Source: an uncultured Clostridia bacterium (lineage in GTDB: Bacteria; Bacillota; Clostridia; Christensenellales; UBA1242). Taken from it: a stretch of DNA of 64,000 nucleotides. The first letter of the stretch is position 1, and every line of letters starts with the position of its first letter. Shown piece after piece: positions 1 to 64,000 of the stretch. The stretch is from NCBI GenBank assembly GCA_944345705.1, contig CALVML010000005.1, positions 11,282 through 75,281 of the forward strand, given 5' to 3'. Under the pieces are notes generated by a model. The model worked only from the letters and a program-made list of their open reading frames with translations, had not been told where the DNA came from and searched no databases. A program made the position numbers and the translations under genes.

Positions 1-1189
1 TAGGACCTGGTGGATCTGGTGGGAATGTTGGTCCATCTTGATCAGGACCTGTTGGACCAAGTTCGGTATCGTCAACACTAGCTATGCCTTCTTGATCGTA
101 AGTTCTTTGATAATAAGAAAATCTTGTATTTATCGTGCTTTTTTGGTTGTCAGGATAAATATCAAAGGTTCTTCCTTCTATTTCCATTGTTGCAACTGGT
201 TCATAAACTTTTCCGCTTCTGTCAGTCGCAGGTGCTTGTGGTAAGTTGATCTGTACAAAATTATGAAAAAACTCTTCAAACTGTGGATTTTGACAATCTA
301 TTTCAATTGTTCTTCCGCCTTTTTGAAAGTTGATATCCAGTGATCTTTTGCCATTTTTATCTTGTGTAAAGAAAAAGTTTTGACATTCATTATATCCGCC
401 ATTACTATAAAGGTAAACTTGATTTGTCTTTTCATCCTTTATGAATACATAGTCGGTTAAAGCATTTGATCGACTTCCAGATGGAACTGATTGGCCATGA
501 TAGAAAGTGAAATCTCCAACTTTAGTAGGGGTTTGCATTTTGACATCTTTGTTTGCAAAGCCTTGACAGTATTCATATACGATATACTGCGGAATAGAAC
601 GAATACGATCTTGATTGTTTTCGGCATTAATTGTGGCAAAAGGTTTCTCCTGTTCAAGCATTTTTGTAGCAAAATCTCTATGCAAATTAACATCAAGATG
701 CTTTTCATTGCCAAGAGAATGAGTAAATGTGTTTTCTCCATATTCAAATTTTATGCCAGTAGCATTTGCTGTAAGGGTATATTCCTGTCCATCTTTAGAT
801 TTAATGGTGATTATAAACTCATTATTCTTAGATTTAACTGATATTGCTTTATCGTCATTATTTATATGAATTTGACCTTCATCAAGGATTGAAATAAGAT
901 GATCATCCTTGATGTCAGCTTTTTCCATTTGTTTTCTAAAGTTTGAGCAGACTTCTTTACTTAAACCTATTGTATATTTACCATCAACACTATTTATAGT
1001 TAATGTAGGTGATGAGCTTTCATTTTTTGAACCATCGTTATTTGCTTCGTCAAGTTCAAAAAGATTTTTGCCGTCAATGTTCATTTGTACATTTTGGACA
1101 AATGAAACTTCTTTTTCATCAACTGTTGTCTTGATATTATTTGATACAGTCACTGGATACTGACCATTAAGTCCATATATTCCTGCCAT
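1..1189 (-). CDS. hypothetical protein, N-terminal 396 aa only (3' end lies beyond window start)
   Basis: Hand translation of the minus strand from ATG at 1189-1187 (RBS AGGAGA = rc of 1195-1200) gives MAGIYGLNGQYPVTVSNNIKTTVDEK... It runs with no stop to position 1 and ends in a Pro/Gly-rich stretch (GPTGPDQDGPTFPPDPPGP). It is absent from the ORF track only because it has no in-window stop. No family recognised. Confidence 0.6.
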   Translation of the reverse strand, partial: MAGIYGLNGQYPVTVSNNIKTTVDEKEVSFVQNVQMNIDGKNLFELDEANNDGSKNESSSPTLTINSVDGKYTIGLSKEVCSNFRKQMEKADIKDDHLISILDEGQIHINNDDKAISVKSKNNEFIITIKSKDGQEYTLTANATGIKFEYGENTFTHSLGNEKHLDVNLHRDFATKMLEQEKPFATINAENNQDRIRSIPQYIVYEYCQGFANKDVKMQTPTKVGDFTFYHGQSVPSGSRSNALTDYVFIKDEKTNQVYLYSNGGYNECQNFFFTQDKNGKRSLDINFQKGGRTIEIDCQNPQFEEFFHNFVQINLPQAPATDRSGKVYEPVATMEIEGRTFDIYPDNQKSTINTRFSYYQRTYDQEGIASVDDTELGPTGPDQDGPTFPPDPPGP

Positions 1190-1311
1190 TATATTCTCCT
1201 TAAATATGATTTATTTATTATATATTAACATTTATATTATTATTTGTCAAGTAAGCTTGATTTAATTTGCCTTATATAATGAAAAAAAGAGATAAAATAG
1301 GATGTAAATTC

Positions 1312-3438
1312 CTATTCCCTCTCTTTAAGTTCTTCGTCAATCGCTTCTACCGATTTAACATAATCAAGTAGGGTGTTTTTCAATGACTCAACTTGCTCAG
1401 TTGTCAAAGCAAGTTTTATAAGGTTTGCTTTATTTTCATCAATCTCGCCATCTAAGAATGAGATTAATGTGTCGATGTTATCTGTAAGAAAATGTCGTTC
1501 AATTGTATCCATATACATAAAGTTGTCTTTTTTGTTATTGATTATATCTTGAAGTGTTTCAATTAATTCATTTGCCTTATCACTGACAAGCTCTTTTTGT
1601 GTTAAATCTGTTTCTTCGTTTTCAGAATCATTTACTTCTTTTTCGATAGATGTTGTTATATTAGATTTTATCTTTTTAAGCTGCACAATTAATTGATTTA
1701 GATTTTCATTTATAAGATTGCTATTTTTTTGTTTTGTTTGTAGAACTTTTTTAAATGCACCATTCTCGCTCGAGATTTTTTCAAGCTGTGCATCATTATG
1801 TTTTTTTGCCATTTTTATGGTTTTTAAAGCAGCTCCAGCAGAAATATTTTGCATTGACGAAGCAACAATATCGCCATTGTTTAAAATAATGTTGATTTTT
1901 TCTTCATGTTCGACAAATTTCGAATATTTTATTCTCTTAAAATCAAGATATTTTGTTAAATTTAAGTCAAGGCCATTGGATGCATTTTTCAAGATTAACT
2001 CCAAAATATTCACAGACTCAACAGGGAGTTCTTCAAATTTTTTGTCGGAAGCGAGTGCTTGTGTAAACTTTTGCAAACTTTCTATTGAACTGATATTTTC
2101 AGTAATATATTGATTTAGATAGTTGTCTTGATTTTTGTTGTAATTTATTGCCTGTCTAAGAGATTTTAAAACATCCAATTGTTCTCGCGAAAACAACTTT
2201 TTTTCTTCTTTTCCATCCTCATCTTTGAAAGTAAAAACTCTTAAAGATGAATTCTTATCTTGAGACTTTTCAATAAAGTCAATTATGCTTTGTGGCAAAT
2301 CATTATTGACTTCAACTTCACTTGACATGACTTCGACAGGATTAATTATAGAATTTTCTTCAGGCTGAGCTAAAGATTTTAACTGATTTATTTTATATAC
2401 AGATGCATTGGTTTTAACAAATTCAAAGTCTTTTGCAATACTATAAAGCCTATTCGATATCTCATCATTATTTGCTTGAAACCAAGTGTCGTTGTTGAGA
2501 GAGAATATTTCATTTATTTTATCATAGCTGTTTTTTATATTTTCATCATTCAAGTTTTGTATTTTATTTAAAACTTCATTATTCTCATTAAGAAAATCTT
2601 TCCATTTTTTTGTTTGATTATTTATTTCATGCTTTTGCAAGGCAATAGTTTTAGCTTCTTTTGCGATGTTTTCAATTTGATCAAGTTTTTTAAGTTCGTT
2701 ATTCTTATTTGTGAGTAGTATATTTTTTAGTTTGCTAGGGTTAAAGCTTGCCTGTGCCTTAATTACTTCGCTAGGGGAGCTTTCTGCAGTTATGTTATAT
2801 ACATTTTGGTAATCGGTAAAATTTGTAATAAATGTTTCAATAGATGAACCTGCATAAATACGAGCATAGGTTTTTAAAGTGTTTTCAAGTTTATCAAATG
2901 TTTCTCGACTATTTTCCTTCTCACTATCATTTATTTTATTGTAAATTTTGCCATAATTGGTTTTTAAAAATGATATAACTCTCGCAAAAACTTGCGCCTT
3001 TTCTGCCACGAATTGAAGACGAGAAAGATCATGTTTTTCAAATTTTAATGTTTTTAGAGCAAAATTTCTAGGTATTTTTTCGTTAATTTCATCAAAAAAA
3101 TATTTGGCATCTACTTCATAAGTTTCTTTTCCTGCCTTTATTCTACCTGCGTTTGCAATATTAAGTGATTGTTCCAATAATTTTACTTCGACATTTGAAG
3201 TGTAATATTGATAAAGATTTTCTTGTGTTACAAAGTCCAAAATATCTTGAATACTTGCCAAGGCAAACAACTTATCAAATAGTTGATTTTCTATTAATGT
3301 GGCTTGATCAAGATTGCCTATAGTTTTAGAAAAATCTATAGTCTTAAAGAGTTTGTTGTTTTTCAATAATGCAACTTTAGTTTGCAATCTATTAGACATT
3401 TTTTTAATATTATTATTTAATTTCGTTAAAATGCTCAT
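1312..3438 (-). CDS. hypothetical all-alpha/coiled-coil protein (708 aa)
   Basis: Long uninterrupted ORF, K/E/N/L-rich with heptad-like composition. No signal peptide or TM segment, and no motif I recognise. Same direction as the downstream 1-1189 gene. Confidence 0.6.
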   Translation of the reverse strand: MSILTKLNNNIKKMSNRLQTKVALLKNNKLFKTIDFSKTIGNLDQATLIENQLFDKLFALASIQDILDFVTQENLYQYYTSNVEVKLLEQSLNIANAGRIKAGKETYEVDAKYFFDEINEKIPRNFALKTLKFEKHDLSRLQFVAEKAQVFARVISFLKTNYGKIYNKINDSEKENSRETFDKLENTLKTYARIYAGSSIETFITNFTDYQNVYNITAESSPSEVIKAQASFNPSKLKNILLTNKNNELKKLDQIENIAKEAKTIALQKHEINNQTKKWKDFLNENNEVLNKIQNLNDENIKNSYDKINEIFSLNNDTWFQANNDEISNRLYSIAKDFEFVKTNASVYKINQLKSLAQPEENSIINPVEVMSSEVEVNNDLPQSIIDFIEKSQDKNSSLRVFTFKDEDGKEEKKLFSREQLDVLKSLRQAINYNKNQDNYLNQYITENISSIESLQKFTQALASDKKFEELPVESVNILELILKNASNGLDLNLTKYLDFKRIKYSKFVEHEEKINIILNNGDIVASSMQNISAGAALKTIKMAKKHNDAQLEKISSENGAFKKVLQTKQKNSNLINENLNQLIVQLKKIKSNITTSIEKEVNDSENEETDLTQKELVSDKANELIETLQDIINNKKDNFMYMDTIERHFLTDNIDTLISFLDGEIDENKANLIKLALTTEQVESLKNTLLDYVKSVEAIDEELKERE

Positions 3439-3676
3439 TATATTCCTCTTATCTTAAGTTAATTATAACATTTTTATTTATAGTAGTCAAGAGTCAATAA
3501 AAACAATTCAAAAATTGATAATTTTTGCAAAAACAAGAAAAATCAACAAAAAAATACATAAATCGAAAATCAAAAAAGCTTTAAAATTTAATAATTATTA
3601 AATCTATTTGACTTTTAAATAAAAATTATTAAAATTATCTTTGTAAGATTTTATGCAAAGAATTTAAGGAGAAAAG

Positions 3677-6406
3677 ATGGGACTTTTTGGAAATGAAAAT
3701 AAATCACAAGTAAAGAAATTAAGTAAGATTGCAGATGAAATTGTGGCACTAGAAGATAAGTATAAGGCTTATTCTAATGAGCAATTGCGTGCTTGTACTG
3801 ATGAATTCCGCGATAGATATAAGGCAGGGCAGTCGCTAAACGATCTCTTGCCAGAAGCTTATGCGGTAGTGAGAGAAGCTTCGACTAGAGTTTTAAATAT
3901 GCGTCACTTTTATGTACAACTTCTTGGTGGCATTGCGCTTCATCAAGGCAGAATTTCCGAGATGGGTACAGGTGAAGGTAAGACACTTGTTGAAACACTG
4001 CCTGCATATCTTAACGCAATCACTGGAAAAGGCGTGCATATCGTTACTGTCAACGAATACCTTGCAAAGCGTGACGCTGAATGGATGGGAAAGGTCTATA
4101 AATTTTTAGGCCTTACTGTTGGCGTGTCATTAAATGGGCAGGATGACAATCAAAAACGTCTTGCATATATGGCAGATATCACCTATACAACGAATAACGA
4201 ACTCGGCTTTGACTACCTTCGCGACAACATGGCTAGAAATAGAAATGAAAGGGTGCAACGAGGGCTTAACTTTGCCATTGTCGATGAGGTGGATAGTATT
4301 TTGATTGATGAGGCGAGAACTCCGCTTATCATCAGTGGCCGTGGCGGAAAAAGCTCTGAAGGGTATGTGAAGGCACAAGAATTTGCAAAGTCACTGCGTA
4401 AAGATGACTATGAAATAGATATAAAGACAAAACAGATAAATTTGACCGAAAAAGGTATCACTAAAGCAGAACGCTTCTATTCTATTGACAATCTTTCAGA
4501 CATTGAAAATATTGAAATACTTCACTATATCAACAACGCACTGCGTGCAAACTTTATCATGCATAGGGATGAAAATTATATCGTAAAAGATGGCGAAGTT
4601 GTGATCGTAGACGAGTTTACAGGCAGACTTGCTGTAGGACGAAGATTTAGCTCTGGACTGCATCAAGCAATTGAAGCAAAGGAAAAAGTAAATATTCAAG
4701 ATGAAAACCAGACCTTTGCAACAATAACATTCCAGAATTTCTTTAGACTCTACACAAAACTTTCAGGCATGACGGGTACTGCTAAGACCGAAGAAGGAGA
4801 GTTTAGAACAATATACAATCTTGACGTTGTTTCTATTCCACCAAACCTTCCTAAAAAACGCGTTGACTATCCAGATATCATGTATGTCACTGAGAAGGGT
4901 AAGATCTCGGCTATTATTGAAGAGATAAGAAAGTGCAAAGAAAGCGGACAGCCTGTGCTTGTTGGTACAATCAATATTGATAAATCTGAATTGATTTCAA
5001 GAGCGCTCAAACATTTAGGCATTAAGCACCAAGTGTTGAACGCTAAAAATAATGAAAAAGAAAGCGAGATTGTTGCTCAAGCAGGCAGAAAGGGCGCGAT
5101 AACCATTGCTACCAATATGGCTGGTCGTGGTACTGATATTTTGCTAGGCGGAAATCCTGAGTTTATGGCTACAAGCGAGATGCGTAAGAAAGGCTTTACA
5201 GAAGAAGAAATTTCTTATGCAACAGCATTCAATACAATAGATGACGAAAAGTTGAACTTAGCGCGTCAAGAGTATACTAAACTATTTGAAGATTTTAAGA
5301 AAATTACAGACGCCGAAAAGGAAGAAGTTAAGGCGCTTGGCGGTCTTCATATAATAGGTACTGAAAGGCACGAGTCTAGGCGTATTGACAATCAGCTTCG
5401 CGGACGAAGCGGAAGACAGGGTGACCCGGGATCAAGTGTATTCTATATTAGTCTAGATGATGACCTATTTAAGCGATTTGCAACAGATAGGCTCAAGAAA
5501 ATTTTGGCATTTTTCAAGATAGATGACACAACTCCAATTCAAATGAAAGCGGTGGCAAGACAGGTTGAAGCTTCTCAGCGTAGAATAGAACTTCAAAATT
5601 TCACCATAAGAAAGACAGTACTTCGCTTTGATGATGTAATGAATAAACAAAGAGAAATTATCTATGGCGAGCGAAATAAGGTTTTGGATGGCGAGCCTGT
5701 CCATGACCAAATTATGAGAATGTTCCCGCAGGTTATATCAAAAAGCGTTTACAAGATCATAAGTGACGAAAAACCATACTATGAATGGGACTTAAAGGCA
5801 CTTAATAAAGAGCTTGAAAATGGCTTGTTTGAAAAGGATAGCAACATTGTCACAGAAGAATTTGTTGAAGATTGTGATGTGGATGATGTGCTTGACAAGG
5901 TTTTTGACATAGTTAAAGCACGCTATAAGCAAAGACAGGATGAGATGCAGGCTCTCGGCATTGACTTTGAAGAAGTTGAACGTAATGTCCTTCTTCGTAT
6001 GGTAGATATCAACTGGATGAGTCAAATTGAAGATATGCAGATTATGAAAGATGAAATATTGTCAAGACAGTTTGGTCAGCAAGATCCAGTCCTTGCATAT
6101 AAAAAGGAAGGATTTGATATGTTTGACAACATGATCGACAAAATCAAGGAAACAACCTGCAAAGTGCTTCTCAATGCAAAAATTCAGCAGACACCGCAGG
6201 TCGCTCAGCCACAGCCTGTAAAAATTCTCTTTACAGGTAAAGAGCTGACGCCAGAAGAACGTGCTCAAAAGCAAAATAAGGCAAAATTGCAAATACAAAA
6301 GACCATCTATAGCGATAAGCCAAAAGCTGGCAGAAACGATCAATGTCCTTGCGGAAGTGGCAAAAAATATAAAAACTGTTGTTGGGATAAAGACCATAAC
6401 AGCTAA
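3677..6406 (+). CDS. secA: preprotein translocase ATPase SecA
   Basis: 909 aa. Walker A MGTGEGKT, DEAD-like DEVDSILIDEARTPLIISG, motor motif TNMAGRGTDI, C-terminal zinc finger CPCGSGKKYKNCC. RBS AAGGAGA upstream of the ATG. Confidence 0.97.
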   Translation: MGLFGNENKSQVKKLSKIADEIVALEDKYKAYSNEQLRACTDEFRDRYKAGQSLNDLLPEAYAVVREASTRVLNMRHFYVQLLGGIALHQGRISEMGTGEGKTLVETLPAYLNAITGKGVHIVTVNEYLAKRDAEWMGKVYKFLGLTVGVSLNGQDDNQKRLAYMADITYTTNNELGFDYLRDNMARNRNERVQRGLNFAIVDEVDSILIDEARTPLIISGRGGKSSEGYVKAQEFAKSLRKDDYEIDIKTKQINLTEKGITKAERFYSIDNLSDIENIEILHYINNALRANFIMHRDENYIVKDGEVVIVDEFTGRLAVGRRFSSGLHQAIEAKEKVNIQDENQTFATITFQNFFRLYTKLSGMTGTAKTEEGEFRTIYNLDVVSIPPNLPKKRVDYPDIMYVTEKGKISAIIEEIRKCKESGQPVLVGTINIDKSELISRALKHLGIKHQVLNAKNNEKESEIVAQAGRKGAITIATNMAGRGTDILLGGNPEFMATSEMRKKGFTEEEISYATAFNTIDDEKLNLARQEYTKLFEDFKKITDAEKEEVKALGGLHIIGTERHESRRIDNQLRGRSGRQGDPGSSVFYISLDDDLFKRFATDRLKKILAFFKIDDTTPIQMKAVARQVEASQRRIELQNFTIRKTVLRFDDVMNKQREIIYGERNKVLDGEPVHDQIMRMFPQVISKSVYKIISDEKPYYEWDLKALNKELENGLFEKDSNIVTEEFVEDCDVDDVLDKVFDIVKARYKQRQDEMQALGIDFEEVERNVLLRMVDINWMSQIEDMQIMKDEILSRQFGQQDPVLAYKKEGFDMFDNMIDKIKETTCKVLLNAKIQQTPQVAQPQPVKILFTGKELTPEERAQKQNKAKLQIQKTIYSDKPKAGRNDQCPCGSGKKYKNCCWDKDHNS

Positions 6407-6679
6407 TTTTGTATAGCAAAGCATTCACAAATCAAAATACAGTATAGAAGATATTTAAAGTGGCTTAAAGTTATACATCTTTTTGTTGAATATACTACTT
6501 TCCTATGCAAATTTACATTTTTCCTAGAATTCAAACAAAAAACCATTTGTAAATTATAAAGTGTAATAAATTTCGTTTTTTTGACTAAATTAATAGTATC
6601 AAAATGTAATAAAAAACGCAATTTTGTTTTGAGTTCATCGATAATTGTGTTAAAATCTATCTTAAGGAGCGAGTTTTGC

Positions 6680-6943
6680 ATGAAAAGTTTTGTCTATCCT
6701 GCTGTGTTTATGAAAGATAGTGAAGGAGTATATAGAGTTATATTTCCAGACCTTGAGCTTACTACTGATGGTAATCTTGTCGAAGAAGCGTACCTATATG
6801 CAAAAGAGTGTTTGACAATATATTTTACCTATTGTGAAAAACATGAACTTGACTATAACTTTCCTACTGATTTTGAACTTGTACGGTCCACTCTGCGTAA
6901 AGACGAGTTTGCCATGCTTATTCAAGCGGATATAGAAGATTAA
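6680..6943 (+). CDS. HicB-like (UPF0150) antitoxin-fold protein, no adjacent HicA seen
   Basis: Start moved to the ATG at 6680 (RBS AAGGAG at 6664-6669). N-terminus MKSFVYPAVFMKDSEGVYRVIFPDLELTTDGNLVEEAYLYAKECL matches the YPA.F...dG.y.v.FPDlpg..t.G.t.eEA pattern of the HicB N-terminal domain. Confidence 0.55.
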   Translation: MKSFVYPAVFMKDSEGVYRVIFPDLELTTDGNLVEEAYLYAKECLTIYFTYCEKHELDYNFPTDFELVRSTLRKDEFAMLIQADIED

Positions 6944-7056
6944 AATTGCTAATTTTTATTATCTTTTAATTAAGATAAAACTTTTTTAAATAATATTCTT
7001 ATAACACTAAAGCATTAAACTTTCAAGAATAAATTGAGAAATTTTAATTTAATTAG

Positions 7057-7085
7057 TTGACAATAAGATTAATATGTGATAATAT
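7057..7085 (+). promoter_or_regulatory. sigma-70-type promoter of the rpmG-secE-nusG operon
   Basis: TTGACA (7057-7062), 17-nt spacer, extended -10 TGaTAATAT (7077-7085), about 50 nt upstream of rpmG. Confidence 0.55.
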
Positions 7086-7136
7086 ACTACTAGCACTTCT
7101 TTAAGGGGGTGTTAGTTTTTTGTTAGGAGATGAAAA

Positions 7137-7298
7137 ATGGCTACACCAAAACGCAAAAATATTATTCTTGCATGCACTGAATGTCAAGAAAGAAACTATG
7201 CATCAAGCAAGAATACCGCTTCAAATCCAGAGAGAATTGAAATCACAAAATTCTGCTCACGTTGCGGAAAGAGAACAGTTCATAAAGAAACTAAGTAA
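7137..7298 (+). CDS. rpmG: 50S ribosomal protein L33
   Basis: 53-aa ORF below the ORF-track size cutoff: [53 protein letters not shown]. Two CxxC pairs, RBS AGGAGA, canonical position upstream of secE-nusG. Confidence 0.9.
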
Positions 7299-7312
7299 TT
7301 ATCGGGGGTTTT

Positions 7313-7804
7313 ATGTCTAAAAACAAAAAGTCGAAGAAGTCTAAAAATTCAAATGTAAAAACTGTTGCATCTAGCGAACTTGAAAATGCACAAGCTTCTT
7401 TAAATGGTGAAGTAGTAACAAGTGATGATGCTACTATGCCTGTTTCGGAAGATAAAAATGCAGTTCAGCCAAATGCTGAGCAAAACGAGCAAGCAAGTTT
7501 GCAAAACAGTTTAAAAAAAGGTAGCAAAGCCGAAGAAAAAGCTGAAAAGGCAAACAAAAAAGACGCTAAAGATAATAATAAGACTAAAAAAACAAACGAT
7601 AAAAAGAAAGACAAAAAAGAAAAAGGTAAACTCAAAAGAAAGGCAAAGGAAACTTTTTCAGAACTTAAAAAAGTTTCATGGCCTAGTTTTGGAGAAGTTT
7701 GCAAAAAGACAGGCGTAGTACTTGTAGTAGTACTTGTTTTTGCAGTCGTAATTTTTGGAATCGACTATTGTTTAGGACTACTTGTCAACTTGATTAGAGC
7801 CTAA
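7313..7804 (+). CDS. secE: preprotein translocase subunit SecE with long Lys-rich N-terminal extension
   Basis: C-terminal about 55 aa (FSELKKVSWPSFGEVCKKTGVVLVVVLVFAVVIFGIDYCLGLL) is a typical single-TM SecE. It is preceded by about 105 aa of low-complexity K/E/N/A sequence. Lies between rpmG and nusG. Confidence 0.85.
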   Translation: MSKNKKSKKSKNSNVKTVASSELENAQASLNGEVVTSDDATMPVSEDKNAVQPNAEQNEQASLQNSLKKGSKAEEKAEKANKKDAKDNNKTKKTNDKKKDKKEKGKLKRKAKETFSELKKVSWPSFGEVCKKTGVVLVVVLVFAVVIFGIDYCLGLLVNLIRA

Positions 7805-7822
7805 AAGATAACGGGAGTAAAT

Positions 7823-8551
7823 ATGGAAGAAAAAGAAATCACGCAAAACTATCTTGAGCAAAGCAACGTAGACCAGATTGACGAAAATAAAGAAAATTTG
7901 GATAAAAACGAAATTGAAACAAATCAATCTTTAGAAAACATTTCGCAAGAGTCACAGGAAGAAAGTCAAGTTGCAGGCGCAGAGAAAGAATTAAGCGAAG
8001 ACGAGCAAAGTTATCGTGAATTTGTAGATTCACTGCCAGCAAAATGGTATGTTCTTCATACATTCTCTGGATATGAAAATGTTGCAAAAGACAATCTTGA
8101 AACAGTGGTTGAAAAATTCAACCTTCAAGACAGAATTTTTGACATTGTAATTCCAATGGAAGATGTGGTAGAAGAGAAAAATGGCAAGAAGAAACTGGTG
8201 CAAAGAAAGGCTATGCCTTGCTATATTCTAGTTAAAATGAAATATGCAGATGATCTTTGGCATAATGTAACTAGAACACGCGGTATTACAGGCTTTGTTG
8301 GACCTAAAGGTCGTCCACTTGCTCTTACAGAAGATGAAGTTGTAAAACTTAGACTTGAAAAAATTACTGTTGATGTTGACCTTCAAGAAGGTGATAGAGT
8401 TGAAATCATTGAAGGCGCACTCGATGGAATGGTTGGACAGATTAAATCGATCAATCTTGAAACAGGCATTGCTTCTGTTAATGTAGAGATGTTTGGTAGA
8501 GAAACAAGTGTTGATTTAAATTTAAGTCAACTTCGTAAAATTAATTCATAA
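7823..8551 (+). CDS. nusG: transcription termination/antitermination factor NusG with acidic N-terminal extension
   Basis: NGN domain WYVLHTFSGYENVAKDNLE and KOW motif GDRVEIIEGALDGMVGQIKSIN. About 70 aa of extra acidic N-terminus. Confidence 0.93.
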   Translation: MEEKEITQNYLEQSNVDQIDENKENLDKNEIETNQSLENISQESQEESQVAGAEKELSEDEQSYREFVDSLPAKWYVLHTFSGYENVAKDNLETVVEKFNLQDRIFDIVIPMEDVVEEKNGKKKLVQRKAMPCYILVKMKYADDLWHNVTRTRGITGFVGPKGRPLALTEDEVVKLRLEKITVDVDLQEGDRVEIIEGALDGMVGQIKSINLETGIASVNVEMFGRETSVDLNLSQLRKINS

Positions 8552-8826
8552 AATCAATTTGGAAAAATTAAACCATTAATTATGGTATACCATGCTTTTA
8601 ATGTAAATTTTGTTTTTACTTTGATCTTTTCAATTTGAAAATAAAAAACATTATTAAAAGCATTGAATATACATGATAATTTGATTAAATGAACGAAAAA
8701 TTAATAAAATCGATAAATTTTGAGTGATTTTATTGATTATTGAAAGAATTTTGATTAAATTATCGCAAAAATCGTGGGAGAGTGGAACTGCAACCACTCA
8801 AAAAAACCACATATAAGGAGGGAAAA

Positions 8827-9258
8827 ATGGCAGAGAAAAAAATTACTGCAGTTGTAAAATTACAACTCGAAGCAGGTAAAGCCACTCCGGGACCACCAGT
8901 AGGTTCTTCTCTTGGACCTCATGGTATCAATATCGCTGGCTTTACAAAGGAATTCAATGAGAAAACAGCATCTCAAGCAGGTCTTGTTATACCTGTAGTT
9001 GTTACTATCTATGCAGATAGAAGTTTCTCATTTGTACTTAAGACTCCACCAGCAGCAGTCCTTATCAAAAAGGCAATAGGACTCGATAAGGGGTCAAGCG
9101 TACCAAACAAAACAAAAGTCGGAAAAATCACAAAAGAACAAATCAGACAAATTGCAGAGCAAAAAATGCCAGATCTCAACTGCACAAGCGTTGAGTCAGC
9201 AATGAGTATGATTGCCGGTGCTGCAAGAAGCATGGGTGTGACTGTGGTTGATGAGTAA
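8827..9258 (+). CDS. rplK: 50S ribosomal protein L11
   Basis: Start set at ATG 8827 (RBS AAGGAGGG). [39 protein letters not shown] is the L11 N-terminal signature. Confidence 0.95.
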
Positions 9259-9269
9259 GGAGGAATGCT

Positions 9270-9950
9270 ATGAAAGTAAGTAAGAAATATAAACAAGCAT
9301 CCGAGCAAGTTAGACAAAAATCTTTCGATATTGCTGGAGCAGTAGATACACTCCTTGCATTGCCAAAAGCAAAATTTGATGAAACAGTTGAACTTCATGT
9401 TAGACTTGGCGTTGATGGGAAAAATGCTGACCAACAAGTAAGAGGTGTATGTATTCTTCCACACGGAACAGGTAAGGACTTAAGAGTTTTGGTTATCGCT
9501 AAAGGTGATAAGGCAGACGACGCAGTTAAAGCGGGCGCTGATTATGTCGGCGGTGAAGAAATAGTAGCAAAAATCCAAGGCGGATGGCTTGATTTCGATG
9601 TATGTATCACAACACCTGATATGATGGGTATCGTTGGACGCGTTGCTAGAGTACTTGGACCTAAAGGTCTTATGCCAAACCCAAAGAGCGGAACTGTTAC
9701 TATGGATGTAGTTAAGGCAATCAAAGATGCTAAGGCTGGTAAAGTTGAATACAGACTTGACAAGACAAACAATGTCCATGTAATACTTGGAAAAGTAAGT
9801 TTTGGTAAAGAAAAACTCATCGACAACTATAACACAGTGATCGAAGCACTTCTAAAAGCAAAACCAGCAGCTGCAAAAGGACAATATTTCAAAAATATTA
9901 CTATTGCTTCAACTATGGGCCCTGGAATTAAAGTCAACGCAGTTATTTAA
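9270..9950 (+). CDS. rplA: 50S ribosomal protein L1
   Basis: 226 aa, directly after rpl[23 protein letters not shown]...LPHGTGK and [14 protein letters not shown] motifs. Confidence 0.95.
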
Positions 9951-9979
9951 TTCAATATTAACACATTTATATAATAAGA

Positions 9980-10007
9980 AAACAGGAAATTTAATCCTGT
10001 TTTTTTA
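9980..10007 (+). terminator. intrinsic terminator after rplA
   Basis: Stem AACAGGA (9981-9987) / TCCTGTT (9995-10001) followed by a T-run. Confidence 0.7.
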
Positions 10008-10062
10008 AAAAATAAACTTTTGACTATTGAATATAAATAATTTATATGATATAATTATATAT

Positions 10063-11652
10063 ATGGAAGGAACAGATTTAAAATTTATAAAGAAACATTA
10101 TGGTGAAAATTTTGCGAAAATGTGCAGAGAATATTTTCCTACTATTTTAGAACAGCAGGGATTATTAACTGAAATCATATTCTTTCTTTTTCCGCCAAGT
10201 CGTCATCTTTACGAAGATATAGTGAATGAAGGGTTGGAAAATGAATTTAAGTCATATATTTATGCTATCTTTGATCATGAAAATAAGATAAAGGCCAACA
10301 TTAAAAATATGACAGATGTTGACAAGACACCCGAACAACTGCTTGATAAAGCTGGATATATTTTGTTTCCAGAATGTAAAACTGAAGAAGATGTACAAGC
10401 ATTTAAGAAGTATTATAGTAAAGGTGAAGAACTTTGTACTTTTAAGGGTGAAAGATTAAATTCTTGTCGTATATGGTTTGCAGTAAAAAAAGATGTTGAA
10501 AGTATCAGGCGTGAGAATTTTGAAAATCCTCAAAGAGAGGATGAATATGGAACAAGCGTTATAAGTATTCAGTTTACAAAAACAAAACCTAATATACTTT
10601 CAATTAAAAATAGATATAATCATGCTGTTAGAAATCCTGATTGTACCTTTGGTAATGATCTAGATAATATAATTGATGGTTTGACTCAATCTTTTATTAA
10701 AAGTTATTCACTAGATTTAGATAATGAGTTATATGGAGATGAAACTAGTGAACTAGATGACAATTTAAGTTTATCTTTTGAAATTCCTGGATATGTTCAA
10801 GCTAGGGATGGCAGATTTTATAAAAGTAACCTAGAAGCAAGGCACATAAACTATTGCAGTATAGATAATTCTATAGTGACGCATGATGATGTTTACTATT
10901 ATGATAAGAGCAGATATATCATTTTAGATCATTTTTTAATTGATTTACAAGAAAAACAAATAAAAGATCCATTTCCAGAATTGTCTAGCAATGTGGAGAA
11001 ACAATATTTTAAATCATTTATAGATTCCATAGGTCCTATTAAAAATATAAAGGTAGAGCGAGTCGATGATAATAAAGTTATTTATATTACACCAAAGGAC
11101 AATGATGGAATAGTTAAAATTACACTTGATAAAGATAATAATTTCATAGAATATTCAAATCCTTATGTTAAAAAGATCGGTGATGGATTTCTATATTATA
11201 ATCAAAGTTTACAAAAGCTTGATTTACCAAATTTGGAAGAGTGTGGAGAATTATTTTTACCATCAAATTTAGTGTTATCAGAATTAAATTTGCCAAAGTT
11301 GACTAAATGTGGGAGTTTATTTTTAATTAAAAACAAATCATTATCCACTCTTGATTTGCCGAATTTAAAAGAATGTGGAGATGCATTTTTACAGCGAAAT
11401 ATGGATTTAAGGCAATTAAATGTGCCAAACTTGAGAAAATGCGGTTCTAAATTTTTATATTCTAATAATGGAATTTTGAATTTAAGCATGCCTAAATTAC
11501 AAGTGTGCGGTGATGGATTTTTTTCTTTTAATGAAACTTTGCGGACAATTGATTTGCCGTGTTTAGAGAGTTGTGGAAATGACTTTTTGCGCTCAAATAA
11601 TTATCTTAAAAATTTACTGCCTACTTTGCTTGAATTTCGAAATTTATTTTAA
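10063..11652 (+). CDS. leucine-rich-repeat (BspA-type) protein with unknown about 380-aa N-terminal domain; 3' end degenerate
   Basis: The C-terminal third is a series of about 22-aa repeats (L.LPNL.ECG..FL..N..L..L). First ATG at 10063; the ORF-track start at 10027 is a TTG with no RBS. No signal peptide visible. Confidence 0.7.
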   Translation: MEGTDLKFIKKHYGENFAKMCREYFPTILEQQGLLTEIIFFLFPPSRHLYEDIVNEGLENEFKSYIYAIFDHENKIKANIKNMTDVDKTPEQLLDKAGYILFPECKTEEDVQAFKKYYSKGEELCTFKGERLNSCRIWFAVKKDVESIRRENFENPQREDEYGTSVISIQFTKTKPNILSIKNRYNHAVRNPDCTFGNDLDNIIDGLTQSFIKSYSLDLDNELYGDETSELDDNLSLSFEIPGYVQARDGRFYKSNLEARHINYCSIDNSIVTHDDVYYYDKSRYIILDHFLIDLQEKQIKDPFPELSSNVEKQYFKSFIDSIGPIKNIKVERVDDNKVIYITPKDNDGIVKITLDKDNNFIEYSNPYVKKIGDGFLYYNQSLQKLDLPNLEECGELFLPSNLVLSELNLPKLTKCGSLFLIKNKSLSTLDLPNLKECGDAFLQRNMDLRQLNVPNLRKCGSKFLYSNNGILNLSMPKLQVCGDGFFSFNETLRTIDLPCLESCGNDFLRSNNYLKNLLPTLLEFRNLF

Positions 11653-12012
11653 GAGCGGAATAATTCATTAACAACTTTAGATCTGCCGAATCTATAAAAG
11701 GGTTTGGGATTAAATATCTATTTATAAACAAATATTTAAATAAGATATATCTATCTTCTTTACAAAAACAGAAAGTGGTTTTTTGTCTAATACTAGTTTA
11801 TCTTTCAAACTTTTGCCACAGATTAAAAGATGTGCTTTAGTTAAATTAGGGAATATGAATGAAGCAGTTAGATAAAAAATGATATTGATTTTTACGATGG
11901 AAGAATAAGATAATTGGATAAATAAAATTAAATTTTCACAATAAAGGTTTATATTACACAAAAAGAAAAAGTATTTTGTATTAATCAAAAACGTAAATAA
12001 AACGAATAAATA

Positions 12013-12049
12013 AAAAGAGATAAATTTTTAAAATTTATCTCTTTTTTTT
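12013..12049. terminator. bidirectional hairpin terminator downstream of the giant surface-protein gene
   Basis: AAAAAGAGATAAATTT-TTAA-AAATTTATCTCTTTTTTTT, a perfect AU-rich stem flanked by A- and T-runs, just past the stop at 12054-12056 (minus strand). Confidence 0.65.
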
Positions 12050-12053
12050 GATT

Positions 12054-15000
12054 TTACTTAACTTTTTGGCGTTTTCTTAGTCTGATTGTAATTATCACAA
12101 TAACTATTGCTGCGATAACTCCGAGTACGATTGCAATTATAGCAAATGCGTTTAATGGTGCGGTCTTTTGTACTTTATATGAGTAAAGCAAGTATCCGCT
12201 CATTGAATAGACTTGCACATAATATGTTCCTGTTTCGGAAATTGTGATTGTATAGCCTTCTGAGAGTGTAGGCAGAGTAGATTGTGATATTTCAACTCTT
12301 TGCGAGCCAACCTGTATGTAACAATCTCCCATTGCGTCATAGAGATTTTGAGTATTGAAGGAAATAGTTATATTTGAAGTTGTGCTTTCGCCTTCAGCCA
12401 CCGAAATTGATAGTGGAGGAGTTGCGGTATTAATCCAGAATGCGAAAGAGAATTCTTCGCCGATTAAGTTAGTAAATTGTGTCTGGTTGGTATTAACGGT
12501 AATTTCATATCGACCGCTTCCTGTCTTTTTGTCAAGGTAGTTTACATTCAGTTCTGTCAAATATGTTCTGCCATCAATAACAACTGTCGAGAAGTTAGAT
12601 ATTTCAGCAAGTTCGTCAGTAATATCTACGCCGTCTTTCAATATCTTTGAGATATAATAGTTTTGATACTGAGCATATTCGAACGCATATCTTGACTCAT
12701 TTTGATTGAGAATGGTAAAGTTATAAACTTCTTCTCTAATTTGAGGTAAGGTTTCTTGACTTCCGTCAGAACTTGTTGTCCTTGAAGTTGCGGTGAATTT
12801 AACCGAATAATAACCTGGCTCTGAGAATGTATATGTATAATTTTTGCTTGTATAATTTGTATAATCATATCCATTTCGTTGTACGCTTATTACAGGATAT
12901 CCGCCTGCCTGATAATAAGTTGAAAGGTTGTAAAGCGAAATTGTTACAGCACTATTATAAATAGCATTTTGAATTTTCTCAGTCACAACTGTTTCTTCTA
13001 CTGTTTCACTGCCGTCTGTTGTCGTTTCTGTATGCGATACAGTGAATGGTATTGAGTTTAGTAAAATAATATCCAAATATTCGCCGTTTCTAAATAGTTG
13101 TACATTGGCAGGGGTACATGAGTCATAGAGTTTAATTCTATAAGAGCCTGCTCTTTCAAGATATATGTAAGAAGTATCGCCACTACTATAAACAGTAGGA
13201 TATATTTCTACATATTCACCATTAAAGTATTTTAATACTTCAATATTGATTCTATTTGCATCAATTCCGTTTATAGATGAGTAGTTAATTCTCATTTGAC
13301 TGCTTTGAGCAGAATTATCTACGACAACTGTAACAGATGAACTTGATTTCATTGAGCCTGTTGTGCCATACGGAGTTTCATAGGTGAGCAGGCTTACAAA
13401 GTCGTTACTTTCTCGTATGTAGATGATTGCAAAATCGCCTTGAGAGATGATTTGTCCGTCATCATTTTCAGCAGTGTAGTGGAAAACATCAACAAATGCT
13501 TCGTTTTCTTCAGGAATGCAAGTTTGCAAGATGCAAGTTACATTTTGTTCAGGATTTAGTATAATGCGAAGCCTTGATACGATTGTAGTTCCGTCATCTT
13601 CACCTTCATAGACAATTAGATCGTCATGATTAATTTCATTATGATTTAATCTAACAAGGTAGGTTGAGCCATACTCTTTGCCGTTTGCATCCACATATCT
13701 TATATCACTCTTTTCGACATTTAAACCATCAAGTGTTATATAGTAGAATGAAGATTCAGTATCAAGTATTTCAACTCTATAGATTTTGGATAGATTAGTA
13801 AAGATATTTTCATCATCATATTTAGCAAAAATGATATAATTCCCTGTACCTGAAATTCTTACGCCACTTGTTGCAGATGATGAAGAATTTATGCTTTCCC
13901 AGGTCTGTCCATTATCACGCGATAGATATAGGCTATATTTATATTCAAGTCGATAATTATATTGTCCGATATAATTGAGTGATTGACCATCTCTAAAGAA
14001 CATAGTTACATCTTGTGAGTAGGTTGTGATTGAATATCCTGTTGTAGAATATGGTCTACCTTCAAAATACACTGTTTCATTAGTTGTTTGAGCATAATTC
14101 GTAATTGGCTTTCCGTCTTTATCTTGGAATACTATTCCGCCAGATGAAACTTCAGTTAAACTTGTCGCAAAGTATGGAAGTTTATAATAGAGTCTAACAT
14201 GGATTGTTCTAATCAATTCTCCACTCTCAATATCTGAAATTTCAACCTTGAAATAATCGTCCCAGTTGGTCGAAGTAGAAGGTGAGAATGTATAAGAATA
14301 GATATTGTTGCCCTGATTTTGAGATATTAAACTGTTGGTTATGTCTATTCCATCTGTATTTCTAATTAAGACATTATATAGTAAGTTGTTATATTGGAAC
14401 ATAATGCTTTGGTCTGAAAGATATGTAGTATCGCCATTGCTCTCAGTGTATGTATAGACAGTTGACGTGCCAACGATTTCGTTGAATGATATTTCATTTG
14501 CAAGTTGGATAATGATTGTTTCATTTCCAAAGTTATCAACAATCTCATATCTTATTTTAGATGATGAGTTTGCGCCAAGGTTTACTCTAATTTGCAAGAT
14601 TGTTCCAGAAGAAAGGGTAGTGAATGATATATACGATGATGCACTTTCATAACCATTTTCAGCAGTCCATGTGCCATAAGGATCTTGATTTGCTATGTAG
14701 ATTGTATTCCAATTGTTAGGGTTAGAACCAGTCGTAGTAAATTGCAAGATTGAAATCTTTGTAGGGAATACATAAGCTGTTTCAGTTGAAGCATATTGAG
14801 CTTGAGTTGGTACATCTATATTTAGTAAAGCAGAAGTGTGATTTGGATCTTCAATTTTCTGTGCAGAAAGGGAAGCGTCCATAATTGCAAGGTAAATAGT
14901 ATTTAATATGCCATCTGCTCTATTTACAAACATGAGTTGATGCTTGTTAGATGACGACTGAACGCTTTGCATGATTTCATTAATTGATGTTTCAGTAAGT

Positions 15001-18000
15001 GATACACCGCTTCCAGAGAAGGTTATTCTCCAAATACGATTTTCTTCAAGCCAAGGAGATTTCATATATCTTACAAGTGAAGATCCGCTTTGTCTAACAT
15101 AGATCATAGCCCAAGGATCAGACATATAATTGTAATTTGTTATTTCAAAGCCAGAATTTGAATATATATTCATTCCGTTTATAATTTCGCTTGAATCAAT
15201 AGAAATGTTTTCAGTATTATTGTTATTGATATAAGAGATTGCATTGGTGTCTACATTTGGATCGGTCTCAACATCTCCTTGTATTAGGTATACAACATAT
15301 ACTGTCATATTTCCAGCATAATCTCTTTCAACTATTTCATAGTATCCAGAGTATAAATTGCTTGCACCGCTTGTCGAGAGCAAATTGTAAGTGTTTTGTG
15401 AGAATGATGATTTATCTACTTGCGTGTACGAGTCAATTGAAGGAATGGTCTTATAGTAGATATATTGCGTTCCGTAAGGATTTGTACTTGCATTAATAAG
15501 AGTGCTTGCAAGTGTTGAATTGAAGAATGACATATCCACATTGTATGAGAAATATCTAAAGTCACCTGTTGCTATTGAGTATGAATAACTCATAGTCGAT
15601 AGGTCAGTAGATGCGGATACTGTCTGCTCGGTATTATCTTGATTTGCATATCTTCTCATGTAGACTTGTTGATAGTTTAATGTAAATGCTTGATCAGTAG
15701 CAGTTTCAGTCTTGCTCATTAAAGATTGAATGTTCTCAAGTGGTGCTGATCTATCAAAGTAAATTCGTTTTGTTGTAGATCGATAGTAACTTTGGTCACC
15801 TTCAAATCTTAGCGTTATGTCAACATAAGAATTTGCATTTGCAAGTAGATATGAGGTGTCAATTGTAAAGTACTGGATAGTGCCTTCAGTAACAACATTT
15901 GCAGAATATGTTCTTGAAGGGTATGAGTTGATTGTTATATTAGCAGTGTCAATTCTTGCTTGATAATTGCTTGTAGGCACTTCCCATTGAACACGAAGCT
16001 CGTCAGTATTTGTATAATATACTGTGCTGTCGCCGGCAGGTGAGAGTTGATATCCGTCCTTAGTTACAAGATCAAATTCAGGTGATTGAGTTAAAATTGT
16101 GAAAGCAAATTTATAAAGCTGATAGAAGCCATCTTCTGCACCCAAGTTTCGTGCTTGATATAGTACAACTGAATATGTTCCTGCAAGGTAGAAATAATTT
16201 ACAGGTGTGCTATTTGAACTTACGCTGAATGAACTATCTGTTTCATAAAGAGTAAGATATCCATTACTATTATCAGAAGATGAAGCATAATATTTGGTCA
16301 CTTGATTGCCATTTTCATCGGTTACCACCGCTGTAATGTTGGCAACGATTTCATATTCTGTGATTGAGATGTTGCTGTTTAAATAGTTTTCTGCTTGTGC
16401 CTGCGAATCAAAAGTTTGAATGACAACTCCTTCACTTATAACATTCCATCTGCCACTTGCCAAATCTTGTTCGACGTGTGAATTGCCATAGTAAGAAAGG
16501 GTTTGATTTTCTTCTACTCCATAATATTTTCTATCTGTGTCAGTTACATTTTCACTTGTAGTAGTTGTATATTTATATTTTGGAATATAGAGTGTCATTG
16601 GAAGTTTACTTCCTTCGACTGCAACCGTAACATTCGCGTTTTCAGAAGTGAATGAACCTTGAGTATAGAAGGATCCGTTTGAAAGTCCATCTTCGTTATA
16701 TGAAGGGAATGATACCTCTAGAGAAGAATATCCATCATTTGAATACATACTCAAAATGATATCACCGCCGACCAAACTTTCAAGAGATGAAGCTGATCCA
16801 TCTTCGTTGCTTACTCCCTCTAGTCTAGTTATAATTCCATTAGTATCAACAGTGAAAGTGATCGTTCGTCTAAAATAGTCATAATTATCAACCGTTGAAT
16901 CTGCTTTATAATCTCGAACGATTACATATCTACCAGCAGAAGGTCTGTCGCTATCGCCGAATGCGATCTCTGCTATCTCTTCTTGATCTGGCTGATAAAC
17001 TGTTTCATCGCTTGCTTTAAATATAACTCTAGTTTCAGTAGGTGTGCCTGAAATTGTATAGTACCAATAAGTTTTACCATTTATAGTCTGAGATTCTTTA
17101 ATAAATGCATAATAGTACATTGTTATTGAGTCAACTTCAGAACCATTTTCAGCAACTGGTACGAAATTTACTCTTAAAGCATTGTTTGCATTAATAGGTG
17201 AGTGGTATGAGAATTTGTAGGTTAAATTTTCATCTAATTGATATCCACTTTCTTGCAGGTGTGAGTATGATATTGAACCATCTTCATCAGTTTTTGTATA
17301 AAGATTTCCAGTATGAGCAAAGCTTGAGTAATTTAATGTATTAGACTTTCCGGTATTACTATCAATATAGTTAACGGTCACCTTTGATGCATCTGCTGTT
17401 ACATTGAAAGAGATATAAGAAGATGGATAGGTTGTATAGTCAACTTGCAAGTTGCCTGTTGTCTTTGTATTTGCACTATCTCTTATTGCAATTCTATATG
17501 TACCATCGATTGAGTTACCTTCTTCATCTATAAATTGTACGCTTAAAGTGCTGACATTTTGAGGAGAGAAAGTGTTTGCATCCCAATTTTTAATATAGGC
17601 TGTAGAATTTATATCAATTACGAGATAATATCCATCATAGTCATCTATACCTGTAGTTAGAGAACCATCAATTTCATCTGTCACAGCTTGCGCTGGTACA
17701 TCGTTTACATTTATTATCTTTTGATTGTCATAATTGAAGAACTCTTGCAATTTTGCAGTCAAATTTTGTTGTGCTTGTGCTGATCCAATAGTATATACAT
17801 AAGGCGCGTAGCTTTCAAGAATAGATGTTGTCAAATTGTCAAGATAGATTGCTTTGTGTTTTGCCCATTCAATCGTGATTTGTGTGCTGATCTGTCCAGT
17901 AATAGGGTCTGCTTCTGGAATTGAAATGCTAGTGTTATTGACCATTAAAGCAAGGCGAGTAAAGTCTAATGATACAGTTCTTTGAACAAATACAGGTTCG

Positions 18001-20720
18001 CTATTGTCGATCATGTAGATTTCAAAACTAGAATTTCCCGCTTGGTCATATACTTCGAGTATATATATTCCCGCTTCTGATTTTACATAACTAGAAGTCA
18101 CGAATGATGAGTATGATCTAGAGTTTGGATACTCAATCCAGCTCTGACTTGCACCCGCTTCAATATCTAGCTTGTAGGAAACAGGAAGGGTGGCTTTAAC
18201 TTGAGCGTTTGGATTAGAACTGTTGTAATTAAGCCAGAAATCTAAGAGTGAAGAAATTGTAGTTGCTGATGTTTGTGATGAGTAATAGTTGATTGTTTCA
18301 AGTGGAATGTATTTAACATAGCCATAGGTTGTCGCTCCACTTGCCTTTTCTGCCCAAGACATAGTTATCGACTGATTTGTGATGTATGAAGAGAGATTGT
18401 CGAGAATTCTATAACTGTTGCCAGAAGAAAATTCAACATTTGTAGCCCGCAAATCACTTATAGGACTTGTATCGATGGTGAATGTTCTTGTGCTAGGCTT
18501 ATCAGTATTTGCAGAATGAATTTTTATTGTAAACTTCGCATTTGCAAAAGAGGCAGTTGTTGGAATGTAAATACCATATTTGCCATTAACCACATTATTT
18601 GTGTCGCCTGCAACACTATCAAAAAGTTCGTAGTAAATGCCATAACTTTGAAGATCTAGAATATTGACATCTTGGAAGAAGTAAACATTAGAGCCTGCAT
18701 TATAGTTTTGTGCTGATAATGTTATTTCAACTTCAGCGTCATAGATGTTATTCATAGAGTCGTCAAGTATATATACGCCCTTGTTAGTGTATCCAGATGT
18801 GTAGATTTGTTCAAAATTTTCGTCATCAACAACTGTAACGCTAGGCATTGTGTTTGTCACAGTAAAGAAGAAGATTTGATAGTGATAGTATGATCCTTGC
18901 AGTGTACCGCTTGTTGACATATAGTAGTCATAGGTATATTGAATTACATATAGATATGTGCCTGCTGAATTTTGATTGAAGCCTTCAAAATTGCTTGAAC
19001 TGTCTACCTCCCAACGACTATCAGTTGTATTATAAGACAATTCAAAAATTGTGCTCGATGTATTCGCGTTTGATACAAAATTGGTAGCGTTTGTCAAGAA
19101 TTTAATAGGTGTTTGGTTTGTGGAAACAGGGGAAAGTTTTTCTGTGTCATTTAAACCATTTATTCTAGCAAGTGCGTATTCTTGCAGAGAGTTGACAGGG
19201 TTTAACTCTTCAGTATCGCTATCTTTTACAGTATAAGCCGTACTTGATGATGGAGATTGCATTGACACTGTACTTTCTATATTTGAAGTACCGCTACCAT
19301 GTTCAGCGATATATTTATTTACTTCGCCTGTGATATCTGCGCTATCTGAGAATGTACCATTTTCAAAGTTGTAGGTTTTAAGTTCCACCGAAGCAGGTTG
19401 GTTTGTAGCAGGGTCGAGATTTGAATAATCTGAGAAAACTGCTTGATAGCCATAAATATAAATTCTTTGGCGTTTGCTGTTAATCGCACTATCTCCGCTA
19501 AGCTCAGTGAAAGGTAGTTCGTATATTTGTTCGCCGTTTAGTCCTTGAGTCTTGTATAGATATTGAATGGAGATATCATAACTGCCAAGGTCTGTAAAGA
19601 AGATAGATCCAGTCTTGCTTTGGTCTTCATCATTTATATCAACGTCAGTAAACACAAAGTAGTCGTCTTCTGAAATAACAGCATTATTTTCATCATACTG
19701 GACAAATTCGCCATTTGTGTAAACGATTGTGGCTCTTTTAACGTTTGAATTTAGGTCGGTATAATTAATGTTGATTTGATATTTGTCAGGATCAAACGAG
19801 AAGTTAGTTATAGTAGTTGTATCATTTTGTGTGTTTCTTGCATAGTTATAGTTTGCAAAATAATATCTAGAATAGGTGTCGCTACTTACAGTTGATTCTT
19901 GCATATTAGATGACATTGCAAGGTGTGGCATACCGGCATCATTAAAATATGTATCTGTGTTAAAAATTAAGAAAGTAAAATATATTGTTTGAGCGCTATT
20001 AGTATAACTTACTCCGCCATTAGATGTGTAGAAATAATTTACATCAATAGCAAGGGTATAGCATCCTTCTTGGTAGAGAGTAACCGTATTAGTAGATCTA
20101 GTAATAGCCGACTCGCGAGTATTAAGTTGAAAATCAATGTCTAGTCTTTGAGGGGTTATGCTAAGATTTGGTGGTACAGAAGCGATAACATCATCTTCAG
20201 TATCACCGGAAGTATTATTATCATCATAATATGTTGAAGTATAATAGGTTATAAGATTTTGTTGATATCCGCCCGCGCCATTGGAAATCTGAGTAAGAAG
20301 GTTAGTACCAGTCTGTCCGTTTTGAATATCCGATGCTGTAAGGTTATAGTAGAGAGAAAGAGAGTTTTGGAAAGTGAAGTAGTAATATTGATTAGGGTTA
20401 CCTTTTTTATCTGGATAGTATGCATAATTTGCATTACTCGATCCTTGCTTTATTATATCCGTACCAATAGTTGGACTGATAAAAGAGTTTGCTCTCATCA
20501 AAAAGATTTCATTGCCAACTTGACCTACTTCAGTACCTGAAGTCTTTGAGGTTTTAATCTTAAGATAATCAGGCAAACTATTAGTAATCTGATCATAAGT
20601 GACATCAGCATTTGATGACAAGATGTCATTACTTTTTGGCGTAAAGAAAGCAAGGCTTAAAAAGCCAAAAGCAATTAGTGAAATTAAAATAGAATAAAAT
20701 ACTTTTCTAACTCTTTCCAT
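12054..20720 (-). CDS. giant surface protein (2888 aa) with N-terminal signal/anchor and C-terminal TM anchor
   Basis: Single uninterrupted ORF. N-terminus MERVRKVFYSILISLIAFGFLSLAFF is hydrophobic. The body is S/T/N/Y-rich and beta-rich with many N-x-S/T sequons. C-terminus is LNAFAIIAIVLGVIAAIVIVIITIRLRKRQKVK (TM + basic tail) with no LPxTG before it. RBS AAAGGGG before the ATG. Confidence 0.85.
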   Translation of the reverse strand: MERVRKVFYSILISLIAFGFLSLAFFTPKSNDILSSNADVTYDQITNSLPDYLKIKTSKTSGTEVGQVGNEIFLMRANSFISPTIGTDIIKQGSSNANYAYYPDKKGNPNQYYYFTFQNSLSLYYNLTASDIQNGQTGTNLLTQISNGAGGYQQNLITYYTSTYYDDNNTSGDTEDDVIASVPPNLSITPQRLDIDFQLNTRESAITRSTNTVTLYQEGCYTLAIDVNYFYTSNGGVSYTNSAQTIYFTFLIFNTDTYFNDAGMPHLAMSSNMQESTVSSDTYSRYYFANYNYARNTQNDTTTITNFSFDPDKYQININYTDLNSNVKRATIVYTNGEFVQYDENNAVISEDDYFVFTDVDINDEDQSKTGSIFFTDLGSYDISIQYLYKTQGLNGEQIYELPFTELSGDSAINSKRQRIYIYGYQAVFSDYSNLDPATNQPASVELKTYNFENGTFSDSADITGEVNKYIAEHGSGTSNIESTVSMQSPSSSTAYTVKDSDTEELNPVNSLQEYALARINGLNDTEKLSPVSTNQTPIKFLTNATNFVSNANTSSTIFELSYNTTDSRWEVDSSSNFEGFNQNSAGTYLYVIQYTYDYYMSTSGTLQGSYYHYQIFFFTVTNTMPSVTVVDDENFEQIYTSGYTNKGVYILDDSMNNIYDAEVEITLSAQNYNAGSNVYFFQDVNILDLQSYGIYYELFDSVAGDTNNVVNGKYGIYIPTTASFANAKFTIKIHSANTDKPSTRTFTIDTSPISDLRATNVEFSSGNSYRILDNLSSYITNQSITMSWAEKASGATTYGYVKYIPLETINYYSSQTSATTISSLLDFWLNYNSSNPNAQVKATLPVSYKLDIEAGASQSWIEYPNSRSYSSFVTSSYVKSEAGIYILEVYDQAGNSSFEIYMIDNSEPVFVQRTVSLDFTRLALMVNNTSISIPEADPITGQISTQITIEWAKHKAIYLDNLTTSILESYAPYVYTIGSAQAQQNLTAKLQEFFNYDNQKIINVNDVPAQAVTDEIDGSLTTGIDDYDGYYLVIDINSTAYIKNWDANTFSPQNVSTLSVQFIDEEGNSIDGTYRIAIRDSANTKTTGNLQVDYTTYPSSYISFNVTADASKVTVNYIDSNTGKSNTLNYSSFAHTGNLYTKTDEDGSISYSHLQESGYQLDENLTYKFSYHSPINANNALRVNFVPVAENGSEVDSITMYYYAFIKESQTINGKTYWYYTISGTPTETRVIFKASDETVYQPDQEEIAEIAFGDSDRPSAGRYVIVRDYKADSTVDNYDYFRRTITFTVDTNGIITRLEGVSNEDGSASSLESLVGGDIILSMYSNDGYSSLEVSFPSYNEDGLSNGSFYTQGSFTSENANVTVAVEGSKLPMTLYIPKYKYTTTTSENVTDTDRKYYGVEENQTLSYYGNSHVEQDLASGRWNVISEGVVIQTFDSQAQAENYLNSNISITEYEIVANITAVVTDENGNQVTKYYASSSDNSNGYLTLYETDSSFSVSSNSTPVNYFYLAGTYSVVLYQARNLGAEDGFYQLYKFAFTILTQSPEFDLVTKDGYQLSPAGDSTVYYTNTDELRVQWEVPTSNYQARIDTANITINSYPSRTYSANVVTEGTIQYFTIDTSYLLANANSYVDITLRFEGDQSYYRSTTKRIYFDRSAPLENIQSLMSKTETATDQAFTLNYQQVYMRRYANQDNTEQTVSASTDLSTMSYSYSIATGDFRYFSYNVDMSFFNSTLASTLINASTNPYGTQYIYYKTIPSIDSYTQVDKSSFSQNTYNLLSTSGASNLYSGYYEIVERDYAGNMTVYVVYLIQGDVETDPNVDTNAISYINNNNTENISIDSSEIINGMNIYSNSGFEITNYNYMSDPWAMIYVRQSGSSLVRYMKSPWLEENRIWRITFSGSGVSLTETSINEIMQSVQSSSNKHQLMFVNRADGILNTIYLAIMDASLSAQKIEDPNHTSALLNIDVPTQAQYASTETAYVFPTKISILQFTTTGSNPNNWNTIYIANQDPYGTWTAENGYESASSYISFTTLSSGTILQIRVNLGANSSSKIRYEIVDNFGNETIIIQLANEISFNEIVGTSTVYTYTESNGDTTYLSDQSIMFQYNNLLYNVLIRNTDGIDITNSLISQNQGNNIYSYTFSPSTSTNWDDYFKVEISDIESGELIRTIHVRLYYKLPYFATSLTEVSSGGIVFQDKDGKPITNYAQTTNETVYFEGRPYSTTGYSITTYSQDVTMFFRDGQSLNYIGQYNYRLEYKYSLYLSRDNGQTWESINSSSSATSGVRISGTGNYIIFAKYDDENIFTNLSKIYRVEILDTESSFYYITLDGLNVEKSDIRYVDANGKEYGSTYLVRLNHNEINHDDLIVYEGEDDGTTIVSRLRIILNPEQNVTCILQTCIPEENEAFVDVFHYTAENDDGQIISQGDFAIIYIRESNDFVSLLTYETPYGTTGSMKSSSSVTVVVDNSAQSSQMRINYSSINGIDANRINIEVLKYFNGEYVEIYPTVYSSGDTSYIYLERAGSYRIKLYDSCTPANVQLFRNGEYLDIILLNSIPFTVSHTETTTDGSETVEETVVTEKIQNAIYNSAVTISLYNLSTYYQAGGYPVISVQRNGYDYTNYTSKNYTYTFSEPGYYSVKFTATSRTTSSDGSQETLPQIREEVYNFTILNQNESRYAFEYAQYQNYYISKILKDGVDITDELAEISNFSTVVIDGRTYLTELNVNYLDKKTGSGRYEITVNTNQTQFTNLIGEEFSFAFWINTATPPLSISVAEGESTTSNITISFNTQNLYDAMGDCYIQVGSQRVEISQSTLPTLSEGYTITISETGTYYVQVYSMSGYLLYSYKVQKTAPLNAFAIIAIVLGVIAAIVIVIITIRLRKRQKVK

Positions 20721-20959
20721 TTTTTACCCCTTTAAAATATATTTCAAATATATTTTATCATAGCATAGCAAAATTTCAAAATAATTTAACAAATAATATA
20801 TAAAGATAATTATATATTTATCAAATATATTATGTAGCATATTTTTATAATTAATCTTTTTAATCAAATAAATTCTTTTAGTTAATAGTTTATCTTTAAA
20901 TTGCTGTTATAATTTGACATTTTTAGAATTTGTAACATATAATTTGATTAGGAGTTTTT

Positions 20960-22045
20960 ATGAAGAAATTATCGCTTGCCATGATAGTCAAGGATGAAGA
21001 AAGCACTCTCGGTGACTGTCTAAAGAATGCAAAAGAGTACGCTGATGAAATTATCATTGTAGATACAGGAAGCCAAGACAAAACCAAACAGGTGGCGGAA
21101 AACTTTACTAAATTTGTATATGATTTTGTTTGGCAAGATGACTTTTCTAAGGCAAGAAATTTTGCTTTTGATAAGGCGAAATATCAGTACATAATTTGGC
21201 TTGATGCTGACGATATATTGACAGAAGAAAGTGTAAATGCCATAAAAAAATGGAAAAAGGATAAAGAAGATGTTGATGTTGTCATGTGTCCATATGTCAC
21301 AAGTTTTGACAAAGATTTTAAACCAAAATTTGAATTCTATAGAGAGCGAATAGTCAAGAATGATAAAAATCTAAGATGGCATGATCCAGTCCATGAAATT
21401 ATTGTGCCTAGTGGAAAAGTTGTACACAATAAGAATATTAAAATCTATCACAACAAAAAGAAAAAGGTCTACACTAGTCGCAATCTTAACATATATCTAA
21501 AAATGCAAGAAAATAAAGTCAATTTCTCGCCACGACAAAAATTCTATTTTGCACGCGAACTTTACTATAATAATATGATAGAACAAGCAATCAATCAGTT
21601 CTCACAATTTTTGTCAGAGGGGAAAGGGTGGAAAGAAAATAATATTGAAGCGTGTTTAAATCTTGCTAGATGTTACATGGCAAAAAAAGAAAAGAAAAAC
21701 GCATTGACTGCGCTATTCGGCTCATTTGTTTATGGCGTACCTAAGGGAGAAATACTTTACGAAATTGGAAATCAATTTTTTGATGACAAAGATTATTTGA
21801 CGGCAATCTATTGGTATAATCTCGCACTCTCAGCGAAGATGGATACTACAAGCGGAGCGTTTTATGATGTAAACTGCTACACACTTTTTCCAGCCCTGCA
21901 ACTATGCGTTTGCTATTATAAAATTGGTGACAGAGAGAAGGCATATCACTATCACTTGATCTCCAAAGGATTTGCTCCAGATGATGAAAGAGTTAAATTT
22001 AATGAAAAATTTTTCGAAAAATGTAAAGACAGTAGTGACGCTTAA
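20960..22045 (+). CDS. family-2 glycosyltransferase with C-terminal TPR-like region
   Basis: N-terminus LSLAMIVKDEESTLGDCLKNAKEYADEIIIVDTGSQDKT...WQDDFSKARNFAFDKA...IIWLDADD is the GT2 (GT-A, DxD) pattern. The C-terminal half has helical repeats (YEIGNQFFDDKDYLTAIYWYNLAL). Confidence 0.8.
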   Translation: MKKLSLAMIVKDEESTLGDCLKNAKEYADEIIIVDTGSQDKTKQVAENFTKFVYDFVWQDDFSKARNFAFDKAKYQYIIWLDADDILTEESVNAIKKWKKDKEDVDVVMCPYVTSFDKDFKPKFEFYRERIVKNDKNLRWHDPVHEIIVPSGKVVHNKNIKIYHNKKKKVYTSRNLNIYLKMQENKVNFSPRQKFYFARELYYNNMIEQAINQFSQFLSEGKGWKENNIEACLNLARCYMAKKEKKNALTALFGSFVYGVPKGEILYEIGNQFFDDKDYLTAIYWYNLALSAKMDTTSGAFYDVNCYTLFPALQLCVCYYKIGDREKAYHYHLISKGFAPDDERVKFNEKFFEKCKDSSDA

Positions 22046-22130
22046 ATTATAATAATTAAGCAAAATCGACATAAAAATCGCAAAAAAATGCAAAAAATAC
22101 ACAATTTTTTATAAAAATAATAAAAAAAAG

Positions 22131-22179
22131 AGTTGAAATATTGATTTTTATATATTTTAAATATTTCAACTTTTTTTTA
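22131..22179. terminator. bidirectional terminator between convergent GT2 and nucleoside hydrolase genes
   Basis: 12-bp stem AGTTGAAATATT (22131-22142) / AATATTTCAACT (22160-22171), with an A-run upstream and a T-run downstream. Confidence 0.7.
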
Positions 22180-22201
22180 TTTTATTCAATAAATTAGTCG
22201 T

Positions 22202-23131
22202 CTATGGCTTTACTTTGACATTGTCAAGACTCTTTAGGCGCCTTGTTACTTCCTTTAAAAATAACTCGCGGTGACAATTCATAATTATTGTACATTGTCC
22301 ATCTTTTTTGAAGGTGACATAGGTTCTTCCAGGCTGATCTTCTGTATCAACTTCGACATCAATCGTGTCAGTTATAAAAAGTTCAGGATTTGTAAGTGCT
22401 AAGAAAGTACATGTGTCATTGGTGCTAATTCTCTTTTCATTATACCCAGGTTCCCAATACTTAGTATACATTTGATAAAGGAATTTTCCAACTTCATTGG
22501 TGTCGCGTATTTGGTATACAAAGTCTTCAGTGTAATGTGCCTGATTTCGACCAAGATTTGATGGTATCATTACAAGTGGAATTTTGCTGTCTATTACAAT
22601 CTTAAATGCTTCAGGATCTGATGTCAAATTGAAGGAAAGGTGTTCAGGAAAACCTTTGACTCCGTAAGGCGCTCCACCCATAAAGTATATCTTAGGAATT
22701 TTTTTGATTATGTCAGGATGTCTTTTGAGAAGCAGTGCCATATTTGTTTGCGGGCCGAGCAAGATTGGTACTATGTCACCATCACCTTCGCTTAAAACCT
22801 TATACATCATTTCGGCTGCGTCATCTTTTAGAATATTGCGTGGCACAAATTTAGGTGGAGTATAGCCACCTAGGCCTTCTTTTTGATGGATAAAAGTTGC
22901 GTTGATAGATTCTCTATAAAGTGCCTTCTTTGCGCCTTCTGCGACAGGGGAGTCAAGTCCATACTTGTTTAAAACATGCAGAAGATTCCTAGTGCATTTT
23001 TCAACAGCAATATTTCCAGCTACAGTAGTCAAAAGTTTAACTTCTACATTTGGATCAAAAAGTGCGAAAGTCAGACATGCAACATCGTCTACACCGGGAT
23101 CTGTATCAATAATAACTTTCAATTTTTCCAT
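22202..23131 (-). CDS. nucleoside hydrolase (IUNH family)
   Basis: N-terminal signature KVIIDTDPGVDDVACL (DxDxxxDD). 309 aa, a typical size. Confidence 0.85.
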   Translation of the reverse strand: MEKLKVIIDTDPGVDDVACLTFALFDPNVEVKLLTTVAGNIAVEKCTRNLLHVLNKYGLDSPVAEGAKKALYRESINATFIHQKEGLGGYTPPKFVPRNILKDDAAEMMYKVLSEGDGDIVPILLGPQTNMALLLKRHPDIIKKIPKIYFMGGAPYGVKGFPEHLSFNLTSDPEAFKIVIDSKIPLVMIPSNLGRNQAHYTEDFVYQIRDTNEVGKFLYQMYTKYWEPGYNEKRISTNDTCTFLALTNPELFITDTIDVEVDTEDQPGRTYVTFKKDGQCTIIMNCHRELFLKEVTRRLKSLDNVKVKP

Positions 23132-23435
23132 AGATAATATCCTTTTATAGTTATTGTTAAATATTAAAATATAATTAAAATTCGTTTAATTTTATATATT
23201 GATATTTATTACATATAATTTAATTATATAAAAAAGTCAGCAAAAAGCAACCCTTTTTTTGAAATTTGTTATTTTTTTGAACTTAAAAAATAAATCTTAT
23301 AATTATATGTGATAAAAAATGAAATATTTATAAAAAATATCAAAATTATCTTGTTTATTTTAAGATTTGATTGTATAATAAAAAAGGTTCTATTAATATA
23401 TATCAAACAGCAATTTAATAAATTTTGTTTTTTAT

Positions 23436-23526
23436 GGAGATGTACCGAAGTGGTCGTAACGGGACGCACTCGAAATGCGTTTATCGGGCAACTGATACGT
23501 GGGTTCGAATCCCACCGTCTCCGCCA
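23436..23526 (+). tRNA. tRNA-Ser (anticodon CGA), CCA encoded
   Basis: GGAGATGTACCGAAGTGGTCGTAACGGGACGCACTCGAAATGCGTTTATCGGGCAACTGATACGTGGGTTCGAATCCCACCGTCTCCGCCA. Acceptor GGAGATG/CGTCTCC, anticodon loop CT-CGA-AA, long variable arm, T-arm GTGGG-TTCGAAT-CCCAC. Confidence 0.9.
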
Positions 23527-23527
23527 A
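23508..23527 (+). repeat. attL core (3' end of tRNA-Ser)
   Basis: AATCCCACCGTCTCCGCCAA, identical to 59602-59621. Confidence 0.85.
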
Positions 23528-23553
23528 TACCATATATTGTATTTATAACAAAA

Positions 23554-23585
23554 AATAAACACTAAATATTGTGTTTATTTTTTAT
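23554..23585. terminator. hairpin terminator between tRNA-Ser and the end of int
   Basis: AATAAACAC (23554-23562) / GTGTTTATT (23571-23579) followed by a T-run, with an A-run on the other side. Confidence 0.6.
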
Positions 23586-23615
23586 TTAGTCACACTTTTG
23601 CCACAAAGCATATAA
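23585..23615 (+). repeat. candidate integrase arm-type site (P' side)
   Basis: TTTAGTCACACTTTTGCCACAAAGCATATAA, an imperfect direct repeat of 59480-59510. Confidence 0.45.
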
Positions 23616-23625
23616 AAATTAAATC

Positions 23626-24783
23626 TTATACAACACTATTCAGTAGGTTGATAGCATCTTCTTTAGCTTGTGGATAAAGATGTCCATAAGTTTCAATTAC
23701 CTGTTCTTCACGATCGCCAATAAGTTCGGCTATGACCTTTGTATTTATGCCTAAATGTATCAGCAAGCTTACATAAGAATGCCTAAATCCATGAGGAGTT
23801 ATGGAGGATACATTGGCGTTATTAATATCCTTGCGCAATTGCCTTCTAATTGTATTTTCAGAAAGAGGAATATCTCCGCCGAATAAGAATTTATTTGAAA
23901 TATTATTTTTTTGTTTCCATTTTTTATACTCTATAATTTTGCTAGCCAATATATCTGGAATTTTTTTATGTACGATTTTATAATTTTTTGTAGCTTTAAT
24001 TTCAGGAGCACTAGATTTTTTCCCTTCTAAAGATTTATTTATAGTTATTTGATTGTCTACTATATCATTATCTGCAAGAGCTCTAATTTCGTTAAACCTT
24101 GCTCCTGTATACATAAATGTTGCCCACATTGTATTCCATAAAATATCATCAACTGAACTTATAAATTTATTAAAAGTATCAATATCCCAAAAATTTATTT
24201 CTTTTTTTAGTTCTTTATTTTTTGGTATTTTTATAGTTTTGAACCTATTAGGTATATCATATATATTTTCGCAGTATTCAAGAAAAGTTTGAAAAGTTAT
24301 TCTTATTTTTGATAGGTATTCCCAAGCGTAAGTTTTGTTTGTCTTTTTATTTTTTAAATTCCATATATAGTTTTGCCATTCAACTAAATCAGCTTTAGTA
24401 ATTGATTCTATGCTTCGTTTTGAAAAATATGGTGTTATAAATCTTAAAAAAATATGTTCTTTATCATACACTGTACTAGATGCATTATTTGTTTTACAAT
24501 CTTTTAGATATAAACTAAGAACGTCATCAAAAATTATGTGCTTTGTAGGTTTTACTATTTTATGGTTAGCAGTATAATCAACGAAAGCTTGTTGAGCTTC
24601 TTTTTTTGTCTTAAAACCAGAAAGTCTTTTTTGCTTTTCTCCGTCATACTCCATAATTCTAAATCTAACTGACCATAATCTTCGCTCAATTTTGCCACCA
24701 CAAATTTTGCATCTATCATCTTTTGTGGCAGACACATTTCTTTTGCAATTAGGGCAGTATTTAGCCTGTTCAAAACTTGCCAT
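23626..24783 (-). CDS. int: tyrosine integrase with N-terminal zinc ribbon and arm-binding-like domain
   Basis: C-terminal catalytic region ARFNEIRAL...TPHGFRHSYVSLLIHLGINTKVIAELIGDREEQVIETYGHLY (R, HxxR, Y). N-terminus CPNCKRNV...CKICGGK, then WSVRFRIMEYDGEKQKRLSGFKTKKEAQ. Adjacent to attL. Confidence 0.92.
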   Translation of the reverse strand: MASFEQAKYCPNCKRNVSATKDDRCKICGGKIERRLWSVRFRIMEYDGEKQKRLSGFKTKKEAQQAFVDYTANHKIVKPTKHIIFDDVLSLYLKDCKTNNASSTVYDKEHIFLRFITPYFSKRSIESITKADLVEWQNYIWNLKNKKTNKTYAWEYLSKIRITFQTFLEYCENIYDIPNRFKTIKIPKNKELKKEINFWDIDTFNKFISSVDDILWNTMWATFMYTGARFNEIRALADNDIVDNQITINKSLEGKKSSAPEIKATKNYKIVHKKIPDILASKIIEYKKWKQKNNISNKFLFGGDIPLSENTIRRQLRKDINNANVSSITPHGFRHSYVSLLIHLGINTKVIAELIGDREEQVIETYGHLYPQAKEDAINLLNSVV

Positions 24784-24785
24784 TA

Positions 24786-25160
24786 TTAAACCTCGCCTTT
24801 GTCCTGTTTATTGTTTAAATCTTGTCGAATATAATCTAAACTTTTTTTGATAGACATTAATTCTTCTTGGCAATCTTTAACCTTTGCTTCAGATTTTGCA
24901 AGCCTTTCTCTTGCATTGCCTAAACCAAACAAACAAGAAATAGTTATTACTGAAGAGGCGACAAATGTCAAAATAAATGTTAAGTCGGCTAACATAATAT
25001 AAAAAACTAACATTATTATAGAAAAGATTAAAAATAGATAGGCTATAATTGTAAATCTACTGTGTTTTTTAAGATCTTTAATTATTTGCGATTTGTTTTC
25101 AGACCAAGTTTTTTTACTATTGTTGTTATCGTCTTTTGGTTTTTTATTTATAATTATCAT
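24786..25160 (-). CDS. small membrane protein of the lysogeny operon (2 TM + C-terminal coiled coil)
   Basis: FTIIAYLFLIFSIIMLVFYIMLADLTFILTFVASSVITISCLFGL hydrophobic core. Overlaps the repressor stop by 4 nt (coupled), between cI-like and int. Confidence 0.55.
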   Translation of the reverse strand: MIIINKKPKDDNNNSKKTWSENKSQIIKDLKKHSRFTIIAYLFLIFSIIMLVFYIMLADLTFILTFVASSVITISCLFGLGNARERLAKSEAKVKDCQEELMSIKKSLDYIRQDLNNKQDKGEV

Positions 25161-25756
25161 AGACTTCTCCTTATTTCTATAGCAACACCGATAATTCTTA
25201 TCGGTAATCTTAGGATATCTTCCTTTGAATAGAATGATGGCTTGAAATCACAATTAGGATTGTGTGGAAGAACCCAAATACCATTGGGTTCTTTTTTTAT
25301 TTCTTTAAGGGTAGCATCATATCCATTAATCATAACAACGCAAATTTGTCCAGACTCCGCATCTTCCTGTTGGCGGACAATAACAACATCTCCGTCTTTA
25401 ACTGTAGGTAGCATTGAATCTCCGCGAACTTTTAATGCAAAGTAATTACCTCGTCTAGCCATGTCTTCGCTAATATCTTCATAGTCAAGTATATCTTCTA
25501 CAGCTTCAATAGGAGTGCCTGCAGGTATTACTCCAAGAACTGGGATTTTGAAAGCAGAACTTTCAGTTAAGGGTTTGTCACCCAATAAAACCTCTAAAGA
25601 GACGCCGAAAATTGATGCTAATTTTTTACATGTAAGAATATCTGGTGTTCTTGTTCCCTGTTCATAATTAGAATACGCTTGGGGGGTTATATTAAGTAAA
25701 TTAGCTACTTCGGCTTGAGTTAACATATTGCGTTTTCTAAAATCTTTAAGATTCAT
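25157..25756 (-). CDS. CI/LexA-like repressor (XRE HTH + S24 peptidase domain)
   Basis: Start set at the ATG with RBS AAGGAGG (rc of 25761-25769). HTH MLTQAEVANLLNITPQAYSNYEQG. S24 motifs ALKVRGDSMLPTVKDGDVVIV and ATLKEIKK (Ser/Lys dyad). Confidence 0.87.
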   Translation of the reverse strand: MNLKDFRKRNMLTQAEVANLLNITPQAYSNYEQGTRTPDILTCKKLASIFGVSLEVLLGDKPLTESSAFKIPVLGVIPAGTPIEAVEDILDYEDISEDMARRGNYFALKVRGDSMLPTVKDGDVVIVRQQEDAESGQICVVMINGYDATLKEIKKEPNGIWVLPHNPNCDFKPSFYSKEDILRLPIRIIGVAIEIRRSL

Positions 25757-25842
25757 AAAAGCCTCCTTAATCATTAAATCAACATTATGTTTAATATTAT
25801 TATACAAATATCAAAAAAAAATTCAATAAATTGTTGAAAAAT

Positions 25843-25853
25843 AGTTGACAACT
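25843..25853. promoter_or_regulatory. candidate operator palindrome overlapping the -35 of the rightward promoter
   Basis: AGTTGaCAACT palindrome. Related half-sites TTGTTGA (25831-25837) and TCAACAA (25886-25892) flank the promoter. Confidence 0.4.
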
Positions 25854-25873
25854 AAACAAATTGAATATATAAT
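25845..25873 (+). promoter_or_regulatory. early rightward promoter (PR-like)
   Basis: Perfect consensus TTGACA (25845-25850), 17 nt, TATAAT (25868-25873), in the divergent repressor/cro intergenic region. Confidence 0.7.
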
Positions 25874-25924
25874 AAAGACATAAACTCAACAAAATGATTA
25901 GTTTAAATAAAAGGAGGTGATTAT

Positions 25925-26113
25925 GTGAAATTTAAAGAGCTACTCAAAGTTCATGGAGTTAAACAGATACAGCTTGCAAAGGAACTTGGAGTATCAACGC
26001 AACTAGTAACCAATTGGATTAAAGGATATAGCAAGCCAAGTTTAGTTGCGATTAAAAAAATATCTAGCTTATTGAAACTAGATATTGACAAAGTAGTTGA
26101 ATGCTTTGTGTAG
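25925..26113 (+). CDS. Cro-like XRE-family HTH protein
   Basis: GTG start after AAAGGAGGTG. VKQIQLAKELGVSTQLVTNWIKGYSKPS HTH. Divergent from the repressor. Confidence 0.8.
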   Translation: MKFKELLKVHGVKQIQLAKELGVSTQLVTNWIKGYSKPSLVAIKKISSLLKLDIDKVVECFV

Positions 26114-26132
26114 ACGACTTAATAAAGGAGGG

Positions 26133-26294
26133 ATGATGAATAAATATGGAATTGCAATAGAACCGGATATCAATGTTGGACAGATTGTTGAAATTCAAGG
26201 ACTGGGGAGCTGTTTGGTTATAGGTTTTGCTTCTACAACAGGAGCAACAATGTTTTTTTCTTATAAATTACAAGAAATAATAGGAATTATTTAG
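26133..26294 (+). CDS. hypothetical protein (53 aa)
   Basis: ATG after RBS AAAGGAGGG. No recognised motif. Confidence 0.45.
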   Translation: MMNKYGIAIEPDINVGQIVEIQGLGSCLVIGFASTTGATMFFSYKLQEIIGII

Positions 26295-26385
26295 ATTTTG
26301 TATTTGAAGTTGATATTCATAACAACTCCTTTTCTTAGGAGTATAAACAAAAGAAAAATAAAGTCAATTAAAAGGAGGTGAGATA

Positions 26386-26601
26386 ATGGAGAAGGCATAC
26401 TTAGACAAATATGACATAATGAATATTTTTGACTGCTGTGCAGATAGAGCGTTGGCAATTATTCGTTCAATTAAGTCAGTTTCAGACAGCTTAAAGATTA
26501 AAGGGAAAGTTACAAAAGCTGATTATGATGCTTGGTTTAATAGACCGCTAAAAAAAGACAATGCCAAAGGTTTTCCGGAAACAACAGCATTGTCTAAGTA
26601 A
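26386..26601 (+). CDS. hypothetical early protein (71 aa), possibly DNA-binding/excisionase-like
   Basis: RBS AAAGGAGGTGAG. The function is a guess from position and size only. Confidence 0.5.
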   Translation: MEKAYLDKYDIMNIFDCCADRALAIIRSIKSVSDSLKIKGKVTKADYDAWFNRPLKKDNAKGFPETTALSK

Positions 26602-26676
26602 GATGCATCGAGAAAAACATCTTACTTAAATTGTAACACAAATTTTAAAAAAAATCAATTTAAGGAGACAAATTTT

Positions 26677-26814
26677 ATGAAAAATTTAATATTTATTGGT
26701 ACACCTAACGAAGTTATTAAACAGATTATAACATTAGGTATTAGATGTCAATTTAGAGGAATAAAAAACCCAACAATCAAAGACATGTTGGAGGTGCAGA
26801 ATGGACAAGCTTAA
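26677..26814 (+). CDS. small hypothetical protein (45 aa)
   Basis: ATG after RBS AAGGAGA. Ends in overlap with the next gene start. Below the ORF-track cutoff. Confidence 0.35.
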   Translation: MKNLIFIGTPNEVIKQIITLGIRCQFRGIKNPTIKDMLEVQNGQA

Positions 26815-27460
26815 GCAAGTATCCAAAGCCCACCAAAGATATTATACAAGTTGGGGAGAATTAGTTCCAGGTTCGACTACTGTCACAGGGCTATTAAATA
26901 AGCCTGCATTAGTTAAATGGGCAAATCAATTAGGATTACAGGGAATTGATTCAAGTAAATATGTTGATAAAGCCGCTAAAGTCGGAACGCTCATTCATTA
27001 TCTTGTTGAGTGTCATATCACGGGAAAGAAAGCAGATTTAAGTGATTATTCAAAATTTGAAATAGAACTAGCAAATGTAGGCTTTAATAAATATTTAGAC
27101 TGGGAGAAAAAACATAAAGTAGAATCAATATTTAGTGAGAAAGGATTTGCTTCAGATAAATATAGATATGGTGGAACATGTGATTTTTACTGTAAGTTAG
27201 ATGGGAAATATACATTAATTGATTTTAAATCGTGTAAAGGAATTTACGATGAGCAATTCGTTCAAGTTTCATCCTATGCAAATCTACTTATAGAGAATGG
27301 ACATAAAGTTGAGCAGATCTTAATACTGCGAATTGGTAGAGATGAAACAGAAGGCTTTGAAGAAAAATATATAATTCAAAAGCAATCTAAGTTATATTTT
27401 GATGTTTTCAAAAATTTATTGAAAATCTATTATCTTAAGAAAAAAATAGGATGGAGGTAG
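26801..27460 (+). CDS. PD-(D/E)XK (RecB/Cas4-like) nuclease
   Basis: GTLIHYLVE..., CDFYCKLDGKYTLIDFKSCKG (D...D/ExK) and QVSSYANLL (QxxxY). Sits upstream of ERF and SSB. Confidence 0.65.
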   Translation: MDKLKQVSKAHQRYYTSWGELVPGSTTVTGLLNKPALVKWANQLGLQGIDSSKYVDKAAKVGTLIHYLVECHITGKKADLSDYSKFEIELANVGFNKYLDWEKKHKVESIFSEKGFASDKYRYGGTCDFYCKLDGKYTLIDFKSCKGIYDEQFVQVSSYANLLIENGHKVEQILILRIGRDETEGFEEKYIIQKQSKLYFDVFKNLLKIYYLKKKIGWR

Positions 27461-27462
27461 TT

Positions 27463-28107
27463 ATGAATATATATCAAACAATAAACGCCATAATGGACGA
27501 AATAGAGCCCATAGGCAAAGACAGCGTAAATAAACAACAAGGCTTTAAATATAGAGGTGTTGATGCAGTTATGAACGCATTACAACCATTATTTGCAAAA
27601 CATAAATTGTTCTGTGTTCCTGAGGTTATTTCTAGTATAAGAGAAGATAGGACAAGTAGTAAAGGCAATTTATTAATTTACTCAATCATTAGAGTTAAAT
27701 ACAAATTTTATGCAGAAGATGGCAGTTTTATTGAAACTACTGTTGAAGGTGAAGGAATGGATAGCGGAGATAAGGCAACAAATAAAGCACTGGCGATAGC
27801 CTTTAAATACGCTTGTTTTCAACTATTTTGTATACCAACTGAAGAGGTTAGTCCTGATCCTGATAAAGAAAGCCACGAGCTTAAAAATAATATCTCAGAT
27901 ATCGAAAAAAAGAATTTAATTCAATGCAATAACTGCGGTAAAGAGATAAAAGCTCAAGAGATAAATGGAAGCTTAAGAACAGCTGAAGAAATAAAAGAAA
28001 AATGCAATGGAATGTGTTTGCACTGCTATATGAAATACGGCAAAAGTAAAGATGAGGCAAAAACTGAACAAACAAAAATAGAAGAAGTGGAGGTGCAAAG
28101 TGAATAG
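27463..28107 (+). CDS. erf: ERF-family single-strand annealing protein with C-terminal zinc ribbon
   Basis: MNIYQTINAIMDEIEPIGKDSVNKQQGFKYRGVDAVMNALQPLFAKHKL is the ERF N-terminal pattern. C-terminal CNNCGK...CLHCY. Confidence 0.75.
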   Translation: MNIYQTINAIMDEIEPIGKDSVNKQQGFKYRGVDAVMNALQPLFAKHKLFCVPEVISSIREDRTSSKGNLLIYSIIRVKYKFYAEDGSFIETTVEGEGMDSGDKATNKALAIAFKYACFQLFCIPTEEVSPDPDKESHELKNNISDIEKKNLIQCNNCGKEIKAQEINGSLRTAEEIKEKCNGMCLHCYMKYGKSKDEAKTEQTKIEEVEVQSE

Positions 28108-28504
28108 AACAGAACTCATAGGAAATGTAACTAAAGATATAGAGCTTAATACAACATCAACAAAGGTAAACTATTGCAATTTTAGTTTAGCAGTAAGGCG
28201 AAGATATCCTGATAAAGATGGCAATGAAATTGTTGATTTTCACAACTGTGCAGCCTTTAGTAAGCTTGCTGAAAATTTAGCTAAATATGTGAAAAAAGGT
28301 AATAAGTTATTTGTTGCTGGAGAGCTAATTTATGATACATACGAGAATAAAGAGGGCACAAAAAAGACAATAGCAAAAATAATGGTGGAACAAGTCGAGT
28401 TCTTAACACCAAAGTCAGTGAACGGTGTAACTCCTGAGAGTGCTGAAGGTAATCCGTGCCCAGAGGAGTTGACACCTATTGATGACGATTCACTTCCATT
28501 TTAG
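28100..28504 (+). CDS. ssb: single-stranded DNA-binding protein
   Basis: GTG start after GGAGGTG. OB-fold N-terminus MNRTELIGNVTKDIEL and acidic tail IDDDSLPF. Confidence 0.88.
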   Translation: MNRTELIGNVTKDIELNTTSTKVNYCNFSLAVRRRYPDKDGNEIVDFHNCAAFSKLAENLAKYVKKGNKLFVAGELIYDTYENKEGTKKTIAKIMVEQVEFLTPKSVNGVTPESAEGNPCPEELTPIDDDSLPF

Positions 28505-28512
28505 GCGACATT

Positions 28513-29118
28513 ATGATAGCAAAAATTAAGGTTGGTAACCCAACATACTCACAAAATATTAAAGGTGAGGGTTACCTTACTTTTCCTATAAAATCAATGC
28601 AAAATTGGTCAACAAGGCTGTTAGTTCAAGGGCTTGAAAACAATACAAAAGAGTTAGTATGCAATTTGGATTATGCAGTTAAACAACGCAGTTTAGACCA
28701 AAACTCACTCTTATGGGGACTACTTGAAGAAGAGGCTAAATTTTTAAATGGTGGTCGAAAAAATAACATCGAATGCAGTTCTGAAAATCTCTACTATGAA
28801 GCTATAAACAAATATGGCAAAGATACTTTAATAGCTGTTAAAAATGGCGCAGAAAAGGAGTTAAAACGAGTATATAAAAGAGTTTTTATTATTGATAAAT
28901 ACGAGTTAAATGGTGAACTATGGCTTAAATGTAGATGTGTAATTGGAAGCTCGAAATATACGAGTAAAGAGATGTCAGAACTGATAGAAGGTGTGCTTGA
29001 TGATATAGCGAGATTAGGAATTGACACAAAAGAAATAAGGTTTTTAAAAGGAGAATATGAAGATGGTATACGAGCAAATAAGAAAACAAAAGAAGTTAAC
29101 AAATCTTCAGAAAAATAG
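28513..29118 (+). CDS. NinB/Orf-like recombination protein (tentative)
   Basis: KQRSLDQNSLLWGLLEE resembles the RSLDQN..LW..LgD core of lambda NinB. Lies in the recombination module. Confidence 0.5.
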   Translation: MIAKIKVGNPTYSQNIKGEGYLTFPIKSMQNWSTRLLVQGLENNTKELVCNLDYAVKQRSLDQNSLLWGLLEEEAKFLNGGRKNNIECSSENLYYEAINKYGKDTLIAVKNGAEKELKRVYKRVFIIDKYELNGELWLKCRCVIGSSKYTSKEMSELIEGVLDDIARLGIDTKEIRFLKGEYEDGIRANKKTKEVNKSSEK

Positions 29119-29413
29119 ATTAAATACTATATATCGTAGGTTGATTGTAGGACAAGCAACTAAAGATAAGCTTAAACAACTTATACAAGCAGATGAGCGC
29201 ACTGTGCGAGATTGTATTTCATACATAAAGAAATTTTATCCAGTGATTAGTTTAAGTGGAGATAAAGGTTATAGAATTGCAAAGTCAAAAGAAGATTTAG
29301 AAGACGCAAAACACATGATAGCATCTGAAACAAGCAGAGCAAACGAAATCATGGACGGAATAGTTGAAGTAAAAAATTTTGTATGTAAGATGCAAGAAGA
29401 AATGGAGGCATAG
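29057..29413 (+). CDS. putative winged-helix DNA-binding protein
   Basis: KDKLKQLIQADERTVRDCISYIKKFYPVISLSGDKGYRI looks like a wHTH. The start is uncertain (overlaps the upstream gene by about 60 nt). Confidence 0.4.
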   Translation: MKMVYEQIRKQKKLTNLQKNRLNTIYRRLIVGQATKDKLKQLIQADERTVRDCISYIKKFYPVISLSGDKGYRIAKSKEDLEDAKHMIASETSRANEIMDGIVEVKNFVCKMQEEMEA

Positions 29414-29414
29414 C

Positions 29415-30227
29415 GTGGCAGAAAGAAGAATGTTTAGTAAATCAATAATCGATAGTGATGCTTTTTTAGACATGCCACAAAGTAGTCAATTATTGTATTT
29501 CCATTTATGCATGAGAGCGGATGATGATGGATTTATAGATAATCCAAAATCAATAATGCGTAATGTTGGATGTAAAGAAGATGATATGAAGGTGCTTATT
29601 GCAAAACAGTTTATTTTCCCCTTTGAAAGTGGGGTGGTAGTAATTAGGCATTGGCTCATACACAACTATATCCAAAAAGATCGGTACAAAGAAACTAAAT
29701 ATTTAAGTGAAAAATCAACACTTTCAACAGATAATAACAAGGCTTATATATTAGTTGAAAAAGACTTGGATACAAAATGTATACAATCTGTATCCAAAAT
29801 GGATACGCAGGTTAGTATAGAGTTAGGTAAGTATAGTAAAGAGTTAGATAGTCTGTCTATAAATAAAAATAATAATTATCTTGATAGTGTGCGTGCGTGC
29901 GCGCGAGAAGAAGAGCTTGAGCAAATTTTTACTGATCATTTTAAAGACTACTTTTATTATTGGGGATTTGATAAGGAAGATAAGCAAACGTTTAATGAAG
30001 TTATTCAAGTTCTTTCGCAAGCTGTTATCAAATCGAGAGCTGGAGAGCTTCGTTATTTTCAAATGCTTGTGCCATTAGATGAACTTTGTCGCCTAATAGA
30101 TAATCTAGACGAGCAAGATATTCACGATATTGTATGGCAGGTACTAAACAATCAAGATATTAGAGATAGATATTTGTACATATTGGGTGCGCTTCTTAAT
30201 CGAGCAAAAGAGAAGGCACTAGAATGA
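29415..30227 (+). CDS. phage replication initiation / replisome organizer protein
   Basis: GTG start after GGAGG. AERRMFSKSIIDSDAFLDMPQSSQLLYFHLCMRADDDGFIDNPKSI is the conserved N-terminus of Firmicutes phage replication organizers. Confidence 0.65.
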   Translation: MAERRMFSKSIIDSDAFLDMPQSSQLLYFHLCMRADDDGFIDNPKSIMRNVGCKEDDMKVLIAKQFIFPFESGVVVIRHWLIHNYIQKDRYKETKYLSEKSTLSTDNNKAYILVEKDLDTKCIQSVSKMDTQVSIELGKYSKELDSLSINKNNNYLDSVRACAREEELEQIFTDHFKDYFYYWGFDKEDKQTFNEVIQVLSQAVIKSRAGELRYFQMLVPLDELCRLIDNLDEQDIHDIVWQVLNNQDIRDRYLYILGALLNRAKEKALE

Positions 30228-30502
30228 AGAGCATCATGCAGAACAATAGAGAGTGCTATATATGCCATGCGTGCACAAACCTTCATTTGCACCATATCTA
30301 CTTTGGTAAAAATCGAAGGATAAGCGATAAGAATGGTTTTACATGCTACTTATGTTACGACCATCACGAAGGCACATATGGGGTACATGGCATGTATGGA
30401 CATGAATTGGATCTAAAGCTGAAACAAGACTGTCAGCAAGAATTTGAAAAAGATAAAAGTCGAAAAGAGTTTGTAGCTCTTATAGGGAGAAATTACTTAT
30501 GA
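30224..30502 (+). CDS. Cys/His-rich HNH/Ref-like small nuclease (tentative)
   Basis: CYICHAC..LHLHHIYFG..RRISDKNGFTCYLCYDHHEGTYGVHG has the pattern C..C...HH....R.SD..G....LC..HH.G..GVH. Confidence 0.45.
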   Translation: MKSIMQNNRECYICHACTNLHLHHIYFGKNRRISDKNGFTCYLCYDHHEGTYGVHGMYGHELDLKLKQDCQQEFEKDKSRKEFVALIGRNYL

Positions 30503-30609
30503 AACTAATTTATAGAAATCACATTGAAAAAATCAAATTTCAAAAACTTGAAGAAGAAATAAGTATTATTCGTAATTTACTCAATGTAAAGAAGGAGAAT
30601 AAATTATGA
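30499..30609 (+). CDS. small hypothetical protein (36 aa)
   Basis: ATGA overlaps at both ends suggest coupling. Below the ORF-track cutoff. Confidence 0.3.
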   Translation: MKLIYRNHIEKIKFQKLEEEISIIRNLLNVKKENKL

Positions 30610-31088
30610 CAAAACAAGAGTTAGAGAAAGCCATAGAGAACGGCGAGAGTGTGTGGATTAATGGTATTGAACATAAACTTAATAAATATTATTTTGTAGC
30701 AGAATACAATAACGAACCAACTTTATATTTAATGACTTGCGGTTATGAAGAAGATGATTGGAATAACTACCCAGTTGCAACAATAACAAATATATACAAA
30801 ACCAAAGCCGAAGCCGAACACTACTTGCACCACGCAAACATTGTGAGAACCGAAGAGTTGCCGTTCTTGACTTGGGAAGAGTTTAACAAAGGCAATAGAC
30901 TTATAAGATTTATCGGTAAGAATGGAGAACGGTGTAAGCTTGAAGGCTATCAAAGTGATGATACACAAGGTGGATTTATTGATATCGTTGTTAATGGAAC
31001 TGGCTCTCATATTGATTATGATTATACCGAAGCCAACTTTTACAAAGCCTATGACGAGTGCGTAAGGCTGTTTAAGGGGGAAGAATGA
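30606..31088 (+). CDS. hypothetical protein (160 aa)
   Basis: RBS AAGGAGAA. No recognised motif. Confidence 0.6.
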   Translation: MTKQELEKAIENGESVWINGIEHKLNKYYFVAEYNNEPTLYLMTCGYEEDDWNNYPVATITNIYKTKAEAEHYLHHANIVRTEELPFLTWEEFNKGNRLIRFIGKNGERCKLEGYQSDDTQGGFIDIVVNGTGSHIDYDYTEANFYKAYDECVRLFKGEE

Positions 31089-31798
31089 AATATATAGCAT
31101 TTTGTTCGTATGGCAAAGACAGTTTAGCAATGATTATTAAAATTAAAGAACTTAATATGTCACTCGACGAAGTGGTTTATTGTGATATCAGATTCGATGA
31201 TGAACCATTAAGTGGAGAAACTCCAGAAATGCGAGAGTTTATTCCAAAAGCCGATAAAATACTTGAAGAAAAATTTGGTATAAAAGTTAAGCATATCACT
31301 TCAAAATGGAACTTTAAAAATCATTTTTACAGAGTGAAACAAAAAGGTAATCATATTGGTGATAATTATGGGTTTCCTTATATAGTCGGAGCTTGGTGCA
31401 ATGCGAGATTAAAAATGGAACCTATAAGAGAATATCTCAAGCAATTCAAAGAACCAGTAATTCAATATATAGGCATTGCTTATGACGAGCCTAAAAGATA
31501 TGAAAGGCAGAGAACGAAAGGGAATATTTGTCCTTTGGTTGATTTAAAAATAACAGAACAAGAAGCCTTAGAGATTTGTAAAAAGTATGATTTACTAAGT
31601 CCAATTTATGAAAGTAGTTTTCGTGGTGGTTGTTGGTTTTGTCCAAAACAAAGTTTAGCTCAGTTGAAATGGTTGTATAACAATCATAAAGATTTATGGG
31701 ACAAACTAAAATCAATGGAAAAAGACAGCCACAACACATTTAAACCGAATGTAACATTAACTAACCTTGAAAAAAGATTTAAAAAGGAGCAGTTATGA
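31085..31798 (+). CDS. PAPS-reductase-like (PP-loop ATPase family) protein
   Basis: N-terminal PP-loop variant AFCSYGKDSLAM, WCNARLKMEPI, and C-terminal GGCWFCPKQ. Confidence 0.7.
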   Translation: MKYIAFCSYGKDSLAMIIKIKELNMSLDEVVYCDIRFDDEPLSGETPEMREFIPKADKILEEKFGIKVKHITSKWNFKNHFYRVKQKGNHIGDNYGFPYIVGAWCNARLKMEPIREYLKQFKEPVIQYIGIAYDEPKRYERQRTKGNICPLVDLKITEQEALEICKKYDLLSPIYESSFRGGCWFCPKQSLAQLKWLYNNHKDLWDKLKSMEKDSHNTFKPNVTLTNLEKRFKKEQL

Positions 31799-32061
31799 AA
31801 AGAACATTAGAATTGCCTTGTGATATAAACGATTTGGTTTATACATTGGGTGTAAAAAGAGCATTAGAAACTTTACTCACTGCTGGTGAGGTCATACCAA
31901 GAACTGTTGACGAGATTATTATCAATTCAAGAGGAATTGAAATTCATAGTGAAAGGACTAGAGAAGACGATAATAATTTTTATGGATATATTGGTGAAAC
32001 TGTTTTTTTGACTAGACAGGAAGCAGAAGAGAAATTAAAAAAATTAAAGGAGCAGTTATGA
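31795..32061 (+). CDS. hypothetical protein (88 aa)
   Basis: ATGA-coupled start preceded by the conserved AAAGGAGCAGTT junction. Confidence 0.55.
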   Translation: MKRTLELPCDINDLVYTLGVKRALETLLTAGEVIPRTVDEIIINSRGIEIHSERTREDDNNFYGYIGETVFLTRQEAEEKLKKLKEQL

Positions 32062-32276
32062 AAGAAGAATTTTATTTAGTAGCGTGTATTATATCTTGGA
32101 TTATATCAATAGGCTCATTTATAACAACAATGGTCTTTCAAATTGTTTTATCTATACAAAGATATGGTGTAATTTTTGGAAATAATACGGTTATTATTCC
32201 GCATTGGAGTTTAGCTTTTATTGGTAGTGGAGTTTTATTTGGAATTTTGGGATGGTTATTCTCAACTAAATTATAA
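32058..32276 (+). CDS. small membrane protein (72 aa, 2 TM)
   Basis: LVACIISWIISIGSFITTMVFQIVL and LAFIGSGVLFGILGWLF hydrophobic segments. Confidence 0.55.
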   Translation: MKEEFYLVACIISWIISIGSFITTMVFQIVLSIQRYGVIFGNNTVIIPHWSLAFIGSGVLFGILGWLFSTKL

Positions 32277-32287
32277 AAGGAGCAGTT

Positions 32288-32623
32288 ATGAAAGAAACAA
32301 AAGTGTATGTAGATGAGTTGCCGAAGAGTTGTGTTGGTTGCAAACATTTTGCAGAAAATAGGCGACAATGTAATTTAGAATTGTGTTTGCACTGGAGTGA
32401 AGAAAAACAAAAATATAACGATTGTCCACTCAAAAGTCTGCACGAATATAAAAAAGAGTTGGTGGCGAAAGTGCTGGATAAAATAAAAATGTTAGCAAAA
32501 GACAACTTTGATTTTGATATGTGTAATGAGTGTGGTGAATTTGTTCACAATGACAATGTTTTAACAGAAAGTGATTTCAATAAAGTTTTAAATCAAATAC
32601 AAAAGGAGTTTGAGAATGTTTAA
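32288..32623 (+). CDS. Cys-rich hypothetical protein (111 aa)
   Basis: CVGC..., CNLELC, CNECG motifs. RBS AAAGGAG. Confidence 0.55.
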   Translation: MKETKVYVDELPKSCVGCKHFAENRRQCNLELCLHWSEEKQKYNDCPLKSLHEYKKELVAKVLDKIKMLAKDNFDFDMCNECGEFVHNDNVLTESDFNKVLNQIQKEFENV

Positions 32624-33020
32624 TTATAATAAAGATGAATTATTTGGGAGATACTGCTTTATTGAACAAAAAAGATATGGTGTTCCAAATGAAAAATTTT
32701 TATATAAAATTATTGGCACTTTTCAAAGTAATGCCTGGAGTGAAGTTCCTGTTGATGCTAATGATAGAGATATGAAATTGCATAACCATTCCGAAAAAGT
32801 AGTAAATGTGATTTGTTGTGGTGTTTGTGAAGAAAAAGTTGAAAGATATAGACTTTGCGATGTTTATGTTTTGTCTAACCAAGAAGACACCAAGTGGCAG
32901 AAGCTGAAAGAGTGGATTGAAGAAAGAGAGAAAAAACATACGCTGATGTTAAAAGCATCTGCACTTGAAGATATTGAGATTTTAAATAAAATGCAAGAGT
33001 TGGAGGGAGAAGATGAGTGA
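32616..33020 (+). CDS. hypothetical protein (134 aa)
   Basis: ATG 7 nt after AAGGAG (the ORF-track start at 32610 is a TTG). Confidence 0.55.
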   Translation: MFNYNKDELFGRYCFIEQKRYGVPNEKFLYKIIGTFQSNAWSEVPVDANDRDMKLHNHSEKVVNVICCGVCEEKVERYRLCDVYVLSNQEDTKWQKLKEWIEEREKKHTLMLKASALEDIEILNKMQELEGEDE

Positions 33021-33768
33021 TAAATTCAGTCTATACCAAACAGACGGACTTTGGGGAATTATTGAAAATACTTTTAATGAAAAGCAAACATCAATAAAAT
33101 CGTATTTTGGTTCAGATTTAATTATAAAACGTCTTAATGAACAAGCCGAGCAAATCGACCAACTCAAACAGCAACTCGAAATCCAGTCGAGCGTGTTGAA
33201 ACAAACTCGTGAGAAGTTATCGAAAGCGGAGCACGATAGGGATAGGTATCGAGACAAAATCAAGGAACAGCAAGAGCAACTCGCCAAAAAAGAAAATATG
33301 CACCCATTAGACGAGAAATTATTTCAACATTATTGTGCTTATAAACACATAGAGCCTGAGATAAAGGGTTGTCTAGATAGAGATAGAGAAAGGGAATATA
33401 TAAAACAACTCACTGAAAAGCAAAAGACGATTGACGAGATAAATAAAGAGTTTGTGCAATCAGTCCACGACTGGAAAGCATTGTGTGCTGAAAAAGACAA
33501 AGAGATTGAGAAACTAAAACAACAATATACTATTTTAGAAAATGAGAATGGTAAACTCACAACAGAGTTAATTATGGACAAATATAAAAAGGCAAAAAAG
33601 GAAGTGTCTTTTGGAAAGCAACTCGCAATTCAGGAACTTGCAGAAGTCGAAAGATTGTTATATGAAAGTCATTATAAAGAAATTGACAATAGATATTATG
33701 CTGAATATGAAGATATTAAGAATTTGATTGATAGCCGAATACAAGCATTAGAAGAGTTAAAAGGATAG
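33013..33768 (+). CDS. coiled-coil hypothetical protein (251 aa)
   Basis: Long K/E/Q-rich heptad stretches. Coupled start. Confidence 0.6.
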   Translation: MSDKFSLYQTDGLWGIIENTFNEKQTSIKSYFGSDLIIKRLNEQAEQIDQLKQQLEIQSSVLKQTREKLSKAEHDRDRYRDKIKEQQEQLAKKENMHPLDEKLFQHYCAYKHIEPEIKGCLDRDREREYIKQLTEKQKTIDEINKEFVQSVHDWKALCAEKDKEIEKLKQQYTILENENGKLTTELIMDKYKKAKKEVSFGKQLAIQELAEVERLLYESHYKEIDNRYYAEYEDIKNLIDSRIQALEELKG

Positions 33769-33772
33769 AAAG

Positions 33773-34018
33773 ATGTTAAAGATTAAAGCAGATAAAATGA
33801 AAGACTTGGAAAAGTTTAAATTAGAATATCATCGAGAGCAAAGAAACATATATGAACATTATAGTTATGTAACAAAAGGTGATTTTTGTAACGATGAATT
33901 ACATTTGTGCGTATGGTGTCATAATAGAGAAATTAAAGCATTTGATAGAGAAGGACACGATTTATTGTTTGACTTAATCACTTCTGGCATGGTCGAAAAG
34001 GTGGTGGAAGATGAGTAA
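33773..34018 (+). CDS. hypothetical protein (81 aa)
   Basis: ORF in the colinear early operon. Confidence 0.5.
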   Translation: MLKIKADKMKDLEKFKLEYHREQRNIYEHYSYVTKGDFCNDELHLCVWCHNREIKAFDREGHDLLFDLITSGMVEKVVEDE

Positions 34019-34313
34019 GTATTGGTTTGCTAATGAGAAGCAGAAAAAAGCAGTAGTTCCATTTAAACATTTTTCAGAAGAGAAAGCCAGATTATATAGG
34101 CTAGAAGATGACAATATAAGATTTAAACAAAAGGTTTTAGATGCTTGGCAGGCTCAAAATAATATTTTAGGGCTTTTAACAACTATGACACTTGCTTGTA
34201 GAAGTAATAAAACAATTAGATTAGATGAAGAAGATTGTAAGTTCTTATATGACATAGCAAGCGGGCGAGTTCAATTAGACTTTCCAAAATTAGATGAGGT
34301 GGGAAATGAGTAA
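34011..34313 (+). CDS. hypothetical protein (100 aa)
   Basis: Start inside the GAAGATGAGTAAG junction. Confidence 0.5.
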   Translation: MSKYWFANEKQKKAVVPFKHFSEEKARLYRLEDDNIRFKQKVLDAWQAQNNILGLLTTMTLACRSNKTIRLDEEDCKFLYDIASGRVQLDFPKLDEVGNE

Positions 34314-34521
34314 GACAGAGTATGCGTGGGTTATTCAGAGAAATGATGGGATGTATGTAAATTTTATGGACAATGACGACTTGACTTGGTATGAACACAC
34401 TTGGCAAGCAACAATGACTTGGAGTAAATATAAAGCCGAAAAAGACATTATCCTTTGGAAATTACAAAACTGCCGACCAGTCAAAGTAAAAATTGAGATA
34501 GTAGGAGAAGAAGATGAGTAA
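34306..34521 (+). CDS. hypothetical protein (71 aa)
   Basis: ATG after GAGGTGGG, at the ATGAGTAAGACAGA junction. Confidence 0.5.
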   Translation: MSKTEYAWVIQRNDGMYVNFMDNDDLTWYEHTWQATMTWSKYKAEKDIILWKLQNCRPVKVKIEIVGEEDE

Positions 34522-34924
34522 GACAGAAAAAGCAACAAGAGAATATTTAGAAACATTATCAAAAGACCAAGTAATAGACCTTTGTTTGCAATTTATGTTT
34601 GATGCCGAAATTTCAGAACAGCAACTCGACCAAGCGAACGAAAGACTGAAAGGTGCGATTGTGCCGAAGTTTAAGATTGGGCAAGAAGTATTTATCGTTA
34701 ATACTGACTACTATTACAAAAAAGACTACAAAGTTGAAAAACATAAAATAGTTGGAATAGAAGATAAAGTTGACCGAAAAAATACTTATGTTAGGTGGTA
34801 TTCGTTAGAATTTAAGGATTGCCCAGCGAGTTATAGCAAACGATATAAGTTTTTAGAAAAAAATGTTTTCGCTACAGAAACCGAAGCCGAGAAAAAACTA
34901 CAAGAACTGCGAGGTGGGGAATGA
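34514..34924 (+). CDS. hypothetical protein (136 aa)
   Basis: ATGAGTAAGACAGA junction start. Confidence 0.55.
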   Translation: MSKTEKATREYLETLSKDQVIDLCLQFMFDAEISEQQLDQANERLKGAIVPKFKIGQEVFIVNTDYYYKKDYKVEKHKIVGIEDKVDRKNTYVRWYSLEFKDCPASYSKRYKFLEKNVFATETEAEKKLQELRGGE

Positions 34925-35583
34925 AACAAACAAAGATAGATTGGTGCGATTGCACGATAAACCCTGTTGTTGGTTGTAAGAATGGTTGTCCTTACTGCTA
35001 TGCAAGAAAAATAAATAACCGTTTTCATTTTATTGAAGATTGGAGTGAACCACAATTTTTTCCTGAAAGACTAAAACAATTGAACTCCAAAAAACCAAAA
35101 TCAATTTTTATGGATAGTATGAGTGATATTGGTTGGTGGAAAGAAGAATGGTGTGATAGAGTTTACAGTGAAATATATAAAAATCCACAACATACTTATA
35201 TATTTTTAACTAAATGTGAAGAGTTAAATATGCCTTATTATTTAAGTCAAGGTAAATTAGCAAATAGAGTATTTTTTGGACAATCACGAACACAGGGTAT
35301 TGTATATAATGGTTTTAACGAGAAATACAGAGATTTTTTAAGTTTAGAGCCTTTGCTTGGACCAGTATATTTTAATGGATTTGGTGGAATTAGACAAGTC
35401 ATAATAGGTGCTGAAACAGGTAACAGAAAAGGCAAAGTTATACCAAAGAAAGAATGGATAGATGACATAGTTAAACAATGCGACAAAGCAAAAGTTAGGG
35501 TGTTTATGAAATCAAGCCTAAAAGATATTATGGGCGAAGATTTTAGACAAGACAAACTAATATGGGATGTGAATGATGGATAA
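34921..35583 (+). CDS. phage Gp37/Gp68 family protein (DUF5131)
   Basis: N-terminus TKIDWCDCTINPVVGCKNGCPYCYARK matches the tkIeW.d.t.NP..GC....C..CYA signature of that family. Confidence 0.7.
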   Translation: MKQTKIDWCDCTINPVVGCKNGCPYCYARKINNRFHFIEDWSEPQFFPERLKQLNSKKPKSIFMDSMSDIGWWKEEWCDRVYSEIYKNPQHTYIFLTKCEELNMPYYLSQGKLANRVFFGQSRTQGIVYNGFNEKYRDFLSLEPLLGPVYFNGFGGIRQVIIGAETGNRKGKVIPKKEWIDDIVKQCDKAKVRVFMKSSLKDIMGEDFRQDKLIWDVNDG

Positions 35584-35740
35584 TGACGAATTTAAACAAA
35601 TAGAATTAGAAATTAAAAAACTAAATGTAAAAGAAAATCAACTAATAAGGGAATTAAAACAAATACAAAAAGTAAAAATTGAACTTGCAATGATTTTGGT
35701 TAGTGATGACTACGCTAAACAAGTGTTAAAAGGAGAATAA
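35576..35740 (+). CDS. small coiled-coil protein (54 aa)
   Basis: MDNDEFKQIELEIKKLNVKENQLIRELKQIQK... Below the ORF-track cutoff and fills an otherwise empty gap. Confidence 0.35.
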   Translation: MDNDEFKQIELEIKKLNVKENQLIRELKQIQKVKIELAMILVSDDYAKQVLKGE

Positions 35741-35741
35741 T

Positions 35742-36320
35742 ATGGGACAAAGATTAAATATTGAGATACAAAGAAAGAACAAAACTTTGGCAAATTCATA
35801 TTATCACTGGTCGGCTTATTCTAGTTCTGCCTGTGAATTAGCACAACAAATAGTAAATTATATAGATAATAATCCACAAAATTGTGATGATGTATTATAT
35901 GCTATTAGGATTTTAGAACATACAGGAGCAGGATTGACAGATAATCTTTTACCAAGTGAATTAAAAACTGCACAAGAGATGTTTCCAAATGAAAAATTTA
36001 AAGAATGCAAAGGCAGGAATTATGGATTGTTAGCAATAACTGATAAAGGTATAGAAGAAACAAGAGATTGGGAAGAAGGAAGAGTTACGATAAATTTAGA
36101 TAATAAAACAATAAATTTTGAAGTTTACTGGGAATACGACCCTACTGAAGAAGATTACTATGACACGAAACCACAATTTAAAAAATTAGGATTGAATTTA
36201 AATAATTTAAAATTTACTGAACTTGACGAATTAGCGGAACAAATCAATTTTACTGAACATTCTAATCGAAGAATTATAGAAGAACTTCCAAATGGAAAGA
36301 AAATTAAATTTATTTATTAG
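35742..36320 (+). CDS. hypothetical protein (192 aa)
   Basis: RBS AAAGGAGAA. No recognised motif. Confidence 0.6.
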   Translation: MGQRLNIEIQRKNKTLANSYYHWSAYSSSACELAQQIVNYIDNNPQNCDDVLYAIRILEHTGAGLTDNLLPSELKTAQEMFPNEKFKECKGRNYGLLAITDKGIEETRDWEEGRVTINLDNKTINFEVYWEYDPTEEDYYDTKPQFKKLGLNLNNLKFTELDELAEQINFTEHSNRRIIEELPNGKKIKFIY

Positions 36321-36330
36321 GGAGAATGAT

Positions 36331-36741
36331 ATGGCAGAAAGATTGACAAGAAATAATAAAGTTAATTTTTGCTTTCACGATGAGGCTTCTAATATGGTAT
36401 ATTATAGACTTCAAGATTTGGAAGATATTATGGAAAAGTATGGCATCGAGAGTGTGGAAGAATTGGAAGAAAAATTAAATGAGCCAGAGAGAATTTGGAA
36501 TGCCAATTTAAAGGATTTAAAACAACAAGTTAAGCGAGAAATAAACAAAGAACTTGAAACTGACCGTGACACTTGGAAAAGGGCTTGTGAGTTGGCAGTA
36601 TTATGGATTGCTCAAGAACTCAAAGTATTACCGAAAAATATTAAAAAGTCAGAGTTTGAATTTGAAGATGAAATGATTATCGAAGAAAATACAAATTACT
36701 TCTACCAGCAAGCGAAAAAGGAAGGTGAACATGGAAATTAA
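36331..36741 (+). CDS. hypothetical protein (136 aa)
   Basis: ATG after AGGGAGAA. Confidence 0.55.
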   Translation: MAERLTRNNKVNFCFHDEASNMVYYRLQDLEDIMEKYGIESVEELEEKLNEPERIWNANLKDLKQQVKREINKELETDRDTWKRACELAVLWIAQELKVLPKNIKKSEFEFEDEMIIEENTNYFYQQAKKEGEHGN

Positions 36742-37183
36742 ACAAGCACTTGAAGAACTTAATATGTATCGAAAGACTAAAAAGCGAATGAGTTACATAA
36801 AAGAACGAATAGCTGAGCTACAAGACCGCATATATTCGCTTGGTGGTGCTACTGAAAATCTAGGAGTGCAAGGCGGACGAGCTTCAAAAGAAGATAGGGT
36901 AATTGCTTTGCTGGATAAGATAAAGGTCTATCGCAACGATTTAATTAATGCAGAAATGTATAGTTTATGTTTGCAGAATGACATTGAAAGAAAGATATAC
37001 AAGTTAAGAGAGCCTTATTGTTCGGTGTTAAGAGGTTATTATGTGGAAAACAAAAGCTATGAAAGATTAGCTGTTGAAATGCACTATACTTTTGAAAGCA
37101 TAAAGCAAATCAAAAGAAGGGCAGTTAATGAATATTCTAAATTACCACAATTATATGATAATGAATATTATGTGAATATATAA
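36731..37183 (+). CDS. ArpU/RinA-like late transcriptional regulator (sigma-70 region-4-like)
   Basis: C-terminal SYERLAVEMHYTFESIKQIKRRAVNEYSKL resembles a region-4 HTH. About 150 aa, and the last gene before the packaging module, as for RinA/ArpU. Confidence 0.6.
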   Translation: MEIKQALEELNMYRKTKKRMSYIKERIAELQDRIYSLGGATENLGVQGGRASKEDRVIALLDKIKVYRNDLINAEMYSLCLQNDIERKIYKLREPYCSVLRGYYVENKSYERLAVEMHYTFESIKQIKRRAVNEYSKLPQLYDNEYYVNI

Positions 37184-37187
37184 AAAT

Positions 37188-37208
37188 TGTTCACTTTTGT
37201 TCACTTTT
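37188..37208 (+). repeat. tandem TGTTCACTTT(T) repeat just upstream of a TATAAT box
   Basis: TGTTCACTTTTGTTCACTTTT, followed by TATAAT at 37216-37221. Confidence 0.6.
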
Positions 37209-37227
37209 TATGTTTTATAATAGTATT

Positions 37228-37414
37228 GTGGAAAAATGAAAAGAGTTGGACAAGCCACAGGTAAGAGCAAGCGTGCAAAGTGGTCGCTGAAATCAGCATC
37301 TTGCCTCCACTCCTTTAAATTGATTTAGGTGGAACATGCGTCACCCCTCCTATTATGTTTAATATCAACTACACTTGACGCAGACCGGTGGGGTGATCAC
37401 GGTGTAGTTATGTC
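37228..37414 (+). ncRNA. candidate structured leader RNA of the late (packaging) operon
   Basis: Noticeably more GC-rich than its flanks. Hairpins GCTG-AAAT-CAGC (37286-37297) and AACTACAC/GTGTAGTT (37368-37375/37402-37409). Competing pairings TGCGTCA/TGACGCA and TCACCCC/GGGGTGA. No family recognised. Confidence 0.35.
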
Positions 37415-37446
37415 AAAAAGAATGATGTGCATGTCATTCTTTTTTT
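37415..37446 (+). terminator. intrinsic terminator inside the late-operon leader
   Basis: AAAAAGAATGAT-GTGCAT-GTCATTCTTTTTTT. Stem 37420-37426/37433-37439 with A/U extension, and a 7-T run at 37440-37446. Confidence 0.5.
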
Positions 37447-37511
37447 ATGGAAGCAAGAGATTGAAGTCTGTGCAACTCAGACAGCTTTCAAATATATAAA
37501 AGGAGTTGATA

Positions 37512-37817
37512 ATGGAAGAAAAAATTTTGAAATGTCCTAATGTGACAGAAAGGACAGAAGAATTTATCAGTCGCGGGTATGAGGATGAAGGTGATATTCT
37601 TGTTAAGCCAGTCAGTACAAATTCAACTATCTGCATTGATAAGGAAACAGGCATAGTTGCTGACATAACAAATGATGGTGTTTCATGTGAAGGCTTGGCT
37701 GAAGTTGTAGAGCTTAGCGGTGCTGGTCTTCTTGAAACCAATCAAGAAAGTGAAGAGGTGGTAGACGATGCAAAACAAACAGCTGAAGGTGCAGAGACGG
37801 GAGAAACAATTAACTAA
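37512..37817 (+). CDS. highly acidic hypothetical protein (101 aa)
   Basis: ATG after AAAGGAG. By hand count about 25 D/E versus 7 K/R. Overlaps the terS start. Confidence 0.55.
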   Translation: MEEKILKCPNVTERTEEFISRGYEDEGDILVKPVSTNSTICIDKETGIVADITNDGVSCEGLAEVVELSGAGLLETNQESEEVVDDAKQTAEGAETGETIN

Positions 37818-38193
37818 AGCGCAAGAGATATTTGTTCAAGAGCTTTTCAAGGGTGCAAGTCAAAGGCAGGCGTATTACAAAGCATATCCAAATTCAAGGA
37901 ACTGGGCTGAAAATAGTGTGGACTCAAATGCATGTGCACTAGCTAAAGACGCTAAGGTATTGCAAAGGCTAAAGGAACTTAATAGCAAAGCTGAAAAAAG
38001 CACTATTTATGATGCACAGCAGTTGCGCGAATTTTGGACTAAGTTACTTCTAGACGATGAAGCAGGCATTGCAAATAGATTGAAAGCAAGTGAGCTTTTA
38101 GGCAAGTCACAAGGAATGTTTATTGAAAAACGAGAAACGAGTATATCAAATAAAGATGATTGTATTATAAAGGTAGTCAAGAGTGACGATTGA
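37768..38193 (+). CDS. terS: terminase small subunit
   Basis: LTKAQEIFVQELFKGASQRQAYYKAYPNSRNWAENSVDSNACALAKDAKVLQRLKEL is the Terminase_2-type N-terminal HTH pattern. Immediately upstream of terL. Confidence 0.75.
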   Translation: MQNKQLKVQRREKQLTKAQEIFVQELFKGASQRQAYYKAYPNSRNWAENSVDSNACALAKDAKVLQRLKELNSKAEKSTIYDAQQLREFWTKLLLDDEAGIANRLKASELLGKSQGMFIEKRETSISNKDDCIIKVVKSDD

Positions 38194-39478
38194 ATTTAAT
38201 CCTGATGGACTGGTAAACAAAATATATCAGTCTTTTTTGTTTGCATCGCAAAGGACACAAATATTCTTTGGCGGTTCATCATCTGGTAAATCAGTTTTTC
38301 TTGCAGAAAGAGCGGTTCTCGATGTGTTATCTGGTCGTAATTATTTAATTGTTAGAAATACAGGAAATACTCTCAAAAAGTCGTGCTGGAATGAAATTTG
38401 GAAAGCAATATCACTTTTTAAACTCAATCAATATTTTGATGCATCTAAAAGTGACATGACTATTACTTGTAATCTTAACGACAAACAAATCTTGTTTTCT
38501 GGGCTTGACGATGTTGAAAAGGTTAAATCTATTACACCGATAAAAGGTGCCCTTACAGATATTTGGATTGAAGAAGGAACTGAAGTAAATTACGAAGATT
38601 ATAAACAGCTTCGCAAAAGACTTCGAGGATATTCAAAACACTCTAAACGCATAACAATATCGTTTAACCCAATCTATCAAACGCACTGGATTTATACAGA
38701 GTTTTTCGGAGATTGGGAAGATAACAAAAATCTTTATGAAAATGATAATTTACTCATTCTTAAAACAACGCATAAAGACAATGAGTTTCTATCACAAGAC
38801 GACCACGACGAACTTGAGAATGAAAAAGACCCATATTACTATCAAGTTTACACTTTAGGTAATTGGGGAGTACTCGGTGATAGAATATTCACTAACTGGC
38901 ATGTCGAAGATTTAAGTGTGCCTGTAAAAGTATTAAAGGCAGGTCAAGAAATTGAAATGCCTTTATATCAAACATTTGACAATATACGAACTGGCTTAGA
39001 CTTTGGCTTTGCTCAAGACCCATCAGCTTTTATCAAACTTAACTTTGATAGAAAGAATAAAAAGATTTATGTTTTTCAAGAGTACTACGAGAAAGGTAAA
39101 ACCAATTATGACCTTGCACAAGATATTAAGCCGTTTCTAGGTTATCAAAGAGTTATTGCTGATAGTGCTGAGCAAAAATCAATACAAGAGTTAAAAGATT
39201 GTGGTATCAATGCAGCACCAGCATTCAAAGGGGGAGATAGTGTAAGGTTCGGTATTCAGTGGCTACAGGGTTACGAGATTATTATTGATAAGTCTTGTCA
39301 GAATTTAAAAAACGAGCTCACTCTTTACCAATGGAAGAAAGATAAAGACGGCAATACTATCAAACAGCCTGTAGACAAGTATAACCATCTAATAGACGCA
39401 ATGCGTTATGCGCTTTCCGAAGATATGGATAGAATACCACCAGCTAGAATTATAAGTAAAAAGGAACTAGGATTATAA
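38183..39478 (+). CDS. terL: terminase large subunit (PBSX/Terminase_3-like)
   Basis: Walker A FFGGSSSGKSVF, Walker B-like LTDIWIEEGTE, and a C-terminal nuclease region (ADSAEQKSIQEL...YNHLIDAMRYAL). Confidence 0.88.
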   Translation: MTIEFNPDGLVNKIYQSFLFASQRTQIFFGGSSSGKSVFLAERAVLDVLSGRNYLIVRNTGNTLKKSCWNEIWKAISLFKLNQYFDASKSDMTITCNLNDKQILFSGLDDVEKVKSITPIKGALTDIWIEEGTEVNYEDYKQLRKRLRGYSKHSKRITISFNPIYQTHWIYTEFFGDWEDNKNLYENDNLLILKTTHKDNEFLSQDDHDELENEKDPYYYQVYTLGNWGVLGDRIFTNWHVEDLSVPVKVLKAGQEIEMPLYQTFDNIRTGLDFGFAQDPSAFIKLNFDRKNKKIYVFQEYYEKGKTNYDLAQDIKPFLGYQRVIADSAEQKSIQELKDCGINAAPAFKGGDSVRFGIQWLQGYEIIIDKSCQNLKNELTLYQWKKDKDGNTIKQPVDKYNHLIDAMRYALSEDMDRIPPARIISKKELGL

Positions 39479-40837
39479 ATGATAATAGTTGATAAAGATA
39501 CAATAGCTACTCCAAGTTTAATCACAAAATGGATAGCCAAGCACATAGAACTTTATAAAAAGTTTACAAAAAATCATGATTATTACAATGGTAAGCATGA
39601 AATTTTAGATTTAGAGAAAGAAGATAAACCTAACAATAAGACTGTTATAAATCTTGCTAAATACATAACAGTCATGGCTACTAATTATCTCGTTGGTAAA
39701 CAAGTCGATTATAGCTATAATGGTGAGCAGGGGAAAGAAACATTTGACAAGATAATGGACTTATACAAGAGACAGTCAATGCCTATGCATGACAAATTGA
39801 TGGCAAAAACAATGTCTATATCTGGTCTTAGTTATGAATTAGCTTATATGTCAAGTGATGAAAAACCCGTGCCTAAGGTGGCGGATATAAGCGAGTATGA
39901 TGCAGAGATTATATGCGACAACACTGTAGAACATAATTGTTTATATGGGGTCCATTTTTATAAGGCAGATGACGATAAAACTATAATAGAACTCTATGAT
40001 AGTACATACAAAACAACTTATCAAGCAGGAGCAAACTTTGTCAACCCTAAACAAGTTGGTAAGCCTGAAGCACATGGATTTGACAGAGTGCCGATAACCG
40101 AGCTTAAAAATAACGACGAGATTCAAGGCGATTTTGAACAAAATATAAAGGCTATTGACTCATATGAAAAGATATTCGCTGAACAAATAAATGATATTGA
40201 AGATTTTAATGACGCAATACTCATGTTATATAATACCAATTTTTATCAAGGTGATCAGAAAGAGTTTGAAGATAGACGAAAACAACTAAAGAAAGATAAA
40301 ATTCTAGAATTTACTTCAAAGGAGCAATCTGCAGCATGGCTTACTAAAATAATGGATCAGAGTAAAATAAGTGTTCTCGCTTCTGCGTTAAGGGCAGATA
40401 TACATGCTACAAGTTTTGTACCTAATATGACTGATGTAAACTTTGCAAACAACTCAAGTGGTGTTGCTATGCAATATAAATTAATAGGATTTGAGGCTCT
40501 TACAAGCGAGAAACAGACATTCTTTGAAAAATGCTTAAGGCGAAGGTTAAAACTTTTTGCAAGTGCGTTAAAATTGTTAGGTGGGCAGGAAATTAATGTT
40601 CAAGACATAACCATTACGTTTAATCGTTCTCTTCCACGCAACGATGTCGAGATGGCAAGTATTGTATCGCAGGTAGATAATCGAAATATTATTGACAAAG
40701 AAACTTTAGGCAAACAATTTTCTTTCTATAACGAAGATGTAAAGAAAAACTTAGAGAAGGAAAAAGAAGAAAATCCACAAATCGATTATGCTAGCGTTAA
40801 TAATCCAGGTCTTTATTCTTTCGGTGGTAGCTTTTAA
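39479..40837 (+). CDS. portal protein (SPP1 gp6-like)
   Basis: 452 aa, lying directly between terL and the MuF-like gene. The call rests on order and size; only general resemblance was judged by eye. Confidence 0.7.
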   Translation: MIIVDKDTIATPSLITKWIAKHIELYKKFTKNHDYYNGKHEILDLEKEDKPNNKTVINLAKYITVMATNYLVGKQVDYSYNGEQGKETFDKIMDLYKRQSMPMHDKLMAKTMSISGLSYELAYMSSDEKPVPKVADISEYDAEIICDNTVEHNCLYGVHFYKADDDKTIIELYDSTYKTTYQAGANFVNPKQVGKPEAHGFDRVPITELKNNDEIQGDFEQNIKAIDSYEKIFAEQINDIEDFNDAILMLYNTNFYQGDQKEFEDRRKQLKKDKILEFTSKEQSAAWLTKIMDQSKISVLASALRADIHATSFVPNMTDVNFANNSSGVAMQYKLIGFEALTSEKQTFFEKCLRRRLKLFASALKLLGGQEINVQDITITFNRSLPRNDVEMASIVSQVDNRNIIDKETLGKQFSFYNEDVKKNLEKEKEENPQIDYASVNNPGLYSFGGSF

Positions 40838-42459
40838 TGGCAAATCGACTTGCAGATATTTTTGCAGATCTTGAAAGTCAGCTTATATCAAATCAAAGGG
40901 CTTTATTTCAAAGTTATCCAAACTCGTCGCTCTCAGCTGTTGAAAACTTCCAAATGAATATGCTGGCAAATCAAAGCATGCTAGAACAGGTAAATGTACA
41001 AGCTGTCAACAATGCTTATCGTCAAGCTACTATTTATATGAATGACACGATAACTAAAGGCTATAATAGAGGTGTATCAAGTGTTGCGAGTCAGCTTGAC
41101 ACTGACATTAACAATAATGAAAATGAGCGTGCTGTGGCTTTAAAAAACAATGCAGACAGTGTAATTGCACGCATGTGCCGTATAGCGTTATCTTCTGCTA
41201 TGGGTGCATTTTCTGGTATTGTCAGTGCCGTTTCTGTATACAATCAAGCACAAGACTTATATCAAGCTGTAGACCAAGCACAATCGCAATATCTTGAAAA
41301 GGGTATTGTAGGGAGTGTTAACACAAATGGCGCTCAAACAAATATTGAAACCTTTGCAGACATTGTTGAAGGGGAATTTGACCATAATGCAACACTTACG
41401 GGTGAAGGACATGCTAGAGATGAGACTGGTAATTTTTATGTTGTAGTTACCGCTCATGTCGGCTGTTGTGAAAAATGTGCGAAATGGGAAAACCTGGTTC
41501 TAATTGACGATTGGAAAGCAAATGGTCAACCTGATGGAGTGCATCCGTTATTAAGTGAAGCGGTGAGTCAGGGCTTGTTGCACCCAAATTGCAGGCATAG
41601 GTTTAGAGTACCCTTTAAAGGTGAGGAGAAAAAACTTAAAGGCGATTATCACGAAACATGGACAGCCGAACAAAACAGGAGACAATATCAAGCGGAGCAG
41701 AAACAACGGCGTTATGAAAGGGAAATACGCAAATATAAAAGGCTAGAACAGGGTAGTTTAACTCAGAGCGAACAGTTAAAAGCACACCAAAAAGTACTTG
41801 AATATCAAAAAAAGCAACGAGAGCATATAAGAGCAAGCAATCAATTAGATGGTGTTAAACTTTTCAGACAATATGAAAGAGAGCGTATAGGTGGCGAAAC
41901 AAAACCGCAAGTATCACCAGAGATGCCTATATCTCTAAAAAGTAGTAATGGCTCATCACAATCTGGTGAGAGCGCCATTATAAGCCATGATCGTTATAAA
42001 TTGGATAATCTTGATAACGATTTAAGCGCGACGGAAGATTATATTTCTTCGCTTGACAAAGAACATAGTTTTATATTTACCGAAGATGGCGACGTCTATG
42101 GAGTTGAGGGTAATGAGAATTCTGTTGATCCGCAAATAGTTGGAGAAGACAAGCTTATAGGCTCAGTCATAACACACAATCACCCATATGATGAACTTGC
42201 TCCAAGCAAAGAGGATCTTGAATTTATGATAACTCATAGTATCAAGGAATTAAGAACGGTTGACAAGAATTATACTTATATATTAAAATTTAATGGTAAA
42301 TTATCTTCTCAAGAGATATTAAATTTATATCAAGAAACTTTTTTTGAAGTTGGAGATGATATGGTATACAATGGACTTAAAGGCGATGCCGCTCATTTTA
42401 TACTTGAAAGATTAAAGGACAAGGTGGAAGGATTATATTATGTCAGAATTAAGAGATAG
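40837..42459 (+). CDS. MuF/SPP1 gp7-like minor head protein fused to a C-terminal RadC/JAB-like domain
   Basis: MuF core ...CCEKCAKWENLVLIDDW...LLHPNCRHRF, then a basic coiled-coil linker, then a C-terminal about 145 aa containing GSVITHNHPYDELAPSKEDLEFM (HNHP-x5-PS-x-ED spacing as in RadC HNHPSGxxxPSxxD). Confidence 0.75.
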   Translation: MANRLADIFADLESQLISNQRALFQSYPNSSLSAVENFQMNMLANQSMLEQVNVQAVNNAYRQATIYMNDTITKGYNRGVSSVASQLDTDINNNENERAVALKNNADSVIARMCRIALSSAMGAFSGIVSAVSVYNQAQDLYQAVDQAQSQYLEKGIVGSVNTNGAQTNIETFADIVEGEFDHNATLTGEGHARDETGNFYVVVTAHVGCCEKCAKWENLVLIDDWKANGQPDGVHPLLSEAVSQGLLHPNCRHRFRVPFKGEEKKLKGDYHETWTAEQNRRQYQAEQKQRRYEREIRKYKRLEQGSLTQSEQLKAHQKVLEYQKKQREHIRASNQLDGVKLFRQYERERIGGETKPQVSPEMPISLKSSNGSSQSGESAIISHDRYKLDNLDNDLSATEDYISSLDKEHSFIFTEDGDVYGVEGNENSVDPQIVGEDKLIGSVITHNHPYDELAPSKEDLEFMITHSIKELRTVDKNYTYILKFNGKLSSQEILNLYQETFFEVGDDMVYNGLKGDAAHFILERLKDKVEGLYYVRIKR

Positions 42460-42700
42460 AAGAGAGTTCTATGTCGCAATGGTGAAGAGGCAGATTAACA
42501 GAAAAAGAGATAGCTTTTACATTTTAGATGAGGAAGCCTATATAAATGAAATGGTGAACTTTTTTATGGGATTTGAGGAAAAAGAGAAAGAAGCGTATCC
42601 TGGTGGCATAGGTGTTACCAAAGAAATGCTTAGAATTAGAGATGAAAAACTTCTTCGGATGGAAGAGATAATGAAAAAACATTTGATTAAAAAAGAGTAA
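42440..42700 (+). CDS. hypothetical protein (86 aa) coupled to the MuF-JAB gene
   Basis: Overlaps the MuF gene by 20 nt and is followed by a long hairpin. No motif recognised. Confidence 0.5.
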   Translation: MSELRDRREFYVAMVKRQINRKRDSFYILDEEAYINEMVNFFMGFEEKEKEAYPGGIGVTKEMLRIRDEKLLRMEEIMKKHLIKKE

Positions 42701-42748
42701 GAAAGATCTAGAGTAAGATAGATCTTACTCTTTCTTAATATTTTGCCC
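42695..42748 (+). terminator. extended imperfect hairpin / possible terminator between the MuF unit and the scaffold gene
   Basis: GAGTAAGA (42711-42718)-TAGA-TCTTACTC (42723-42730). Outer AAGAAA/TTTCTT pairing, then AATATTTT. Confidence 0.4.
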
Positions 42749-42826
42749 TAAACACGGCGTAAAACTGTTTCGTTAGGCGCGTTAAGTCAAATTTGCCATG
42801 TGGGCGTAAAACACAAGGAGAAAAAA

Positions 42827-43360
42827 ATGTCTGAACAGTTAAATCAAGACACAGGGGTTGATATTTCTATCGACTCACAAGAGAACAAAGAAAACAAGCA
42901 AGCAGAGGGAAAGGTTGAAAAATCATTTACACGTGATGAAGTTAACAAAATGATTGCAACCGAGAAGAAAAAGGCAATAGCTGAATATGAAAGGCTTGCA
43001 AAGATGACGGAAACGGAGCGCACAAAAGAGCGTATGGCTCAAAAAATTAGAGAACGCGACAAAGAAAGAGCTGATTTTGAAGCGGAGAAGAAAGCGTTTG
43101 AAATTGAAAAAATGAAGATGCAAACATCAAAGGAACTTATAAATCGAAAGTTACCTGCCGAGTTCGCATCTTTTTTAGTTACAGATAACGCTGAAACAAC
43201 AAAACAAAATCTTGATAGCTTTGAAAAGATGTTTCGTACTTCAATTGAGAGTGCCGTTGCTGACAAAATACGTGGCAAAAATCCGCCAATGACATCGACA
43301 ACGAAAGTGGACAGCAAGTCATCCACATTAAAAACAAAGGCTTGGAACAAAAATAAATAA
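42827..43360 (+). CDS. scaffolding protein
   Basis: Start at the ATG after AAGGAGAAAAAA. K/E-rich coiled coil immediately upstream of the capsid gene. Confidence 0.6.
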   Translation: MSEQLNQDTGVDISIDSQENKENKQAEGKVEKSFTRDEVNKMIATEKKKAIAEYERLAKMTETERTKERMAQKIRERDKERADFEAEKKAFEIEKMKMQTSKELINRKLPAEFASFLVTDNAETTKQNLDSFEKMFRTSIESAVADKIRGKNPPMTSTTKVDSKSSTLKTKAWNKNK

Positions 43361-43374
43361 TAAAGGAGAAAATA

Positions 43375-44331
43375 ATGGCAAACACAATAAATTATGCTGA
43401 AAAATGGCAACCAGAGATACTAGAAATCTTAAATCAAAACACAATTACCAGTCCATTTATTGCTGATGCAGATTCAGTTGAATGGACAGGAGCTAAAACA
43501 CTTCATTTTACACAAGCTGCAACAAGCGGTTTTAAGGCACATTCAAGAGATGGTGGCTGGAACAAAGGTAACGTAACTCAATCTGATGTAGATTATACAA
43601 TCGAACATGATCGTGATATTTCTTTCCTTGTAGATAGAATAGATGTTGACGAATCTAATGGAACTGCATCTATAGATAATGTTTCAAAAGTATTTACTGC
43701 AACTCAAGAAGCTCCAGAAGTTGACGCACGTTTCTTTGAGCGAGTATATAACGCTGCGAGTACAAATACTCTTGCTGAAGAACTTGATGTGTCTACTCTT
43801 ACAAAGGATAATGTTCTTTCGACTATTAAAAACTTTATGCTTAAAGGCAAACTTCGTAGATATATAGCAAGAGGCTCACTTATTGCATATGTTACAAGTG
43901 AAATTATGAATATGCTTGAATTATCAACAGAAAGTAAGCTTAAAGTTGAACTTACTACTATTGCAGACGGCGGAATAGGTATTGAAACTCGTGTAACCAA
44001 TATTGACGGAGTTTATCTCTTTGAAGTAATTGATGATGAGAGATTCTACTCTAAATTTGATTATACAGATGGGTTCGAAGCGGCATCAGATGCAAAAGCA
44101 CTTGCTATCGTTTTTGCTTCAACAGATGTTGTTAAAACTGTTCCTAAAACAAATGCAATCTATATCAAGAAAGCAGGCGAGCACACTGTAGGTGATGGTG
44201 ACTGGTATGCAAACCGTTCTATGTGGGATACTTTTGTTTTCCCTAACGGCAAAGATGGCAAGATTGAAGGTATTTATGTAATTACCAAGAAAGCGACAAC
44301 ATCGACTGAACCAGAAGATAATTTAGAATAA
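43375..44331 (+). CDS. major capsid protein
   Basis: 318 aa, strong RBS AAAGGAGAAAA, follows the scaffold and is followed by a good terminator. The call is mainly positional. Confidence 0.65.
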   Translation: MANTINYAEKWQPEILEILNQNTITSPFIADADSVEWTGAKTLHFTQAATSGFKAHSRDGGWNKGNVTQSDVDYTIEHDRDISFLVDRIDVDESNGTASIDNVSKVFTATQEAPEVDARFFERVYNAASTNTLAEELDVSTLTKDNVLSTIKNFMLKGKLRRYIARGSLIAYVTSEIMNMLELSTESKLKVELTTIADGGIGIETRVTNIDGVYLFEVIDDERFYSKFDYTDGFEAASDAKALAIVFASTDVVKTVPKTNAIYIKKAGEHTVGDGDWYANRSMWDTFVFPNGKDGKIEGIYVITKKATTSTEPEDNLE

Positions 44332-44334
44332 AAT

Positions 44335-44366
44335 AAGGCTCTCAAAGTGGGAGCCTTTATTCTTAT
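44335..44366 (+). terminator. intrinsic terminator after the capsid gene
   Basis: AAGGCTC (44335-44341) / GAGCCTT (44351-44357), then TTATTCTT. Confidence 0.6.
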
Positions 44367-44379
44367 ATAAGGAGAGAGT

Positions 44380-44799
44380 ATGTTCGAAGATGCAACTATG
44401 CTAGACAATAACTTTATGCTAAATGAAGTAGGATATAAATTATCGTTGACTGACAAGGAAGAGAAAAACTTATTCAAAGATTATTATATAAAAACCTGCA
44501 ACTATATCTATGAAAATCACTTTACAAGACCAACTCCACAAACTATAGAACGAGTTCTCAATGGATTATATTTGCCGACTGATAAGCTCAATAGTATTAT
44601 TTGCTCTATAGACGATATAAACCTAAGAAAAAATTTATTTAAACTCGCTATGGCAAAACAGATAATATATGACCTAGAAAATGGAAGGGTCACTATGCAA
44701 CGAACTGACCAGACATACGATATATGTCCTGAATTTAAGAGTAACCTATCATTTTTAGGATTTGTTCAAACAGGTAAATTTTCGAGGGTAGGCAAATGA
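44380..44799 (+). CDS. head-tail connector/adaptor protein (positional)
   Basis: 139 aa, RBS AAGGAGAGAG, first gene after the capsid gene. Confidence 0.45.
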   Translation: MFEDATMLDNNFMLNEVGYKLSLTDKEEKNLFKDYYIKTCNYIYENHFTRPTPQTIERVLNGLYLPTDKLNSIICSIDDINLRKNLFKLAMAKQIIYDLENGRVTMQRTDQTYDICPEFKSNLSFLGFVQTGKFSRVGK

Positions 44800-45155
44800 A
44801 TTATTGGCAACAAGTGACAGCTAAAAATAGCATCATCTATAACGAAAATTTATGTGGGTATATTATAGTTTTGCGAGATAATCGTTTAGACAAAATGCCT
44901 TTTAAGTATGCAAGCGTGACTAATAGAAAGTATGCAAGTATGACTTCTGCTCTACCAGGTGAATTTATAGAACCAACAGAGACTATTTATACAACGCAAA
45001 TTGACTTGCCTTTCACAAAGGGTGGACAAATTTTAATGGATGACAACTGTACCATGACTATACGTGATATAGATAGAGTGTTAAATGCAAACACAGGCAA
45101 ACTTATGGCTTATACAATATATCTTGACGGCGGAGTACCTAATGAATTTACTTGA
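44796..45155 (+). CDS. head/tail completion protein (positional)
   Basis: 119 aa with an ATGA-coupled start. Confidence 0.4.
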   Translation: MNYWQQVTAKNSIIYNENLCGYIIVLRDNRLDKMPFKYASVTNRKYASMTSALPGEFIEPTETIYTTQIDLPFTKGGQILMDDNCTMTIRDIDRVLNANTGKLMAYTIYLDGGVPNEFT

Positions 45156-45456
45156 TATTGCTGTTGACTATCAGTCATCATTTTTTCCATATATTCCCTG
45201 GCGTACAGGTAGGCTTGCCACAACAGGAATGAGCACAGATTTTTATAATCCACAGGGCGAGAATTCACTTGGCTTTGACTTTTGTCGTAACAACAGACAT
45301 CAATACGGAATTGTTTTAAACGAGTATCCATCCATAAGCTATAACTTAAATGGTAGAAAGGGAAGTTATATAAATAGACATTATGGCTATTTTGACGACT
45401 TTTTTGATTCTTATGCGAGCTTGCTTGCGATTAGACTTGGAGGCACTTTGATATGA
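45142..45456 (+). CDS. head/tail completion protein (positional)
   Basis: Start set at ATG 45142 after GGCGGAG. 104 aa. Confidence 0.4.
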   Translation: MNLLDIAVDYQSSFFPYIPWRTGRLATTGMSTDFYNPQGENSLGFDFCRNNRHQYGIVLNEYPSISYNLNGRKGSYINRHYGYFDDFFDSYASLLAIRLGGTLI

Positions 45457-46370
45457 TAGAAAAATTTATTATAAATAAATTTAAAAAAATACTTGGCAAT
45501 CAGTATGAACTTTATGACAACGATTTTTTCGATAGGAATTTCACTACTATCATTCCTGTAAATGGTCAATATACTCAGCTAATAAACTATGAAGCCTTTG
45601 AAAAACACAGAGATAAAATAATTGGTGTTGTGCAAGTACAATCGGCACAATATTCGGTAACTTCATTTACTGCTTTAAATTCTACTTACTCATTAACTTT
45701 GTGGGTGCCTGTGAACTATAAGCTTGTAAATGCAAATGGTGAGTTATTGAAGCTAGACAAATTTAATGTTGATAGTGATATAAAAACCTTACGAGAAACA
45801 TTAAATAACAAAACCATTGATTTTGGTGATGGCTATAAAGGTGAAATGACTTTTAGCGAGCCAACATCTGTGGGTGGCGGACAAGAAAATAGTGGCAGTT
45901 ATAAACGCAAGATTTTGGTTGTTACAGGGAAAATAAATTTTACCACAAAAGGCTATTATGGTCGTGATTATAAGATAGAAATAGGTAGGCTTAATGATGA
46001 CGGTGAGATTGCATTTTTGCCTGTTAAGGACATTACAAGTTTAAGTTTTAATCCACAACCATCAACTATTGAAAATCACGAACAGGGCAAGATTATACCA
46101 GAGGAGTCAGTAGAAGCTGTAAAACAGGGTTGTGTATTCTCGGTTGATGATTCAAGCGAAGATGAAGAGCTGAACGATTTGTTTACTAAACTAGCTTTAA
46201 GTGGCGAGACATCAAAACAAGACTTTTGGCTTAAGATTAGTAAGCAAAAGAACGGCGTATATGTTGAACAAGTAAATTATGCAACTGTATTATCTGCAAG
46301 TCTTATGTTTCCATATGGTGACTCAGATGTTGGTTCTTTCACTGTGTCATGTACAAGAAAGGAGGAGTAA
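45453..46370 (+). CDS. putative tail tube / tail structural protein (305 aa)
   Basis: Position after the completion genes and beta-rich composition. No motif recognised. Confidence 0.4.
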   Translation: MIEKFIINKFKKILGNQYELYDNDFFDRNFTTIIPVNGQYTQLINYEAFEKHRDKIIGVVQVQSAQYSVTSFTALNSTYSLTLWVPVNYKLVNANGELLKLDKFNVDSDIKTLRETLNNKTIDFGDGYKGEMTFSEPTSVGGGQENSGSYKRKILVVTGKINFTTKGYYGRDYKIEIGRLNDDGEIAFLPVKDITSLSFNPQPSTIENHEQGKIIPEESVEAVKQGCVFSVDDSSEDEELNDLFTKLALSGETSKQDFWLKISKQKNGVYVEQVNYATVLSASLMFPYGDSDVGSFTVSCTRKEE

Positions 46371-46846
46371 TGCAGCAAAAATTTTATACTATCTCTTTTG
46401 TTGATAATACAGAAAATGGTGTTTTGAGTCAGACCAATATTCAAGAAGGAACAACATCACTGAATAGCATAGGGCAAAATAAAGGGAAGAAAAGCGGTTT
46501 TGAAGAAGCAACAGGTAAACTCATTGGACAGCTTTCAGGGCAAATGATAAGTCAAGTCTCATCTCAAATGGGATTTAACCTATCGCCTGTAGTAAGTTTA
46601 GGTAAAGCTATAATTACAGGTGCAGGTGCAGGTGCTCTAACAGGAGCAGTTCTTGGATTAGCAACTCAAGCAATTACATCTATAATATCTGGCATACAAA
46701 ATCGTATTGCCGAGCTGAGACAGGAAGCTGCAGAAGCTAATGAACGAGATAATAGTCTTGTTCTTGCAGGCAGTTTAGACCTTTATGGTTATACAATTAA
46801 AAAAGGGAAATGGGGGAGAGATGAATATGTCTATAACAGGGGTTAA
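46370..46846 (+). CDS. Gly-rich hydrophobic virion protein (158 aa; ejection/pilot-like or very short tape measure?)
   Basis: Start at TAATG after AAGGAGGAG. Central LSPVVSLGKAIITGAGAGALTGAVLGLATQAITSIISGI segment. Confidence 0.45.
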   Translation: MQQKFYTISFVDNTENGVLSQTNIQEGTTSLNSIGQNKGKKSGFEEATGKLIGQLSGQMISQVSSQMGFNLSPVVSLGKAIITGAGAGALTGAVLGLATQAITSIISGIQNRIAELRQEAAEANERDNSLVLAGSLDLYGYTIKKGKWGRDEYVYNRG

Positions 46847-49445
46847 AAATACACAAGATTGGATATGCAAATTTCAGTTTTTTGATAGAAACACAGGACA
46901 GTGGTCGAGTATGTTTGCGCCACAAATTGGTTTCGGTGAAACGTTTGTTCAAGACGAAACAACTGATGATGGAAGTTTAAATTTTAAATGGCGTAGCAGT
47001 TCAAAGCCTAATATACAACACATGCAGTGGGCAAGAATATTACATTTTCATAAGGGTGACAATATGGTGGCAACATATGACGAGAATGGACTACCAATAA
47101 ATCACAATCAATATGTTATAGGTGACTTTCAGATGGCACAAAGCAAGGATAAGTCCTATTGGCTTGTCAAACTTTCTCTACTTGAGCCGATAGAAAGAAT
47201 GCGATTTGTTGTTGGCGAAACTCTTGCCTATACCAATCAAACATCCAAGACTGTCACTGATGGCTCTGGTAATACTGTCACATATGTTAAAGATCCATAT
47301 AATCATTTAACAGCCCTTGAGAGATTTTTAAAAGTCACACCTGCGAACTGTGATAATTATGGTGAAGGTTATAATCCACATAACAATAAATCATGGTATA
47401 ATAGGATAAAGATACTTGATAAAGACTTTTTGCAAAATATACCATTTGATAGCGACTCATTTACTGAGCCAGACCTGTATACAATTTTATTCAAGTATGA
47501 CAAAAGCACAGGAAGAACACCTTGTATGTATTTCGATATGGATCCAGTTACCGATTTACCGCGAAATCTTGATAGAGATGAGTATATACTTAAATTTCTA
47601 CGCCAAGACGGATTTGATAAACCTGTTCTAAACCTATCAGACATAACCGCAAACGCACAAAATGTGACTTATAAATCAAGCCTAGCAAACTTTGCTACAG
47701 GAGTTGTTAGCAATGTTGAAAATCTTGTCACGGGGAGTAATACAGCATTTCCTTTCTACAAATTATATGCTGTACCAGAAATAAATAATAATGTAAGAAA
47801 TTTATCAAATTATAACACTGTTGATAGTGGATGGGGAATTAAATTTCCATTTCCAATAAAAAGAGTTAATAAAATTATTAGAAGGACAGCACTTTTTTGG
47901 GAAAATCTTAATTCTGTAGGTAATGGTGTCATTAGTAGAAGAATTAGTGTTGATGATATTGACTTAACAAGCAACTGTTATGAGATGCAAGAATATAATA
48001 GTTTGGATGAAGAAGAATATTCAGAAGATGAACTATTTTATTATAAAGAAGGTGACAATTTTGTTTATATTAAGAATTATTATTGTGTAAATAATCCAAA
48101 GCTTGACGAAATTATCGAACCATATTTTTACTATATAGAATACGAACCATTAATTAACCCTAAATTAGAAATTGGTGATAACGAATACTCAACTATTTTT
48201 AATCAAGTAGATAGCCAGGTGGATAGCACTAAATATAATAAATTTTTGAATCGGTATTTATTATCAATGGGGAAATCTGATTTAACTATAATTAAAAAGC
48301 ATTATCATCCAGAGGAAATGTATGAAATCGGTAGTCTAGTTTACGATGAAGAAAATAACAAAAAATATATGATAACAGGTTCTTCATATCAAAATCTGAA
48401 TTTTGAACTTCTTGCCGTTTACCAGCTTAATGAGAACCATTTTAGAAGGAATAATTCCGTTAAGGCAAATAAAGCAATAAGACAAAATGCTTCTATAGAT
48501 TATTCTAATATAAAAAACAGAAAAGTTTCTATTATAAATAATATAAATTTAAATTCTAATAGTAATAATAATTCTAAATTCAGATTTATTTTTAATTCCA
48601 TCGTGAATGATGATTTAGATATTCCACAATGTGTACTTATTAATGCTTCATCGAACCTATTGAATTCAAATAATGAAAATGTAGAAATGAACAAAAAATT
48701 TGTTTTGCCTCTACTAAGTACGGCAAATGATAATGAAATTATATTCGTGTTTTGCATTCAAGATAATGCAATGATAGGCAAAGACAAATATTTTGATGAT
48801 AAAAGTTATTCTGGTGCAGGCGGTGTAAGAAGATATTATCCTATAACAAGAATTTCCAAACAGGTTGATGTATTATATACAGATCCATTTGGTTGTATTG
48901 ATATAATGGAATTAGATCTATGTTCTAATCCACAAGATATGACCGATATTGAAATAGGAAATGATAATGTAACAGAAACTACTTTTAATATGTATCTTGA
49001 CAATTATAAAAGGCTAGCTTGTGTCACTATATCCGATGATGAAGCAAATATTTTGAAAGAAAACTCTATCATAAATTTTGGATTAAATATACTAAAAGAT
49101 TCAATTGAAAAACCAATAATATCTTATATTGTTAAATTCAATAGTGAAAATATAATATTAACCAATAAATTATTATTATCTAGTCTGAAAAAAGTAGTAT
49201 TTAGTAATTTAATTGTAAAACTTTATACTTGTAATGTTTCGATATATGATGACATAGATTATATAGCTAGTTATCAAGCAGAATGTTCTTTAATTGATAA
49301 TGGTGTAAAAATATCTTTTGCAAATGGAATTCAAAATGTTAAATCTTTAGTCTTATGGAGTGATAATGATGTGTTATTATTGGCGAAAAATGTAGATGAA
49401 GACGAAATTTATAATGGTTATTACATAATTTCACTTGACTGTTAA
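46821..49445 (+). CDS. large tail/baseplate structural protein (874 aa)
   Basis: ATG after GGGGGAGAG. Beta-rich and aromatic-rich N-terminal two thirds, then a very N/I/K-rich C-terminal third. No peptidase or lysozyme motif seen. Confidence 0.5.
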   Translation: MNMSITGVKNTQDWICKFQFFDRNTGQWSSMFAPQIGFGETFVQDETTDDGSLNFKWRSSSKPNIQHMQWARILHFHKGDNMVATYDENGLPINHNQYVIGDFQMAQSKDKSYWLVKLSLLEPIERMRFVVGETLAYTNQTSKTVTDGSGNTVTYVKDPYNHLTALERFLKVTPANCDNYGEGYNPHNNKSWYNRIKILDKDFLQNIPFDSDSFTEPDLYTILFKYDKSTGRTPCMYFDMDPVTDLPRNLDRDEYILKFLRQDGFDKPVLNLSDITANAQNVTYKSSLANFATGVVSNVENLVTGSNTAFPFYKLYAVPEINNNVRNLSNYNTVDSGWGIKFPFPIKRVNKIIRRTALFWENLNSVGNGVISRRISVDDIDLTSNCYEMQEYNSLDEEEYSEDELFYYKEGDNFVYIKNYYCVNNPKLDEIIEPYFYYIEYEPLINPKLEIGDNEYSTIFNQVDSQVDSTKYNKFLNRYLLSMGKSDLTIIKKHYHPEEMYEIGSLVYDEENNKKYMITGSSYQNLNFELLAVYQLNENHFRRNNSVKANKAIRQNASIDYSNIKNRKVSIINNINLNSNSNNNSKFRFIFNSIVNDDLDIPQCVLINASSNLLNSNNENVEMNKKFVLPLLSTANDNEIIFVFCIQDNAMIGKDKYFDDKSYSGAGGVRRYYPITRISKQVDVLYTDPFGCIDIMELDLCSNPQDMTDIEIGNDNVTETTFNMYLDNYKRLACVTISDDEANILKENSIINFGLNILKDSIEKPIISYIVKFNSENIILTNKLLLSSLKKVVFSNLIVKLYTCNVSIYDDIDYIASYQAECSLIDNGVKISFANGIQNVKSLVLWSDNDVLLLAKNVDEDEIYNGYYIISLDC

Positions 49446-49477
49446 CTTTATTTATTATAAACTTAAACAGAGGTATT

Positions 49478-49780
49478 ATGAATACAAAAAAAATAATAAT
49501 GTTAAGTTTTATTTTGATTTTCTTAATTTTAATTTTAGCAGGTCTTGGTCATGCTTTTTCGTTTATTGTACAATCATATAATAGTATTTTTTATGATTTT
49601 GGTACAGGAGAAAGCGCAAATCTTTCTGATGAGAATTTAAAACTAATTTGGAGTTGGTACGATTCTTATTATATTTTATCTATCATAGCTATTATATTAT
49701 TATCATCTTTAATAATTTTAGTTTCATATCTTTTTATTAAAGAAATAGTATATTATTATAAACAGAAGAAACTTAAATAG
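49478..49780 (+). CDS. small 2-TM membrane protein, paralog A
   Basis: MNTKKIIMLSFILIFLILILAGL...YYILSIIAIILLSSLIILVSYLF. RBS AGAGG. Confidence 0.6.
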   Translation: MNTKKIIMLSFILIFLILILAGLGHAFSFIVQSYNSIFYDFGTGESANLSDENLKLIWSWYDSYYILSIIAIILLSSLIILVSYLFIKEIVYYYKQKKLK

Positions 49781-49788
49781 AGGTGATT

Positions 49789-50088
49789 ATGAATACAAAA
49801 AAAATAGTAATATTAAGTTGTGTTTTAATTTTCTTAATATTGATTTTAGCAGGGCTTGCCTATGATTTTTCATTTATTATACAATCATATAACAATATTT
49901 TTTATGATTTTGATACCGGTGAAAGTTATACCAATTATACAGATGAGGAGTTAAAACTGTTTTGGAGTTGGTACGATTCTTATTATATTTTGTCTATCAT
50001 AAGTATTATATTACTATCAGTATTAATAATTTTAGATTTATATCTTCTAATGAAAGAAATAGTGTCTTATTGCAAGCATAAGAAATAA
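49789..50088 (+). CDS. small 2-TM membrane protein, paralog B (tandem duplicate of 49478-49780)
   Basis: About three quarters identical to paralog A by hand alignment. The duplicated unit (about 311 nt) includes the upstream ACTTAAAYAGAGGT. Confidence 0.6.
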   Translation: MNTKKIVILSCVLIFLILILAGLAYDFSFIIQSYNNIFYDFDTGESYTNYTDEELKLFWSWYDSYYILSIISIILLSVLIILDLYLLMKEIVSYCKHKK

Positions 50089-50115
50089 TTGACTACTGAA
50101 ATAAAAGTGATTGTT

Positions 50116-50667
50116 ATGAAAAAGAAGTTAACTTATTTTTTTGTAATTTCTACATCTATATTATTAATTGTTTTAATAGGGTTACTTTCCTATCACTTAG
50201 ATTACTTTGTAAAATATGAAATTGGGGGAAGTGATTTTTTGCAAATGATTTTTATTTTCATATTTTTGTTAATCGCATTTATACTATATTGTGTTATACT
50301 CTATTGTTTCATAAACAAAAGAAATGTTCCAATATTAACATTTCTAAAATTTATAATTCTAGTATTTTTATTAATTAGTTTTATTTTAACTTTGATTTAT
50401 ACTATTGATAATTATCATTTTTATTTAATTGAGGAGTCTTTGAGTTGGAATGATATATTTTTAAATAGCGAGTTAACAACTATTATGTTAACTATCTTAT
50501 TTGCATCAATCTTTTTATTTATGGCTTTTGTTTTTGTTTTAATACAAATTATTCTTGATATAAAAAACAAAAATTATCCACAAATAAACTTAGTTAAACT
50601 TCGTCAATCTCGCAAAGACAAACGCCTTAAACGTTTACAAGATAAAATAGATAAGTTAGATGAGTAG
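50116..50667 (+). CDS. 4-TM membrane protein with basic coiled-coil tail (183 aa)
   Basis: Start at ATG 50116. Four long hydrophobic segments, then KLRQSRKDKRLKRLQDKIDKLDE. Confidence 0.55.
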   Translation: MKKKLTYFFVISTSILLIVLIGLLSYHLDYFVKYEIGGSDFLQMIFIFIFLLIAFILYCVILYCFINKRNVPILTFLKFIILVFLLISFILTLIYTIDNYHFYLIEESLSWNDIFLNSELTTIMLTILFASIFLFMAFVFVLIQIILDIKNKNYPQINLVKLRQSRKDKRLKRLQDKIDKLDE

Positions 50668-50697
50668 ATTTTGTAAAATCTTATTAAATATTTTAAT

Positions 50698-50726
50698 TTG
50701 ACTATTTAATATTAAAAGGTTACAAT
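50698..50726 (+). promoter_or_regulatory. promoter of the 50733 membrane-protein gene (possibly leaderless mRNA)
   Basis: TTGACT (50698-50703), 17 nt, TACAAT (50721-50726). The ATG lies 7 nt after the -10 and there is no SD at normal spacing. Confidence 0.4.
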
Positions 50727-50732
50727 ATATAT

Positions 50733-51221
50733 ATGAAAAAGAAAAAAGCTTATTATATATACTCATTTTTTATCTGTGTATTATCAATTGTAAATATAAT
50801 CATAAACATTTCTCCTTTAAAATATGCTATATATGTTTATAATGTAGTGAGAAGAGATTATGATATTGGTCTCTATATTTATGGCATTGTTATGGCTATT
50901 AGTTTAGTTATAATTATATTAAATATAATTGGGATGTGGTTATACAAGAAAGATAAAAAGGTAAAAATTAGTATTGTTATAAGTATATTTTCTATAATAT
51001 TTCTTTTATTTATATTTATTCAAGCTATATATTTTATAAATTCCACAATAAATCTTTTGAATCAATACGAAGGTTCAACGGCTTCTCATTTATATGTACA
51101 TTATTTACAACTTGCATTCTCTGCTATATGCATTATTCTTGAGATATTTAAACTTGTCATTATATCTAAATCAGCTCGCAAGCCTAAAGAGAATGCCGTC
51201 AAGCTAGATGAGGTAAAATAA
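50733..51221 (+). CDS. 4-TM membrane protein (162 aa)
   Basis: MKKKKAYYIYSFFICVLSIVNIII... with four hydrophobic segments. Confidence 0.55.
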   Translation: MKKKKAYYIYSFFICVLSIVNIIINISPLKYAIYVYNVVRRDYDIGLYIYGIVMAISLVIIILNIIGMWLYKKDKKVKISIVISIFSIIFLLFIFIQAIYFINSTINLLNQYEGSTASHLYVHYLQLAFSAICIILEIFKLVIISKSARKPKENAVKLDEVK

Positions 51222-51302
51222 CGAATAAAGGGAAAAGTAGGTATTATTTTTTAAATATTTGCATAAAAAGTGCAAAAATCGCAAAAATAACTCTGTAAAA
51301 CA

Positions 51303-51331
51303 TTGACAATTATCATGTTTTTGTATAAAAT
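51303..51331 (+). promoter_or_regulatory. promoter of the ATPase/RloB-like cassette
   Basis: TTGACA (51303-51308), 17 nt, TAAAAT (51326-51331), with a TG two bases upstream. The ORF-track TTG start is actually this -35 box. Confidence 0.55.
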
Positions 51332-51347
51332 GATAATGGAGGTTAAA

Positions 51348-52604
51348 ATGTTAATAGATTTTAAATTTAAAAACTTTATGTCTTATAGAGATGAAACTTT
51401 ATTCACAATGGAAGCAAATGTAGATAATAGTCACGTAGACAATTTGATCCAAAATGAAAATAAAAGATATTCAAAGGTTAGGGTGATGTATGGGGCGAAT
51501 GCTTCTGGTAAATCATCATTTATAAAGGCTTTAGATTTTGTTAATCAGTTTGTATTTATTTCTAATGTTGTGCTTAATACAAATCAAATAAGAATTGTTC
51601 CATATAGATTTCGGGATAATTATCTTAATTATCCTTCAGAATTTTGTATTGATTTTGTTAAAAATGGAAAAAGATACAGGTATTCTTTTTCATGTAAAAG
51701 AGATATGGTCATCAATGAACGCCTTGATGTTTTTTATTCAGCTAAACCAACTAATATTTTTGACAGGTATGATACTGAACACTTCAAAGTAAATAAAAAT
51801 TTTATCAACATAAAAACATTAGAAGATAAACTTGACCCTTATAAATTATTTTTAACAACGGTTGCAAGTAAACAAATAGATGTTGCTAAACAAGTTGTAG
51901 AATTTTTGTTGAACGATCTATTTATTCTTCGTAGTCCAGATATAAATTTTAATTTTAAATTTATATTTGATAATAATGACTTTGAAGATTTTAAAAGGTT
52001 TTGTTTAAAGATTTTAGGGAATGCTGATATAAATATTACTGATTTTGATATAGAAGTAAAAGCTTTAAAAGATTTAGATAATGCAGATAATTTTTTAAGA
52101 CTCTATAATGAACAAACAAAATCAGAACTACTTAGAAATACAAGCATTTTTAACATAAGAACATTGCACAAGATTAAAAATGGCGATAAAGATGAAGCTT
52201 ATGAGTTAAACATGAAACAGGAATCTTTAGGAACACAGCAATTATTTAATCTAGCTCCAATTTTATATTATGTTTTTAGAAATGGTAAAACTTTAATAGT
52301 AGATGAGTTAGACAAGAGTTTGCATCCTTTACTTGTTCAGTATATTATTAAGATGTTCTTAGATAAAGATATAAATACAAAAAATGCTCAGTTAATATGT
52401 AATACTTTCGATACAAATCTACTAGATCTAGATTTGTTAAGGCGAGATGAAATATGGTTTACTGAAAAGGATTTTAAAACAGGGGTTTCTGAACTTTATT
52501 CATTATCGGACTTTTCTATTAGAAAGAATGAAAATGTGAACAAAGGATATATGCTAGGTCGATATGGAGCAATCCCTTTTATAAAAGGAGTATTCGATGT
52601 ATAG
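51348..52604 (+). CDS. ABC-type (AAA_21/AAA_15-like) ATPase of a two-gene defence-like cassette
   Basis: Start at the ATG after GGAGG. MLIDFKFKNFMSYRDE, Walker A YGANASGKSS, signature-like ESLGTQQLF, Walker B/H-loop TLIVDELDKSLHP, C-terminus RRDEIWFTEKD...GRYGAIPF. Confidence 0.8.
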   Translation: MLIDFKFKNFMSYRDETLFTMEANVDNSHVDNLIQNENKRYSKVRVMYGANASGKSSFIKALDFVNQFVFISNVVLNTNQIRIVPYRFRDNYLNYPSEFCIDFVKNGKRYRYSFSCKRDMVINERLDVFYSAKPTNIFDRYDTEHFKVNKNFINIKTLEDKLDPYKLFLTTVASKQIDVAKQVVEFLLNDLFILRSPDINFNFKFIFDNNDFEDFKRFCLKILGNADINITDFDIEVKALKDLDNADNFLRLYNEQTKSELLRNTSIFNIRTLHKIKNGDKDEAYELNMKQESLGTQQLFNLAPILYYVFRNGKTLIVDELDKSLHPLLVQYIIKMFLDKDINTKNAQLICNTFDTNLLDLDLLRRDEIWFTEKDFKTGVSELYSLSDFSIRKNENVNKGYMLGRYGAIPFIKGVFDV

Positions 52605-53214
52605 GCAACGGATAAAGAAATTTAGAAATCCAATTATATATTTAATAGTGGAAGGTAAAAATAAGACAGAGCGGAATTATTTGTCATATTTCAAAAATAA
52701 AAATAACAAATTTAAATTATATATAGTTGATAGTGTAGCAACTGACCCAGAAAGTATGATAAAAAAAGCCATAGAAGTCTATCGTAAAAATGATTTAAAT
52801 GAAATGAATGGTGATAAAGTTTTTTGTTTAATTGATTTAGATTTGTCCGCAGAAAGATATAAAAAAGTAAACATGATGCTTCAGAAGAATGTATATAAAA
52901 AGGTTAATGTAATTTTTTCAAATCCATGCTTTGAAATTTGGCTTTTGTATCATTTTACCGAGTATCCTAAACCCGAGAAATGTTCTAGTGATGTAAAAAA
53001 ACAAGTAAAAAAATATATTAAAAATTATGAAGAAAATTACGACAATTATGATATCATAGGTATTTATGAGAAATATATTACAGCAATAAATAATTCTGAC
53101 AGGAGAAATCGACTTTATATAGAGAATAATATATCTAAACATGAAAGAAATCCGTATACGGAAGTGCAAAATCTTATAGACTTATTCAATAAATACAATG
53201 AGCAGGACAAGTAG
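52597..53214 (+). CDS. RloB-like (TOPRIM-related) protein
   Basis: IIYLIVEGKNKTERNY, VFCLIDLD and FSNPCFEIWLLYHF match RloB-family hallmarks (EG..TE..YF, D.D, SNPCFE.WLLLHF). Overlaps the ATPase gene by 8 nt. Confidence 0.75.
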   Translation: MYRQRIKKFRNPIIYLIVEGKNKTERNYLSYFKNKNNKFKLYIVDSVATDPESMIKKAIEVYRKNDLNEMNGDKVFCLIDLDLSAERYKKVNMMLQKNVYKKVNVIFSNPCFEIWLLYHFTEYPKPEKCSSDVKKQVKKYIKNYEENYDNYDIIGIYEKYITAINNSDRRNRLYIENNISKHERNPYTEVQNLIDLFNKYNEQDK

Positions 53215-53226
53215 TCTTGCTTTTTT
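53202..53226 (+). terminator. intrinsic terminator closing the ATPase/RloB-like cassette
   Basis: GCAGGAC (53202-53208)-AAGTA-GTCTTGC (53214-53220, one G-U), followed by TTTTTT. Confidence 0.55.
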
Positions 53227-53242
53227 AATTTAAGGAGAAAAT

Positions 53243-55753
53243 ATGAAAAACAATAAAGTTTTATTGTCATTCGATATGAATGGCAATTTTTTATCTATTC
53301 AAGAAGATAGCAATAAAATCTACGCAGGAAGTGTGGCGAGTGTTGAGTATTATGTCGATTTTACCGAAAACTTATCTGCAAATGATTTAGTTTATATTTC
53401 ATTTACTAGACCAGACAATCAAAAGCTTGCTCCATTAATTTGTGAGCGAATACTTGATAATAGATTTAAATTGTTATCTACGGGGGAAGAACTCGATTAT
53501 AATTTGACAACAACCGAAGAAATGACTATCAATGTTATAATTAAAACTAGAGATATTATAACTAATGTTTCAGCCATTAAATCGCAAGCAAGTGTTGTTG
53601 TTAATGTTTATCCAGGAAGTCAATTTGTTCCAGGAATAGTTGATGATAGTGTTGTAACTAATCTTGAAGAACATTTGAATGATATTGAAAAATACACAAT
53701 TAAAAAATATAATGTGAAAGACATTCAAAATGGATTAGTCTTGATACCTTATGCAGAAAACGGAATAAAAGAAGCTCCTGCAATATACATGGGTTATTCG
53801 CATTTAGTTAAATTTTATAATTGGGAATATGAAGAATATCGTTCAACAAATGTTCAAGGAAATTTATTTGTATTTGCAGAAAATGTAGATTCCAATATAA
53901 TAAAGCAATATGAGTATTTATTTACAGATAATAAAATATATGCTAGAACAGTGATTCAAGAGACAGTAACCAATGTTACAACCACCATTACAACCATCGA
54001 TGCTGGTGATTTTTATGATATTTCACTTGTCAATGATACTTTTTTGGATTATACAGATGGTAAAATTACTGAGCATAACACAAGTGGCACTGCACATTAT
54101 GATATCAGATCTCTTATTTCACAACTTACAAGCCAAGTTACTGAGAATACGAGTGATATCGCAAGCAATTCAAATAGAATTGACGCTAATGCTACTAATA
54201 TAAGCAATTTGACTATACAAGTCAATAGCAATTCTAGTTTGATTCAAGATACAAGAAACAATCTAGCAAGTAATTATTATACTAAACAGCAAACTTATAC
54301 AAAAGACGAAGTCAAGAGTTTGCTTGGAACGGCGGCAGGCTTCCAGTTTGTAATTGTAGAAGAATTGTCATTGCAGGGCGATCCAACAAAAATATATCTT
54401 GTGCCCGTATCGAAATTAACACAGTTAACCGAAAATGATCCACAAACAGAAGTAGATGATTATTATGACGAATATATTTGGCTTGCTTCTGAGAATAGGT
54501 ATGAGTGTATCGGTTCAACGCGGATCAATATAGATGACTATGTTACAAACGAAGACTTTGAAACAGCGCTAAACACCAAATCTGATACTACATATGTTGA
54601 CGAACAGCTTGATTTAAAAGCTGATGCTACAGAAGTTGATGATGTTAAAAATAATGTGAGTGGATTAGAAACGTCTATTTCAAGTTTACAGACGCAGATA
54701 AATAATAATATAGCAAATATTACCGATTTAGAGAGCAATAAACTGGATAAAAATCAAGGTGTAGCAAATGCTGGCAAGGTGATGCTTATTGGCGAAGATG
54801 GCAACTTAATTCCACAATCCCTAGCGGATGGAGGTACAACTGTAATTGTGAATGGGGAAGCACAAACCACATGGGATGCAGATACTAAAGCAAATGTGTC
54901 TTCACTTTCAGCAGTTGCAACGAGTGGCTCTTATAGTGACCTAACTGATAAACCTACTATTCCAACAGATAACACAGAACTTACAAATGGCGCGAATTAT
55001 GCTACAGTTTCACAGATCCCAACTAACAATAATCAATTAACTAACGGAGCAAATTACGCTACAAAATCAGAAGTATCATCCACTTACGCTACAAAATCAG
55101 AAGTATCATCCACTTATGCGACTAAAACTGAGTTGACAACCGAGATAAGCAATAGGACTACTGCGGATAGTAATTTGCAAGGTCAAATTAATGAAAAGGC
55201 AAATAATACAAATCCTCAGTTTTATAATACAGCTAACTTTAATCCTACCACAGGTAATACAGAAAGGGGAGTTATAATTTCTCCAGGTGCCTATACACAA
55301 CCTCGAATAACATTTGTTGGAAATTTAGGAGCACAATTATATATAACAATGGGTGAAAGTGATTATGACGGAAATTATATTTCTTGCTCATCGGAATTTC
55401 GTTCTAGTAGTATATACACTAATAGTTTATCTGTCAATGGACGTGAACCACGTCTTATATTTGACCAGGGTACAACATCAAATGGTTATTGGATTAAATA
55501 TACTGACAGTACTATGGAACAACATTTTACAGTTACTGGTTCACGGGGAGATGTAACACCACATAATTTTCTTCAAGACTTTAGGGGTATTCCTATAGTT
55601 CATAGAACAATTGATATAGATGGTAGTGGTAATGCCAGTCAATTAAGAGGATGGAATATTTCAAACTTAACAAATACCGGTTTTAATATATATACTACTG
55701 ATATTTCGGGGGCAGAAACATCTATGATTTCTGCCTATGGATATTGGCAATAA
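53243..55753 (+). CDS. tail fibre / receptor-binding protein (836 aa)
   Basis: Central N/S/T-rich coiled-coil region (TENTSDIASNSNRIDANATNISNLTIQVNSNSS), repeated ..NGANYAT.SEVSSTYATKSE.. units, and a globular C-terminus. Confidence 0.7.
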   Translation: MKNNKVLLSFDMNGNFLSIQEDSNKIYAGSVASVEYYVDFTENLSANDLVYISFTRPDNQKLAPLICERILDNRFKLLSTGEELDYNLTTTEEMTINVIIKTRDIITNVSAIKSQASVVVNVYPGSQFVPGIVDDSVVTNLEEHLNDIEKYTIKKYNVKDIQNGLVLIPYAENGIKEAPAIYMGYSHLVKFYNWEYEEYRSTNVQGNLFVFAENVDSNIIKQYEYLFTDNKIYARTVIQETVTNVTTTITTIDAGDFYDISLVNDTFLDYTDGKITEHNTSGTAHYDIRSLISQLTSQVTENTSDIASNSNRIDANATNISNLTIQVNSNSSLIQDTRNNLASNYYTKQQTYTKDEVKSLLGTAAGFQFVIVEELSLQGDPTKIYLVPVSKLTQLTENDPQTEVDDYYDEYIWLASENRYECIGSTRINIDDYVTNEDFETALNTKSDTTYVDEQLDLKADATEVDDVKNNVSGLETSISSLQTQINNNIANITDLESNKLDKNQGVANAGKVMLIGEDGNLIPQSLADGGTTVIVNGEAQTTWDADTKANVSSLSAVATSGSYSDLTDKPTIPTDNTELTNGANYATVSQIPTNNNQLTNGANYATKSEVSSTYATKSEVSSTYATKTELTTEISNRTTADSNLQGQINEKANNTNPQFYNTANFNPTTGNTERGVIISPGAYTQPRITFVGNLGAQLYITMGESDYDGNYISCSSEFRSSSIYTNSLSVNGREPRLIFDQGTTSNGYWIKYTDSTMEQHFTVTGSRGDVTPHNFLQDFRGIPIVHRTIDIDGSGNASQLRGWNISNLTNTGFNIYTTDISGAETSMISAYGYWQ
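55055..55114 (+). repeat. perfect 2 x 30-bp tandem duplication inside the fibre gene
   Basis: TACGCTACAAAATCAGAAGTATCATCCACT twice (YATKSEVSST x2), followed by a degenerate third copy. Confidence 0.9.
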
Positions 55754-55764
55754 GGAGGTAAAAA

Positions 55765-56133
55765 ATGCAATTAAATGATATTTTTTCAGAAAAATGTTAT
55801 ATAGAAGCCGTTGAGTTTGCTAATAAAAATGGTTATGTAATAACAGAAATTGAGCCAGACGAAAATGGCAGAAGATTTCAAATACAAAGTTTTATTTTAA
55901 CAAAGGAAGAAGTTCTCGATCTTCTCAGAACAAGGCGTGAAGAGGAGTGCTTTCCTATAATTAACAGAGGTTCGCTTTGGTTCGAACAACTTACTGAAGC
56001 ACAGAAAGCAGAACTAAAAACATGGTATAAATCATGGTTAGATATAACCGACAAATATGTAGATGGAATGGATTATTTATCATTAATACCTACAAAGCCT
56101 AATTGGTTAACGACAAATAGAAATTTAGAGTAG
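55765..56133 (+). CDS. hypothetical protein downstream of the fibre (XkdW-like position)
   Basis: 122 aa, RBS AAGGAGG. No motif recognised. Confidence 0.5.
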   Translation: MQLNDIFSEKCYIEAVEFANKNGYVITEIEPDENGRRFQIQSFILTKEEVLDLLRTRREEECFPIINRGSLWFEQLTEAQKAELKTWYKSWLDITDKYVDGMDYLSLIPTKPNWLTTNRNLE

Positions 56134-56144
56134 AGGAGATTATA

Positions 56145-56570
56145 ATGGAATTCAAAATTGAAAACAACAGGGGATTTTGGTCACAAAAAACTATTGTTTG
56201 TAACGAAATGATAACATTAGTACGTAACATTGACAACAAATATGAAGTATATTTGTGTTTTAAAAATGGTGATAAAAAAGCTAAAATAAAGCCAAGTTGT
56301 GCATTTGTTATTCCAAGTGAAGTATTCATAGATGGTGTTCTTGAAACTAATGTTGAAGTATTCTTTCAAGGAACTATTATTAAACGCATACCATGCGACC
56401 GACTAATTATTCAAGACACTGATAATGAACTGAAAGCAATACCTGAAGTTGAAATATTAAAAAGCACTATAAGTGAACACGGGAATACAATAAATTATCT
56501 TAACAGTAAAGTGAAAGAGCTCAGCAATAAGCTGGACTTTTTTATTAATCTTTGGAAGGAGGAATTATGA
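56145..56570 (+). CDS. hypothetical protein (141 aa) with C-terminal coiled coil
   Basis: RBS AGAGGAG. C-terminus ISEHGNTINYLNSKVKELSNKLDFFINLW. Confidence 0.5.
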   Translation: MEFKIENNRGFWSQKTIVCNEMITLVRNIDNKYEVYLCFKNGDKKAKIKPSCAFVIPSEVFIDGVLETNVEVFFQGTIIKRIPCDRLIIQDTDNELKAIPEVEILKSTISEHGNTINYLNSKVKELSNKLDFFINLWKEEL

Positions 56571-57163
56571 TGAGTTTACTTTTGCAAGCACAATGGGTAA
56601 CTGAGGCGAGCGATTTTATAACACAAAATTGGGACAAATTATTAGGCGTACTTGGTGGCACCAGTGGTATTATTGCAATCTTATTGTTTATAGGTAAGCT
56701 TATACTTGTTTGTGTTCAAGGTAGGATCGCAAGAAAGAATGGAATACCATTGCAAAAATCATTTGATACACTAAAAACTCAAGTCACATCTGTAATAAGC
56801 GAGTTTCAATTTTCTCTGCAAACAATTATAAACGAGCAAACAGAAAAGACTAAAGAAGAGTTAAAGATTTACATACAAGAACTATTAGAGAAAGCTCAAA
56901 AAATTAAGGTTGCGCTTTATGATAAACTAATAACGGAAGGGGAAAGTGCTCAGGAGTTATTGAATGAATTAAACACAAAAATTGAAGAAGCTCAGTCTGT
57001 GCTAGAAGATAACAAAAATGAACTTGAAATTGAGCCTGTAATCGAAGAAACGCAAGAAGTTGAACAAGTGTCAATAGAAGAGGAAAAAGAGCTAGAAATG
57101 CAAGTACAGCCGGCTACAAAAGCTAAAAAAGTTAAGAAAGCAAGGCGAGTGATAGTGGAGTAA
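56567..57163 (+). CDS. single-TM protein with long acidic coiled coil (holin-like/XhlA-like position)
   Basis: ATGA-coupled start after GGAAGGAGG. TM segment LLGVLGGTSGIIAILLFIGKLILVCV. Confidence 0.5.
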   Translation: MMSLLLQAQWVTEASDFITQNWDKLLGVLGGTSGIIAILLFIGKLILVCVQGRIARKNGIPLQKSFDTLKTQVTSVISEFQFSLQTIINEQTEKTKEELKIYIQELLEKAQKIKVALYDKLITEGESAQELLNELNTKIEEAQSVLEDNKNELEIEPVIEETQEVEQVSIEEEKELEMQVQPATKAKKVKKARRVIVE

Positions 57164-57167
57164 CGCA

Positions 57168-57689
57168 ATGAAAGAAAAGAATTGGAAGTTAACTCTGTTT
57201 ACATGGTTATACAGAGTTTTTTGTTATCTTGTACCAAGTGGCTACGCTCTATATGCTTTTTTAATCAATACACTCATAAGCGAACAAACAAGCATCTGGG
57301 ATAAGGTTCGTTGCAGTGCAATTTTTGTTGTAGCTATAATTGTGATAATAGCTATTTTCTTTTATGGCAGGCATTTAAAGAAAAAAATAAATGACATTAC
57401 AAATCAATGTATTGAATGTATAGATAACTCACTTAAAGCTGATCTTGTTGCAATGAAAAAGAAATGGGAGGCAAAACAAGAAATGTTTCGTAATGCCTGT
57501 TTTGTTGCACCATTTATAATTGCTTGGTTTATAGTTTCAATGATTGAGAAACAAGTTGTATCACTTCGTGGTATGCTCATGATTGTTTCAATATCAATGT
57601 GTGCTGGTTTAGGATTTAATGGCGTAGCTCAATGGATAAAGGCTAAAAGTGGGGTAAAAGCAAATGAATCTAAAGAACAAGATAAATAG
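57168..57689 (+). CDS. 4-TM membrane protein (173 aa)
   Basis: Hydrophobic segments FCYLVPSGYALYAFLINTLI, AIFVVAIIVIIAIFFY, ACFVAPFIIAWFIVSMI, MLMIVSISMCAGLGF. Confidence 0.55.
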   Translation: MKEKNWKLTLFTWLYRVFCYLVPSGYALYAFLINTLISEQTSIWDKVRCSAIFVVAIIVIIAIFFYGRHLKKKINDITNQCIECIDNSLKADLVAMKKKWEAKQEMFRNACFVAPFIIAWFIVSMIEKQVVSLRGMLMIVSISMCAGLGFNGVAQWIKAKSGVKANESKEQDK

Positions 57690-58689
57690 TATAAATAAAA
57701 AAGATTTACTGCGAGGTATATCAGGTACACTAATTATCATCTTAGTGTTAATAGCTAATGGTTTTATGTCGTTTATCACTGTGGGTTTTGCTTTCGAGAA
57801 AATTCTTACTGCATCATATTGGGCAAGTTTTTCCATATTACTTGCTTCTGAGTTATCTGTTCTTTTTGGTATGTATCTTATACAAAAGGGTCGTGATTTA
57901 AAGAAAAAGAAAATTACAGATATACAGGATGAAATAGACAAACAGCGTAGAACTATATATGACTTAGATAAGGTGGCTGAAGCTGAAAACTGGCTAAAGG
58001 ATGTTTATAATTATCAAATTAAACTCGATTTATATGAAGATAAAATTAAATCAATATACGAATCATTGCGCGTTAAAGAACCACAAAAAGAAGACAAAAA
58101 TTATAACAAGAAAAAAATAAAATATGACAAAATAATGGCACAAAAGACGCAACTTCTAGAACAACTTGATTTTATAAAAAAAGACCGAAAACGTTTAAAC
58201 TTGATTATAAATAAAAGTGATACACATGAGATTGCAGAACTTAATGAGACGCTCAATACTGACAAATATAAATTTCGAACAGCCAAAATACATTATAAGC
58301 CTATTTATTGGGGAAACTTATTGTCCGATGTAGAAGAAACTAAAACTAAACCGGTGTCTGCTTTTTTCGATGAAAAGATTGAGCTTACAAAAAGTGTCTC
58401 AAAATACATTGCGACAGGTCTTTTATCGGCTGGATTTGTTTCTTGTTTAATATTTCCGACTTTTAATTCTCTTGGATGGAATACTGTTCTTAGCCTTCTT
58501 GTCAATCTAGTAACATTGATTGTCTTTATGATTAAAGGTATTGGATTATCAAATAAAATCATACTTGGTAAATATTATAAAGCTCTTGAAAGTCGTAAGT
58601 CAATTTATACCAAAATGCTAAAAGATTTAGGTGTTTCAAAGATTGTAATTGAAGACGAGGATGTCAATGAAACTGAAAACTTGGGTTAA
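57664..58689 (+). CDS. membrane protein with 2+2 TM segments flanking a long coiled coil (341 aa)
   Basis: An N-terminal TM pair, about 170 aa of K/E-rich coiled coil, then a C-terminal TM pair. Confidence 0.55.
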   Translation: MNLKNKINSINKKDLLRGISGTLIIILVLIANGFMSFITVGFAFEKILTASYWASFSILLASELSVLFGMYLIQKGRDLKKKKITDIQDEIDKQRRTIYDLDKVAEAENWLKDVYNYQIKLDLYEDKIKSIYESLRVKEPQKEDKNYNKKKIKYDKIMAQKTQLLEQLDFIKKDRKRLNLIINKSDTHEIAELNETLNTDKYKFRTAKIHYKPIYWGNLLSDVEETKTKPVSAFFDEKIELTKSVSKYIATGLLSAGFVSCLIFPTFNSLGWNTVLSLLVNLVTLIVFMIKGIGLSNKIILGKYYKALESRKSIYTKMLKDLGVSKIVIEDEDVNETENLG

Positions 58690-59368
58690 GAGGGTTATTC
58701 TTATTTTATGCATAGTATTAATTTCAGCGTTATCATGGATAACACTTAATAATTTAGGAATAACTTCTATAGAAGGATTAAGAAAACTTATTTCATCTTG
58801 TGGGAGTTGGAGCTTGGTAGTATTTGTATTATTGCAAGTATTAGTGACAACATTATTATGCTTTGTTCCTGCTACAAGTATGACTTTCATTATAGTATCA
58901 ATTATTTTATTTGGTGCATGGAAAGGATTTTTAATCTCTTTGGCTGGTGTAATCTTATCAAGCATGGCAATGTTTTTGATAGGTAGATTTGGTGGAGAGA
59001 AAATAGCTGTCAAAATGGTAGGTGAAGAAACTCTAAAGAAAGCGCAAGACTTGATTGCTGTTAAATCAAAAATATACTTACCAATAATGTTCTTATTTCC
59101 ATTTTTCCCAGATGATGCACTTTGTATGGTGGCAGGTATAACAAAAATGCGTTGGTGGGAATTTCTACTGATAGTTGTATGTTGCCGAACCGTTGGTGTG
59201 GCTATGACTTGCTTTTTAGGAAGTAACCTAATCAATTGGTCTAATCTTACGATAATTGACTGGTTTGTGTTCATTTCGGTATGCTTAATAGACTTATATA
59301 TTATTTATAGACTTGCGGATAAATTAGAAAAGAAAATAAGAGAGAAGAAAGATAAAGGGAAAGAGTAA
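58667..59368 (+). CDS. TVP38/TMEM64 (DedA/VTT-domain) family membrane protein
   Basis: FVPATSMTFIIVSIILFGAWKGFLISLAGVILSSMAMFLIGRFGGEKI and FPFFPDDALCMVAGITKM resemble the VTT-domain core. The start is chosen 6 nt after GAGG. Confidence 0.6.
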   Translation: MKLKTWVKRVILILCIVLISALSWITLNNLGITSIEGLRKLISSCGSWSLVVFVLLQVLVTTLLCFVPATSMTFIIVSIILFGAWKGFLISLAGVILSSMAMFLIGRFGGEKIAVKMVGEETLKKAQDLIAVKSKIYLPIMFLFPFFPDDALCMVAGITKMRWWEFLLIVVCCRTVGVAMTCFLGSNLINWSNLTIIDWFVFISVCLIDLYIIYRLADKLEKKIREKKDKGKE

Positions 59369-59386
59369 AATCTTTCCCTTATTTTT
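59357..59386 (+). terminator. intrinsic terminator after the last prophage gene
   Basis: GGGAAAGA (59357-59364)-GTAAAA-TCTTTCCC (59371-59378), then TTATTTTT. Confidence 0.7.
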
Positions 59387-59389
59387 GTT

Positions 59390-59417
59390 TTGTCAATCAT
59401 GTTAAATATGCTATAAT
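59390..59417 (+). promoter_or_regulatory. outward-facing promoter-like element at the prophage right end
   Basis: TTGTCA (59390-59395), 16 nt, extended -10 TGcTATAAT (59409-59417). No CDS follows before attR. Confidence 0.4.
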
Positions 59418-59479
59418 AATCGTGATGGAGAAGTGGGTATACATACCTGTGGTATAAAAAGTAAAAATAGAATACTTTT

Positions 59480-59510
59480 TTTAGTCACATTTTTAGGCAC
59501 AAAAATATAA
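59480..59510 (+). repeat. candidate integrase arm-type site (P side)
   Basis: TTTAGTCACATTTTTAGGCACAAAAATATAA, an imperfect direct repeat of 23585-23615. Confidence 0.45.
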
Positions 59511-59601
59511 TTTTTGTTGCAAAATAACCCTTTTTAATCGATTTTATTGATTAAAATCAGTTAAAATATTGTAAAATATAATAAAATAATGATACCTTTA
59601 C

Positions 59602-59621
59602 AATCCCACCGTCTCCGCCAA
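59602..59621 (+). repeat. attR core (displaced copy of the tRNA-Ser 3' end)
   Basis: AATCCCACCGTCTCCGCCAA, identical to 23508-23527. There is no tRNA body upstream of it. Confidence 0.85.
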
Positions 59622-59662
59622 AAGTTCTTTTAGTGTACTTTTTTCATATAGGGAGGAGGAAA

Positions 59663-60526
59663 ATGGTGAACACTTTTTGGTCTGAAACTGTACAATCAAC
59701 TCAACTTTTAGACACTTCTCGCAAAGAAAAATTCAATGTTTATAATAGAAAATTGTGGTTTAATCTCTTGCATATCCAAAACAACTTGAAGATTTTGGAA
59801 GTTGGCTGTGGAAGCGGGCATTTTACCAATATGATTAAAAAATATTATCCAACTTGCGATGTTTATGGCATTGATTTAGATAATAATCATATAAAATTTG
59901 CCAAAAATGAAAGCAAACGACTTAATATTGATGTCAATTATCAAGTTGCAGATGTTTCGCATTTGCCTTTTGAAGATAATAGTTTTGATATCGTATTTTC
60001 GCATACACTTATTGAACACTTGCCTTTTGATGACTTTATCAAAGAGCAGAAAAGAGTTTTGAAAAAGGGTGGAAAACTTGTCATTATGCGTGTTGACATG
60101 ATCAAGAACAATGATAAACCTTTTTTGTATTTGGAAGATGAAATCAACAAGGTCTATAGTGGTATAAGTTATCCTAAGATTGCAGGCGTTGGAGAGTATG
60201 TAGAAGATCCAGATTTAACAATGCAAAGACTATATCAATACAATTTTAAGAATATAAATTTTAATTATAATAGAATAATTTACTATATGCCAGATGTCGA
60301 GTCTAAAAAGCAAATTGCAATAAGCCAAATTGAAAGAAATTATCAAACAAAACTTTCCTATGCCAATTTTGTAATAAATAGAAGCAAGGTAGACTCTAAT
60401 ACAAAAAATAAACTTCTATCCTTGCTGAAAAGTCAATACGAAGAAAGATTAAGGCTTTTGGCTGCAAATCAAAAGATCTTTGATTTTCAATCTTCTTTGC
60501 TAATAACTATTAGTGCAAATAAATAA
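59663..60526 (+). CDS. class I SAM-dependent methyltransferase
   Basis: Start at the ATG after GGGAGGAGG. Motif I ILEVGCGSGHFT, DVYGIDLD, FDIVFSHTLIEHL. Confidence 0.8.
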   Translation: MVNTFWSETVQSTQLLDTSRKEKFNVYNRKLWFNLLHIQNNLKILEVGCGSGHFTNMIKKYYPTCDVYGIDLDNNHIKFAKNESKRLNIDVNYQVADVSHLPFEDNSFDIVFSHTLIEHLPFDDFIKEQKRVLKKGGKLVIMRVDMIKNNDKPFLYLEDEINKVYSGISYPKIAGVGEYVEDPDLTMQRLYQYNFKNINFNYNRIIYYMPDVESKKQIAISQIERNYQTKLSYANFVINRSKVDSNTKNKLLSLLKSQYEERLRLLAANQKIFDFQSSLLITISANK

Positions 60527-60567
60527 AAAAGTGTATTCGGTATTTAATTTAAATCACTTTGCAAATT

Positions 60568-60600
60568 AAATCCGCTAAAGCAGAACTTAGCGGATTTTTA
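60568..60600 (+). terminator. intrinsic terminator after the methyltransferase gene
   Basis: 11-bp stem AAATCCGCTAA / TTAGCGGATTT, then a T-run. Confidence 0.75.
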
Positions 60601-60614
60601 ATTTTCAATATTAG

Positions 60615-60643
60615 TTGACAAGATATATATAATATGTTATACT
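60615..60643 (+). promoter_or_regulatory. promoter of the ABC transporter operon
   Basis: TTGACA (60615-60620), 17 nt, extended -10 TGtTATACT (60635-60643). This places the ORF-track ATG at 60634 upstream of the likely TSS. Confidence 0.55.
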
Positions 60644-60666
60644 TGATCTATCTTTGTTGGAGAGTT

Positions 60667-61581
60667 ATGAATAACATAATTGAAATAAAAAATCTAATAA
60701 AATATTTTGGAGATGTACATGCTGTCGACGATATCTCTTTTTCTGTACAAGAGGGTGAACTCTTTGCTTTTTTAGGTTTAAATGGTGCTGGTAAAAGTAC
60801 AACTATCAATGTTTTAGTTGGAGTAGAGAAAAGAGATAGTGGAGATTGTTTAGTAAATGGTATATCGATAGATAATATATCAAAAATTTTACCAACTATT
60901 GGAATAGTTTTTCAATTTTCAATGCTGGATAATAAACTTACTGTATATGATAATATACGATATAGGGCGATGTTATATGGCTTAAATAAGGACGAGTTTA
61001 AAGAAAACTTGAATTTTTTAATAGAAAAAATGGATCTTAAAGATATACTGAAAAAACAATTAGGTAAATTGAGTGGCGGACAAAAGCGAAAGGTAGATAT
61101 AGTTCGCGCATTGATACATAACCCTAAAATTTTAATTTTAGACGAGCCAACAACGGGACTAGATCCTAGAACAAGAAAGACTGTATGGAATTTAATAAAC
61201 GAGTTAAGGTCGACAAAGGGACTTACCGTTTTATTAACTACTCATTATATGGAAGAAGCAAGTATCGCCGATAATGTTGTTATAATAGATAGTGGCAAAA
61301 TTGTTGCTGAAGGCTCTCCGATAACATTAAAAAACAAATTTGCAAATGATTATCTAAAGATATATAAATATGATAAAAGTCTTGAAGAAATTGTAAAAAA
61401 TATTGACATTCCATTTAAAATTAATAAAGAATACCTAGAAATAAAATTCAAATCTACACAAGATGCAAAGAATTTTTTAGTCAAGTATAATGCTCTTATT
61501 CAAGATCTAGAGATTGTCAAAGGATCAATGGATGATGTCTTCTTGGCTGTTACTGGAAAAAATTTAAAGGAGAATATATGA
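60667..61581 (+). CDS. ABC transporter ATP-binding protein (ABC-2/DrrA-like)
   Basis: Walker A GLNGAGKST, signature LSGGQKRK, Walker B ILILDEPTTGLD, H-loop LTTHYMEE. Confidence 0.92.
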   Translation: MNNIIEIKNLIKYFGDVHAVDDISFSVQEGELFAFLGLNGAGKSTTINVLVGVEKRDSGDCLVNGISIDNISKILPTIGIVFQFSMLDNKLTVYDNIRYRAMLYGLNKDEFKENLNFLIEKMDLKDILKKQLGKLSGGQKRKVDIVRALIHNPKILILDEPTTGLDPRTRKTVWNLINELRSTKGLTVLLTTHYMEEASIADNVVIIDSGKIVAEGSPITLKNKFANDYLKIYKYDKSLEEIVKNIDIPFKINKEYLEIKFKSTQDAKNFLVKYNALIQDLEIVKGSMDDVFLAVTGKNLKENI

Positions 61582-62507
61582 ATTTCAAGTTAGAGCTAAA
61601 AAAGCTCAGATATTTAACTTCAAGAAATGTTAAGATATACTTTAAAGATAAAATGACATTTTTTGTTTCTCTAATTACACCGATAATTCTGCTTTTACTT
61701 TTTATTCTTTTTTTAAAATCAACTTATGAAGATAATATTTTTAATATACTTGCAGACTATGAAGTGGATAAGAAGATCATTGATGCTTTTACTGGGGGTT
61801 GGCTTTTTTCTTCTATACTCTCTGTATCCTGTATAACCGTTGCATTCTGCTCTGGTATGATGGTAATAGATAAGATTAATAGAACCAATATAGATTTTAT
61901 GGTTACGCCTATAAAAAAATCGACCCTTAAAATCAGTTATGTATTATCTAATTTATTTTCAACCTTAATTGTATGTTTTGTTTTGCTTATCATCGGTCTT
62001 ATATATCTTGCAATTGTAGGTTTTTATATTTCTTTTGTAGACATTTTATTGATCATATTTAGTATTATAATTACTTCACTTTTTGGTACACTGCTTGCAA
62101 ATATCATTTGGTATTTTACTCATTCGCAAGGGGTGTTGAGTGGAGTATGTACACTTGTATCTGCATTGTATGGTTTTATATGTGGGGCATATATGCCTAT
62201 TAGTTCTATGGGAACAGGAATGCAAAGCTTTGTTTCTTTTTTGCCAGGGACCTATGCTACAGTTTTATTTAGGCACAGTTTTTTAAATGGTTCGTTAAAA
62301 GAAATGAGCAAATCAATTCCAGCAGAAATTGTCGATGGTATTGCTTCAGGGTTTGATGTTAAGATGTCTTTTTTTGGCAATGATGTTTCTTTACTAGCAC
62401 TAATTTTAGTAATAACCTTATCAACAATTTTGCTTCTAGGCATATATCTCTTGCTTTCAAATGTAAAGTTGAGGAAAAGAATACGTGTGAAAAATAAAAA
62501 TAAATAA
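61578..62507 (+). CDS. ABC-2 type transporter permease
   Basis: ATGA-coupled to the ATPase gene. 309 aa with about 6 hydrophobic segments. Confidence 0.8.
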   Translation: MNFKLELKKLRYLTSRNVKIYFKDKMTFFVSLITPIILLLLFILFLKSTYEDNIFNILADYEVDKKIIDAFTGGWLFSSILSVSCITVAFCSGMMVIDKINRTNIDFMVTPIKKSTLKISYVLSNLFSTLIVCFVLLIIGLIYLAIVGFYISFVDILLIIFSIIITSLFGTLLANIIWYFTHSQGVLSGVCTLVSALYGFICGAYMPISSMGTGMQSFVSFLPGTYATVLFRHSFLNGSLKEMSKSIPAEIVDGIASGFDVKMSFFGNDVSLLALILVITLSTILLLGIYLLLSNVKLRKRIRVKNKNK

Positions 62508-62523
62508 AAGGAGTTTGAATATT

Positions 62524-62997
62524 ATGAGTGATGTTGCAGTTTTTGTTGATGGCATTAAATTTAATTTTAGGGTAAGTGCACTTATTGAAAACAAAGGGCG
62601 ATATCTTCTCGAAAAGAGCATAAAAACTGATTTTTTAAATATGCCAGGTGGAAGGGTCCATGCAGGTGAAAGTACACTTGATGCCATTAAGAGAGAACTA
62701 GAGGAAGAATTAAAACTTGAAAATGTTGCACCTAAACTAATAAAGATTTCAGAGCAATTTTTTGTTTTTGATAATACAAAGTATCATGAGTTAAATTTTG
62801 TTTACTATGTTAAATTAAAAAACAACAATCCTCTTGCACAAAGTGACAATATACAAAATTATGACAACCAAACTCAAACAATGGTTTGGATAAAAAGAAA
62901 GGATCTTAATAAATACAAAATATTGCCTGAATTTATATATACTATTAAAAAATCTAGAAAAATCTCTCATCTTGTTAAAAAAGAGATAGAAAAATAA
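62524..62997 (+). CDS. NUDIX hydrolase
   Basis: Start after AAAGGAG. Nudix box GGRVHAGESTLDAIKRELEEELKL (Gx5Ex7REuxEExGu). Confidence 0.85.
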   Translation: MSDVAVFVDGIKFNFRVSALIENKGRYLLEKSIKTDFLNMPGGRVHAGESTLDAIKRELEEELKLENVAPKLIKISEQFFVFDNTKYHELNFVYYVKLKNNNPLAQSDNIQNYDNQTQTMVWIKRKDLNKYKILPEFIYTIKKSRKISHLVKKEIEK

Positions 62998-63103
62998 ATA
63001 TTAGTATTGACAAAGGCTAAAATGTTTTTGCGAAGTCTTAAAGATTTCGCTTTTTTCTTTTAAATATATTGAATATATGATAAACTAAATTTAAGGAGAA
63101 AGC

Positions 63104-63412
63104 ATGATTGGTGAATTTAAGGTTATCACGCTGTGTGGAAGTGCCAGGTTTAAAGATGAATTTAGAAAGCAAGAACAGATTTTGTCACTCGAAGGATATA
63201 TGGTTTTATCGCCTATATTTTTTGATGAAGAAATACAAACTAAACTTGAACGAACGAAACTAGAAATGCTTAAACTTATGCACTATAGAAGAATAGATTT
63301 GTCTGATGAAATCTTAGTTATAAACAAAAACGGCTATATAGGCGAAAGCACAAAAAAAGAAATTGATTATGCGCGTAATCATAGTAAAATTGTAAATTTT
63401 ATAGAAAATTAG
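63104..63412 (+). CDS. conserved hypothetical protein (nucleoside 2-deoxyribosyltransferase-like fold suspected)
   Basis: RBS AAGGAGAA. VITLCGSARFKDEF...LSDEILVINKNGYIGESTKKEIDYA recalls small Rossmann-like proteins. The function is not established. Confidence 0.5.
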   Translation: MIGEFKVITLCGSARFKDEFRKQEQILSLEGYMVLSPIFFDEEIQTKLERTKLEMLKLMHYRRIDLSDEILVINKNGYIGESTKKEIDYARNHSKIVNFIEN

Positions 63413-63614
63413 GAAAAAATTTATAAAAATTTTGTATTTTTTATATTTTTATGGTTTTATTGCTGGCATTTTGTATATAAAATGAGTGCAATATGAGATT
63501 TTATTATTTAAATATAGATAAGCGTAACAAAGTGTAGATATTTTAGTGAAAAATTGCTTTCTTTTTAATATTCCCTTTGTTAAAATAAAAAATGTAAAAA
63601 GGGGGAAGAAAAAA

Positions 63615-64000
63615 ATGAATAATATATCAAGAAAACTAAAAGAAATAAGAGAAAAGAATAATTTAACTCAAAAAGCGTTTGCAAAGAAATTTTATGTTAC
63701 AGAAAAGACAATCTCAAATTATGAGCATGAAAGAAGAAGTCCAGATCTATATTTTTTGACTAAGGTTTGTCAGGAATTTAATCTTCCATTTGATACATTT
63801 GTGGAAAGTGAAAGGAAACCTAGTTTATTTCAAGATCTAACTATAGTTGAGAAAAATGGCAAATATGGAGTATTTGATAAAAAGCAGTGCAAATATTTAG
63901 CACCTACCATTTATGATCATATCCTTTTATCTCAGTCTGGCTACCATATTGTTTGCAAATGCAAAAAGCCAATGACACTCACTGAATACGCAAAATTGGC
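63615..64000 (+). CDS. XRE-family HTH protein, N-terminal part (continues beyond the window)
   Basis: ATG after GGGGGAAG. LTQKAFAKKFYVTEKTISNYEHERRSPD HTH, then GKYGVFDKKQ (WG/KWG-like repeat). There is no stop before 64000. Confidence 0.7.
   Translation, partial: MNNISRKLKEIREKNNLTQKAFAKKFYVTEKTISNYEHERRSPDLYFLTKVCQEFNLPFDTFVESERKPSLFQDLTIVEKNGKYGVFDKKQCKYLAPTIYDHILLSQSGYHIVCKCKKPMTLTEYAKL

What the first reader, a model, noticed from the sequence alone, without database searches (positions are those of the whole stretch)
37184..37511. Late-operon control region: tandem repeats + TATAAT + about 200-nt structured leader with competing pairings + intrinsic terminator upstream of terS
Seen in sequence. 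Directly after the ArpU/RinA-like gene lies TGTTCACTTTTGTTCACTTTT, then TATAAT (37216-37221), then a stretch clearly richer in G+C than its surroundings. That stretch contains the hairpins GCTG-AAAT-CAGC and AACTACAC/GTGTAGTT. The segment ATGCGTCACCCCTCC (37336-37350) can pair with either TGACGCA (37376-37382) or GGTGGGGTGA (37387-37396). Both partners lie in the loop of the second hairpin, so the result is a pseudoknot or two mutually exclusive folds. The stretch ends in a terminator hairpin with 7 Ts at 37440-37446, about 65 nt before the first late gene. Established knowledge: RinA/ArpU-type regulators activate a promoter just upstream of terS in Firmicutes phages, and lambda late transcription starts with a short terminated RNA that needs antitermination. 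Inference: late gene expression here may have two layers, activator binding to the tandem repeats plus read-through control of a leader terminator. The leader could alternatively be a stable phage sRNA or could overlap the pac/cos site. I could not match it to any RNA family.
Basis: partly seen in the sequence, partly recalled or inferred. Interest (0 to 1): 0.6.

Follow-up and report, generated by a model that had tools for sequence, protein, structure and literature searches.

The report
Structured leader of phage late operon
This gene-free stretch is the on-switch of a chicken-gut prophage's virion and lysis genes: regulator binding repeats, a promoter, a conserved folded leader RNA not in Rfam, a stop signal that transcription must cross, and a tRNA-derived hairpin. 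The layout suggests these phages turn on late genes by reading through a terminator.

Summary
Fifteen related prophage loci show that most of them are conserved. The regulator (36731-37183) has a sigma-region-4-like domain and fits the published LtrA branch of the Ltr late activators. Its recognition helix changes in step with the two 10-bp direct repeats (37187-37206). These lie 9 nt before a conserved TAnAAT box.

The transcript is predicted to start near 37228 and is non-coding. Its parts are:
- a 5' hairpin domain;
- a conserved single strand;
- hairpin P3, supported by compensatory changes, with an invariant loop;
- a loop-to-upstream pairing, GCGUC:GACGC, supported by one compensatory change;
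- an intrinsic terminator (37415-37446) kept in all relatives, in three different sequence versions;
- a covarying tRNA-like minihelix (37449-37489), which is a real tRNA-Trp in other relatives.

Rfam has no match. No pairing competes with the terminator, so it is not a classic riboswitch. The packaging-site reading is excluded, because the leader travels with three unrelated packaging modules.

The terminator also ends the early operon, so late genes need read-through. My best guess is that this depends on the complex assembled at the late promoter, as with lambda Q. That is inferred, not shown. Phage phi11 has the same layout, which bears on how RinA acts at a distance.

The parts
36731..37183 (+). 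Late regulator gene. It encodes a 150-aa basic protein (pI 9.05) and is the last gene of the early operon. The protein has two long helices plus a C-terminal sigma-70 region-4-like helix-turn-helix, matching the LtrA branch of the Ltr superfamily.
   Evidence: Domain hits: Pfam Sigma70_r4 at E = 2e-4, below the Pfam cut-off; phrog_36 'transcriptional regulator' at 1.8e-14; NCBIfam sigma70-ECF, weak. Structure: AlphaFold model with pLDDT 86; the C-terminal domain superposes on ECF sigma region 4 at rmsd 1.6-2.5 A. pI. The recognition helix co-varies with the repeat type.
37187..37206 (+). Operator: two direct repeats, TTGTTCACTT x2, spaced 10 bp start to start. They begin 4 nt after the regulator's stop codon.
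   Evidence: Relatives carry TTGCACCC, TTGTACCC or TGACACA pairs at the same place, each with a matching regulator C-terminus.
37216..37221 (+). -10 box TATAAT of the late promoter. No -35 hexamer lies at 16-18 bp, so the promoter is activator-dependent. A conserved TATYGTGG follows at 37224-37231.
   Evidence: Kept as TATAAT, TACAAT or TAAAAT in all relatives, at a fixed distance from the repeats. The sigma-70 scan finds no -35/-10 pair here.
37228..37310 (+). P1 domain: a hairpin domain at the 5' end of the predicted transcript. The outer stem is GUGGA (37228-37232) paired with UCCAC (37306-37310). The interior is variable and includes GCUG-AAAU-CAGC at 37287-37298.
   Evidence: MFE folds of 12 relatives all start with this hairpin. 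At least six different stem sequences all pair. The start site is predicted from the -10 box and has not been mapped.
37311..37337 (+). Conserved, apparently single-stranded tract UCCUUUAAAUUGAUUUAGGUGGAACAU.
   Evidence: Nearly invariant in 10 of 11 core sequences. Partly kept in the divergent relative L028.
37338..37347 (+). 5' strands of the pseudoknot: GCGUC (PK1, 37338-37342) and ACCCC (PK2, 37343-37347).
   Evidence: PK1 pairs with GACGC at 37377-37381. L013 has GCGUU:GACGC (a G.U intermediate) and L016 has GCGUU:AACGC (compensated). PK2 pairs with GGGGU at 37390-37394 and shows one-sided transitions only.
37367..37409 (+). P3 hairpin, AACUACAC paired with GUGUAGUU. Its 27-nt loop holds the invariant GACGCAGACCGGUGGGGU, which carries both pseudoknot partners.
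   Evidence: Seven sequence versions all pair; L024 has GUCAUGCC/GGCAUGAC and L004 has AGCUGCAU/GUGCAGCU. G.U pairs fit the + strand only.
37415..37446 (+). Intrinsic terminator: A5 tract, stem GAAUGAU/GUCAUUC, loop GUGCAU, then U7. It is also the first terminator after the early operon.
   Evidence: The same stem occurs in 11 relatives. Different hairpins with U6-8 sit at the same place in L003, L026 and L028. No other + strand terminator candidate was found between 25292 and here.
37449..37489 (+). tRNA-derived minihelix: outer stem GGAAGC/GCUUUC, an 11-nt linker, and an inner hairpin GUCUG-UGCAACU-CAGAC (5 bp, 7-nt loop). It occupies the slot that holds tRNA-Trp(CCA) in other relatives.
   Evidence: Compensatory changes in L013 (GGAAGU/ACUUCC and UUCUG/CAGAA) and L031. 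A tRNA at the same position in L015, L016, L017, L019, L021 and L023 scores 42-46 bits on Rfam tRNA. L026 and L028 have a version without an anticodon arm.
37500..37817 (+). Shine-Dalgarno AAGGAG (37500-37505) and the first late gene (ATG at 37512, 101-aa acidic protein). terS (37768-38193) and terL (38183-39478) follow.
   Evidence: Metatranscriptome contigs start at 37500 and cover the late genes.

Best explanation
This is the late-operon control region of a temperate phage of an uncultured gut Clostridia bacterium.

Shown by comparison:
- The sigma-region-4-like Ltr regulator binds the two direct repeats just upstream of a -35-less sigma-A-type promoter.
- Transcription from about 37228 gives a non-coding leader of about 220 nt. 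It has a 5' hairpin domain and a pseudoknotted hairpin (P3 plus PK1) and ends in an intrinsic terminator.
- The same terminator is the first stop signal after the early operon.
- A tRNA or tRNA-derived minihelix then separates the leader from the first late gene.

Inferred:
- The terminator is a gate. It blocks early-operon and basal transcription from running into the virion and lysis genes.
- Only polymerase that started at the Ltr-occupied late promoter crosses it efficiently. The likely reason is that the regulator, possibly helped by the nascent leader domain, makes the complex resistant to termination. This would be a functional analogue of lambda Q at PR'-tR'.
- The tRNA-like element is then cut by RNase P or RNase Z, which severs the leader from the late mRNA.
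For: - Regulator and operator co-vary, and the regulator has a sigma-4-like fold. This matches the published Ltr rules (PMC3753634).
- The -10 box is kept at a fixed spacing from the repeats.
- P1, P3, PK1 and the minihelix show compensatory changes.
- A terminator is present in all 15 relatives, in three unrelated sequence versions.
- No other + strand terminator candidate lies between 25292 and 37415, and no promoter-like site lies between the terminator and the first late gene.
- Early read-through RNA would contain the same leader, so an RNA-only mechanism could not tell early from late transcription.
- L023 keeps the same terminator and tRNA-Trp but lacks the pseudoknot core. The core therefore cannot be the only read-through device.
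- phi11 has the same layout: repeats, a -10-like box, a 5' hairpin and a terminator, followed by the published 5' end.
- In Ferrer 2011 (PMC3152322), a reporter downstream of rinA-terS was silent without RinA, and RinA needed sequences more than 155 bp upstream of the mapped 5' end.
- Late genes, but not early genes, are covered in four metatranscriptomes.
Against: - No transcript ends were mapped. The start site, the termination efficiency and the read-through are all predictions.
- The terminator stems are modest (-5 to -8 kcal/mol for most). Passive leakage from a strongly activated promoter could therefore suffice.
- The regulator shows no similarity to any known Q protein, and no sigma-4-like antiterminator is known to me.
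- The role of the invariant P3 loop and of the pseudoknot is unexplained under a purely protein-mediated mechanism.
- For 80alpha the published 5' end near terS was reported as a primary end (PMC3152322). If so, a promoter lies downstream of the terminator in that phage.
- The metatranscriptome evidence is contig-level at 3-12x depth.
Confidence: 0.42

Rival explanations
1. Passive gate. The terminator is a constitutive, partly leaky insulator. The regulator only raises initiation, and a fixed fraction of polymerases leaks through. The 5' hairpin and the structured leader serve RNA stability or processing, not antitermination.
For: Most terminator hairpins are weak to moderate, -5.4 to -7.9 kcal/mol without the U-tract. 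No alternative pairing with the terminator exists. L023 lacks the pseudoknot core but keeps the same terminator. Published work treats Ltr proteins as activators (PMC3753634, PMC13123087).
Against: It does not explain the invariant P3 loop or the pseudoknot covariation. A leaky gate would also let early-operon transcription into the lysis genes. In phi11 the reporter was silent without RinA despite upstream transcription (PMC3152322).
Confidence: 0.25
2. RNA-mediated antitermination. The nascent pseudoknot domain (37311-37409) acts in cis on RNA polymerase, like HK022 put, Bacillus EAR or the conAn2 RNA of Gram-positive plasmids. It makes the polymerase resistant to this terminator and to later ones.
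For: A conserved, G+C-rich, covarying domain lies directly upstream of a terminator at the head of an operon of about 21 kb. conAn2 is likewise a G+C-rich leader element with stem-loops (PMC8191782). Further + strand terminator candidates lie inside the late region, for example at 53221.
Against: Early read-through RNA carries the same domain, so the gate would be open all the time. L003, L023, L026 and L028 lack the core yet keep a terminator. There is no match to Rfam families. The regulator is not a ConAn1 (PF17362) protein.
Confidence: 0.12
3. Trans-acting small RNA. The terminated leader of about 220 nt, capped by a 5' hairpin and a 3' terminator hairpin, is a stable phage sRNA. It acts on host or phage targets, for example through its CCUCC or GGGG motifs.
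For: Both ends are protected by hairpins. RNase P cutting at the tRNA-like element would release the same RNA from read-through transcripts. The module moves between phages as a unit: 97.8% identity to L021, against 76.8% for the regulator gene.
Against: The leader is absent from the contigs of four metatranscriptomes in which the late genes are covered. No extended complementarity to anything else in the 64-kb window was found.
Confidence: 0.08
4. Riboswitch or factor-sensing attenuator. The pseudoknot binds a metabolite, a protein or a tRNA and thereby tunes termination.
For: A conserved pseudoknot with an invariant loop sits upstream of a terminator. From memory, UUAGGUGGAACAUGCG resembles the T-box consensus, and a tRNA gene sits next door in relatives.
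Against: No sequence competes with the terminator beyond what shuffled sequence gives. About 10 nt separate P3 from the terminator. No Rfam riboswitch or T-box match appears even at E <= 10. UGGA does not match the tRNA-Trp discriminator G.
Confidence: 0.05
5. A DNA-level element (pac or cos site, or origin), or a small protein-coding gene (the 56-codon ORF at 37329-37499).
For: The position is just upstream of the packaging genes. An open frame exists.
Against: The same leader precedes three unrelated packaging modules: terL of 431 aa, terL of 474 aa, and a module starting with 139- and 187-aa proteins. Helices keep G.U pairs that fit one strand only. Indels of 1, 2 and 17 nt break the frame among relatives.
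Confidence: 0.02

Closest known systems
Ltr superfamily late-gene switches of Gram-positive temperate phages (RinA, ArpU, LtrA/Sigma70_r4, LtrB/DUF1492, LtrC; Quiles-Puchalt 2013, PMC3753634; Ferrer 2011, PMC3152322; Phi13 Ltr, PMC13123087)
   Same: [quoted passage not shown] It has a sigma-region-4-like C-terminus that sets specificity. Direct repeats lie immediately after the gene. A TATA-type box and the late operon follow downstream, with a terminator between the regulator gene and the late genes. In my reading, phi11 has the same order: repeats, a -10-like box, a hairpin, a terminator, then the mapped 5' end.
   Different: There is no BLAST-level similarity to any cultured phage regulator. 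The published work treats the terminator as the regulator gene's own terminator and the proteins as activators. It does not describe a conserved structured leader, a pseudoknot or a tRNA-derived element. In 67 papers holding at least three of the terms RinA, antitermination, terS and phage, none of the RinA papers listed uses the word antitermination.
Lambda Q / PR' / 6S RNA / tR' late switch
   Same: The regulator gene lies directly upstream. Its DNA site is at the late promoter. A short leader ends in an intrinsic terminator that must be crossed to express a long late operon.
   Different: The regulator is unrelated to Q proteins, since no Q family is hit and the fold is sigma-4-like. The promoter here appears to depend on an activator, whereas PR' is constitutive. 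The leader here has conserved structure. Antitermination is not shown.
RNA antiterminators: HK022 put (PMC9378689), Bacillus EAR, and conAn2 of pLS20-type plasmids (PMC8191782)
   Same: A structured, G+C-rich RNA at the head of a long operon, upstream of terminators. In conAn it sits next to the gene for a small partner protein.
   Different: There is no sequence or Rfam similarity. The partner protein family differs: ConAn1 is PF17362, while this regulator is sigma-4-like. Some relatives lack the RNA core but keep the terminator.
Phage leader RNAs matured by RNase P (satellite P4 CI RNA, P1/P7 c4 RNA; from my own knowledge, not checked here)
   Same: A tRNA-like structure in a phage operon leader could direct RNase P cutting and release a small leader RNA.
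   Different: Here the element ranges from a full tRNA-Trp to a minihelix across relatives. Neither cleavage nor any regulatory role of the released RNA is shown.

Membership tests
Ltr superfamily, family II (LtrA, Sigma70_r4) late regulator with repeat operator | [quoted passage not shown] | tested here: met
   150 aa, pI 9.05. It is the last gene of the + strand early block at 26801-37183, and terS and terL follow.
Ltr superfamily, family II (LtrA, Sigma70_r4) late regulator with repeat operator | C-terminal domain similar to sigma-70 region 4 | tested here: met
   Pfam Sigma70_r4 at E = 2e-4, 21.3 bits against a 24.1-bit cut-off. NCBIfam sigma70-ECF, weak. The modelled C-terminal domain superposes on SigR, SigE and SigD region 4 at rmsd 1.6-2.5 A. 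There is no sigma-2 domain.
Ltr superfamily, family II (LtrA, Sigma70_r4) late regulator with repeat operator | [quoted passage not shown] | tested here: met
   Repeats at 37187-37206. Four repeat types each go with one recognition-helix version across 14 regulators. P0003 is identical to the window's protein in its N-terminal part but has a swapped C-terminus and different repeats.
Ltr superfamily, family II (LtrA, Sigma70_r4) late regulator with repeat operator | Protein binds the repeats and is required for late transcription | not testable with these tools
   Needs EMSA and reporter assays.
Lambda-Q-type promoter-loaded antitermination | Homology to a known Q protein family | tested here: not met
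   No Q family in Pfam, PHROGs or NCBIfam. The best fold matches are sigma region 4.
Lambda-Q-type promoter-loaded antitermination | Regulator site at the promoter, and an intrinsic terminator between the promoter and the late genes | tested here: met
   The terminator is conserved in all relatives.
Lambda-Q-type promoter-loaded antitermination | Promoter-proximal sigma-dependent pause element (a -10-like sequence in the initial transcribed region) | tested here: inconclusive
   A conserved TATYGT lies 2 nt after the -10 box (37224-37229). It overlaps the predicted start site instead of lying at +1 to +6, and no pause data exist.
Lambda-Q-type promoter-loaded antitermination | Regulator-dependent read-through of the terminator | not testable with these tools
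   Needs in vitro transcription or reporter assays.
Any described RNA family (Rfam 15: riboswitches, T-box, EAR, ribozymes, phage RNAs) | Covariance-model match | tested here: not met
   No hit in the leader at gathering score. At E <= 10 over 37100-37600 only three chance-level hits appear. The leaders of 12 relatives match only tRNA.
Riboswitch or attenuator with an expression platform | Mutually exclusive pairing between the sensor domain and the terminator | tested here: not met
   The best duplex of the terminator's 5' arm with the upstream leader is about -4 kcal/mol, equal to the shuffled mean.
Intrinsic (factor-independent) terminator | Hairpin directly followed by a U-tract, conserved in position | tested here: met
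   7-bp stem plus U7, extended to 12 bp by the A-tract. Relatives have U6-8 and stems of -5.4 to -11.3 kcal/mol. Termination efficiency was not measured.
tRNA gene | Rfam tRNA or ARAGORN match | tested here: not met
   The window's element at 37449-37489 is not called. The elements at the same position in L015, L016, L017, L019, L021 and L023 are called: 42-46 bits, anticodon loop CUCCAAA = Trp(CCA), with a bulged anticodon stem.

The most novel reading that the evidence does not exclude
Ltr-superfamily late regulators (LtrA here, and by layout also RinA of phi11) may not be simple activators. They may be promoter-loaded antitermination factors built on a sigma-region-4 fold. They would work together with a previously undescribed class of leader RNA: a 5' hairpin, a pseudoknotted hairpin, a gate terminator and a tRNA-derived processing element. 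This would explain why RinA needs sequences more than 155 bp upstream of the mapped terS 5' end, with a terminator in between.
Probability: 0.3. Interest if true: 0.8.

Novelty: new variant of a known kind. Interest (0 to 1): 0.55.

Why it matters
Ltr-type regulators control packaging, lysis and therefore transduction in many temperate phages of Gram-positive bacteria. How they work is unresolved. The RinA papers themselves note that binding far upstream of the mapped start, across a terminator, does not fit simple activation.

This locus gives a compact example backed by comparison. The operator and promoter sit upstream of a conserved structured leader and a gate terminator. The natural variants are informative: some relatives lack the core, the terminators come in three versions, and the tRNA slot ranges from a full tRNA to a minihelix.

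That makes one question directly testable: do late genes turn on through terminator read-through, and does the protein or the RNA do it? The locus also adds an RNA motif that Rfam lacks. And it suggests that tRNA-derived elements serve as processing punctuation at the start of late mRNAs.

Tried and rejected
- Rfam at gathering score and at E <= 10 found no family for the leader.
- blastn of the region and tblastn of the regulator against 50,697 phage records found nothing.
- The genome search and the fetch from genomes were shut, so the host genome (for example its rrn boxA) could not be examined.
- Exact-pattern scans of IMG/VR for core motifs gave only chance hits in high-G+C phages (L001, L002, L005-L009).
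- The one metagenome scan gave 3 true hits out of 30.
- IMG/VR holds three relatives of the regulator (L010-L012). A reverse-strand ORF follows the regulator gene there, and I did not analyse them further.
- T-box idea: rejected. There is no RF00230 hit, no shared strand with the terminator, and UGGA does not match the discriminator.
- HDV-like, pistol, twister and hammerhead ribozymes: no Rfam hit. For HDV-like ribozymes the topology also differs.
- Antiterminator pairing: none beyond shuffled sequence.
- Trans targets in the prophage: no complementarity longer than 14 nt.
- Second copies of the operator in the window: none.
- ConAn1/conAn2 membership: the protein family differs (PMC8191782).
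- Coding potential of the 56-codon ORF: rejected because of frame-breaking indels.
- Run X25 (library type unknown) gave one 226-nt contig of a relative over 37186-37410, which is uninformative.
- The local GGUGG/CCUCC hairpin proposed by RNAalifold has no varying pair, so it can be neither supported nor excluded.
Full report
**Observation**

The region 37184-37511 is the gap between a 150-aa regulator gene (36731-37183) and the first late gene.
- the TTGTTCACTT x2 repeat at 37187-37206, unique in the window;
- TATAAT at 37216-37221;
- a block of 45-49% G+C at 37250-37399, against 20-37% around it;
- the two hairpins;
- the segment 37336-37350 and its two possible partners;
- T7 at 37440-37446.

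Five corrections apply:
- The first late gene is a 101-aa acidic ORF (ATG at 37512). terS is the second gene and terL the third.
- The terminator stem is weak, -5.4 kcal/mol without the U-tract, and the consensus scanner missed it.
- The whole leader folds no better than shuffled sequence, z = -0.35.
- The GCUG-AAAU-CAGC hairpin lies in a variable insert.
- A conserved minihelix at 37449-37489 was overlooked.

**Context**

The window holds a prophage. tRNA-Ser lies at 23436-23526, with integrase and repressor-side genes on the minus strand. The + strand early block runs from 26801 to 37183, and the + strand late block from 37512 to about 59 kb. Public runs that contain this sequence are chicken-gut metagenomes. 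Relatives come from uncultured Clostridia MAGs and gut assemblies.

**Relatives**

The genome search was shut, and the phage collection has no match by DNA or by protein. I therefore collected loci through the regulator protein. A genome-contig scan gave L003 and L004. A protein search gave 31 homologues at 56-100% identity. Twelve look-ups of the contigs that encode them gave L013-L029. One metagenome pattern scan added L031, L041 and L049. This yields about 15 distinct control regions.

**Promoter and operator: a known kind**

Every relative has two direct repeats right after the regulator's stop codon. They are followed by the same TTTTTATGTTT spacer and a TAnAAT box.

The repeats come in four types: TTGTTCAC, TGACACA, TTGCACCC and TTGTACCC. 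Each type goes with one version of the regulator's C-terminal helix: ESIKQIKRRAV, DTVRHIKMKAV, DGVKSIKxRGV and DGVKQIKRRGI. P0003 is identical to the window's protein through most of its N-terminal part, but it carries a different C-terminus and different repeats. That is a clean module swap.

The modelled protein (pLDDT 86) is two long helices plus a domain that superposes on ECF sigma region 4. It has no sigma-2 domain. It is small and basic, with pI 9.05.

All of this matches the Ltr superfamily as published. Family II (LtrA) is defined there by similarity to Sigma70_r4, direct repeats lie immediately distal to the gene, and the C-terminal part sets specificity (PMC3753634). Phi13 Ltr likewise has repeats upstream of a TATA box and a mapped start site (PMC13123087). 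The 'ArpU/RinA-like' label is therefore right in kind, but the branch is LtrA-like.

**The leader RNA**

The start site is predicted at about 37228, seven nt after the -10 box. From there every relative begins with a hairpin whose 5' strand is GUGG.... At least six different stem sequences all pair, while the interior varies freely.

Next comes a conserved tract, CUCCUUUAAAUUGAUUUAGGUGGAACAU.

Then comes hairpin P3. Seven sequence versions all pair, for example AACUACAC/GUGUAGUU, AGCCACAC/GUGUGGUU, GUCAUGCC/GGCAUGAC and AGCUGCAU/GUGCAGCU. Their G.U pairs fit the + strand only.

On the MAFFT alignment the named structure has 97% of cells paired, against 43-63% when the partners are slid. It has 4 pairs with changes on both sides, and this count leaves out the misaligned L024.

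The P3 loop, GACGCAGACCGGUGGGGU, is nearly invariant. GCGUC (37338-37342) pairs with its GACGC, and there is an evolutionary series: C-G, then U.G in L013, then U-A in L016. If both pairings form, they cross each other and also cross P3, which makes a pseudoknot. Nothing suggests they act as a switch.

The region is not coding, because indels of 1, 2 and 17 nt break the 56-codon frame. Rfam has no matching family.

**Terminator and what follows**

Eleven relatives share the hairpin AAAAGAAUGA...UCAUUC followed by U6-8. L003, L026 and L028 have unrelated hairpins with U6-8 at the same place. L023 has the shared terminator but lacks the pseudoknot core.

My scan finds no other + strand terminator candidate between 25292 and this one. 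No promoter-like site lies between it and the first late gene. So this terminator also ends the early operon, and the late genes can be reached only by reading through it. No upstream segment competes with the terminator's 5' arm beyond what shuffled sequence gives.

After the terminator, the window, L004, L013, L024 and L031 have a minihelix: a 6-bp outer stem and a 5-bp hairpin with a 7-nt loop. L013 carries two compensatory changes in it. Six relatives have a tRNA-Trp(CCA) at that position, at 42-46 bits on Rfam tRNA. ARAGORN was confused by its bulged anticodon stem. L026 and L028 have acceptor, D and T arms without a normal anticodon arm. A slot that tolerates a full tRNA, an armless tRNA or a minihelix points to processing by RNase P or RNase Z, not decoding. 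That is an inference.

**Module behaviour**

The window's leader is 97.8% identical to that of L021. The two regulator genes are 76.8% identical, and the 400 nt downstream are unrelated. The same leader precedes three different packaging modules. This excludes a pac or cos role and shows that the leader is exchanged or conserved as a unit.

**RNA data**

Four chicken-gut metatranscriptomes have contigs over 37500-45000 at depth 3-12. They have none over the early genes or the leader. This shows late-operon RNA. It gives no support for an abundant leader sRNA. It is compatible with a leader that is cut off. But these are low-depth contigs, so the 5' boundary at 37500 is not a mapped end.

**Mechanism**

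The element order, its conservation and the RNA helices are shown.

What is inferred is that the terminator is a gate, and that polymerase started at the Ltr-occupied promoter crosses it preferentially. Three arguments favour a promoter-loaded mechanism like lambda Q over an RNA-only one:
- Early read-through RNA contains the same leader.
- L023 and three other relatives lack the core.
- In phi11 a reporter behind rinA-terS stayed silent without RinA, and RinA needs sequences more than 155 bp upstream of the mapped 5' end (PMC3152322).

I read the phi11 gap myself. It has two 11-nt direct repeats right after rinA, a -10-like TATTAT, a 9-bp hairpin and the terminator GGGUUGGCUGAUUAUAGCCAAUCC plus U6. 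The published 5' end follows. That is the same layout as in the window.

Three points count against this reading. The terminators are modest, so leakage may suffice. The protein is unrelated to any Q protein. And the invariant RNA loop remains unexplained.

I give 0.42 to regulator-dependent read-through, 0.25 to a passive gate, 0.12 to RNA-only antitermination, and the remainder to a trans-acting sRNA, a sensor RNA, or a DNA element or small ORF.

**Comparison and novelty**

The promoter and operator are a new member of the Ltr kind. The leader RNA motif, the gate-terminator logic and the tRNA-derived element are not described in the papers I could search. None of the RinA papers listed by that search uses the word antitermination. 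conAn, put and EAR are the nearest functional analogues, but they differ in sequence and in partner protein (PMC8191782, PMC9378689).

Earlier notes of this scan report the same architecture in many other genomes. I treat those as leads. They agree with what I found independently here.

Verdict: a real feature, and a new variant of a known kind. Its mechanism is untested but can be tested directly.

Noticed in passing
L015:2351-2421, L019:2236-2307, L021:2220-2291, L023:2101-2171, L016:2190-2260, L017:2183-2253: A phage tRNA-Trp(CCA) with a one-base bulge in the anticodon stem and an encoded CCA end lies between the leader terminator and the first late gene. ARAGORN reports it as 'tRNA-???' with a 2-nt anticodon or misses it. 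Rfam tRNA scores it at 42-46 bits.
   Followed up: partly
L026 about 2165-2230; L028 about 1215-1335: tRNA-like elements have acceptor, D and T arms but no normal anticodon arm. L028 has a long insert in its place. They occupy the same slot as the tRNA-Trp and are not detected by Rfam at E <= 1.
   Followed up: no
window 37512-37817: The first late gene encodes a strongly acidic 101-aa protein with no Pfam, PHROG or NCBIfam hit. It overlaps the terS start by 50 nt and is conserved in L004, L013 and L024.
   Followed up: no
window 37228-37245 versus 37413-37426: The 5' end of the leader (GGAAAAAUGA; GGAAGAAUGA in L004) resembles the 5' arm of the terminator (AAAGAAUGA). The transcript's 5' end could therefore pair with the terminator's 3' arm and U-tract, and the MFE of the whole leader draws this pairing. 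Its significance is unknown and may be only A/U richness.
   Followed up: partly
window 53190-53226: An intrinsic-terminator candidate (GCAGGACAAGUAGUCUUGC + U6, -8.6 kcal/mol) lies on the + strand inside the late region, right after the inserted ATPase/RloB cassette and before the 836-aa tail gene. Late transcription would have to cross it as well.
   Followed up: no
L061:1840-2030 (phage phi11, AF424781 16339-16529): Among 91 Staphylococcus phage records, matches break at about query position 465-486, near the -10-like box. Some records share rinA plus the repeats, and others share only the leader's 3' part, the terminator and the terS start. This is the same kind of module boundary as in the Clostridia phages.
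   Followed up: partly
L010-L012 (IMG/VR), just after the regulator gene: In the three IMG/VR relatives, a 237-aa ORF on the opposite strand follows the regulator gene, with an ATGTCCT x2 repeat next to an inverted repeat. The late control region must be arranged differently there.
   Followed up: no

Follow-up and report, generated by a model that had tools for sequence, protein, structure and literature searches.

Comparison with described systems

MuF genes characteristically sit after the portal gene of a phage. To our knowledge, MuF toxins are a recognised effector route of temperate phages that has barely been tested, with the (p)ppApp synthetase type as the only one characterised. In the MuF polymorphic toxins described by Jamet et al. 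2017 (PMC5576092), a MuF N-terminus encoded after a temperate-phage portal gene is joined to a variable enzymatic C-terminus, a small ORF lies right downstream, and exchange occurs among close relatives. The window, by which we mean the whole 64,000-nucleotide stretch of DNA analysed, shares each of these features. In the same study, PF06152 is treated as the MuF2 domain of the toxin family. For one MuF toxin, Apk2, downstream genes encode immunity proteins that neutralise it (the IapK/Aph1 example; PMC12226406). The difference lies in the C-terminal domain, which, unlike the toxin domains of Jamet et al. 2017, does not appear on their list as far as the text and the supplements, one of them in part, are concerned; the terms JAB, RadC, PF04002 and DUF4329 do not occur in this same material (PMC5576092). 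We consider it reasonably probable that the temperate siphovirus-like prophage in the window encodes a polymorphic effector of the MuF type (a 'MuF toxin'), in which a JAB-like hydrolase is paired with a cognate partner. The design is that of the known MuF polymorphic toxins and represents no new kind of system; the C-terminal domain is previously uncatalogued.

Regarding other JAB proteins, Tox-JAB-1 and Tox-JAB-2 (DUF4329; Zhang et al. 2012, PMC3482391) have the JAB deaminase-like fold, which the window domain probably shares, and the E/HxH/S/D residues, which are also present in its sequence. They are C-terminal toxin modules with an immunity gene, for which a nuclease role, and not that of a ubiquitin peptidase, was predicted (PMC3482391). 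The fold matches of the window domain include NCLDV proteins and p25 of Xanthomonas phage Xop411, the kind of protein assigned to Tox-JAB-2 in that work. The match of p25 to DUF4329 is weak (E = 8.3e-5, below the Pfam cut-off), and an hhalign comparison of the window family with p25 is not significant (P = 0.079). Assignment to Tox-JAB-2 was rejected: none of the 45 family members tested matches DUF4329 (PF14220) or any other Pfam Tox-JAB model, and the motif reads HNH, not H[ST]H. The carriers also differ, Tox-JAB domains being parts of Rhs, T6SS or T7SS toxins, whereas the carrier of the window family is MuF.

The window domain has the HNHP...S-x-x-D pattern in common with RadC (PF04002; E. 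coli YicR and YeeS; PDB 2QLC). The subclade of the window has P-S-K-E-D as in RadC, whereas the family consensus has F-S in place of P-S, and the S-G that follows HNHP in RadC is missing from the family. In the model, the window domain has an additional N-terminal strand and helix compared with RadC, as well as two additional C-terminal helices and a strand. The RadC domains of polyvalent proteins (Iyer et al. 2017, PMC5512222) resemble the window family in their location on mobile elements and their co-occurrence with ART domains. Lastly, SPP1 gp7 and phage Mu GpF share the superfamily, the post-portal position and an HPNCR-type motif with the window protein. They belong to PF04233 (MuF1), whereas the window protein belongs to PF06152, and gp7 has no enzymatic C-terminal domain.

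Locus and MuF2 head module

The host element is a temperate siphovirus-like prophage that resides in an uncultured, gut-type member of the Clostridia. A tyrosine integrase is encoded at 23626-24783, which indicates that the phage is temperate, and the ORFs to the left are non-phage. A Clostridia MAG contains a related locus on a contig of 187 kb. The SPP1-type portal gene (39479-40837, forward strand; PF05133 SPP1_portal, E = 1.9e-78) ends at position 40837, where the MuF gene starts, and scaffold and capsid genes lie downstream. The order of portal and MuF genes is the same in three related contigs (L001, L003 and L070). The scaffold gene extends over 42800-43360 (forward strand; PF14265, DUF4355/Gp46-type scaffold, E = 1.4e-17), and its true start is likely the ATG at 42828.

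The MuF gene (40837-42459, forward strand) encodes a fusion protein of 540 residues, in agreement with an earlier note made from the DNA letters. The motifs quoted there were placed in this protein, CCEKCAKWE from residue 210, LLHPNCRHRF from residue 247 and the C-terminal VITHNHPYDELAPSKEDL from residue 444. Residues 1-356 (40837-41904, forward strand), delimited by profile match, pI and identity to relatives, form the MuF2 (Phage_min_cap2) module with a basic helical linker rich in Q, R and K. PF06152 matches residues 3-331 (E = 5.6e-30; 104.9 bits, cut-off 26.3), and PHROG 581, 'minor head protein', matches the fusion protein with an E value of 3.8e-46. The linker, also described as basic before, comprises residues 268-356 with a pI of 9.9 and contains 22 K+R and 13 Q in 89 residues. 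The protein had been called SPP1 gp7-like. This description stands for the superfamily (PF06152 is MuF2), but not for SPP1 gp7 itself: the protein does not belong to PF04233, and an NCBIfam profile search gave no match of TIGR01641 (phageSPP1_gp7). Judged from sequence, the MuF assignment holds at the superfamily level only.

Presence in the capsid and release with the DNA are known for SPP1 gp7 only. By analogy with gp7 and with the MuF literature, the MuF2 module would dock on the portal, and a few copies of the fusion protein may be encapsidated and be released together with the DNA when the next cell is infected.

Motif and predicted fold of the JAB-like domain

The JAB-like (RadC-like) metal-hydrolase domain covers residues ~385-540 (41989-42456, forward strand) and was recognised using homologues, an AlphaFold (AF2) model, Foldseek and hhalign. 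Its motif reads E409, H447-N-H449, seven residues, S457-K-E-D460, which corresponds to E-x(n)-H-x-H-x7-S-x2-D, with all of the predicted catalytic residues (E409, H447, H449, S457 and D460) intact. First, Glu409 (codon 42061-42063, forward strand) is predicted to serve as the general base in the JAMM motif. Glu is found here in 149 of 150 homologues, and in the model it is located at the start of a β-strand, the DSSP strand beginning at the next residue. Second, H447-N-H449-P-x6-S457-x2-D460 (42175-42216, forward strand) corresponds to the JAMM metal-binding signature HxH-x7-S-x2-D. H447 and D460 are present in 150/150 homologues, N448 and H449 each in 149/150, S457 in 144/150 and P450 in 136/150. 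Thus, the Glu and the two His and the Asp of the metal site, which had been proposed as a check on the domain, are kept, together with the Ser, in 144-150 of the 150 homologues. The signature itself had been read as the HNHP...PS..D of RadC; HNHP and S..D proved to be conserved, but the Pro before Ser is not a family-wide feature, with Phe in 131 of the 150 homologues.

The AlphaFold model of the C-terminal domain, built with an alignment, has a pLDDT of 95.5. It places HxH at a strand end and S..D at a helix start, a JAB-like arrangement. The top PDB match in Foldseek is RadC 2QLC (probability 0.99, E = 7.6e-3), and the AMSH-like JAMM protease Sst2 is also among the matches (probability 0.90). 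TM-scores across the RadC and Sst2 matches are 0.33-0.47, and those to 2QLC are modest (0.37 query-normalised and 0.47 target-normalised). Matches among viral models (BFVD) include RadC, MPN and deubiquitinase proteins. The model is compatible with the JAB fold that the earlier note had suggested. When the family alignment is compared by hhalign with an alignment of YicR/YeeS-type RadC, which is shallow (Neff 1.5), the probability is 84.6% and P is 6.8e-6 over ~38 columns. Membership in Pfam RadC was rejected, as the window domain scores 15.8-18.2 bits against a gathering score of 22.1. Matches to Pfam RadC at E <= 0.1 were obtained for five of the 45 family members tested, sub-threshold for most, and only P0121, a protein with four copies of the domain, passes the cut-off with 28.8 bits. 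We assign the domain to the JAB superfamily as probably RadC-like, outside Pfam RadC.

The exchangeable C-terminal module may be a zinc-type hydrolase with the JAB/JAMM fold, from a clade that resembles RadC but is distinct from it, and would act in the cytoplasm of the recipient. Possible substrates are nucleic acids, in line with proposals made for RadC and the Tox-JAB domains, and peptide or isopeptide bonds. For RadC-like JAB domains in general, nuclease and peptidase activity have both been put forward in a long-standing debate.

Domain family and its carriers

The domain family consists of 280 representative homologue clusters (50% identity), most of which come from metagenomic assemblies, and is covered by no model in Pfam, NCBIfam or PHROGs. 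The locus adds this abundant effector domain family, unrecognised by the three collections, to the MuF repertoire. Among the members of 281-700 residues (n = 77), PF04233 is found in 45 and PF06152 in 19, so ~83% are fused to MuF. Of 64 loci examined, 57 of them from IMG/VR, 49 are MuF fusions. In phage genomes the family is currently called 'minor capsid protein', and it ought to be labelled there.

The carriers bear on a different reading, which we regard as fairly unlikely, in which the domain, injected with the DNA, would be an effector for anti-defence or host takeover and not a growth-inhibiting toxin, with the same architecture and delivery. Its target could be a conjugate of the ubiquitin-like or cGAS type, which it would remove, or a nucleic acid or nucleotide of a defence system, which it would cleave; the small protein would be a chaperone or temporary inhibitor instead of providing immunity against sibling phages. 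The best 150 homologues are essentially all phage MuF/portal fusions or polyvalent ART proteins (P0121, P0125, P0132 and P0143). None of these 150 carries Rhs, LXG or other toxin-trafficking modules, and attachment to phage MuF or portal modules only is atypical of a polymorphic-toxin domain. Large polyvalent phage proteins contain two to five tandem copies of the domain with intact catalytic residues, an arrangement more in keeping with an anti-host effector that is injected than with a classical toxin. MuF fusions and RadC polyvalent proteins have been read as early-injected effectors by Iyer et al. 2017; however, a ubiquitin-tail groove was argued to be absent from RadC-type JAB domains (PMC5512222). 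The PADLOC models, which should include defence-system JAB proteins, also speak against this reading, as they gave no JAB match but only three matches, of a single member each, to unrelated models, and Prok-JAB is matched by two of 45 members with E values of ~0.08. Finally, the fast co-divergence with a coupled small ORF and the positional equivalence to ART, Ntox50 and EndoU toxin domains, both described below, are classic features of toxin and immunity pairs.

A related proposal, which we hold to be unlikely, is that the HNHP domain represents a phage-restricted JAB clade, delivered in the capsid by way of MuF/portal fusions and multi-copy polyvalent proteins and equipped with a dedicated inhibitor. 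It would be directed at host defence or signalling, with conjugates (ubiquitin-like or CD-NTase) or nucleic acids used in defence as possible targets. If true, the domain would be a virion-borne anti-defence enzyme, and the pair of enzyme and cognate inhibitor would provide the first tractable genetic handle on RadC-like JAB biochemistry.

Cassette exchange and co-divergence

We now return to the MuF toxin with a cognate partner, the reading that we prefer. The exchangeable cassette of ~800 bp (41922-42723, forward strand) was delimited by a three-way DNA alignment and is composed of a spacer, the JAB-like domain and the partner ORF up to the left arm of a hairpin. In this alignment, the similarity between the window and L003 ends after CAAGTATCACCAGA and picks up again at CTTACTCTTT. 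The question of whether the C-terminal domain is swapped had been raised before, and the domain indeed differs between phages with 92-96% identical MuF parts. In P0003, L003 and L069, a MuF part with this identity to that of the window precedes a C-terminus of the ART-like type, and the small ORF differs as well, with the same breakpoints; for example, P0003 shows 96% identity across 67% of the length before the ART-like C-terminus begins. Near-identical phages have swapped the JAB-like domain and the small ORF as one unit for an ADP-ribosyltransferase-like domain and another ORF. The partner of JAB-like cassettes is an ORF of 85/86 residues, and in ART-type cassettes it is replaced by an unrelated ORF of 73-81 residues. 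More distant relatives have an Ntox50 or EndoU domain in the C-terminal position; the Pfam families seen at the C-terminus among relatives are PF03496, PF15542 and PF14436.

The domain and its partner also diverge together. Between the window and L001, identity is 92% for the MuF part, and ~52% for both the JAB-like domain and the partner. The MuF part (356 codons) shows 29 non-synonymous and 104 synonymous differences, the JAB-like domain (165 codons) 79 and 36, and the partner (86 codons) 41 and 15, respectively. Between the window and L070, 156 of 165 codons are identical in the cassette, but only 254 of 356 in the backbone.

The sister phages further allow a second alternative to be weighed, in which the domain would be a self-processing or head-maturation peptidase that cuts head proteins, be it the MuF protein itself, for instance close to the conserved I-G-G junction, or others. 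JAMM enzymes typically cleave after Gly-Gly; a GG is located at residues 352-353, nine residues before the swap junction (residue ~362), and the linkers between the four copies in P0121 contain GG (KGGxGSG). However, the sister phages keep the same IGG junction before their ART-like domains, so the GG is independent of the JAB-like domain. They also build heads without this domain, and a maturation peptidase has no need for a small partner that is swapped and diverges with it. We consider a role in head maturation very unlikely.

Putative partner ORF and closing hairpin

As the candidate immunity protein or inhibitor of the putative MuF toxin, we regard the product of the 86-residue ORF at 42440-42700 (forward strand), in line with the earlier note. 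Its overlap with the 3' end of the fusion gene, reported in the earlier note, amounts to 20 nt (42440-42459). A Shine-Dalgarno-like GAAGGA, read from the sequence at 42427-42432 (forward strand), is located 7 nt before the ATG and makes translational coupling plausible. The relatives keep this ORF: each of the five same-domain contigs examined (L001, L002 and L070-72) has it, overlapping by the same 20 nt. The coupled protein would be the cognate partner of the enzyme, most likely an inhibitor or immunity protein that may restrain the enzyme in the producer and protect lysogens. A RadC-like domain with a cognate, co-evolving partner gives a direct assay, in the form of a toxicity/neutralisation phenotype, a complex for structures and catalytic mutants.

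The 86-residue protein matches no Pfam, PHROG or NCBIfam family, and a profile from distant partner ORFs scores it no higher than shuffled sequences. Both results would fit an unrelated small gene of the head module or a non-coding artefact in place of a functional partner. Comparison with the partner family of distant loci is borderline by hhalign (P = 0.011), and phmmer gives 13-14 bits against 12-13.5 for the best decoy. Nevertheless, we find an unrelated gene or artefact highly improbable, since the open frame and its overlap are kept on the five contigs, the protein has diverged to 52% identity just as the domain has, and the ORF is exchanged along with the domain. It is also preceded by a Shine-Dalgarno sequence at the right distance, and a small adjacent or overlapping ORF occupies the same position after the domain in 58 of the 62 evaluable family loci.

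Lastly, the closing hairpin that had been described before the scaffold gene was recovered by folding and a pattern scan. Its 11-bp outer and 4-bp inner stems span 42692-42733 (forward strand) and are followed by TTAATATTTTG; with its T-rich tail, the element is terminator-like. The 121-nt stretch with the hairpin has a folding energy of -28 kcal/mol (z = -2.6 versus shuffles), and a simple pattern scan marks 42710-42731 as terminator-like. Of the two hairpin arms, the left one lies within the cassette and the right one, which is kept in L001 and L003, in conserved intergenic DNA.

Setting of the fusion gene and its MuF module

The reading of the MuF–JAB-like fusion protein that we find best supported, and consider fairly probable, is that of a MuF polymorphic effector. 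The protein (540 aa) is encoded at 40837..42459 on the forward strand, and its ORF overlaps by 20 nt that of an 86-aa partner on the same strand (42440..42700), which has GAAGGA 7 nt 5′ of its ATG. What the earlier note had observed here, the ORF pair with its motifs, overlap and hairpin, holds in all parts. CCEKCAKWE lies at aa 210, LLHPNCRHRF at aa 247 and VITHNHPYDELAPSKEDL at aa 444, and the linker described as basic (aa 268–356) is strongly basic and Q-rich, with a pI of 9.9. The hairpin (42692–42733) has two stems, an outer one of 11 bp and an inner one of 4 bp, and a T-rich tail comes after it; its fold energy is −28 kcal/mol in a 121-nt context (z = −2.6), and a pattern scan calls it terminator-like.

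In the proposed mechanism, the MuF module would bring the protein into the capsid, from which it would leave together with the DNA. Both steps are established for SPP1 gp7. Residues 3–331 match PF06152 (Phage_min_cap2) in Pfam with an E value of 5.6e-30, and the PHROGs match of the protein is ‘minor head protein’. The designation ‘MuF (SPP1 gp7-like)’ therefore stands at the superfamily level, PF06152 being the ‘MuF2’ family of the MuF superfamily (Jamet et al. 2017, PMC5576092), but not at the level of the SPP1 gp7 model TIGR01641, which has no match in the protein. The genes of the prophage head module are ordered as small and large terminase, portal, MuF–JAB-like gene, scaffold and capsid; the 5′ neighbour is an SPP1-type portal gene and the 3′ neighbour a DUF4355/Gp46-type scaffold gene. 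In the MuF survey, muf genes likewise follow the portal gene (Jamet et al. 2017, PMC5576092). The prophage carries a tyrosine integrase gene (23626–24783, reverse strand), and the GC content is ~32%. A megablast search of 39479–44331 against the 50,697 phage records of a GenBank collection gave no match and hence no close sequenced phage, and the sole match among 185,579 species genomes was the MAG L069 from an uncultured member of the Clostridia.

The C-terminal domain, probably a distinct JAB-superfamily clade

When 1.84 billion representative proteins were searched exhaustively with HMMER, 280 had the C-terminal domain at E ≤ 1e-3. A word-index protein search with aa 377–540 found nothing, which reflects the sensitivity limit of that method and not absence: P0001, a homologue 97% identical over the domain, was missed by this domain-only query, yet the full-length query and the exhaustive search both recovered it. 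Among 150 aligned domain copies, H447 and D460 are conserved in all, E409, N448 and H449 in 149 each, S457 in 144 and P450 in 136. At the sequence level, this is the exact JAMM pattern E...HxH-x7-S-x2-D. The RadC/JAB-type signature proposed earlier is thus upheld for the JAMM residues (144–150 of 150), whereas the proline of its ‘P-S’ element is specific to a subclade and most members have Phe-Ser instead. An HNH-endonuclease reading of the ‘HNH’ residues was ruled out, given that these residues follow one another without gaps and that the domain matches JAB-type folds and not ββα-Me.

The structure model agrees with this pattern. AlphaFold2 with a 45-sequence alignment gave a pLDDT of 95.5 for the domain; this alignment input was needed for a confident model, since the single sequence gave a pLDDT of 40. 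In the predicted structure, Glu409 opens a strand, HxH closes one, and the next helix begins with S..D; the motif thereby has the JAB arrangement. In a Foldseek search of the PDB, the first-ranked match was Chlorobium RadC (2QLC; E 7.6e-3, probability 0.99, TM 0.37/0.47), and the AMSH-like JAMM protease Sst2 was also returned (probability 0.90). The TM-scores to RadC are modest because extra elements flank the JAB core on both sides. Among the viral structure models of BFVD, the top matches (TMq 0.57–0.84) were uncultured gut-phage proteins named ‘minor capsid proteins’, which are members of the same domain family. Next came proteins of large eukaryotic DNA viruses (NCLDV), namely FV3 3R, ASFV F317L and EsV-1-200, together with p25 of Xanthomonas phage Xop411, and in a third tier RadC, MPN and deubiquitinase proteins. 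The uncharacterized proteins matched at E values of 1e-6 to 1e-3 also include IIV3 229L and proteins of Bathycoccus and Heterosigma viruses, beside Frog virus 3 3R, ASFV F317L and EsV-1-200, and the model scores better against the NCLDV proteins than against RadC. NCLDV and Xanthomonas-phage proteins have been assigned to Tox-JAB-2/DUF4329 (Zhang et al. 2012, PMC3482391), and our NCLDV fold matches are probably the set so named. Xop411 p25 has a weak DUF4329 match, and profile comparison of the JAB-like domain with p25 gave no significance.

Profile comparison by hhalign with RadC gave 84.6% (P 6.8e-6) for a four-sequence alignment, a shallow profile because the YeeS homologue search returned near-identical enterobacterial RadC proteins alone, and 66–72% probability for E. 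coli YicR and YeeS taken singly. The Pfam RadC model scores the window protein below threshold (18.2 versus 22.1 bits) and matches five of 45 members, above threshold solely in the four-copy protein P0121. At the sequence level, neither the domain nor its profile found more than chance matches in the PDB, among them a His-tag and an entry named ‘Prp8’, probably the Prp8 intein. PADLOC gave no JAB match, just three single-member matches to unrelated models, and kinship with the JAB proteins of defence systems was rejected. We conclude that the domain is most probably a distinct JAB-superfamily clade with a RadC-like signature, outside PF04002 and outside Tox-JAB-1/-2 as currently defined. The catalytic residues are in place, and the module is proposed to be an active metal hydrolase that would act on a presumed substrate in the recipient.

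Domain architectures and novelty

We examined 64 loci, 57 of them from IMG/VR. MuF fusions account for 49, and most of the others are contig-end fragments or split genes. The 77 representatives of 281–700 aa carry PF04233 (MuF1) in 45 cases, PF06152 in 19 and a portal fusion in one, another portal fusion being the 797-aa P0173; none has Rhs, LXG or other classical toxin-trafficking modules. Large polyvalent proteins combine two to five catalytically intact JAB-like copies with ADP-ribosyltransferase (ART) domains, as in P0132 and P0143. P0125 has the order MuF2, JAB-like copy, ART, JAB-like copy, and P0121, a metagenomic protein of 1232 aa, has MuF, a DRAT-like ART and four tandem intact JAB-like copies. 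These multi-copy architectures and the phage-restricted distribution of the domain favour the main rival reading, of a protein that is delivered by the same route but whose JAB-like domain is an anti-defence or takeover enzyme and not a toxin (cf. Iyer 2017, PMC5512222); we regard this as unlikely, though worth serious weight, and prefer the polymorphic effector. The copies of P0121 are parted by a repeated linker, KGGxGSGIxGHxT, whose Gly-Gly might serve as a processing site.

The design of such an effector is already known from MuF toxins (Jamet 2017, PMC5576092); toxin modules of the JAB type (Zhang 2012, PMC3482391) and polyvalent proteins that contain RadC (Iyer 2017, PMC5512222) have been described as well. 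New is the domain clade itself, which no family in Pfam, NCBIfam or PHROGs covers and which does not appear in the text of the MuF toxin survey or in the supplements searched (Jamet 2017, PMC5576092). The near-exclusive tie of the clade to MuF and its small partners are also new.

Exchange of the cassette

Full-length homologues with the same JAB-like domain are P0001 (92% identity) and P0002 (77%). In P0003–P0006 and L069 the MuF parts are up to 96% identical and the C-terminus is unrelated, aligning with PF03496-bearing ADP-ribosyltransferase homologues; direct Pfam support for ART in P0003 is weak (E 0.033). ART-like domains at the same junction in sister phages speak against a self-processing peptidase role of the JAB-like domain, which we consider very improbable, and the polymorphic effector remains our preferred reading. 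The DNA alignment breaks directly after ...GGETKPQVSPE (window ~41921) and similarity resumes at the hairpin's right arm (~42724); therefore, ~800 bp with the domain and the small ORF are exchanged as one unit. In all examined contigs with the JAB cassette (L001, L002, L070–72), the small ORF is 85 or 86 aa long and overlaps the fusion gene by 20 nt, as in the window, and the ART-type cassette has a different ORF of 73–81 aa.

Between the window and L001, a JAB-type locus, 223 of 356 MuF codons are identical (29 non-synonymous, 104 synonymous), compared with 50 of 165 in the JAB-like domain (79 and 36) and 30 of 86 in the small ORF (41 and 15); protein identity is ~52% for the domain and for the small ORF, and 92% for the MuF part. 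Against L070, a further JAB-type locus, 254 of 356 MuF codons are identical (34 non-synonymous, 68 synonymous) and 156 of 165 in the domain (seven and two). In this pair (window 40837–42700, L070 3001–4861), conservation is much higher in the cassette than in the backbone, and therefore the cassette moves between backbones; this indicates its recent transfer between diverged phages. Of the two hairpin arms, the left one lies at the end of each cassette and the right one belongs to intergenic DNA that is conserved between the window, L001 and the ART-type locus L003. By eye, unrelated cassettes each seem to supply a left arm that could pair with the common right arm, and the hairpin may also mark a recombination boundary.

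The small partner

Of 62 evaluable family loci, 58 have an ORF of at most 110 aa that adjoins or overlaps the gene of the domain, and 34 of 63 such ORFs fall in one single-linkage cluster with the pattern ‘GLDxN...KYG’. Membership of the window's 86-aa protein is borderline and suggestive only: the family profile did not score it above shuffles, hhalign gave P = 0.011, and pairwise scores were barely above 4,500 decoys. Searches of Pfam, PHROGs, NCBIfam and the PDB with this protein gave nothing meaningful. The coupled protein would be a cognate inhibitor or immunity factor of the JAB-like module, a role proposed because the two swap together and diverge together and because Apk2 with IapK is a precedent for a MuF toxin with an immunity protein (PMC12226406).

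In L045 and L049–L057 (IMG/VR loci), the domain is followed by a Cys-rich 88-aa ORF with a zinc-ribbon-like CxxCxxC...C pattern, which replaces the helical K/E-rich type in one subclade; a second family of partners would then exist for this enzyme domain. A strong sigma-70-like site (42260–42289; TTGACA, 18 nt, TAAAAT; 11/12) falls among the codons of the JAB domain, 150 nt 5′ of the partner ORF, with identical hexamers in L001. It could provide the partner with its own expression in lysogens; the site falls in the conserved protein motif VDKNYxYILKF, and the conservation of the hexamers may be a coding effect alone.

Other features of the window

A low-GC island (48000–54000, GC 0.23–0.27 versus ~0.33) lies within the tail module. 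In it, an AAA_21 ATPase gene (51303–52604; PF13304, E 3e-29) is followed by a gene for an RloB-like protein (52597–53214; PF13707, E 3e-33); the two resemble an anti-phage pair of the AbiL/OLD type, here as cargo of the prophage. No Pfam match was obtained for four small ORFs at 49478–51221. Left of the prophage, an ORF of 2888 aa (12054–20720, reverse strand) presumably encodes a host surface or adhesin-type protein.

Follow-up and report, generated by a model that had tools for sequence, protein, structure and literature searches.

A variable slot in the tail operon of a Clostridia prophage carries arrays of small polytopic membrane-protein genes with a candidate role in superinfection exclusion

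The window analyzed here, a 64,000-nucleotide stretch of DNA from an uncultured Clostridia bacterium, contains a prophage in which four consecutive plus-strand genes for small membrane proteins, designated mp1 to mp4 (49478-51221), lie between a gene for an 886-aa tail protein and an AbiL gene pair. The original prediction had described four consecutive genes encoding only membrane proteins, with 2, 2, 4 and 4 transmembrane (TM) segments, and this was confirmed by open reading frames and hydropathy. The first gene, mp1 (49478..49780), encodes a 100-aa protein with two TM segments separated by a 44-aa acidic, aromatic-rich outer loop, and its tandem paralogue mp2 (49789..50088) encodes a 99-aa protein, also with two TM segments. 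Four TM segments are present in each of the two remaining products: the 183-aa protein of mp3 (50116..50667), which ends in a conserved basic, coiled-coil-like cytoplasmic tail, RQSRKDKRLKRLQDKIDKLDE, and the 162-aa protein of mp4 (50733..51221), in which the best-conserved part is the third, outer loop, INSTINLLNQYEGS.A.HLYVH. The respective N-termini read MNTKK, MNTKK, MKKKL and MKKKK. All four proteins are predicted to adopt an N-in/C-in topology with acidic outer loops and in agreement with the positive-inside rule, and this rule, together with the two to four strong hydrophobic segments of each protein, predicts a location in the cytoplasmic membrane. An AF2 model of mp4 shows four long helices in a bundle (pLDDT 76.5). 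The conservation of the extracytoplasmic loops suggests that a specific partner exists on the outer side of the membrane.

The GC content of mp1-mp4 is 20.8-23.7%, compared with 32.8% for the genome, and the contrast with the flanking structural genes (21-24% versus 32-36%) extends to a lower GC3. Other membrane genes of the phage and its host lie above mp1-mp4 in GC content (30-33%) and differ from them in GC3 (0.24-0.29 versus 0.14-0.21); the compositional bias of mp1-mp4 exceeds what the amino-acid usage of membrane proteins accounts for. The AT-richness originally attributed to the block was therefore borne out, but the AT-rich tract (~47750-53750) is broader than the membrane genes and takes in the C-terminal third of the tail protein as well as the AbiL pair; the separate acquisition that had been proposed is supported. 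Slot membrane genes evolve with dN/dS values of 0.24-0.61, versus 0.13-0.25 in structural genes, values that stay well under 1 at dS up to 1.0, and more than 20 independent metagenome contigs carry them with intact reading frames. They are real genes under purifying selection.

The products of mp1 and mp2 share 74.7% protein identity (83% at the DNA level), and the two genes repeat with a period of 311 nt, in a unit that includes AACTTAAAYAGAGGT. A tandem duplication with about 75% identity and a 311-nt unit had been claimed and stands, but it is not the fresh event that it was taken for, given a dS of 0.46, a dN/dS of 0.28 and the retention of both copies in all close relatives (L011, L012, L013, L015, L019 and L022; related prophage loci are referred to by number throughout). 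A single 98-aa gene in L021 was considered as the state before duplication and rejected, since it is an exact mp1/mp2 chimera with its crossover in a 31-nt identical stretch, probably produced by k=31 assembly collapse or by a secondary unequal crossover.

On the left, the membrane genes are flanked by the tail gene (46785-49445; 886 aa counted from the first ATG), whose product is nearly invariant across lineages over its N-terminal ~580 aa and diverged at its C-terminus. The hypervariable, AT-rich C-terminal third (48525..49445, plus strand; GC 24.6%, GC3 0.14) constitutes the left flank of the slot, and the DNA similarity of the window to L005, L001 and L009 breaks off within the tail gene, at 48482-48549. 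On the right, mp4 is followed by a portable 66-nt junction spacer (51224..51289) that forms the left border of a swappable cassette; it is 95% identical to positions 13854-13919 of L009, yet the genes on either side differ, and the identity of the window to L011 stops at 51220. In the window, the cassette is of AbiL type (51303..53214, plus strand) and comprises its own promoter-like box, TTGACA-17-TAAAAT (scored 11/12), AbiLi (51348-52604, plus strand; PADLOC AbiLi, 8.7e-88; Pfam AAA_21) and AbiLii/RloB (52597-53214, plus strand; PADLOC AbiLii, 2.2e-23; Pfam RloB). An intrinsic-terminator hairpin with a T-run (53200..53228, plus strand; dG -13.2 kcal/mol, z -3.46) is located just before the ribosome-binding site of the fibre gene. 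Six lineages carrying four cassette types share its 26 nt, AGCAGGACAAGTAGTCTTGCTTTTTT, without any change, the homology of all lineages resumes at this point (53201), and every slot variant of known end closes at the same 26-nt hairpin before the fibre gene. Judged by its sequence, this invariant hairpin with its T-run is the terminator of the slot. A small AT hairpin 3' of mp3 and the 66-nt spacer folded no better than shuffled sequence.

Promoter-like sequences were analyzed both in the window and across slot variants. The TTGACT-17-TACAAT box that the original prediction placed before the fourth gene is present at 50698-50726 (plus strand), its -10 element ending 6 nt before the mp4 start codon (ATG at 50733), with no Shine-Dalgarno sequence, in what amounts to a leaderless layout. 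The 32 nt around its -35 element are 100% identical in three diverged lineages (the window, L005 and L001), compared with 82-89% for the coding sequence. Boxes of the form TTGAC[AT]-17/18-T[AT]nn[AT]T precede 10 of the 15 slot membrane genes, against 0.075 expected from shuffled upstream sequences, and the leaderless layout (ATG 5-9 nt after the -10, no Shine-Dalgarno) is seen in eight of the 15, against 0.02 expected after shuffling; these eight genes fall into five families without clear mutual sequence similarity, and the same layout occurs in ~2% of long host ORFs. A weaker promoter-like box, TTGACT-17-TAAACT (49435..49463, plus strand; scored 9/12), overlaps the stop codon of the tail gene and is followed by an AGAGG Shine-Dalgarno sequence, making it a candidate start for an mp1-mp2-mp3 transcript; in five other lineages, a TTGACA box lies 0-8 nt past the tail-gene stop codon. 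A TTGACT at 50089, before mp3, was discarded as a promoter, since the corresponding -10 would run into the ATG. Taken as a whole, the AT-rich region shows no significant enrichment of promoter-like hexamers (87 found versus 69.7 +/- 8 expected), and hence the case for these promoters rests on their conservation and recurrence.

Searches of mp1-mp4 against Pfam, PHROGs, PADLOC and NCBIfam at E <= 0.1 returned only chance-level TM matches and no homology to holin, Sie, Imm or Abi families, save that mp3 matched weakly an 81-aa PHROG of unknown function (E 9.5e-4). No hits were obtained by tblastn of mp1, mp3 and mp4 against 50,697 GenBank phage records or by megablast of the 10-kb region, and a Foldseek search of the mp4 AF2 model against BFVD gave no match at E <= 0.001, returning generic four-helix membrane bundles only. 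Word-indexed searches of 5.8 billion proteins identified two to three homologue clusters per gene, with only three each for mp1 and mp4, and an exhaustive search of 1.84 billion representative proteins with the mp3-family profile yielded only four matches, all retaining the whole tail: three are full-length and one is a C-terminal fragment. Profile-profile comparison of mp3 with mp4 (probability 1.9%) does not support common ancestry of the four-TM genes; BLAST similarities of 23-31% were set aside, having been obtained without composition correction. Scans for related prophages found none in IMG/VR, one in GTDB genome contigs (L009) and one incomplete locus in JGI metagenomes (L010), and 400 genomes of the same order contributed two weak partial matches. 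The mp families are almost confined to this phage lineage. Elsewhere in the window, a gene for a two-TM protein occupies the classical sie position between integrase and repressor (24786-25160, minus strand).

Seven slot variants were identified, all between the same two tail genes, and every one of them opens, right after the tail-gene stop codon, with one to four polytopic membrane genes. The cassettes across these variants comprise two AbiL subtypes, a trio of 381/372, 92 and 147 aa, an ImmA-like pair and HicAB. Over 45000-51220, prophages L011-L020 share 99.7% identity with the window and therefore carry the same mp1-mp4, but in place of the AbiL pair they encode the trio (381 + 92 + 147 aa), as scored wherever the locus includes the downstream cassette. 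AbiL is also absent from L005, L009, L023 and L024, and the other five variants contain the second AbiL subtype (28% identical), the ImmA-like pair or HicAB with related membrane genes. The same AbiL subtype, in turn, is found next to different membrane genes in L001 (158 + 168 aa) and L006 (169 + 183 + 145 + 157 aa). The membrane genes mp1-mp4 are independent of the AbiL pair, and the proposal that they form a five- to six-gene system with the adjacent ATPase/RloB genes is refuted as far as an obligate system is concerned, because identical mp1-mp4 adjoin the trio; co-occurrence of the membrane genes with the ATPase/RloB pair among related prophages is likewise not obligate. The mp3 product is 94% identical to the L005/L006 copy, though the flanking tail genes are only 46-59% identical, and mp3 and mp4 together are 89% identical in DNA between otherwise diverged phages whose flanks reach ~70%, the mark of genes that move between such phages.

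Besides a joint system with ATPase/RloB, the original prediction had offered lysis by holin-type proteins and superinfection exclusion or injection blocking as roles for the membrane genes. Exclusion or injection blocking fits the anatomy best, by analogy, because the locus has the makings of a moron, with promoter boxes, terminator and deviant composition, and encodes polytopic membrane proteins beside defence cargo. As in morons in the Juhala/Hendrix sense (PMC3594210), extra DNA is present at a fixed position and differs among related phages (seven variants between the same two tail genes), its base composition is unlike that of its neighbours and, at the sequence level, it has a terminator of its own (53200-53228). 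Its consensus promoter boxes, conserved and recurrent, are candidates for a promoter of its own. We would tentatively read the mp genes as lysogen-expressed moron genes conferring membrane-level superinfection exclusion, a reading to which we assign somewhat less than even probability. The slot, bounded by the stop codon of the gene for the 886-aa tail protein and the invariant terminator before the fibre gene in the tail operon of a temperate phage, would then have two tiers: an array of one to four small polytopic membrane-protein genes and a swappable intracellular defence or toxin-antitoxin (TA) cassette, here AbiL. In the lysogen, housekeeping-type promoters belonging to the membrane genes themselves would drive their transcription: mp4 would yield a leaderless mRNA, mp1-mp3 would depend on the weak promoter-like box that overlaps the tail-gene stop codon, and the hairpin would end transcription. 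In lytic growth, read-through of the late transcript would also cover the genes. The proteins would insert N-in/C-in, with their acidic, aromatic-rich loops outside and their basic tails inside, and interfere with channel formation or DNA passage of incoming phages in the manner of HK97 gp15, P22 SieA or T4 Imm. Several unrelated paralogues could widen the spectrum of phages excluded, and AbiL would add a second, intracellular layer. Both lysogen expression and exclusion function are inferred. Counting against exclusion are the lack of sequence or fold similarity to characterised Sie, Imm, holin and Abi proteins and the two-TM gene that the prophage already holds at the classical sie position. 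In addition, at least one four-TM gene with a KIDKLDE-type tail is found in every lineage, which counts against optional cargo; such a gene looks more like a lineage-core gene.

The analogy draws on several characterized proteins. HK97 gp15 is a moron of deviant GC within the tail operon, equipped with a promoter and a terminator of its own, and encodes an inner-membrane Sie protein (PMC3594210). The slot resembles it as an addition to the tail operon with promoter-like and terminator sequences, deviant composition and small products predicted to lie in the inner membrane, and gp15, which the prophage expresses, blocks the entry of genomes (PMC3594210; Cumby et al. 2012). However, gp15 is a single YebO-family gene of an E. 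coli siphovirus, whereas the Clostridia prophage has one to four genes of unrelated, uncatalogued families, most of them leaderless in layout and always followed by a second, swappable defence cassette; their exclusion role is putative. The SieA gene of P22 sits in the immI region of that phage. SieA, a protein of 162-164 aa with three predicted TM segments that blocks DNA injection, is comparable to mp4 (162 aa) and mp3 (183 aa) in size class and in being a polytopic inner-membrane protein encoded by a prophage (PMC10883804), but differs in its three predicted TM segments, Gram-negative host and genome location, with no detectable sequence similarity. T4 Imm, lactococcal Sie2009 and Ltp of S. 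thermophilus phage are likewise encoded by phages, reside at the membrane or surface and block the injection of DNA (PMC3952083); unlike the mp genes, to which none of them is homologous, Imm comes from a lytic phage, the genes for Sie2009 and Ltp lie between integrase and repressor, and Ltp is a lipoprotein.

The same anatomy, namely a moron slot with separate promoter boxes, a terminator and membrane-located products, would also accommodate another role in lysogenic conversion, such as conferring immunity against bacteriocins or membrane-active toxins, altering envelope or stress physiology, or modulating host transporters or receptors for purposes unrelated to exclusion. Immunity genes typically encode small polytopic proteins and form tandem, diversifying arrays, which favors this explanation. 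Morons are moreover known to encode many kinds of host-benefit function (PMC3594210). Since the slot contains no recognisable gene for a toxin or bacteriocin, the only neighbours that could be identified belong to anti-phage or TA cassettes, and the membrane proteins match no family, we regard such a role as possible but rather doubtful. Lysis functions (holin, antiholin or lysis timing), with the proteins made late and making up for the absence of a recognisable lysis cassette, are given a low probability. In favor of lysis functions, the genes are part of the late operon and no terminator precedes them, the right arm as a whole contains no recognisable endolysin, all lineages have an mp3-like gene, and mp3 has its weak PHROG match. 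The products resemble holins of classes I and II as small proteins with two to four TM segments and charged cytoplasmic C-termini encoded in a late region, a generic and not discriminating feature, and mp1 and mp2 share the two-TM, N-in/C-in layout of class II. Holins differ, however, from the mp proteins with their long conserved outer loops, the 44-aa loop of mp1 and mp2 being unlike the tight turn of class II, and no holin-family match was found in Pfam, PHROGs or NCBIfam. Neither is there an adjacent lysin: the neighbours are the tail gene and the defence cassette, and the flanking proteins contain no lysin domain. A holin gene behind consensus housekeeping promoter boxes in a leaderless layout would, furthermore, be expressed in the lysogen, and the number (one to four) and identity of the genes vary among close relatives. 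The premise that this phage otherwise lacks holin-type proteins also fails, as three conserved membrane proteins (203, 173 and 341 aa) are encoded 3' of the fibre gene, where lysis genes usually lie, the first two being 74-89% identical across lineages and better conserved than the mp proteins; a holin role for the latter is unlikely. A wall-less host needing no lysin was also considered and rejected, the genome having four Mur ligases and two PBPs.

The membrane module could instead be a constant component serving whichever sensor cassette lies downstream, the four-TM proteins that share the tail RQSRKDKRxKxLQDKIDKLDE acting as a common effector, anchor or docking platform into which AbiL, the trio, the ImmA-like pair or HicAB would plug ("one effector, many sensors"). 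Every cassette type is indeed located directly 3' of such a membrane gene, and the conserved cytoplasmic tail could serve as a docking site. Lambda RexB, a four-TM protein of ~144 aa expressed in the lysogen from the leaderless cI-rexA-rexB transcript as part of a defence system, offers a precedent as the membrane partner of a cytoplasmic sensor, here with exchangeable partners. RexB needs RexA, however, whereas the mp proteins, which are not homologous to it, are tied to no one partner cassette. AbiL and HicAB are described as two-gene systems sufficient by themselves, also in the PADLOC models, the trio and the ImmA-like pair carry TM proteins of their own, each unit has its own promoter box, and the family and number of membrane genes differ between slots with the same cassette type (L001 versus L006). 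Both the shared effector and the docking scheme built on it must accordingly be judged very unlikely. It is hardly credible that the genes are functionless, as decaying remnants or spurious ORFs in AT-rich DNA, which the very narrow families (two to four clusters or matches each) and the compositional bias might suggest, in view of the low dN/dS at substantial dS, the intact frames across metagenome contigs and the conservation of loops, tail and promoter region.

Should superinfection exclusion be the correct reading, a rare prophage lineage of uncultured gut Clostridia would have a two-tier defence bay in its tail operon, with individually promoted, mostly leaderless membrane genes acting at entry and a plug-in intracellular cassette behind them; an invariant terminator would close the bay, and conserved linkers between its parts would allow cargo swaps. 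The gain would be incremental, as prophage morons with membrane proteins beside defence genes are already a familiar theme. The locus supplies several uncatalogued families of candidate exclusion proteins, and the AbiL pair here needs no membrane partner. The signature of the slot (tail-gene stop codon, TTGACA and conserved hairpin) may also be used to harvest new defence cargo, such as the 381 + 92 + 147 aa trio, the 92-aa protein of which is a DUF4325 protein.

A prophage of ~36 kb lies inside the window, within the genome of an uncultured gut Clostridia bacterium (1.28 Mb, 32.8% GC, 98.9% complete). The interval between the gene for its 886-aa tail protein (46785-49445) and the ATPase/RloB pair is made up of four plus-strand ORFs: mp1 (49478-49780, 100 aa), mp2 (49789-50088, 99 aa), mp3 (50116-50667, 183 aa when counted from the ATG common to its relatives) and mp4 (50733-51221, 162 aa). 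As originally predicted, all four encode polytopic membrane proteins, with 2, 2, 4 and 4 strong transmembrane (TM) segments by hydropathy, respectively. An N-in/C-in topology is predicted throughout, since the N-termini are lysine-rich, the odd loops acidic and the C-terminal tails basic, and AlphaFold2 models mp4 as four long helices packed into a bundle (pLDDT 76.5). The similarity anticipated for the first two genes was recovered (74.7% identity), together with a 311-nt repeat unit that takes in the ribosome-binding region AACTTAAAYAGAGGT. The duplication is not fresh, however, as had been proposed, given that mp1 and mp2 differ by a dS of 0.46 (DNA identity 83%, dN/dS 0.28) and that both copies are retained in every close relative carrying them. 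A lone 98-aa gene on contig L021 (8001-8297) is an exact mp1/mp2 chimera with its crossover inside a 31-nt identical stretch, and would most simply reflect either collapse of the repeat in a k=31 assembly or unequal crossing-over at a later time.

The membrane genes occupy the upstream part of a slot running from the tail-gene stop codon to a terminator hairpin ahead of the fibre gene; the downstream part holds a swappable cassette of defence or toxin-antitoxin genes, which in the window is the AbiL pair, an ordinary AbiLi/AbiLii match in PADLOC. Comparison with related prophages revealed that the two parts vary separately. Membrane genes of 100, 99, 183 and 162 aa precede AbiL in the window and a trio of genes (381, 92 and 147 aa) in L011-L020 and L022. 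The other AbiL subtype (AbiLi 28% identical) follows membrane genes of 158 and 168 aa in L001/L004 and of 169, 183, 145 and 157 aa in L006, while in L005 genes of 169, 183, 145 and 142 aa are followed by the trio. Genes of 195 and 158 aa precede a 372, 92 and 147 aa version of the trio in L024, genes of 183 and 162 aa precede an ImmA/IrrE-like gene (179 aa) and a 2-TM gene (161 aa) in L009, and a single 179-aa gene precedes an 81-aa gene, HicB and a 138-aa gene in L023. L011 is 99.7% identical to the window over 45000-51220, ending one base short of the mp4 end, shows no relatedness from there to 53200, and resumes at 98.8% identity at 53201. The same membrane block thus stands beside another cassette, and mp1-mp4 are therefore independent of AbiL. 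The suggested single system of 5-6 genes with the ATPase/RloB pair is accordingly refuted as an obligate unit, the pairing not being kept in related prophages. The trio (L011 6636-8502; L005 11358-13224; L024 2970-4825) had no match in PADLOC and is a candidate uncatalogued defence system; its 381/372-aa product is accompanied by a DUF4325/STAS-like protein of 92 aa (Pfam E 9e-4) and by one of 147 aa whose N-terminus carries a TM segment. In L009 (14007-15028), the 179-aa HExxH protein matches the spr1629 repressor/antitoxin family (NCBIfam, 7e-12) and the 161-aa protein that follows has a faint SLATT_1 match (E 0.03). The L023 cargo, with its HicB antitoxin homologue, spans 8693-9770.

The borders of the slot are conserved. 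On the right, a 26-nt hairpin with a T-run (AGCAGGACAAGTAGTCTTGCTTTTTT, 53200-53228; -13.2 kcal/mol, z -3.46), does not vary across six lineages and four cassette types, and the fibre-gene Shine-Dalgarno is immediately 3' of it. Just three terminator-like sites, this one included, occur in 10.5 kb. The hairpin stays constant as the cargo changes, and it might be used as a handle when searching for the slot. On the left, a TTGACA box lies 0-8 nt past the tail-gene stop codon in five lineages, and the window has a TTGACT box overlapping the final tail-gene codons. Between the borders, a 66-nt spacer after mp4 (51224-51289) recurs at 95% identity in L009 (13854-13919) with differing genes on both sides; it folds no better than shuffled sequence and is probably a recombination linker. 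The 3' end coding for a KIDKLDE tail likewise recurs, with a downstream TAGATTTTGTAA element, behind different genes, and both conserved linkers look like joints for module exchange. In addition, mp3 and mp4 have moved between diverged phages, since they share 89% DNA identity with L005 (mp3 protein, 94%) against ~70% in the flanks. The four genes are accessory cargo, and the slot that holds them has defined limits and is prone to recombination.

The block is AT-rich, as noted at the outset. Its GC content (20.8-23.7% vs 30-33%) and GC3 are both lower than in other phage and host membrane genes, so amino-acid usage alone is insufficient to explain the bias. The AT-rich tract (~47750-53750) is broader than the block and also takes in AbiL and the last third of the tail protein. 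This final stretch of ~300 aa (48525-49445; 24.6% GC, GC3 0.14, as AT-rich as the slot) is hypervariable among lineages, whereas the N-terminal ~580 aa are almost invariant, and this C-terminal part looks like an exchangeable host-recognition module.

The predicted TTGACT-17-TACAAT box of mp4 is present on the plus strand at 50698-50726; its -10 is followed 6 nt later by the ATG, and a Shine-Dalgarno is lacking. The 32 nt around its -35 are identical in the window, L005 and L001, where the coding sequences are 82-89% identical. A TTGAC[AT]-17/18-T[AT]nn[AT]T box was found upstream of 10 of the 15 slot membrane genes (0.075 expected from shuffled upstream sequences), and eight of these place the ATG 5-9 nt beyond the -10 and lack a Shine-Dalgarno (0.02 expected). 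These eight genes fall into five families without clear mutual sequence similarity, and hence the layout is not a single inherited motif; under a looser test it is seen in ~2% of long host ORFs. Cassettes carry promoter boxes of their own, consisting of TTGACA with a normal Shine-Dalgarno for AbiL (both subtypes), the ImmA-like pair and HicAB, and of an extended -10 with a leaderless-type layout for the trio. The lysogen would transcribe the membrane genes from their own promoters, with a leaderless mRNA in the case of mp4, and transcription would end at the right-border hairpin. In the classical description (PMC3594210), a moron is extra DNA of deviant composition that brings a promoter and a terminator of its own. 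The slot matches in its extra DNA and its composition, with promoter-like boxes and a predicted terminator as the corresponding signals. Prophage moron genes for small membrane proteins next to defence cargo are already a known kind of element; new here are the protein families, a cleanly two-tiered slot whose borders are conserved and, judging from sequence, a recurring leaderless layout with one promoter per gene.

The families are rare. Only 2-3 clusters per gene were found among 5.8 billion proteins, the mp3-family profile had only 4 matches among 1.84 billion representatives, and no relatives were found in GenBank phages; the tail protein had no match in IMG/VR. All contigs with any mp relative carry the same kind of prophage and the same slot. 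Scans of the membrane genes against holin, Sie, Imm, Abi and other families, proposed as a route to their role, returned zero matches, fold comparison gave no informative match, and homology between mp3 and mp4 was not demonstrated by profile-profile comparison (probability 1.9%). Conservation in the mp4 family peaks in loop three, on the outer side (86% pairwise identity). The best-conserved part of the mp3 family is its cytoplasmic tail, RQSRKDKRxKxLQDKIDKL[DE] (63% identity vs 36-45% in TM segments), and the 158-aa protein and the mp4 orthologue of L001 end in a similar tail.

That the membrane genes have no function is very improbable: they are real genes under selection, which is purifying though more relaxed (dN/dS 0.24-0.61) than for structural genes (0.13-0.25). 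Among known functions, membrane-level superinfection exclusion is, by analogy, tentatively the best fit. Two known proteins come closest. HK97 gp15, encoded by a moron in the tail operon, is an inner-membrane protein and prevents genome entry (PMC3594210); P22 SieA blocks injection (PMC10883804) and has 162-164 aa and 3 TM segments, compared with 162 aa and 4 TM segments in mp4. Two points count against exclusion: an mp3-like gene occurs in every lineage and looks core-like, and the classical sie position of the prophage is already occupied by a 2-TM gene (24786-25160). A different role in lysogenic conversion, which transcription from the genes' own promoters in the lysogen would also suit, is a lesser possibility. 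A role serving different cassettes as a shared effector, conceivable for membrane genes that precede every cassette type, seems quite improbable.

Lysis was proposed on the premise that the phage otherwise lacks holin-type proteins, but three membrane-protein candidates lie 3' of the fibre gene: a 203-aa 1-TM coiled-coil protein, a 173-aa polytopic protein and a 341-aa 2+2-TM protein, the first two of which are 74-89% identical across lineages and at the usual lysis position. A lysis role for mp1-mp4 is unlikely. Among the tail, fibre and right-arm proteins that were scanned, none showed a recognisable endolysin domain; since the host carries Mur ligases and PBPs, the absence of a lysin poses a puzzle of its own. 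In the right arm (55765-58689), the last gene varies by lineage (341/342 aa vs 296/300 aa). The product of the minus-strand gene at 24786-25160 has 124 aa, 2 TM segments and a coiled coil at its C-terminus; the gene lies between the integrase and an S24/LexA-like repressor, an interval that is the classical sie position in temperate phages of Gram-positive bacteria. In L009 (15057-19464), a gene for a 610-aa Cys- and Leu-rich repeat protein splits the fibre gene into 470-aa and 328-aa parts.
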